From positions 22,196,001 through 22,260,000 of the forward strand of contig OX597830.1 of assembly GCA_951406725.2 (NCBI GenBank): DNA of 64,000 nucleotides. Direction: 5' to 3'. This stretch comes from Octopus vulgaris (Eukaryota). Position 1 is the first letter of the stretch; each line of letters opens with the position of its first letter. The notes beneath the pieces are model-generated. The model saw only the letters and a list, made by a program, of their open reading frames with translations. It did no database searches and was not told where the DNA came from. Positions 1 through 64,000 of this stretch are shown here, one piece after another. Made by a program: the position numbers and the translations under genes.

Positions 1-614
1 TATCCAGTTATATGCTGTTCATGTCTGAAGGACTAGAGGGAATTTTACCTTATTTGGAAACAGGTGAAGGTTGGTGACATTAAGGGGCATCAAGCAGTAG
101 AAAATCTACCTCAATGAATTCTGCCTAGCCCATGAAAAGTGGACATCAAAGCAATGATGATGATACACATGATGTACTAGATTTAATTGCTTGGTCCTTT
201 CAGATGCAAGTAGTAATTCTGTCTTCACATGGCTGACAAGTCCACCACTTTGGATAAAGAGGTTCGTGGCAGCACAACCATATACAACAAAACAATATTC
301 TATTTTCATGTCCTAAATGATAAACATTACATGAGCAATATCACTTTTAATATAAATAAATGAAAATGATGATTGTAGAGATGGAGAAGTAAGAGATAAC
401 AATGAGAATAATTTATAGCAAAATTCTTTTAATTCTATTATGAAGAAATTAAAAAATATAGTATAGGATGTCAAGATGATGGTGATGTTGAGTAAAATGT
501 AACAAAAATAAATGCACATCAGAAAATAAATGTAGTGCATATTCATCAGAAGTTTTGTATTTATGAAAATGTGCATGGAACTTAATGGAATAACTGAGGA
601 AAAATTATTGGCAG

Positions 615-1170
615 TACAAGAGTGGGCTGAAAAGTTCATAGGCTGACTATGAAAGAGTGATGCTAGGTGTGAAATCTTGCATACATCCACTTCAACTCTT
701 AGTAATAGCTGCATTGTTCCTTTCCAGGTAAAACTGACATCTGACTGTTCAAAGAAGACTTCAAAGTAACTTGTAGCAACTTCTCTTGGACAAAATTTGG
801 CATCGTGGTGTTACAATGCTCCAGCATACAAATCGTTAGTTTCAATGGCTACAATAGATGACTGTGGCTTTGAACTGGTTGAACACCCTCCCTATTCTCC
901 TCATATGGTCCCATCTGATTTTCATCTGTTCTCTAATATGAAAAACACTTGGTTAGGAACCAGTATTACAGTGATAATGACATATTTGTTGTTAATGATC
1001 TTTTGAACAGCAGGATGAAAGCTTCTTCATGAATGGGATCCAAGCACTGCAATACTAATAGAAGAAAGGTGTGGCCCACAAGAAGTGCTATGTCTAAAAA
1101 TAAACCTCATTTGATCACATCTCATGAGAGTATCTTGATCAGTCTATGAACGTTTTAGCCAACCCTCATA
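615..1170 (+). mobile_element. Internally deleted mariner (Tc1/mariner) element
   Basis: Imperfect terminal inverted repeats TACAAGAGTGGGCTGAAAAGTTCATAGGCTGA (615) and TCAGTCTATGAACGTTTTAGCCAACCCTCATA (ends 1170), with TA ends. Internal ORF 797-1006 carries the degenerate mariner motifs NAPAY and HPPYSPHMVPSDFHLF (cf. HDNAPAH...HPPYSPDLAPSDFHLF). Confidence 0.85.
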
Positions 1171-1527
1171 TTTCAAATAAAAAAAAATGAGCATTAAAAG
1201 ATGATTTAGGTGTGTGCATATATTCATAGGATTAAAAAATTTTTTCATGAAGGCATAGCACAACACCCAGTGGCTAGGGTAGTGGGCTTATTACTTAATA
1301 GAGTATCAGTCCATGTGAAAACATTGATTCTTGAATGACATGTGTGGATGTTAGACAGCTCTTCTCAGATGTTTATGCCTTTATAGAAATTATAAGAGTA
1401 AGAGAGATCAAAAGAGTACAGCACCTATGTAATACATACTGGCTGTTAAAAAAATTTTTTTTTTAATTTTGAAAAAAGGCTTTTATAATGCTAAGTAGGC
1501 TGTAAGGGGTCTGGCCAAGTAAATCTA

Positions 1528-2349
1528 TTACCAATAATACCTGGTATTGTTTTTTGGGCTGAAGGAACAAGGTTGGACGCAGTGGCGAGCATTGCTACCA
1601 AACTTCCTGTGATACCAGCATTTCCAGTCAACAGATTTGGACAAACTGGAGCTACAAGAAGATTCACTACTGCTTCTATACTTTACTCTGTCTATCTCCA
1701 ATGGTTGGATTTGTATTGGAAGTGCTTCCTTTTGCAAATCCTCTTTTTCAGGCTTTGAGTTATATGGTGAAAGACAGCTTGTGGCAGGCAACTTGGTTGC
1801 CACTTTAGTCACAGTTGACGCTGAGGAAGTGATTTCTTCAATGCGATCAGCTACTTCAGCGAGTTTCTCAACAGACTGTTGATTTTTAAAAACTACTAAT
1901 ATCATTTTAGTTTTGGCAGGAAGTTTTGCAAAAAAAAGCTCTTTAAAAAATTCTTTGCTCATGGTGTTGTCAGCTAGTAGGTACCGCATATGATGGAGAA
2001 GCTGGGAAGGTTTTTGGTCTTCAAGTTTCTCCCCAAAAAGAAGCTGGTTAAAGCGCTCCTCCTGAGAAATAGAGGTGCGTTTAATTAGCTCCTCCTTTAA
2101 TGTAGCGTAACTCACAGAATTCGGAGGTGCAACAAGAAGATCACGTACTTTCTGAATTACATTATATGGGAGTGAAGAAACAATATATGCAAAGCGAGTA
2201 GCCTCACATGTAATACCGTTTATCAGGAACAGTGCCTCTACCTGGACAAACCAGAGATCAGGGTAATTGGTGAAGAAAGGAGGAATGGTCAAGCTACTGA
2301 TAGAGCGAGTGTAAGGAATTTCAGCTGTAGGCATTGGAATTTCAAAATC
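1528..2349 (-). CDS. Exon 2 of a candidate domesticated Ty3/gypsy Gag (capsid-like) gene
   Basis: Uninterrupted 273-codon frame with gypsy Gag motifs PPFF..PDLWFVQVEALF, TRFAYIVSSLP, LKEELIKRT, LEDQKPSQLL..MR.LL and LAEVADRI, plus a C-terminal CWYHRKFG...HC..PC Cys/His knuckle. Preceded on the - strand by a pyrimidine tract and acceptor (ttcatttatttgtcctttcag|GAT). Ends TAA TAG; no pol follows. Confidence 0.8.
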   Translation of the reverse strand, partial: DFEIPMPTAEIPYTRSISSLTIPPFFTNYPDLWFVQVEALFLINGITCEATRFAYIVSSLPYNVIQKVRDLLVAPPNSVSYATLKEELIKRTSISQEERFNQLLFGEKLEDQKPSQLLHHMRYLLADNTMSKEFFKELFFAKLPAKTKMILVVFKNQQSVEKLAEVADRIEEITSSASTVTKVATKLPATSCLSPYNSKPEKEDLQKEALPIQIQPLEIDRVKYRSSSESSCSSSLSKSVDWKCWYHRKFGSNARHCVQPCSFSPKNNTRYYW

Positions 2350-2567
2350 CTGAAAGGACAAATAAATGAAGATGATGGTTGCAGAGGTAGACTAGAGATA
2401 AAAATGAGAGTAATTCATATATCAAAAGGTTTGTAATTCTTACAAAAAAATTGTTAATTTCAACAAATCGAAACAGTACAAGAAATTTGAAATTACATCA
2501 TGACATTAAAAAATTACAGAACAAAGTAAAGAAAACAAATGCATACATGAAATGATGTTATGAAGCT

Positions 2568-2956
2568 ATTACTCTTTTACTTGTTTTAGTCATTTGACTG
2601 TGGCCATGCTGGAGCACCACTTTTAATCGAGCAACTCGACCCCGGGACTTATTCTTTTGTAAGCCCAGTACTTATTCTATCAGTTTCTTTTGCCGAACCG
2701 CTAAGTAATGGGGACATAAACACACCAGCATCGGTTGTCAAGCAATGCTAGGGGGACAAACACAGACACACACGCATATATATATATATATATATACATA
2801 TATACAACGGGCTTCTTTCAGTTTCCGTCTACCAAATCCACTCACAAGGCTTTGGTCAGCCCGAGGACACTTGCCCAAGGTGCCACGCAGTGGGACTGAA
2901 CCCGGAACTATGTGGTTGGTAAGCAAGCTACTTATCACACAGCCACTCCTGCGCCT
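2568..2956 (-). mobile_element. tRNA-headed SINE / composite SINE
   Basis: On the - strand it begins GGCGCAGGAGTGGCTGTG...GGTTCAGTCCC (A/B-box-like) and has an internal TA/CA microsatellite. A near-identical copy lies at about 52545-52905. Confidence 0.7.
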
Positions 2957-3804
2957 ATATATAAATTTCATTTTAGAAGACTGTTGTAATCCAACATTGG
3001 ACTGTATAATGTCCACTCCAGTATAGCAGTATAGTTAGACAAGTAAAAACATGACTATTTTTGACTGACTTCTTGATGACTCGGTTTCTTACACAGTATT
3101 TGTAATGACAAGCACATACCACTCATCACATGGGAAGGGTGTTCCATTATTAGTGTCATCCTCGTAACAAAGACAAGGTAAAGTTAACAGAAAATAACTA
3201 TCACAAAATAACTATCACAAAAGGTTCATATTCAGCAGAATGTCCATATTTATAAAAATGGTTACGAGGAAACTAATATGAGGAATTCTAGACAATATTT
3301 CAAACCACAATTGAAATGAGTATAAAATGATTTGTATGATTTACAATGTGTGTCCATATGTCTCTATATGACAGTGCTGAATCTGAGTTATTTAGGCTCC
3401 TGTAGATAGTACAATGGACATTTGTTGACAAAATTGGATAATATATATCCTGATAGGGATGTATGCAAGAGAAGTCAAACATAGCACAGCATATGTGAAA
3501 CACTTATTGTCAGTGAAAAACAACAGCTTTTATAATGCTCAACAGACTGTGGTGATGTCTTTAAGAATGATTTATATATTAAGAAACTTGCTTTGCAACT
3601 ACATGGTTTTGGGCTCCAAGTGTCTTCTACTATAGCCCTAGGCTGATCAATGCCTTGTGAGTGAATTTGGTAGACAGAAACTGAAAGAAGCCTGTCCAGT
3701 GGCTTGGGGAGTGCAAGTCCAGGTTAAAACTTTTTATAAACAAGGTGGATTTTTCCAATTTTAATATCAAAAACACACACACACACACAAGGAAAAAGCA
3801 GGAC

Positions 3805-4820
3805 GAACAGCTCATTCTGCTTTTAAATGCCACCTTATCATTTGGGATGAATGCACCATGTCACATAGAGGGGCAATGGAAGCTCCTGGTAAAACCTTAC
3901 AGAACACCAGAGGCAACAATAAACCTATGGGAGGAGTTACATTAGTTTTATCAGGAGACTTCAGACAGATGTTACCAGTCATTCTGAGATGAACAAGATC
4001 TGATGAAATAAAAGCATGCATTGAGTCTTCACACCTATGGAATAAAGTACTGAAATTCTCCTTCAATACTAATGTGCAAAACAGCTTTCAACCTGGTTCC
4101 TCCAATTAGGAAATGTGAAAGTACCATTTGATGGGAATGGTGATATCAGTTTGCTATCATGGTGAATTCCCCAGCTGAATTGAAGAACAGAGTATTTGCA
4201 GACTTAAGTAACAATCAAAATTCACATAAATGGCTGTGTGCCGGCAATTTTTGCTCCAAAATATGAGACAGTAGCAAGGATTAACCATGAATTTATAAGA
4301 TTCCAACTGTCATTAAGAAGTACAAATCCATTGATTCGGTCCTTGATGAAAATCAAGCTGTCCATTACTCAACAGAGTTACTTAATTCACTTGAGCCACC
4401 TGGAACTCCTCCACATTAACTTTTTCTGAAGGTAGGAGTCCCAATATTGCTTCTAAGAAATTTAGATCCTCCTAAATTATGCAATGGGACAAGGTTAATT
4501 GTGAAGACATTATCACCTAATGCGACAGAAGCTACCATCATCAATGGATGTACCTCTGGGGAAGAGGCTTTCTTTCCAAGAATTCCAATCAAACCAACAG
4601 ACATGCCATTTGAGTTCAAATGAACACAATTCCCAGTGTGACTTTGCTTTGCAATGTCTATTAATAAAGCTTAAGGTCACTCTTTGAAATCTACTGGCTT
4701 GTTTTTCTCATGGTCACCTTAATGTTGGTTGCTCCAGGGTAGGTAGTTTGCAAGAATTATTTGCCAACACTCCAAACCAGAAAACAAAGAATGTTGTTTA
4801 CCCAAAAGCCCATACATAAT
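3805..4820 (+). mobile_element. Decayed Helitron PIF1-helicase remnant
   Basis: Fragmented translation gives [65 protein letters not shown] and FAMSINKA*GHSL, the Helitron RepHel helicase C-terminal motifs, interrupted by stops. Confidence 0.85.
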
Positions 4821-5643
4821 TTCCTTCAACATATGTGGTAGAATTTATCTCCTTTTATAAAAGTGGTAAATTTAGTATTTTCGTTTATTATTATTATTTT
4901 GCATTATGAATTCAGATTTAATTTCCCAATTAAAGAATAAATTGAATTTAGAATAACAAATTCCTATACAACATATTTTGCTATTTTTCTAGTATATCTA
5001 TAATAAATGCCAAAACGAATTTCTTTGACCCCACACCCTCTCTCGATATTCAATGACACTTCTCTGCTTGCTGGGGTGAGAGTAATAGTAGGCATAGAGA
5101 CGGTGAAGGCAGTAGTAGATTGACAGCTGAGATGGTAATGGGGTGATAGTAATAGTATGAGCTGTAGTTGTGATAGAGGCAGAGGCGATGGTGATGATGG
5201 TGGTAGCTGAGGCGGTCAAGCATGACGGTGAGAGTGAGGAATGTGAAAGACAGTGGTGATGGTGGTGTGGGAGGAAGGTGACGAAGTCAAAAGTACTGAT
5301 GCTGGTGGCGTCAGAAGTCTGAATGGTGTGTGGATGGCAGTTGTGGTGATGGTGATGGTTGAAAACAATCAACAGAAAGAGGTTAGACAGAAAAAAATTG
5401 TACTGAGCCCCGAATGGGAAGACAAAAAATGTTTATCATGAAGCTTTGCAATAAGTTCCAAGTCAATATATATCACCGTTTTGATGAAAATTGTTCATTG
5501 CTTGAAAAATATTGGTCAAGTTTAATAAAATTTGATATGTAGTCAATGCATGAAATGTCATTATTGGGCTCAAGGTCCAATGAAGAGTCCTCCACAGGGG
5601 CTAGCTTAAAAGCCACCCAATAGGGTCACTTTTAAGCTGTTTT

Positions 5644-5681
<38 letters not shown>

Positions 5682-5849
5682 TAGATAGATATAAATATTC
5701 ATCATCATCATCACTACCATTATTTAGCATCCAGTTTCTATGTTGGCATGGGTTACACTGTTTGACTGGAACTGGTAAACTGGAGAGCTGTACCTGGTTC
5801 CAGTCTGATGTATATATATATACACACATATTTGGCAATGGTATGAAAG

Positions 5850-7265
5850 ATTGTGGTCAGTGGTACCATTAGGAATTCTTTTAATGATAGTACTGCACCC
5901 ATGCTGTAGCACTGCCTTAATTTATTTTCTACTATTTTGACTGGAAGATGGTCTATGATTGAGTTTTCTAGCAGGTGAACTCCCAAGTGCATCCGTGAAT
6001 GGTTGACTAGTACGGTATTGTCATTTATTGAGTTTATGCAATGATTTTTTTTTTTATGTTTCATTAGAAGTCCCTTTCATGTAGCTGATTAATATAGATA
6101 GGTAGTTGAACAGTTGAGAACCTCTAAGTATGAGACTAGTACAATATAGTACTTTTGCTCATGATTTTGAGGGTAGTGTATGTGGAAGCTGACAGTATAT
6201 AAGAGTTTATGCATTAAAATTCCCTCCAATGCCAAAGTTTGGAGCATGCCCCTCCACAATTTTCCATAAGTATGTAATAGTAGAGATGTAGCAATTAGAG
6301 ACATTCTGAGTAAATAAGGCTTTTAACCGAAGGTATTTTACTGGTGAACGTTCCTTGTTACCCTTCAATTTCTTCTGAGACCAGAGGAGTTAGGAGATTA
6401 AAACTGTAAGCACTAATCTAATCTGCTCAGAATTAGGGTTTTCCATACTGTTAATCTAACTACTGGTTGTCATGAAAGTTCATAGGAGCCGACCTATGAG
6501 TCGGCTGCATTTAAAGGTTAGTTTGATAATATGGCTGATGAAAAATGCATCATTTGACATGATTATTCCTAAGTCCTGTATGTCATTAGTGGTCTGAATC
6601 ATTATGCTACCTTATGTCAAATATTGCGATTTGGGTGTATTCCCTCAGCAATGGAGAAGATGTAATTTTGATGAAGTAAATTTCAAGCCATTCATATTTT
6701 TGCTTTCAGCATAATTCATTGCCTGATGTGTATGACTTATTACAGGTAACTGAGCAGAGAGAAAACCATTTGCAGCAACAGGTTGGCCTCCTACCATATA
6801 GGGAGTTAAAGAGCCATTCTCCAACTTTTCCTGTGATACCAAGATTTAACTTATGACAGATGATTCCATGATCCATCTTCTCAAACGACTTAACAAAATC
6901 AAAGTATTAACAGTCAGTGCTCTTTCCCCTCAAGAGATTATTGAGGGTAGTGTCATGATGCTGTAATAGTTGTGACAGGCAACTTCGTTCAGTCCAAAAC
7001 CCATGCCGTGTGTCATTTAAGCTGTTTTCTTCCAAGTGGGTTATTATTTTTTTTTCTTCAGACATGGTGTTTGATAATTTTAGATGTGAGGGAAACAGGT
7101 CTGTAAGACAAGGAAAATTAAAGACCCCTGTCAAAAGAACATTGGCCCATGTCCTGGCCTCAGCTAGGGTTAGACTTATGAGCGACAAAGCATCTCTGAA
7201 GTAATCTCTGTGGTTAATTGTGTCAGGAGGACGGTATGCAATGCTTATATTTTTTCCTTTCATAT
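5850..7265 (-). mobile_element. Highly decayed non-LTR retrotransposon (CR1/jockey-like) fragments
   Basis: ORF 6907-7293 contains YRPPD and LLTGVFNFP (AP endonuclease-like) and HGF...RSCLSQLL (RT-like). Boundaries are approximate. Confidence 0.55.
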
Positions 7266-7360
7266 AGATTAGTCTGAAATTCTTCATCATCATTTAACAT
7301 CCGTTTTCCTTCTTGTTGGAACTTTGCATATTAGGTAATTTCAGTGAGGAAAAAAAAATT

Positions 7361-8345
7361 AGCGGAGTTTCTGATCATGACGTCCACATGTTGGATTTTT
7401 TCCGTTTTGACGGCATTTTTCCAGTTCTTTTCCTTTACGACGGGATTTGAAATGCTGGGAGAACATCTTTGACTGTTATTTCTAGTACATACACGACTAC
7501 CTTACCCGTTTCCTTTGTCATGTATTGCTGTTTTTGTGGAGGACCCCTTCCTCCATAGTTTTTCAACGAGGAAGGTGGGGTCGTGGAATGTGCTAGAAAC
7601 AACAGCCAAATTTCTTTTAAAACAACACCTTTTGTCTGAAAATATTTTCAATTTTTTTTTAACGAAAAGGCTTCTCCCAAGCTTGTTAAGTGCCAAAATC
7701 AGTCTAGAGTGAGGCGGTGAAAAGAAATCACAAATTTTCAAAAACTTTTTTGGCGGCTCGAAGCACGCGCTAAAACCCCTCATAACTTTTTATATTTTTG
7801 CGTATTTTCACAAAATCTTTTCGATTCTGTCTTCTGCACAAAATGGAATTAATATGATCGTGCAATAAATTTTTTTTTTTCCAATATTTTAACCCCCTCC
7901 AACATTTTTCAGTAATGACCTCTTCCAGTGTTTCTGCTTTTCGATCAAGAACAAGTTGCAGGTAACCCTTCTTTACAGGGTTGTCATATATTCCAAGTAT
8001 CCAAAACTTCATCACAACTCTTCCAACGTCAACTTAGACTATATGTTTCAGGCCATCTAATTTCTTTTTTGCCTTTTGGGTACATATTTCTCTGCAATAC
8101 TCGATAACAAACACATTTTTTTATTCTGCTTGAAGTTTTCCTTAAAAAAAAAAGTGAAGAAAACAATCTACTTGCAGTGTATTAAATAATTCCACTCTCG
8201 ATGAAAACATATCCGAACTCTGCCCCCCCCCCTTTTTTTTTTCGTAAGAAAAAGATGTACCTCCATCATTTTCCAATTGGAAAAAAATCCCCGTCAAAAC
8301 GGAGAAAATCCAACTTATGTCTGCGTCCTGATCCCAAACTCGGCC
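7361..8345 (-). mobile_element. Non-autonomous DNA transposon, Merlin/IS1595-like remnant
   Basis: Imperfect terminal inverted repeats around TTGGATTTTTTCCGTTTTGACGG (7391) and CCGTCAAAACGGAGAAAATCCAA (about 8291). The internal - strand fragment FWILGIYD...GYLQLVLDRKAETLEEVI resembles the Merlin WVFG...V.DR.A.TL..I motif. Confidence 0.55.
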
Positions 8346-8772
8346 AAAATCTTTAGGATGCCATTTTGTGTGTGCGTGTGTGTGCGCGCGCTATCAACTA
8401 ATCTGACCTCCGGACATGTCGCAAAGAACATTTTACTTAGAAAACGGAGGCGGTGGGGTGGCTATAAATTTACCAAATAACAACAGCGAGAAAAAGAAAG
8501 AAAACCCTAAAATTTCCGTTTTATTTGTGACAACTATACCGAAAGTTCGCCCAATACTCATTATCCGGAGTTTCCAAACGAATTTCTTTGAAAATTATAA
8601 ATTTGAAATCAGTCATGCTGAAAGGGCCAAGATTTGACTGCTATATTTAACTGGTCGAGTGACCATGTTAGAGTTTCCATCGTATAAGCTTGTCAGAGCA
8701 AAATCTCTCTCTTCGCTATCAGCTTGTCTATGCCACCTTTTAACACACAAACATAAAAATGACCATAAATAC

Positions 8773-8913
8773 CTGCTTGCTGATAGAAGTTATTACCCCT
8801 CGTGTCTCACTTTCCCTCTGTTCTTTCTCATCATCAACTTCCTTCTGTTCTTTCACATCATCAATTTCCTTCTGTTCTTTCTCATCGCCAACTTCCTTCA
8901 GTAAAGTAGCCAT
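8773..8913 (-). CDS. Putative first coding exon of the Gag-derived gene (47 aa, acidic 9-aa repeats)
   Basis: ataATGG start in strong Kozak context. Translates MATLLKEVGDEKEQKEIDDVKEQKEVDDEKEQRESETRGVITSISKQ and ends at CAG|GTATTT. This phase-0 donor matches the phase-0 acceptor at 2349. The join is inferred, not demonstrated. Confidence 0.65.
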
Positions 8914-9115
8914 TATATATAAATATATATGTATATATGCACAAATATATATGTGTGATGCTTCTGTGTGTTTGTTTCAGAAATCCTAATCGTGTAAACG
9001 TTGCGATTTAGCGTGGACACTGTTACCCGCCTTGAGTTTCTTGTTTACCGTTTTCTTGCATTACCAGGTGTCGCTTGCGCTCGTATGTATGGCAGAACAC
9101 GTTTTGTGCAAGTTA

Positions 9116-9510
9116 TCTTTATATATAAAAGTGAAGTTGTGTGAGTGTCTGTCTCCTACGATTTAGATTCCTAACTACTCCCACATTTTGCGGTGCAGTT
9201 TAACCAAAACCGGGTATCTTGTAGTCGTGATTCATATTGAGCCCTTCTGGGTATTAGCGCGCGTCTACGATGAGTCTACGATTAAAAAAAAAAATTACCA
9301 TCAATTTTTCCCATTTTTAATGCATTTTTGGCATATATAAGGGAAGTAACTCTCTAAAAATTTATTAAATCTCAGAACGTAAAAATCTACAGTAACACCT
9401 CCCCCTTTGTGGTTAGCCATATTGAGATGGCTATTATACTTTACATCTCTAAAAATGCTTATATAGTTATTTCCCTTACAAGCCCGAGCAACGCCGGGCG
9501 ATACTGCTAG
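9116..9510 (+). mobile_element. Non-autonomous Helitron
   Basis: Starts TC (a|TCTTTATATATAAAA) and ends with the GC hairpin GCCCGAGCAACGCCGGGC followed by CTAG|t. Inserted between A and T with no TSD. Confidence 0.8.
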
Positions 9511-10439
9511 TAGTATCATATATCTGAACAAAAAAAATGACAGCAAATCTACGTGATAGTGGTGTCAGACGTGGCATGCAGGCCATCATATAACTTTTTA
9601 AACATGTATTTTATGTGATGTCTCAATGGCGCACCTTTCCTGCTCCTTTTTTTATGGTCTTGGTGCCAGGAAACTATCTTTGAACCCAATAATGTAGAAT
9701 TTAAATGTCTAATAATTTTATTCAAGTTACATAATAAATTGTTTAATCTTTTTCTGTTTTAAGAACGCTAAATTTGACAAAAGTGTCAGTGTGACGAATC
9801 CAACAAGGGTTGACAGATTTAACAGTTGAACTGAAATTTTTCAATTTATGAACAATATCCTCAGTTGTGCAGGACGACAAACGGATAACACCAGATGAAT
9901 TTTTAGTTAGCATACCATTAATACCTACTGCAATCTTAATGAATTTATGGACGGGCAAAGAATTGAGAATATTACACGTATCTTGAGTTAACGTGTCAAT
10001 TGTGGAACACTGCCTTGTAGTTATTAAAATTATTGCACCACGAGTCGCCCATAAAAACACAGGTCTATGAAAATTCGTCTGCTATTTTCGGAGAATTCTG
10101 TGAAACCGAAGTGATTCTCTTAAAAAGGCAGAAACTACAGGATCAGTTGTAAGTGCTGGTTGCCAAATATCTTGTCAGGATAGTAAGTGGAGCGCATATG
10201 GGTTTACAAAGGTATAAAAATCGTGAAATATAAACAAAGGAATCACTGCAGATGTGTATCCATTCCCCGACTTTGTTGCCTCGTAACTTACAGAAAAATG
10301 GATATTTTTTAATGAAATTTTCAATAAATACCGCTTAGATGCTATAGATTCCGAATATATAGAGATTTGTTGAAAGAATTTTTGCGAGGGGTTGGGGAAA
10401 GGAGTTTCGGAAAATTAACATGAATTTAGTTTATCAGGT

Positions 10440-10905
10440 TATTCAGGAAGGCGTAGTCCCTAATGTCTTGCGTAGCAGCATCATAGTCAGTTGCTACAAG
10501 GGCAAAGGAGAGCCTTAGATAAAAGTAATTATAGCGACATCAAATTGCTGGACCAGATCATGAAAGTTGCAGAGGGAGTTATGACCCAATTAAGTAGGAA
10601 CAGAATTAGACTAGATGAAATGTGATTTCAGCTTTGTCCCGGGGAGAAGCAGCACAAAGGCTATTTTCATATTTAGGCAACTACAAGAGAAGTATTTAGC
10701 TAAGGACAAGCCATTGTTCTTGGCATTTATTGATCTAGAGAAAGTCTTCAATTGAGTACCTCTCTGTGATATGATGGCCATTGAGGGAGCTAGGAATCAA
10801 CAAACAGATTCTGAAAGCAGTACACGCCATGTACAGGGGTGCTGTTGGAAGGTAAGAGCCATGAGTACAATGATGTATTTAATGTACAGATAGGAGTCCA
10901 CCATC
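10440..10905 (+). mobile_element. Old decayed RTE LINE RT fragment
   Basis: Clear nucleotide similarity to about 57410-57870 of the intact RTE (e.g. ATAGTCAGTTGCTACAAGGGCAAAGG, GAGAAGTATTTAGCTAAGGACAAGCC), with frameshifts. Confidence 0.8.
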
Positions 10906-11199
10906 TCTGAGTAGCTACTACTGTTTCAGCATGAGACAAAGCATCTCCGATGTTTATTCCACCTGGAAAGTGTGGAAGCCCAGTTGAGTTGTAGACATTG
11001 AAGTCAGTAAGGACCTTGATTTCAAAGAGAGGGGAAGTGGAGATGCAGGAAGAAAGATGGTGAAAATTATGTTGGTCGGAAAAAGTAGGAGAACAGTAGG
11101 GAAAGATGTATTTAGAGAGGTGTGTCGGTGGGAGCTGCAAATCATTCTTACTGATCCATTAATCAAATTAGCCATTGCTGCCAACTAGTCAGTAAAAAT

Positions 11200-14170
11200 C
11201 TTCTTGGATCCTTTTGGATGTTGTCACAGATTTGAAAACTAAATGAAAATTTACAAATTTGGTATACTGGTGTAATTTGTCACACAGAATCAGAATTGGC
11301 GATTCATTTATTCCAAGATTAAAAAAAAAAATTAGACCTTGCAGAGGTCCGAAGTTGATCATTTTTAGCCAATCAGGAAACAGGAATTGGCAGCCTCGCA
11401 TTTTCTGCGTCATGTGATAATTGTCTGGTGGATCCGTCCTTAGGCGATGAAATCAAAAGTTAAGAAGTTTTAATGAATAAAGTCATGTGAAAAAGGCATG
11501 TAAACAACTAAAGAAGGATAATTCCTCGATGCTTTTTGCGAATAATCAAGAAACAAACTATAGATTTCACATTTTTTTCAATTTTCTTTTAGTTCTTTTC
11601 AAATTTGGCATAACGATTTCGTTTTGTATGCTATGACAGTGGAATTAATCAAAAATTGATTAATAAAAAGTTAATACCTTTTAAAAGTTTGCAAATTTGA
11701 GGTAATTTTAACCAATCGACAGTCATCACTATACTCATGCACATAAATGTCACTTTGGTATTTGTTTCCATAGTAACAACCAAACCTAGTCTCATCCAGT
11801 CTGCCCTGTTTTTGCGTGCAAATTTGACACTTGCACCGCCACAAGTTTTCACGAGCGATATATGGCAGTCGGTTGTTCGAGGAACAATAATTTCCTAATT
11901 GGTTAATGTTTACTATAACTCCCGGTCACCAAAACAAACAATGAAAAAGTCCAATAGGTATAAAAAATGTGTAGAAAACGAATATGAAAATAAAAATTTG
12001 CCCAAAACGGATGGGAGGCAGGGAAGATGATTTGGGGAAAATTCACACGATCCGATTTTTTCCCTCATAACTTTCAGGAAAATGGATATCTTTTAGTGAA
12101 AGTTTATACAAATACCTTTCAAACGGCATAGATTATAATTATAAAGAAACTACAGAAATGTTTTCAAATTTTTGTCCGAATCATAATGTCCGTATTTTTC
12201 CGTATATTTAGAAAAAAAAAAAAATCTTCAAAAAAAGTTTTACAAAAATTGTTGGAAATTTTTTTCCGAATCATAATCTCTGTATTTTTCCGCATATTTT
12301 GAAAAAAAAAAAAAAAATCCGGAAAAAGTAGAAAATGAAGGAAAAGTTGGGTGGTAATTTGAAAATGCCGATTTTTGTGAATTTTTTTTGCAGATTCGTA
12401 TTTTCCGTAGCCGAAAAGTGGGTGGGTAGGGGGATCGAAAAAAATTTTTTTTAAGGATGGTTGGATGGGGGACGGGCGGAAGTCTTGCTAAATGGAAATT
12501 TTTTTTTATTAATGCTTATATTCCACCAACGAAGAACGCATGATCCATTGGTATTAAGTGGGGAGGAGGAAAAAAATCATAAAATTTTCCAAACGGTTTT
12601 TTCATAGAAAGATGTTTCCCATCATTTTGAAGGCCCCCATCAAAGCGGAGAAATTCCAACTTGTATGGTCTTCTTGGTCCGAAACTCCTCTGCCCACCTT
12701 TTTGGAAAGAGTTTCCCCCACAAATTTCTTTATACTCGTAATCTATGCTGTTTGAAAGGTATTTGTATAAGCTTTCATTAAAAGATAACCATTTTTCCTT
12801 AAAGTTATGAGGGGAAAAACCCGGATCGTGTGAATATTCGCGAATCTTCTCCCCACCCCTTCGGAAAACATTTTCCCCACAAATTTCTTTATAATCGTAA
12901 TCTATACCAGTTCAAAGGTATTTCTAGAAAATTTCATTAATGTCCATTTTCAGGAAAGCTATGAGGGAAAAAAATCGGACCATGTGAATTTTCCGAAAGT
13001 CCTCTTCCCACAACCCTCATACGTTTGCGCAAATTTTTGTTTTTATATTCGTTTTCTACAGGTTTTCTTTCTTTTTTTTTTTTTTTACACCTATTACACT
13101 TTTTTGTTTTGTTTTGGTGACCGGGAGTTAAAGTGAACATTAACCCTGAGTTAAAGTAAATATTAACCCAATAATTTTCTGTGACTTGTGGTCGTCCTCT
13201 CACATTCCACAAATTGCTGGGTACAATTTTCGACATAGGATGATGAACTTCAGTGTTGAGTTCATTAACTTGAAAATATAACCCATACATAAGCTGAAAG
13301 CACATAAATCTCTCTAAAACGACACGGTGGAACCCAACGTTCCATGGTCGACTCGTGTTTTTGCGAGTATGTGAAGCGGGAGAAAATCGTAATTTCTTTG
13401 ATAAACTCCAAGTAACATTCGTTTTTGAATTTTCGAATTATTTACATGAACTAGTAATGCTTCGATTATGATCTCAACCTTGTTATTTTCTTCCAGCTGA
13501 TTGTTCGGCAATTTCCGTAAAGAATTTTTATTTATTTACTGTCGAAGCCGGTATTTATTTTGAAGTCGGTGAGGGAAGTGAAAATAGAAGCACACGTGAG
13601 ACACACTCGTGTATATGAAAGTTAACGGGTGTAACGTGTGACAGCATGTTCAGCTTTAGGTATATGTATTCACTCATACATGTATGTACTCCCATTATCT
13701 TTCATATACACGTACATACATAAATACATTGTACGGGTGTTTTAATATTCAACTCATGACATGAAAACCAATCGGTGTGCGTCTGACCGCGCGCGTTTTA
13801 CTCTTCACTTCCTTCACCGACTTTTACACAAAAAAATTTCGTCGAGGTTTCCCCCTTTTTCAGTTGTTTACATGTTCGACCATTCGTTTTACATAACGTC
13901 TTTCAATAAAACTTATTAAAACTTCGTACAACTCTCTTCGTGTTTTACTTTCACAAATAATTATCTTATCACGCAGAAAACGCGCGACTTCACATTCCTG
14001 TTTTCTGATTGGCTAAAAATGATCAAACTTTGTGACACTTCTCTGATATTTTTCTACAATAAATAATTCAATTCAGATTCTACGTAACAAATTACAGCGA
14101 AATATCAAATTTGAACATTTCCACTTCGTTTTAAAATGTCCAAATCTGACAACCACCAAAATACGATTTC
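11200..14170. mobile_element. Long-TIR DNA element (possibly Mutator-like) containing a nested foldback element
   Basis: Diverged inverted arms of about 340 bp at 11200-11540 and 13825-14170 (e.g. GATCATTTTTAGCCAATCAGGAAACAGGAAT vs ATTCCTGTTTTCTGATTGGCTAAAAATGATC). The family assignment is weak. Confidence 0.6.
11901..13145. mobile_element. Foldback/MITE element with about 250-bp inverted arms
   Basis: GGTTAATGTTTACTATAACTCCCGGTCACCAAAACAAA at 11901 is mirrored by TTTGTTTTGGTGACCGGGAGTTAAAGTGAACATTAACC ending 13145. An internal subunit of about 160 bp is tandemly repeated at 12710-13020 and also seen at about 10260-10420. Confidence 0.75.
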
Positions 14171-14285
14171 CGCCTTGTGACAAAATTGTCGGGAATGTAG
14201 AGTTCCGTAAAAGAGTACAAAGCTCGAGGAAGAAGGAAGGGGGGGGGTCTCTTAGGAATATGACGGATATTAAGGTTTGACGCTT

Positions 14286-14299
14286 GTGCCATCTGGTGG
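14286..14299 (-). promoter_or_regulatory. CTCF-like motif in the SAFB promoter
   Basis: The reverse complement CCACCAGATGGCAC matches the CTCF core CCASYAGRKGGCRS. It lies about 160 bp upstream of the ATG and is retained in the duplicate promoter. Confidence 0.55.
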
Positions 14300-14454
14300 T
14301 AACACTAAAAGAAGTAGCCTCAACGTCACCACGGATAGAAGGGAGTTAACTGTTGTATAGCAAAATATTAAAACAGAATTGCGTCCTAACCAAGTTTCTG
14401 CTTCAACGTGAAACCAGTGGATTAAACAAATCTCGACATTCACTTACATATATC

Positions 14455-45177
<30,723 letters not shown>

Positions 45178-45619
45178 AATCCGAACTGAGGACTGAGGTC
45201 TGAGTCCTGTTGAAGTGTTTGATTTGGAGGGGCAGAGGGAATCTCAGACAGATAATAAAACCCTGCCCTCCAGCCAATATATCATCCACATCCTGCATTC
45301 CATTTGTCACGTAGTGCTTGGTTCTTGGACATCCAATCATATTTCTGTCCTTCCATATTTTAATGCATGCACACACACAGACACACACAGATATATATAT
45401 ATATATATACATACTGCCTTCTCCCTATCTTCACTCTACTCCAACATTACTGTCTTAATATATTTATTTCTTTCATATTTGTTGCTATATTTTATTACTG
45501 TTATTCCCGACACACACTTCCCACAGTTGAATATATTAATGGAAAAGGAGGGGTAGGAGCCCAGATACATTGTATTCACTAAAGTGGAGGAGAGGGGAAG
45601 AAGAGCAACCACAGAATGT

Positions 45620-45668
45620 AATAAAGAAGTGAAGAGACCACATAGAATTTAATATATGGAGAAATAAA
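45620..45668 (+). terminator. Candidate polyadenylation signals of SAFB
   Basis: AATAAA at 45620 and 45663, followed by a T/GT-rich downstream tract. Confidence 0.45.
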
Positions 45669-46814
45669 TTTTATTCACTATAAAACAATCGCAAAGTATT
45701 TTATTTGTCATTTTTATTTAGTCCGTGTGTATTCCTCATGTTTGTATTTCTTTCTATATTTTTTCTTTACCTCCTATGCCTTTGCTCTATCATTTTTTCA
45801 TCTTTTCTCTTTCTCTATTTCAACATGTCACTGTTTGTTTTCCTTGAAGCTTCTAGTGGAAGTCAAAATGTTCGTTTTTGTTATCAGCTTAATTTTCACA
45901 ATAAGTTTATTCACCCACTCAAACAGATTCCTCCTGTGGTGGCCTCATCCAGAATTGCCACATCTTTGTTCACAGGTTGCAAGACCTGTCTTTTTCAGCT
46001 ATGAGCTGCCACTCAACCCTGCACACACTGACAGTCCTGTATGCAATATTGGCAGAGGGTTTGGACAAGCAGGCCTAGCTGGAAGTATGAATGCATAATG
46101 TCTCACAGTCTTGCGTTTGAGGCTTTCAATAATACCTTGGAGGCTTCCTGAGGTAACATTCACATCATGGGTAAAGTTGTTCTCTAGTCAGTTCAAACAA
46201 ACTCTGACAATCATCTCAAATAAAACACCTACAGTGGCTTTTCCTTACGTGCAGGATATTAATGCTACCATCATTCAACAGATACAGCCCAGTCCAGAGG
46301 ATACAAGTCAGTTCACACTGTCATTGTTATTATCATTCAATGTCTATTTTCAGTACTGGCATGGGTTGGATGGTTTGAAAGGATCAGAATGCCTTGGGTG
46401 CTTTTCTTGTGACACTGGTACTAGAGACGTCACCAACTTGCAAAACGAAATAAAGAAAGGAAAAATCCCCCTCGACTGAGTAGGAGTGTGTTTGAGAGAA
46501 GGGGAGGTGGCTTTATGCCAGATGTTGAAGGCTAAAATATGATAGAGAGACAGGCGTCTTGCTGTAGAGGAGATAAATGGCCATCACACATGCAAGGATG
46601 GGTGAGAGTTGCTGGAAGGGAGATAAAGATATTGGTGACGGGGTGCCAGAGCATACTCTCAAGGTACAAGAAGATGAGGATATGATAGTATATAAACTGT
46701 GGATCAAGGCTGGGGAAGAAGATGGCTAATTTCATAAGAGTGTAGAAGGAATCTTTGCAGATGGGTAGAAGCTGGGATAGAGGTAAATGTAGTTGTATGA
46801 TTTCTGGTGACACT

Positions 46815-47115
46815 GTATTTTAATTCTCTTCAACCCACCGGTACCCCTCATGATCAACTGAAATTAGGAGCATCCAATGTATTTCAAAATTTGAATACAC
46901 CAAAACTCTATGTAATAATACAAGATTACCTGTCAAAACTCTTATGTTCTATGTGATTGAAGCCATCATTCTGACTTGTGTTGAAAGGGTTGTTTCCATT
47001 CCATGCATTACTCGGATATGCCATTTCAGCTTAAACACTTTCAGGATTCACTGTATTTTTCTGTGGCCATTGATATGACACATGGACAGTAGCTCAGGAT
47101 TGCTGGAGTTAAACT
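46815..47115 (+). mobile_element. Second Helitron PIF1 fragment
   Basis: Degenerate NSLQPTGTP, LCNNTRL.VK, VIEAIILT and DMPFQLK motifs parallel 4380-4690. Confidence 0.6.
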
Positions 47116-47869
47116 GACAAGTCTATTTTTCTTTCATGATTTTCTTTAAATTACATGTCAACATGATGTACCAAGCACGCATCTTTACATGAGAGTACCA
47201 ACTGCAGAAGAAGAGTTGTCTTCTCCAGGGCTTGTTGCTGAATAAAACACATGCATTAGGATTGTGTCAGGTGGACACTAAAGAGGGAACGGTTTTGTTA
47301 TCCAGCTCTGTTTACGAGTGATCCCTCAGTTTATGACCACACACGTGTATTTGTTTACATTTGAAGATCGTCACTTTCCGTAAAATTTTTATTTTTTTAT
47401 ATATGTGGGGGAAGGGTATCTTTTTTTCTCATAAATAACAGTAACAAACTGATATGACACCGCAAATAATTGTTGTTGACAAACAACCGTAGAAATTGTA
47501 TTCACCTCATTAGACGTCATTGATTGGTTGAAATTGCCGAAATGCAAGAAATTAAACAACAAATAGCTTACAAACTACAGAATTTTCTCAAGAAAGCCAA
47601 GAGAAAAAGATGTTTTATGTAACACATTCTACCAGTATACGAAGTTTAAAAGTGTTTAGTTACAAAGAAATTGTTTTAAAAATCTGTCGGCCAAAGTGAA
47701 AAGATCCGAATTTAGTAATTACATATACAACACTATATATAATTACAAATATAATACAAAACCTGATTCATATATAATACAAAACCAAACAAAGAAGAAA
47801 AAAAGCCAGAAAACGAGAAAGAAAGAAGGTATAAAACACCAGTTCAACATTAGGTGTTTCAATTGGTCG

Positions 47870-48320
47870 CACACTACAAGGTTCAATGGAACCTACTGAA
47901 GCAAGCCAACACACTCACGGAATTAGCGCGGGCGATGGCGAAGCTAAGTCATTGGAACAGCCAAGCACTTCTCACAGGCATCACTTGACATCACGACGGT
48001 AAAGCGAATCGCCAACGATAATAAAAAAACTTCGTTGTTAACGGCCCAGCCCCTCCAAATGTCTCAAACACCTCCGGCTGGAATAAGAGGTTCGCCGACA
48101 AATCCCGATACATAAGGATTTTGTTCCGTTCGGCTATGGAAGCAGTGACACTCCCATTTACCGCAGTATCCATTATGTGGGTAGGAGCAAAGGAGTCACT
48201 ACCTGTCACGTCCTAGATGGGGCAAACAATAAGACTATCTGGTCTCTTCCCATAACTTCTGGATAGTCCTGTCGGCTCCAGAATGGAAAGGATATGAACT
48301 CGAGCCAAGGTCCGCTTTGT
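47870..48320 (-). mobile_element. CRE-like (restriction-like endonuclease) non-LTR retrotransposon 3' fragment
   Basis: - strand SILEPTGLSRSYGKRPD, DVTGSDSFAPTH, AERNK...Y and FQP..FETFGG follow the RPD...D...E..K..Y RLE pattern. Confidence 0.7.
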
Positions 48321-48586
48321 GTTTAAAAATAGTTATTTTTATAAGAGTAGTTTTTCTAACATATCTTTTACTTACTCCTGACATGCAGGGACATCACATT
48401 GAAGAGTTTAGTCGAACAAATCGACCCGAGTACCTATTTTTTAAATCTTACACTTATCCAATAGCAATTTTGCTGACCCAATAAGTTACAGGAGACGTAA
48501 ACAAATCACCGGTTGTCAAGCAGTAGTAGAGAAACCAAAAAAAAGAGAGAGAGAGAGAAAAAAAAACTCACACAGATACATATGGT

Positions 48587-49134
48587 GGGTGAACCTTCGG
48601 TGTAAGTACCGGATACATTTCAAAAAAGTAGGGTTTTTTTTATATATGGGGGGTTAGGGTTAGGTGTGGGAGAAAAGGGTTTCTGTTATCTTCAGAAATG
48701 TAAACAAAGTCACGTGTGTACATATACCGAAGCATCGCCCATATGGTGGGGCTTTAGTCGGGCCAGGCCATAATAGAAGACACGTGCCTGAGGTACCGTG
48801 CAGTGTCATTGAACCCGAAGCCAGGTGGTTGTAAAGCGAGTCTCTCAAAAACACAGTCATGCTGTTTTGTGTTTCTATGAAAAAAAAAAAACGAGTCCGT
48901 TGGACTGTATCTCAATTATAACCAGTTTCCTGTTACAGTTCCCCGTCTTACGACAAGATTTTCAAGAACTCGGAGGGCGATGCTTCGGTATAGGTACACA
49001 CGTGACTTTGTTTACATTTCTGAAGATAACAGAAACCCTTTTCTCCCGCCTCTAACCCTAACCCTAACCACCCCATATATAAAAAAAAAGGACTTTCTTG
49101 AAATGTATCCGGTACATATACCGAAGTTACGCCA
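48587..49134. repeat. Two inverted copies of a ~155-bp MITE containing TTAGGG repeats
   Basis: 48587-48740 is the reverse complement of 48975-49134. Each copy has its own imperfect TIR (GGGCGATGCTTCGGTAT...ATACCGAAGTTACGCC) and a short (CCCTAA)n tract. Confidence 0.85.
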
Positions 49135-49248
49135 CTCGGAGTTCCCTAAGGTGAGTCTTGACTGCAATATGAGCAAGAATTGATTTTATTAGGAACCATA
49201 AAGGCCAAACACAGGAATGTGACAGTCGTGCTTTTGAGTTTGGCACTT

Positions 49249-49262
49249 GTGCCATCTAGTGG
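49249..49262 (-). promoter_or_regulatory. CTCF-like motif in the duplicate SAFB promoter
   Basis: The reverse complement CCACTAGATGGCAC also matches CCASYAGRKGGCRS. Confidence 0.55.
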
Positions 49263-50689
49263 TCACCACAAAAGAGGCAGTTTCGACGTTACGATAGCCA
49301 GAAGGGAGCTAACTGTTGTGTAAATAAATATTGAAACTATTGATTGCGTCCTTAAGTTTTTGCTTCAACGTGATATCAGTGGATCAACAAGTCTCGTCAG
49401 TCACTTATATATATATATAATACATCATACCCCGGCCAGTGATAAGTTAACAGATCTCAGGGTTGTGGATCTCCGCAGTGAACTGGGAAAACGAGGTCTG
49501 GACAAGACTGGAGTATAGGCCGTGCTGTTGGAACGTCTGGAAAAGGTAGGAGAGATCTTATAATCAGCGACGGTGTTTATGTATAATATATATATAAAGG
49601 CATAGTAGTATATAATAGATATAATAATGTTTGGGTTTCGTGAACCTTCAAAACCTCTTGTAAAAATGTCAAGCCAACATTAGAAGAAAATTATGTTTTC
49701 ATTGTGAGGAAAGTCATTGTAGCCGTTTAAAACACAAACCGTTATAATGACTTTTGTTTATATTTCATAAAAGCATAACTGATTATTTGTTACTAGTACT
49801 TCTTCGTTGTATATCTACCCCTGGTAATCAGTCCCCATCTCACTATTTACGTGAATGTAATGGAATATAATATCAGTTGTAAACGGACGGCGAAAAACTG
49901 ATGCGCAATGACGAAGTTTCGAAACAAGCTCACCCACATAAGTTTTTATTTTTCTGTTTTCCCCGGGAGTTTTGAAAGTTTATATGCACCATGCAAATGC
50001 TTTTATGAAAAAAAACTTGTTTGGAAATTTATGGTTTCTTATCCCCTTTCTACCGGACAGATTTTTCACACACACCCCCCATCCTTTTTAGGAGAAGGTA
50101 CGATGAAAGATGAAGTCGACTTTGGCGGTATTTGAACCCAGAATGTTAAGAGCTTCAGAAATGCCGCTAAGCATTTTTATCTGGTGTGTTAACAATTCAA
50201 CCAGCTTCCTGATAAATAGAAAGTCTAGCGTTATATATCATCATCATATAATAAAAGCATTTCTTTATTTAGATGTGCACATTGGAACTCACGAGGTAAC
50301 TTAGCTACCAGGTTACAAGATGACTAAATTTCACAAAGTATTTTGAAGGAGGTTACACTTTAGTTTTGCCTCCAACGCAAAATAAGTGTCAAATTCAATT
50401 ATTAAAGGGAAAATTTTTAAGTCACTGATATGAAGCAATTATTCAGGTGCTTAAAATGATATGCATATATTTTTGTAGACAAAATATCTATAAAAGTATT
50501 ACTTTACTTCAAACTTAACCGAACATTTTGATATCAGATGAGAGCGATTAAAATAAACTATTTAAAATCATATTTCATTTATACTGTTGTAGTTTGTTGC
50601 TTGTCTTCATATTTCGATAAAACCTGGTTTGGTTAACGAAAACACAAATGATCCTCTTTACATTTATTTAATCGTCTATGAGCGTTCAG

Positions 50690-51990
50690 TTTTCATTCAG
50701 CTCTACCACTTTGCTTGGCCAACTTATCGGGAGCTCTCCTACTTCTGCTTTGGTGACCATCTCATCCCATCTACCTCTGGAATCCAACAAAGCGATAACC
50801 TCGGACCTGCTCTATTTGCACTTGCTATCAGTGACGGTAACAAAATGGGAGCTGACCTAGACTTGAATGTCTGGTATTTTGACGATGATTGTTTGGGGAC
50901 TTCCTTGACAAGGTCCTTGTAACTGTGAGGATGATGATTGAGGAACTCGTGGAGGCCTTAACATCAACAGTTCCAAATGCAAGCTCTGGCTTGCATTCAG
51001 CTTCACATCAGCAGACTGTTAACCTATTTACAGATTCCTTCCCCTCTATTGCGGTTCCTCCCTCATCAATGTGGTGCTCTTTTGGAGCCCCAATTACTGA
51101 CCAAGCTTCTAAGTTCATCCATTCATCTAAGATAGCTAACCTTGAGCAACTATTACTAAAACCTTGAGGCAGTTGAGTCCCATCAAGGTTTTTTTATACT
51201 TCAGTTATTGTACTTTCTCAGAGTTAGTCCTTGTAGATTTTCATCATCTCTCTAGTGCTTTGATGACCTAATCTTCAAGGAAATCAAATGTTTGGTCAAT
51301 GTCAGACTCCTTCAGGAGTCCTGTGACCAGGCTGCTTTGTCCAAACAATTTCTGTAAGTGCTCATCTCTATTTCTTCTCTGTTTTCTTTCCTCCATCCAT
51401 GCTTGCTCCCATTTGGTAGGCAACATCCTCTCCTTTCTAACATGGGCTAGTTCCAACAGGGAGATGGATGAAGCTCTGCTACAGTGGAGAGAGATGGGTT
51501 TGTCAGTTCCTGATACAACTGAGGATTGGTGGAAGCAGATAGTATGGGATAATCTGCTCTGCATTCAGATGCTACATTCAACCCTCTCTTTAATCAATCT
51601 GATCGATTTTCAAGGTGTTGCCTACTTTCTGCAAGTGCAAATTCTTGAGTGACTGGAGTGATGCCCTGCCTGTGGCCAACATTGGTCGTATACTCAGTCT
51701 AGATGAGCTCTGCATCTCCATTGCACTCAGAGTGGAAGCTGATGTCTGTTGGGATTGAGATGTTGCTGTGGTAGACTCCTCAACTCCATAGGCTTTATGG
51801 CTGGTCTTACCACATAAATGTTGGTTGTTTTACTTGTCACGCCAAACTAAACTTTATCATTGAGTCCTGACTCTGCTTAATATCCCCTCAAAAGACAAGA
51901 TGGTGTTATCCTTTATCCCTGTGTTAGAGGTAGGTGCCTAAAATTGGGATGTCACAGTTTGTGACTCCTTGTCATCATTGTTAGGTGATG
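50690..51990 (+). mobile_element. Decayed CRE-like non-LTR retrotransposon
   Basis: STSGIQQSDNLGPALFALAI and LNVWYFDD (cf. GVQQGDPLGP / WYLDD), with downstream KRQDG and WDVTVCDS RLE-like motifs. Confidence 0.72.
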
Positions 51991-52544
51991 CTTTGAGGGT
52001 GCTTGGCTGTTCTTCCAGCATTTTAGTCTCACTATCACCCATGGTAATGTCGCGAGTGTGTTGGCTTGCTTCAGTAGATTCCGTTGAACTTGGTGGTGTG
52101 CAACCAATTTAAGTACTTAGTGTTGAATTGATATTTTTTCCCTCTTTCTTCCTCTTTTTTTCTTCATTTTTCTTGCTTTCAATGTGTCATATATGCAATT
52201 ATTAAATTATCTAAATTTTTCAATAAAAAGTTTAACTGTAAAAACAAGTTTTTTAGAAAATATTAACAGGGTATTGGACAACCAAAGATTTTTATCACTT
52301 CTTGTCACAGTCGTTATCTAATCAGTAACTAACTAAACTGTGCATGAAAAGTCTTGTCATTAATTTATTATTATTGTATAAAATAAACTTGTCATTCAAA
52401 GCATAGTATTTTTCTTAATAAGAACTATGTTAGGGATGGTTTCCTCAGTATTTTACAGAATGTTTTCGATCGACTTGTTTGACAATAGGTGGGTCACGGC
52501 TTGCTAGTGAATCAGTCAGGTGTTCTCTGTGGATTTGGGACTAT

Positions 52545-52905
52545 TACTCTTTTACTTATTTCAGTCATTTTGACTGTGGCCATGCTGGAGCACCGCCTTT
52601 ATTAGAGCAAATCGTCCCCAGGACTTATTCTTTGTAAGCCTAGTACTTATTCTATTGGTTTCTTTTGCCAAACTGCTAAGTTACGGGGATGTAAACACAC
52701 CAGCATCGGTTGTCAAGCGATGTTGGAGAGACAAACAGACACACACATATATATATACATATATACGACAGGCTTCTTTCAGTTTCTGACTACCAAATCC
52801 ACTCACAAGGCTTTGGTCAACCTGAGGCTATAGTAGAAGACATTTGCCCAAGGTGCCATGTGGTTGGTAAGCAAGATACTTACCACATAGCCACTCCTGC
52901 GCCTA
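52545..52905 (-). mobile_element. tRNA-headed SINE / composite SINE
   Basis: Near-identical to 2568-2956. Confidence 0.7.
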
Positions 52906-52972
52906 TTGCTAAAAGAATTTTCAAATTTAGTGTATTTGTAATCCATTGAGCAGTTGATGGGTTTAGAGAGTC

Positions 52973-55909
52973 TGTTGTGACGAGAGTATGACACCCTCTG
53001 ACAAGAATAGATGGGACCACTACATATAAATAGTAGCAGTGTGACATAGTAGGCAGTTTGGTCTTTGAAGTCCAGGTTTAGTTTACAGTTCAAGTTAGTG
53101 TGTTAAAAATATTGATTGTTTGTTCATTATGTGTTTTTTTTTTTGCTGCTGCTGTTTCTATTTTGTATTGTTATAAGACTGTACTACAATATTGGAGGTG
53201 TAAAGATGTAACATCTGGCAGCGAGGATTTTTCAAAGTTCACTTAGGTTACTTGACAATATGTGTGTCATACAAATTGTTAAATTATGGAGAACCTGTTA
53301 GCTGCAGTAATACAGCATCAAGAGAAGCAACAGGAACAACTACTGGAGTTGCAGAAGCAAATATTACAACAACAACAGTTAACTGAGTTACAGTCAAAGA
53401 AGTTTGAAAATTTGTTAAGTTCATTTACACCAGACAGTTTGGCAAACTCGATTTCTGAATTCATTTATAATCTGGAGGAGGGTATTACGTTTCCTGTATA
53501 CTATAGAAGGTATGAGGCAATTTTTAAAGATTGCAAGTCATGGTTGAATGAGGAGAAAGTGAGACTATTACTATGCAAGACAGCTCTGGCTGAGCATGAA
53601 CACTACTGTAACTTTATATTGCCTTATTTTTGTGCAAGGATTCTCTCAAAAATTGAGCAAGAGAACCAAGACCATTGCAGAAGAATGTCAAACTATGGTA
53701 AACCTGAAGCATGACGCGAAAAATATTCAAGAGAAAGATTTTGCAAAAGTACAGATGTGTCAACCCGGAAAGCACAATCAAAAAAGAGTGCCAGGCCCCA
53801 GTCCATATTATGGATGTGGAGGCCTACACTTTAGAACAGAGTGTCTGTTTAAAAACGAAAAATCCTATAGTTGTCAGAAACTTGGTTACAAGAGCTCGCA
53901 CTACAGGACAAGATTACGAGGGTCGAATGCAAAAAGTTCTAAGGTGTTTTCAGCAGAAAGTGAATGTGGCACAAAAACAAGAAAATTCGTACACATAAAA
54001 AGAAATGGCTCCTGTGCAGGTGGCATGTGAAAAACACCATTTGAGAGTGGCCGTTGCCAGTACTGCCTGACTGGCTCTCGTGCCAGTGGCACGTAAAAGC
54101 ACCCACTACACTCTCGGAGTGGTTGGCGTTAGGAAGGGCATCCAGCTGTAGAAACTCTGCCAGATCAGATTGAAGTCTGGTGCAGCCATCTAGTTTGCCA
54201 GTCCTCAGTCAAATCGTCCAACCCATGCTAGCATGGAAAGCAGACCTTAAACAATGATGATGATGGCAGTTGGATATGAGTAGTGATATTTCAAACATAA
54301 ATGTAGACACACAGAAAAATCGGGAAACTAAGGTTATATAAAACAGCGAAAATTGTATGTGGTGATAAATGACATTTCATGGGCGAAATGTGTACAGATG
54401 TCACATTTTAAGGAGAAACATGTGAAGTAAAAATATTCATTGTGGAGAAAACAATCAATCTGTTTGGTACACTTTGGTTGGAGTTATTTGACTCATGGCA
54501 CCTCCCCATAAGTCTCTACAGCAAAAACATAAATGGTTGTCTGTCAAAAATAAATCATCTGAGGAATTGAAGAGAGAATTGAAAAAGATGTTTTCTCAAG
54601 TACTATCAGAGGACTTAGGTCTAAGTAAAAAGACTGAAGCCTTCTTTCAAGTAAGTGAAAACGCCGTGCCTGTATTTAGGTCTTACAGAAAAGTACCATT
54701 CACTGCAATTGAAATCGTAAATGAAGAGTTGGACAGACTGGAAAAAAGTGGAATCATCAAAAAGGTGGATTACTCTAAGTAGGCAGCACCCACAGTGTGC
54801 ATTAAAAAGAAAAATAATAAGATTAAGCTGTGTGCTGATTTCTCTACAGGGCTGAATGTCTGCTTAAAAACGTGCCACCATCCACTCCAGAGGACATTTT
54901 CGCAAAATGAAATGGTGGAAAAATTTTCTGTTACAAATGCTCAAAGTGTCTGACAATAAATGCATGTAAAGTATTGTACAGGTATACCTGATTACCTTTT
55001 CAGTTAAAGGTTGCACTGGCAATATTTGAGCAGACCACAGATGCTATGTTATCTGATTATGAATTTGCAATTTTTTATTTGGACAATATATTGATTAAGA
55101 GTAATTCGCGTGAACAGCTTGTGGTGCATATAAAAGCTGTGTTCAAGAAAAAGAGTAGGAGTTCACTTTGAGTGAAGAAAAACGCGAATTCTTTTTGCCG
55201 CAAATTAGATACTCAGGGCAAATAATTGATAAAAATGCTGGACGGCCTAACCCATTGAGGGCAGACACAAGAATGAATATGCCTACTTTGACAAATATAC
55301 CAACATTACAAGTGTTTCTTAGGCTGGCAAACTACTACCAAAACTACATTTCTAACATGCACAAATTAAGAGCTCCATTAAATGACTTATTAAAAAAGGA
55401 AGTAAAGTGGAATTGGTCGGTTAAATGGCAAAACGCGTTTAAAGAAATAAAAAAAAATTTCTAATTGCAGATTAATCTCTAGTGCATTTCGATCCTGAAA
55501 TGGACACTGTTGTAGCATATGATGCTTCGTAGTACAGAATAGGAGCAGTTTTGCTACACAAATATAAAGATGGAGGTACACAACCAGTGATTCATGTTTC
55601 GCGCTCACTGATAGTGACAGAAAAAATACAGTCAGATAGAAAATGAAGCCTTATCCATTATATTATCTTTATGATAAAAAAAATTTCACAGGTTTCTACA
55701 TGTTAGTTTCTGATAATGGAACACAATTCTAAGGGTATGAATTCAAGAACTTCTGTAAAATGCATGCGATAAAGCATATTTTCATCCCACCCTACCACCC
55801 AAGGTCAAATGAGCAGATAGAAAGATTCGTAGACACGTTCAAAGGAGTGTTAAGAAAAGCTAAGAGCAAATTAAGTAACGATGAAGCACTAACAAAATTC
55901 TTAAGGGTA
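52973..55909 (+). mobile_element. Decayed Ty3/gypsy (Mag-like) LTR retrotransposon, 3'-truncated
   Basis: Putative 5' LTR TGT...AACA (52973-53213) and PBS-like TGGCAGCGAGG at 53216. gag starts at 53286 (SLANSISEFIY...YRRYE, Cys/His knuckles). RT: VPFTAIEIVNEELDRLEKSGIIKKVDYS, LCADFSTGL. RNase H region follows; integrase: SDNGTQF, PPYHPRSNEQIERFVDTFK. Many stops and frameshifts. Confidence 0.88.
54005..54265 (+). mobile_element. RTE 3'-end fragment inserted in the gypsy gag/protease region
   Basis: Same 3' UTR motifs, CCATGCTAGCATGG and (GAT)n tail. Confidence 0.85.
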
Positions 55910-58900
55910 TGGCACTCTGAAAGGTAGGTCTGGTGAGATAGTCGAGATGCTTGAACGGAGATGTGTGGATATATGTTGCATGCAAGAAATAAGGTGGAGA
56001 GGAGGATCAGCTAGGTTCCTCACAGGCAAGGAACGCAGGTACAAGATTTTCTGGGCAGGGAATACTGACGGGGTTGGTGGCGTGGGTATACTTATCGCTG
56101 AGAAATGGGTAGATAAAGTAATTGAGGTAATCAGAGTAAGTGACAGAATACTTAAGATTAGATTAGTGCTTCATCATAGTTTAGCAACCATTATATCAGC
56201 CTATGCTCCTCAGTCGGGGCTACCCGATGGACAGAAAGACCGATTCTATGACACTCTACTGCAGACTACCTCATTGACGAACGACAGAGACCTTATCTTT
56301 GTGGCTGGTGACTTCAATGGTCACGTTGGACGACATGCTGGGGGCTTCCATGGCGTACATGGAGGTTACGGCTATGGCTCCCGCAACGAGGAGGGAACCA
56401 GGCTGCTGGAGTTCTGCGATGCAAATAATCTTATGATTTGCAACACTAACTTCAGGAAACCTACCAGCCACCTAGTCACTTACCAATCGGGCCAACATAC
56501 CAGCCAAATTGACTACATCCTTACAAGGCAAAGGGAGAGATGGCTGCTTATAAATGCCAAAACCTTCCCAGGTGAAGAATGTACCCCACAACATAGACTG
56601 GTAGTTAGTGACTTTAGGATCAGGACTAGGAGGACAACCAGAAGACGACAAATATGGAGAAGAAGGATCTGGAAGCTTAAAGATCCTGCAAATGGACAGA
56701 GATTTAGGGACATATTACTTGAAGCCTCTGACGAAGTAGAAGGGGATAGAGCATCACAGGGGGTAGAAGACAGCTGGACGTTTCTAAGGGACAACCTGCT
56801 GAGAGCCACTGACCAGATCTGTGGCTGGTGCAAAGTCCCCTCTCGACCTAGAATAACGTGGTGGTGGAACAATATTGTAGACAGGGCTATTAGAGAAAAG
56901 AGACAGGCTTGGAAGGTCTGGAAAAATGGGGGTAGCAGGGAATTGTATCAGACTGCCAAAAGAGAAGCTAGGAGACAGGTTTATTTAGCCAGAGGGGAAG
57001 CAGATAAGAAAAAATTTGCCAATGTTCTGCGCCGTGAGGACCAAAGACTGGAGGTGTTTCGTGTTGCAAGACAGTGTGTGAGAGAGAATCGTGATGTGGT
57101 AGGAGAGAAGTGTGTTCGCATGGAAGATGGTTCACTTGCGCTAAATGAGGATGCAAAGAGAGAGGTTTGGAGATGCCACTATGAAAGGTTGCTGAATGAA
57201 GAAAATGAATGGGATAAAGAGAGTCTGCCGAATGTTGACCCAACAGAGGGACCAGCTATCCGAGTTGATAGTTCTGTGGTAGCTAAGGCAATTAGAAGCA
57301 TGAAGACAGGGAAAGCCCCAGGCCCATCAGGAATCACTGCAGAGATGCTCAAAATGTCTGGTAGTGTCGGCTATAGCCTAGTCACCCATATAGTTAATCA
57401 GGTGATACACAAAGGGGTCATACCCAATGACTGGTGTAGCAGTATAATAGTCAACTGCTACAAAGGTAAAGGTGATGCCCTAGATACAAACAACTACAGA
57501 GGTATCAAGCTGTTGGACCAGGTGATGAAGGTTACGGAGAGGGTCATAGCCCAACTAATTAGAGAGAGAGTTAGTTTAGATGAGATGCAGTTTGGGTTTG
57601 TGCCAGGGAAAAGTACTACTGATGCTATATTCCTGGTAAGGCAGCTGCAGGAGAAATACCTAGCCAAAGATAAGCCCCTGTACCTGGCTTTTGTTGACAT
57701 GGAGAAAGCCTTCGACAGGGTCCCCCGATCCCTTATCTGGTGGGCAATGAGAAAACTAGGGATAGATGAATGGTTAGTGAGAGCTGTGCGGGCCATGTAT
57801 AGGGACGCCGCTAGTAGGGTGAGGGTTGGAAATGAGTACAGTGAAGAATTCCGGGTAGAGGTAGGGGTCCACCAAGGCTCAGTACTCAGCCCCCTCCTAT
57901 TTATCATAGTCCTCCAGGCAATAACGGAGGAATTCAAGACAGGATGCCCTTGGGAGCTCCTCTATGCTGATGACCTTGCTCTAATTGCTGAGTCGCTATC
58001 AGAACTGGAGGAGAAGTTTCAGGTGTGGAAACAAGGATTAGAATCGAAGGGCCTCAGAGTCAATCTAGCTAAAACCAAAGTCGTAATCAGTAGGAAGGTA
58101 GACAAATCACAAACACCTTCAGGTAGATGGCCCTGCTCGATCTGTAGAAAAGGTGTAGGTAGAAACTCTATAAGATGCACCAAGTGTAAGCTATGGACAC
58201 ATAAGAGATGCAGCAATGTCAAAGGAAGGCTAACTAGGAAGATGGTTTTTGTATGTGGCAGATGCTCAGGAACAATAAACACTGAAAATGCTCTGAGACC
58301 AACTTCTGTCACTTTCCAGGGAGAAAAACTAGAAATAGTTGATAGTTTCCGTTACCTAGGTGACCAAGTCAGCAGCGGGGGCGGGTGTGCTGAAAGTGTA
58401 ACTGCTAGAGTAAGAATAGCTTGGGCAAAGTTCAGAGAGCTCTTACCTCTGCTGGTGACAAAAGGCCTCTCGCACAGAGTGAAAGGCAGACTGTATGATG
58501 CGTGTGTACGAACAGCCATGCTACATGGCAGTGAAACATGGGCCGTGACTGCTGAGGATATGCGTAAGCTCGCTAGAAATGAAGCCAGTATGCTCCGATG
58601 GATGTGTAATGCCAGTACTCACACTCGGCAGAGTGTAAGTACCTTGAGAGAAAAGCTGGACCTAAGAAGCATCAGTTGTGGTGTGCAAGAGAGACGTTTG
58701 CGCTGGTATGGTCATGTGGCGAGAATGGATGAAGATAGTTGTGTGAAAAAGTGCCACACCCTAGCGGTTGAGGGAACCTGTGGAAGAGGCAGACCCAGGA
58801 AAACCTGGGACGAGGTGGTGAAGCACGACCTTCGAACTTTAGGTCTCACCGAGGAAATGACTAGAGACCGAGACCTCTGGAAGTGTGCTGTGCGCGAGAA

Positions 58901-59538
58901 GACCCGGCAGGACAAGTGAGTCCACAACCCGTGGCCTTCTACATGGGATGGAGCCAGCCTACGTATGCATACCTTCCCTTCTTGGGACACAAAACTCTAC
59001 TTGTGAAGACGTGTTGAGGCAAGTGAGGATCAGAATCGAAATCGATCAATGGAAATTGCGGATGTGCTACCAGTGCCGGTGGCATGTCGAAACTCTGCTT
59101 GTGAAGACCCATTGAGGCAAGTGAGGATCAGAATCGAAATCGATCAATGGAAATCGATCAATGGAAATTGCAGATGTGTTACCAGTGCCGGTGGCATGTA
59201 AGAGAACCTTCCGTTTCGCGACCGTTGCCAGCACCGCCCCGTTTCGTGTTCGTTGCCAGCCTCGCCTGGCCCTCGTGCCGGTGGCACATAAAAAACACCA
59301 TCCGTTCGTGGCCGTTTGCCAGCTCTGGCTGGCACCAGTGCGGGTGGCACGTAAAAAGCACCCACTACACTCACGGAGTGGTTGGCGTTAGGAAGGGCAT
59401 CCAGCCGTAGAAACACTGCCAGATTTGACTGGGCCTGATGAAGCCTTCTGGCTTCACAGACCCCAGCAGAACCGTCCAACCCATGCTAGCATGGAAAACG
59501 GACGCTAAATGATGATGATGATGATGATGATGATGATG
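55910..59538 (+). mobile_element. Near full-length RTE-clade LINE
   Basis: Single long ORF, a 3' UTR of about 600 bp with internal duplications, and a (GAT)n tail ending at 59538. The 5' end abuts gypsy integrase sequence. Confidence 0.95.
55947..58919 (+). CDS. RTE LINE ORF: AP endonuclease + reverse transcriptase with a PHD-like insertion (990 aa)
   Basis: Endonuclease motifs CMQE.RW, AYAP, GDFNGHVG and QIDYIL. RT motifs NYRGIKLL, QFGF, FVDMEKAFDRV, GVHQGSVLSPLLF, YADD and FRYLG. RTE C-terminal RRLRWYGHVARM and RGRGRP.KTW. No internal stops. Confidence 0.97.
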   Translation: MLERRCVDICCMQEIRWRGGSARFLTGKERRYKIFWAGNTDGVGGVGILIAEKWVDKVIEVIRVSDRILKIRLVLHHSLATIISAYAPQSGLPDGQKDRFYDTLLQTTSLTNDRDLIFVAGDFNGHVGRHAGGFHGVHGGYGYGSRNEEGTRLLEFCDANNLMICNTNFRKPTSHLVTYQSGQHTSQIDYILTRQRERWLLINAKTFPGEECTPQHRLVVSDFRIRTRRTTRRRQIWRRRIWKLKDPANGQRFRDILLEASDEVEGDRASQGVEDSWTFLRDNLLRATDQICGWCKVPSRPRITWWWNNIVDRAIREKRQAWKVWKNGGSRELYQTAKREARRQVYLARGEADKKKFANVLRREDQRLEVFRVARQCVRENRDVVGEKCVRMEDGSLALNEDAKREVWRCHYERLLNEENEWDKESLPNVDPTEGPAIRVDSSVVAKAIRSMKTGKAPGPSGITAEMLKMSGSVGYSLVTHIVNQVIHKGVIPNDWCSSIIVNCYKGKGDALDTNNYRGIKLLDQVMKVTERVIAQLIRERVSLDEMQFGFVPGKSTTDAIFLVRQLQEKYLAKDKPLYLAFVDMEKAFDRVPRSLIWWAMRKLGIDEWLVRAVRAMYRDAASRVRVGNEYSEEFRVEVGVHQGSVLSPLLFIIVLQAITEEFKTGCPWELLYADDLALIAESLSELEEKFQVWKQGLESKGLRVNLAKTKVVISRKVDKSQTPSGRWPCSICRKGVGRNSIRCTKCKLWTHKRCSNVKGRLTRKMVFVCGRCSGTINTENALRPTSVTFQGEKLEIVDSFRYLGDQVSSGGGCAESVTARVRIAWAKFRELLPLLVTKGLSHRVKGRLYDACVRTAMLHGSETWAVTAEDMRKLARNEASMLRWMCNASTHTRQSVSTLREKLDLRSISCGVQERRLRWYGHVARMDEDSCVKKCHTLAVEGTCGRGRPRKTWDEVVKHDLRTLGLTEEMTRDRDLWKCAVREKTRQDK

Positions 59539-59549
59539 TAGAGTAATGT

Positions 59550-59690
59550 GGAGGCGCAATGGCCCAGTGGTTAGGGCAGCGGACTCATGGTCGGAGGATC
59601 GCGGTTTCAATTCCCAGACAGGTGTTGTGTGTGTTTATTGAGTGAAAATACCTAAAAGCTCCACGAGGCTCCAGCATGGGGGGGGGGCTG
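59550..59690 (+). mobile_element. tRNA-derived SINE head
   Basis: GGAGGCGCAATGGCCCAGTGGTTAGGGCAGCGGACTC...GGTTTCAATTCCC has pol III A/B-box-like motifs but no tRNA acceptor-stem closure. Confidence 0.65.
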
Positions 59691-60838
59691 ATATTATTTC
59701 CTCGTGCATTTTTGTTTGGGGGGGAAAAAGGTTTAACTAGGATTGAAGGAAAATGGCTCCTACTCTTAAAACTGGTCCTATGAGAGAGGACTCGCCACAT
59801 GCTTATTGCTATAATTCCTATTATTAAAACTGCGATGATTGATTTGTTATATAACAAACCAATACAATTTGTGCCAGCATTGCAAACCAGATGGTAATAG
59901 ATCGATAGTGTGTGTGTGTGTTGGGGGTTACTTCAGATATCTAATGGTTTCTGTACCAACAATTGATATACATGTTGTGCTAATAGAGATTGAAGGAACT
60001 CATCAGTGCTTCTGTTTTCTCTTTGCCACAGGCTCTGAAAAGTGAAGAAAATCATAAAGATACCGAAGGAAGTGAAGAGAAATCAGGTGCAGTTCCATGT
60101 CATTTATTTTAATCATAGGTGTTTTGTTTCTTTTGGTTTTATATCAGTACTTGTGCACGGGTGGATAAGAAGCTTGCTTTGTACTATGTGGTTTCAGAGA
60201 ACCCCAGGCTGTCCAGTGTAAATGTGTTTGGTAGGCAGAAACTGTGTGGTTGACCCATCATTTATATATAATCTGTGTGTGTGTGTGTGCTTGCGAGTCT
60301 CTTTGTTTATTTCCCATCATCTGTTAAATGATAATGATGAATAGTGATTATTTTAGCTAGAGTGTTGCCGGTCACACTGGGAGATGTATTGATCCTGATA
60401 ATTTTATTTCAGACAGTAAATATATTAGATGTGTTGTTCACTTTAGCAAACTTTAGCTGACAAGTTCCATTCCCATTTGACAGTAATATACCTTATGGGT
60501 AAGAAGTGCATTAAAATCCTTTCTACCATTGTTAATGTGACAATTGGATATAAAACAGCAACTTTGTTTCATGCTTTTTTAACTAGTTAATATGTAATAC
60601 AGTGTTCTCATATTCAGGTGTGTGAAACTGAATTTTAAACTGGTTAGATGTGTGTAACAGTATTATGTAATGTAGTGTTTTTAATCCACTGTCATGTCAT
60701 GTGAAACTATTTTAGTCTGTGATCAGATGTATATAGTATAGGGGTGTGTGTTTGACTGAATAATGTATAATACTGAAATTACTGAACTGATGTTGAATTA
60801 TTTTTTTTATTTCCAGAAAACAAACTTATACAGACAAC

Positions 60839-63133
60839 ATGGATGAGGTTGGTGAATTTTGTCATATTTTTATAGATAATTTATTGTCATCTATGTATTT
60901 TCCAAATGTCACTGTTTAGTATACTATTTTTTGGAGGTGTTTACTCTGGCTCAAAAACAAAAATCTATTGTGTGGTTAAGAGGCTTACTTTGCAACCATG
61001 TGGATTCAGGTTCAGCCTTGTTACATGGCACCTTTGGCCAGTGTCCTCGACTAGAACCCCAGGCTGTCCAATGCTTTGTAAATGAGTCTGATAAACAGAA
61101 ACTGTGTGCTTCTTGACAGATTGTAGTATACACAGATATGTATGTATGATGGGCATGTTTCAGTTTTTAATTACCAACTCCACTCATCAGGTGCTTATAA
61201 TGCCACTCTTAATCTATCTTCTCTTCTAAACAGCTCCTGTCAAGCTTCCATTGCTTCCATGATTAAAACAGTGGGTACATGATAATCTTTACTCATTCAG
61301 CAAAGACAGAATCATTGCACTTATTAGGAAATAATCTTGAACTGAACCCTTTTTAGTGCTTAACCTGTAAAGTTGCAAAAACTGCTAGGATTCAGAACCA
61401 CTGGATCTCACCTGGTGACCATACTTTACTGTGATGTGTTCACTTAGTTTACTTTAGTGTTAGAATTTCAATGTCAGTTTGTTAATGCTATCCATGAAAA
61501 AGACCAGTGAAGTACACAAACGTACTCTGGTCATTAATAACAGTTGAATTTCATAACTGAAAAGAGCTTTACCTGTAGCACATCAATGATCACTGTGAAT
61601 CTCAAAGAAGGAAGTACTATTATTCTATAATAATACTATAAATTTCCTTATAGTAAAAATGGAATACAGTAATAATTTAAGCATTCAATAAGAATACGGT
61701 ACTAATGGATATTACAGTGAGCAAAGGATAAATATAGGATGATTTAGTGTTGATGGTTAACAGAAACTTGTTTTATTTTAATTTTCAGAAAGAATCAGAG
61801 ACATCTAATGTGGCATTAACAGACGTCTTCTTAAACACTACCAATTCAAATGGTTACTCTTTGCTCTCTGACAAAACTTCTGTGGAAGACCTTTCTGAAG
61901 ATCAACTGCTTTCAAGTGGTACCAAACCATCAGATATGTTGGCAGATAACACCTTTGATAAAGACCAGTTTAAAGAGGAACTACCTATCTCTGCTTCAGA
62001 TACAAACAAAGACACTGGAACTGTTCTGCAGGTAATTAAAATTTACTACACCTTTTGCATCGTTCTACTAATTATATTGCACTACTTGTTTTAGTGCAAG
62101 TTATTACTTTCATTTCATAATTGGTAATTAGTGTTAGATATGGTATGATTTAATTAATATGAAAATTATTTTACTTGCTATTCAGCAGTTACTTATATCT
62201 ATCAAACTTAACCAGTTATAATTCCACTGATAATTCTTGAAACATAAAACCATTTCAGGACCAAATATTTTAATTCATATATACACAATTACATTAGATA
62301 TAAAGATAGGTGATTTTTTTCTTAATATGGATGAAAGTAATTTTACTTCACAGTTCAATAGTTAATTGTATTTGCTATGAAGTTAATCTGTTATAAATTC
62401 CACTGATGATTTCTCAATCTGAAAACCATTTGAGAACAAAATAGTGTGATTCTTCACTTGTCGTTCACAATTGTGTTTAACAAAAAGATCATCTTCATCA
62501 TCATCATCATCGTTTAAAGTCCGCTTTCCATGCTAGCATGGGTTGAACGATTTGACTGAAGACTGGCAAACCAGATGGCTGCATCAGGCTCCAATCTGAT
62601 CTGGCAGTTTCTACAGCTGGATGTCCTTCCTAACGGCAACCACTCCGAGAGTGTAGTGGGTACCTTTATGTGCCACTGGCACGAGGGCCAGACAGGCGGT
62701 ACTGGCAATGCCATACTCAAATGGTGTTTTTTACGTGCCACCTGTACAGAAGCCAGTCGAGCAGCACTGGCAACGACCTCGCTCGAATGTTTTTTCATGT
62801 GCCACCAGCACAAGTGTCAGTAAGGCAACGCTGGTAACGATCACGCTTGAATGGTAGTTTTTACGTGTCACTGGCACGGAAGCCAGTTTGCTGCTTTGTC
62901 AACGATCACGCCCAAATGGTGCTTTTTATGTGCCACCGGCATGGAAGCCAGTTTGCTGCTCTGGCAATGATCATGCTCGGATGGTGCTCTTAGCGCTCCA
63001 CTTGCATGGATGCCAGTCATCGAATTCGGAAAAATATTTTTTTCTGTCATTTGTTGTTGTTGTTAGTCATATTAGTCATTTTCTTTCTTCACTTTTCAGG
63101 AAGAATCTGATGATCCATTAAAGGATACCACAG
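60839..63133 (+). CDS. Putative coding start of a SAP-less SAFB paralog: join(60839-60847,61789-62031,63100-63133,...)
   Basis: The first ATG of the predicted spliced transcript (aacATGG) is in frame with the open exons 6 and 7: MDE-KESETSNVALTDVFLN...GTVLQ-EESDDPLKDTT. Confidence 0.45.
62495..63030 (-). mobile_element. RTE 3' UTR fragment in intron 6 of the duplicate
   Basis: (CAT)n, CCATGCTAGCATGG and 3' UTR subrepeats; absent from the corresponding intron of copy 1. Confidence 0.85.
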
Positions 63134-63295
63134 GTATGAAATTCGTTTTCTTTAAATTTCCTAAAATAGTCTATTTATTGCATACTTAGATTGACCCTAT
63201 ATCAGTTGTTTCGTTGTCTCAATGAAAATAACAAAACACAACTCTACTATCATTTTGCCAGTGATATACATGTTGCTCATAAAGGCTTGTATTAA

Positions 63296-63513
63296 CCGTT
63301 TAGCATTTAAACTGGCCATATCCAGCTGAAATATTCTATGTTTTATGTTCAAATTGGCAAGATTTGGCTTTTCACACTTACTCTACAATGTCATTGTATA
63401 AATAAACTATCACATCATTGATATCCTGAAGCTACAAAATAATGCATGGTTAATTCAAAATAATGTGAATAGATAAGCATTATATTTGACAGAATAATCT
63501 GAATGCTAAAGGG
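63296..63513. mobile_element. piggyBac-type MITE
   Basis: TTAA|CCGTTTAGCATT ... AATGCTAAAGGG|TTAT. Confidence 0.7.
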
Positions 63514-64000
63514 TTATGTATAGTTTATATGAAGTTGTAGTTTAGAATGAATTACATTGGTTCAATATATGGTAGTCAAGTACTAATCTGGTAGGTGGTG
63601 TTATTTGGAGAATGTTTACTTTCTCTCTACCATTGTCTTTAGCATTGAAAATTGGTTTGTACAGTTTAGTTTTAAGAGACAATTGTAGTTTGCTGAACTA
63701 GTAGTTTACAACGAGTCTGTGGTTCATTTTGTGTCTCTGGAGCCACAAATTATTAATTTTATTGCAAAACTTAAAATGACTGTAATTAGTATTGCATATT
63801 TGCAATGCAATGGTGAAGTTCCCATAAAGATAATTAATTCTGGCTCTTGTGCTTCAATATATTTAATTTGAGTGTATGTATAGCTTTGCTATATGATGTA
63901 GTATCTCATACAAATTTTTCCAAGTTAATATTTATTTAAAAATAACTGTACTTGTGTTGAATTTGTACACTGAAGGTAATAGTTAGTTGACAAATATTTC

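What the first reader, a model, noticed from the sequence alone, without database searches (positions are those of the whole stretch)
1528..8913. Candidate domesticated, spliced gypsy Gag (capsid) gene with a host-type acidic leader exon
Seen in sequence: the Gag ORF (1528-2349, - strand) is fully open while neighbouring transposons are decayed. It has no recognisable LTR, PBS or pol, ends in a double stop, and begins at a canonical splice acceptor (tttatttgtcctttcag|GAT). About 6.4 kb upstream, an exon too short for the ORF track (8913-8773) has a Kozak ATG, 47 open codons and a CAG|GTATTT donor in the same phase 0. Joined, they give a protein of about 320 aa: acidic leader, capsid-like domain, Ser-rich linker and CWYH...C...C knuckle. 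The intron holds old Helitron, LINE, SINE and Merlin-like debris, implying the structure is old. Established knowledge: Ty3/gypsy gag genes have been independently domesticated (Arc, dArc, PEG10, PNMA), and some form RNA-carrying capsids. Inference: this is an independent, possibly undescribed cephalopod gag domestication that keeps its nucleic-acid-binding knuckle.
Basis: partly seen in the sequence, partly recalled or inferred. Interest (0 to 1): 0.9.

Follow-up and report, generated by a model that had tools for sequence, protein, structure and literature searches.

The report
Octopus gene built from retrotransposon capsid
An octopus carries one intact gene made from a retrotransposon's capsid protein, with a predicted two-exon structure and an identical predicted protein in a sister species, so it is likely a tamed host gene, as the brain gene Arc is, and would be a new place to ask what such capsids do.

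Summary
Observation confirmed; interpretation largely supported. The genome is Octopus vulgaris. The open 273-codon frame (1528-2349, minus) is a CsRn1-type Ty3/gypsy gag with a two-lobe capsid fold and a CHCC knuckle. It is single-copy and has no pol, PBS or recognisable LTR; 49 of 53 long relatives keep pol. About 7-15 replacements would be expected if neutral at an assumed 1-2% divergence; dS was not measured. The gene fills its own CpG-depleted block like the flanking SAFB paralogues. Corrections: the leader is mostly a 27-bp repeat, the family's coiled coil and Arg/Ser patch are lost, not all intron repeats are old, and Merlin was not confirmed. An O. vulgaris model splices gag onto SAFB, probably an annotation merge. 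Untested: junction reads, tissue, orthologues outside the two sister species, capsid assembly. Verdict: likely domesticated gag (about 0.8), most likely a self-assembling capsid protein; retrotransposon restriction is the main rival.

The parts
8773..8913 (-). Coding leader exon, 47 codons, acidic (net charge -6); 8812-8899 is 3.3 copies of a 27-bp repeat; phase-0 GT donor
   Evidence: identical to residues 1-47 of XP_036366107.1
2350..8772 (-). Predicted 6,423-nt intron
   Evidence: GT...AG ends in the sequence; same join in two annotated proteins; no read-level test
1528..2349 (-). gag exon, 273 codons plus stop; second stop at 1525-1527; native gag ATG at 2332-2334
   Evidence: Pfam PF23055 DUF7041 E 1.4e-24
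1819..2301 (-). Two-lobe retroviral-type capsid (CA) domain, residues about 17-177 of the exon
   Evidence: AlphaFold pLDDT mostly 88-98 over residues 21-170; all 37 chains with Z >= 5 are retro-capsids
1621..1818 (-). Linker, predicted disordered; the family's coiled coil and Arg/Ser-rich basic patch are eroded
   Evidence: pLDDT about 50
1567..1620 (-). CHCC zinc knuckle CX2HX9CX3C, the CsRn1-clade signature
   Evidence: definition in PMC2582038
1535..1543 (-). GT donor 10 nt before the stop, used by the O. vulgaris model CAI9735052.1 to join gag to SAFB exon 1 at G000:C17:22191561
   Evidence: that acceptor has only 7 of 20 pyrimidines
2345..2570 (-). Old low-copy dispersed repeat that supplies the acceptor tract; a second copy lies at 345-545 on the same strand (possibly degenerate LTRs, not shown)
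345..545 (-). Second copy of the old repeat, 76% identical over the best 85 nt
1462..1467 (-). Nearest poly(A)-like hexamer (ATTAAA) after the stop; use not tested
2570..2960 (-). Young SINE copy in the intron (SINE label from its dispersed copies, by eye)
3765..4620 (+). Broken Helitron PIF1 helicase fragments in the intron
6772..7108 (-). Broken LINE reverse-transcriptase fragment in the intron
   Evidence: 49% identity, E 4e-23; intron coordinates converted to window
1..7000 (.). CpG-depleted block (o/e 0.1-0.3, one 1-kb bin 0.57), continuing about 3 kb left of the window; gene-body-like
7000..15500 (.). CpG-rich region (o/e mostly 0.7-1.4) holding the leader exon and the first exon of the divergent SAFB paralogue
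14455..14589 (+). First coding exon (SAP domain) of the head-to-head SAFB paralogue

Best explanation
This is a single-copy, pol-less CsRn1-type gypsy gag in the octopus SAFB cluster that has likely been domesticated as a host gene, is predicted to be spliced to a 320-aa protein, and would most likely work by self-assembling through its capsid domain. Shown: open frame, single copy, capsid fold in the model, CHCC knuckle, no pol or PBS, identical predicted protein in O. sinensis. Inferred: an LTR element inserted long ago (at least about 6% neutral divergence by a rough CpG clock) and lost its LTRs and pol. The gag came under a CpG-rich host promoter near 9 kb and gained a repeat-built first exon that splices to an acceptor lent by an old repeat. 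It is transcribed broadly, germ line included, since heritable CpG loss needs germ-line methylation. Inferred and untested: the CA domains oligomerise into capsid-like particles as Arc, dArc, PEG10 and PNMA2 do, with the knuckle giving weaker nucleic-acid binding than in the parent because the basic patch is gone. Odds: domestication about 0.8; this mechanism as a whole 0.45.
For: Single copy: next best 43% aa among 141 scored of 789 candidates; DNA 1180-2349 matches only itself. No pol next to it in 264 kb and no protease-profile hit, control E 9e-86; 49 of 53 relatives of >= 200 codons have pol and only 1 of 53 is open with neither pol nor PBS (83 of the 140 relatives were fetched). Same exon join in RefSeq XP_036366107.1 and GenBank CAI9735052.1. 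0 of 320 residues differ between the species; 753 replacement sites predict 3.8, 7.5 or 15.1 changes at 0.5, 1 or 2% neutral divergence (P 0.023, 0.0005, <0.0001). About 1.8% follows from 2.5 My (PMC10700109) and JC 0.09 per 25 My (PMC13282606). SAFB paralogues differ at 3/1010, 17/1025 and 14/825. Own CpG-depleted block with a CpG-rich 5' end, like each SAFB paralogue; octopus methylation marks expressed gene bodies, not transposons (PMC9476566). Silent-site CpG o/e 0.24, second lowest of 84 and lowest of the 54 long frames, while Arg-codon CpG is 0.97. Keeps 54 of 62 conserved columns, the median of 137 homologues, on a long terminal branch (1.19 against median 0.64, quick tree). Fold: PEG10 CTD Z 10.4, rmsd 2.9, 84 aligned; dArc1 Z 9.1, rmsd 3.9, 151 aligned; Ty3 NTD Z 7.5, rmsd 2.5, 73 aligned. 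[quoted passage not shown]
Against: Both protein records are predictions whose supporting evidence I could not see. The O. vulgaris model may not be independent, because its pipeline aligned UniProt octopus proteomes (that these held the O. sinensis model is my inference). dS is unmeasured, and the adjacent SAFB also differs little (3/1010), so at 0.2% local divergence zero changes has P 0.22. No orthologue from O. bimaculoides, Argonauta or other cephalopods turned up although their SAFBs are in the collection; that search also missed the O. sinensis protein, hidden in a SAFB cluster. The Arg-CpG pattern is not unique: broken copies L104, L108 and L148 show similar ratios, and some families are CpG-poor. 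The CpG clock alone gives only P about 0.05 for staying open at 5%. The coiled coil (score 3 of 6; 133 of 134 homologues score 4-6) and Arg patch (2 against median 7; 5 of 134 as low) are lost, which may impair assembly or RNA loading. Foldseek gave no hit at E <= 0.001.
Confidence: 0.45

Rival explanations
1. Domesticated restriction factor: the host makes this capsid protein to co-assemble with, or bind, particles of its still-active CsRn1-type retrotransposons and spoil them, as Fv1 and Ty1 p22/Drt2 do and as RTL8 does to PEG10.
For: A young same-clade family is present: median 99.4% gag identity over 171 pairs of 19 copies, LTR pairs 99.2-99.8% in 4 of 4 full loci. CA is kept while the coiled coil and basic patch are lost and an acidic leader is added. 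CpG loss implies germ-line transcription (inference). It lies in a cluster of SAFB genes, whose mammalian homologues repress L1 (PMC11485995). Drt2 is among the fold matches (Z 8.1, rmsd 2.6, 80 aligned).
Against: Only 40-43% identical to the active family's Gag; the knuckle is kept; no amino-acid change between species, whereas Fv1 shows positive selection; the active family is evidently still spreading; the SAFB link may be mere position.
Confidence: 0.25
2. Not domesticated: an old gag fossil between SAFB genes, transcribed as a passenger or joined only by gene predictors, and still open by luck or by low local divergence.
For: Known only from two species 2.5 My apart; adjacent SAFB nearly unchanged too; linker degenerated; leader is mostly tandem repeat with a modest donor score of 2.2 against 4.8-5.7 for SAFB first introns; open transposon frames do occur in the window.
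Against: Silent CpGs are at the level of the flanks, so the copy is old, yet all conserved Cys/His and a median share of conserved columns remain with no stop or frameshift (P 0.002 at 10% divergence). It is 320 of 320 identical across species, the repeat leader included. No other coding gene was found in the CpG-depleted block (76 fragments from it scanned, only transposon domains passed Pfam cut-offs).
Confidence: 0.18
3. The gag serves mainly as an upstream domain of a read-through Gag-SAFB fusion (CA + knuckle + SAP + RRM), or as a non-assembling interaction module like SCAN.
For: GenBank model CAI9735052.1 (1327 aa) is such a fusion; the donor 10 nt before the stop resembles the leader's donor and the frame is kept; same strand, about 6 kb apart.
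Against: The acceptor lies inside SAFB coding exon 1 and has 7 of 20 pyrimidines; SAFB has its own CpG-rich 5' end and ATG; O. sinensis RefSeq keeps the two genes apart; evidence-merging pipelines often fuse neighbours (established knowledge).
Confidence: 0.12

Closest known systems
Gag of CsRn1-clade Ty3/gypsy LTR retrotransposons (CsRn1, PwRn1, Boudicca, AgCR; Pfam DUF7041)
   Same: CX2HX9CX3C knuckle, helical two-lobe CA, 30-43% identity, DUF7041; groups with this genome's own families (SH-aLRT 94, quick tree).
   Different: No LTR pair, tRNA-Trp PBS or pol; single copy; extra coding exon; coiled coil and Arg/Ser patch lost; CpG-depleted.
Arc (tetrapods) and dArc1/2 (flies)
   Same: Low-copy gag-derived host gene; same CA fold (dArc1 Z 9.1, rmsd 3.9, 151 aligned; Arc C-lobe Z 8.7, rmsd 2.6, 80 aligned).
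   Different: Not orthologous: 11-18% identity in the structural alignments, no sequence match, other gypsy lineage; neuronal expression, assembly and RNA transfer untested here.
PEG10/RTL, PNMA/MOAP1, SCAN, Crtg1 (co-opted gag genes listed in PMC8321522)
   Same: Gag-only host gene; CA fold (PEG10 Z 10.4, PNMA2 Z 7.3, MOAP1 Z 7.0); no intron inside the capsid region, as in those genes.
   Different: Those come from sushi-, Gmr1-, Mdg3-like and other gypsy lineages in vertebrates and insects and span host families; this one is CsRn1-type, in a mollusc, shown only in two sister species, with an in-frame coding first exon.
Gag-derived restriction factors Fv1, Ty1 p22/Drt2, RTL8
   Same: Host-encoded CA beside a still-active relative; fold match to Drt2.
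   Different: No restriction test; full CA and knuckle rather than a fragment; no sign of fast change.

Membership tests
CsRn1-clade Ty3/gypsy Gag (protein) | CHCC signature CX2HX9CX3C near the C-terminus | tested here: met
   against PMC2582038 passages; 135 of 138 aligned rows carry it
CsRn1-clade Ty3/gypsy Gag (protein) | Helical retroviral-type capsid domain and sequence similarity over the whole Gag | tested here: met
CsRn1-clade LTR retrotransposon (element) | Flanking LTR pair and tRNA-Trp primer site | tested here: not met
   no PBS; no match to the active LTR; only a 76% old direct repeat of unclear nature
CsRn1-clade LTR retrotransposon (element) | pol (PR, RT, RH, IN) after gag | tested here: not met
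CsRn1-clade LTR retrotransposon (element) | Placement by RT phylogeny | not testable with these tools
   the locus has no RT; clade assigned from Gag only
Co-opted gag gene (criteria of PMC8321522) | Synteny across at least two host families, or gene tree matching host tree | tested here: inconclusive
   found in O. vulgaris and O. sinensis only, in the latter as a protein whose longest contig has the same length as that of its SAFB genes; no other cephalopod genome searchable; protein searches blank but shown to miss hidden members
Co-opted gag gene (criteria of PMC8321522) | Under natural selection | tested here: inconclusive
   favoured: 0 of 320 replacements against 4-15 expected at assumed 0.5-2% divergence, silent-site CpG loss with open frame; but dS not measured
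Co-opted gag gene (general usage) | Single or low copy, detached from LTR and pol | tested here: met
Co-opted gag gene (general usage) | Expressed from a host promoter as a spliced mRNA | not tested
   no read-level data obtained; indirect support only (annotated join; CpG profile)
Arc/dArc (orthology) | Descent from the Arc or dArc gene | tested here: not met
   no sequence match to solved Arc chains even with a 138-row profile; CHCC/DUF7041 lineage
Arc/PEG10/PNMA2 (works like) | Assembles capsids and carries RNA between cells | not testable with these tools
   needs purified protein and EM
Gag-derived restriction factor | An active target element of the same type in the host | tested here: met
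   LTR pairs 99.2-99.8% identical in 4 of 4 loci
Gag-derived restriction factor | Blocks replication of the target | not testable with these tools
   bench test

The most novel reading that the evidence does not exclude
A third independent Arc-like invention, in the largest-brained invertebrates: a CsRn1-derived Gag forms RNA-carrying capsids in octopus, and a minor read-through splice onto the neighbouring SAFB adds SAP and RRM domains to some subunits, a host-built counterpart of Gag-Pol that chooses the cargo.
Probability: 0.07. Interest if true: 0.92.

Novelty: new variant of a known kind. Interest (0 to 1): 0.62.

Why it matters
Gag domestication is known in vertebrates and insects; the survey of 2,011 proteomes lists seven animal cases and never mentions molluscs (PMC8321522). 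My searches found no report for cephalopods, for this locus or for DUF7041 (most subscription papers are not in the library). If real, it is an independent origin from a gypsy clade with a different zinc knuckle, in a lineage with a large brain and no Arc report found. It makes two questions testable with one 37-kDa protein: whether capsid-based signalling arose again in cephalopods, and whether octopus uses a Gag against its active retrotransposons, which it does not silence by methylation. It also puts a structure on DUF7041: the capsid N-terminal lobe.

Tried and rejected
Expression: one search gave 'no RNA holder listed' (no evidence either way); 7 of 24 listed runs held half or more of the words of 1000-2350, under four organism labels, none laid. 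No read-level data on the junction were obtained (one search returned none), so splicing rests on annotation and sequence signals. Capsid dimer prediction: no verdict. Orthologue searches: near lengths 4 hits of 1388 candidates, none close; shorter 0 of 238; representatives 8210 hits, best 41% over the full length and 55% over 125 aa, a starfish protein; Atlas, DUF7041 clusters only. They missed the O. sinensis protein because it is clustered under SAFB, so blanks are weak. PDB sequence search: nothing meaningful. Idea that the leader is a decayed SAFB exon 1: protein P 0.04 and DNA P 0.05 against one paralogue, P 0.2-0.7 otherwise, flanks not alignable (one search used a wrong frame and only its flank tests are used): not supported. 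Idea that the Helitron upstream of both the leader and SAFB exon 1 marks a shared duplication: the copies are 83% alike while the leader's copy is 92% like a third: rejected. Idea that gag hits 160-200 kb away are paralogues: each lies beside pol: ordinary elements. Idea that the direct repeat 2345-2570/345-545 is an LTR pair: it is an old dispersed family with no gag or pol in the 10 other loci; left open. Low GC at four-fold sites as a sign of domestication: rejected, pol-bearing L078, L085, L086 are as low. Arg-CpG retention: suggestive only. Earlier scan findings: none. Supplements of PMC9476566: 12 of 22 files searched for SAFB, 0 hits; the unseen methylation tables could bear on the gene-body claim. 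PMC13282606 passages hold no mention of gag or domestication. The tree is the quick one; the careful search did not finish.


Full report
OBSERVATION. The frame 2349-1531 (minus) is open for 273 codons and ends TAA TAG. It starts at an AG with 17 of 20 pyrimidines before it. The exon 8913-8773 has 47 open codons and a phase-0 GT donor; it is the only one of 3 upstream candidates with both Kozak features (recalled donor weights; score 2.2 against 4.8-5.7 for SAFB first introns). 88 of its 141 nt are a 27-bp tandem repeat. The gag also keeps an ATG at codon 6, which lines up with a nearly invariant Met column of the family. Intron debris: PIF1 helicase fragments, a LINE RT fragment and a young SINE; Merlin was not found among 79 fragments.

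WHAT IT IS. Pfam gives DUF7041. The motif CX2HX9CX3C is the CHCC signature of CsRn1-clade gypsy elements (PMC2582038, passages). An AlphaFold model from 138 rows (mean pLDDT 81) has two helical lobes over about residues 17-177. All 37 chains with Z >= 5 among 48,161 are capsids of retroviruses, retrotransposons or their domesticated genes: PEG10 CTD Z 10.4, rmsd 2.9, 84 aligned; dArc1 Z 9.1, rmsd 3.9, 151 aligned; Ty3 NTD Z 7.5, rmsd 2.5, 73 aligned. Foldseek ranks dArc1 and PNMA2 first but without E <= 0.001. The host is Octopus vulgaris: the neighbouring SAFB exon matches its annotated protein at 100% on a contig of the same length.

NOT A TRANSPOSON COPY. The genome holds many relatives (141 scored of 789 candidates), the best at 43%; the gene's DNA matches only itself. 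In 264 kb around it pol occurs only with other elements, and a protease profile from 49 natural frames finds nothing in 11.8 kb around the gene while the control scores E 9e-86. Of 83 relatives fetched (of 140 listed), 53 align over 200 codons or more: 49 have pol, 32 a primer site, and 1 is open with neither. The closest family is young, with LTR pairs 99.2-99.8% identical in 4 of 4 loci. The candidate sits on a long branch (1.19, median 0.64; quick tree of 69 rows) yet keeps 54 of 62 conserved columns, the median of 137 homologues.

GENOMIC SETTING. The gene lies between two head-to-head SAFB paralogues in a cluster of at least six. CpG o/e is 0.1-0.3 over every SAFB body and about 1 at their 5' ends and in the stretch beyond the cluster. 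The gag has its own depleted block from about 3 kb left of the window to 7000, and the leader lies in the CpG-rich region. In octopus, methylation marks expressed gene bodies and spares transposons (PMC9476566, passages), so this reads as a transcription unit starting near the leader (inference). No other coding domain was found in the block. The acceptor tract comes from an old dispersed repeat with a second copy 1 kb past the stop; whether these are ruined LTRs is open.

THE JOIN IS ON RECORD. Direct homologue searches found no close protein. A control search with SAFB and its cluster members exposed two records: O. sinensis XP_036366107.1, 'uncharacterized protein LOC115220740', 320 aa, equal to leader plus gag at every residue, and O. 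vulgaris CAI9735052.1, 1327 aa, with the same first 316 residues spliced into SAFB exon 1. Both are predictions; I could not see their evidence. The O. vulgaris pipeline used Iso-Seq, RNA-seq and UniProt octopus proteomes (PMC10700109, passages), so it may have copied the O. sinensis model (inference). The fusion acceptor is poor (7 of 20 pyrimidines) and SAFB has its own CpG-rich start, so I take the fusion as a probable merge. No read-level test of either junction was obtained.

SELECTION. (a) 0 of 320 residues differ between species split about 2.5 My ago. On 753 replacement sites (318 codons counted), neutrality predicts 1.5, 3.8, 7.5 or 15.1 changes at 0.2, 0.5, 1 or 2% divergence, P(0) 0.22, 0.023, 0.0005, <0.0001. 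The published rate (JC 0.09 for 25 My, PMC13282606, passages) suggests about 1.8%, and heterozygosity alone is 1.22%. SAFB paralogues differ at 3/1010, 17/1025 and 14/825; the first is the adjacent gene and shows that local divergence may be low. dS is unmeasured. (b) Silent-position CpG o/e is 0.24, like the flanks, second lowest of 84; Arg-codon CpG is 0.97 (binomial P 0.010). Against: broken copies L104, L108 and L148 give similar ratios, and some families are CpG-poor. (c) A SINE calibration (13 copies in depleted flanks, 8 CpG sites) puts such loss at 6% divergence or more; an unselected frame stays open with P 0.05 at 5% and 0.002 at 10% (indel rate assumed). Together these favour domestication at about 0.8.

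HOW IT LIKELY WORKS. CA lobes and knuckle are as conserved as in active elements (41%, 35% and 60% mean identity to homologues against 39%, 39% and 55% among them), but the coiled coil (3 of 6; 133 of 134 homologues 4-6) and the Arg patch (2 against median 7) are lost, and the leader makes the protein slightly acidic. [quoted passage not shown] Rivals: dominant-negative restriction of the active CsRn1-type family (0.25); an unselected fossil or predictor artefact (0.18); a SAFB fusion or non-assembling module (0.12). Assembly, RNA binding, tissue and function are all untested.

COMPARISON AND NOVELTY. It is a CsRn1-type Gag but not an element, and it works like, but is not, Arc. It does not yet meet the cross-family synteny criterion of PMC8321522 (passages and section 6), which lists seven animal cases and never mentions molluscs. 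Searches for a prior report were blank or off-topic: octopus + gag + domesticated + capsid, cephalopod + gag + domestication + Arc, domesticated gag + mollusc (Drosophila Gagr papers seen in the listing only), octopus + Arc, DUF7041, the accessions, SAFB + gag. The library lacks most subscription papers. The SAFB-L1 link is from PMC11485995 (passages). The roles of p22 and RTL8 are from abstracts in the listing and that of Drt2 from a PDB title.

VERDICT. A real, annotated but uncharacterised two-exon gag gene, likely domesticated; a new variant of a known kind. Interest 0.62: surprising for cephalopod and transposon specialists and easy to test, but so far shown only in two sister species and without expression or function data.

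Noticed in passing
G000:C17 22113892 (-), 22152319 (-), 22191459 (-), window 14455 (+), window 49436 (+), C17 about 22285058 (+): At least six SAFB paralogues in about 200 kb, three on each strand around the gag. The two rightmost have damaged first exons (no ATG seen; a stop in one, a frameshift in the other). The copy at 22152319 has a first exon 100% identical in protein to the one at 14455.
   Followed up: partly
window 55905-58919 (+): Open 1004-codon LINE-like frame (endonuclease plus RT by eye) inside a SAFB paralogue, CpG o/e 0.42.
   Followed up: no
L002-L020, L159-L162: Young CsRn1-type gypsy family: median 99.4% gag identity, LTRs of about 585 nt 99.2-99.8% identical, tRNA-Trp-type primer site.
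   Followed up: partly
L083 (G000:C1:20315972-20316712) and L087 (G000:C24:18460269-18460991): Two other gag frames without pol nearby; L083 is open with no PBS, but neither shows strong CpG loss. Possible further candidates or truncated copies.
   Followed up: partly
window 9114-9514 and G000:C17:22191893-22192266: The same non-autonomous Helitron-like element (label by eye) sits 200-300 nt upstream of both the leader ATG and the next SAFB ATG, same orientation, 83% alike; apparently independent insertions.
   Followed up: partly
window 53283-55464 (+): Decayed second gypsy-like element of another type (DUF7083, RT fragments).
   Followed up: no
window 33946-35519 (-): Broken DDE_Tnp_1_7 transposase in a SAFB intron.
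   Followed up: no
G000:C17 about 22345000-22398000: Dense nest of gypsy, LINE and other retroelement frames, including three CsRn1-type copies with pol.
   Followed up: no
protein cluster 6: The gag protein is hidden under a SAFB representative because a fused gene model links them, so homologue searches miss it: a pitfall for novelty claims from this collection.
   Followed up: yes
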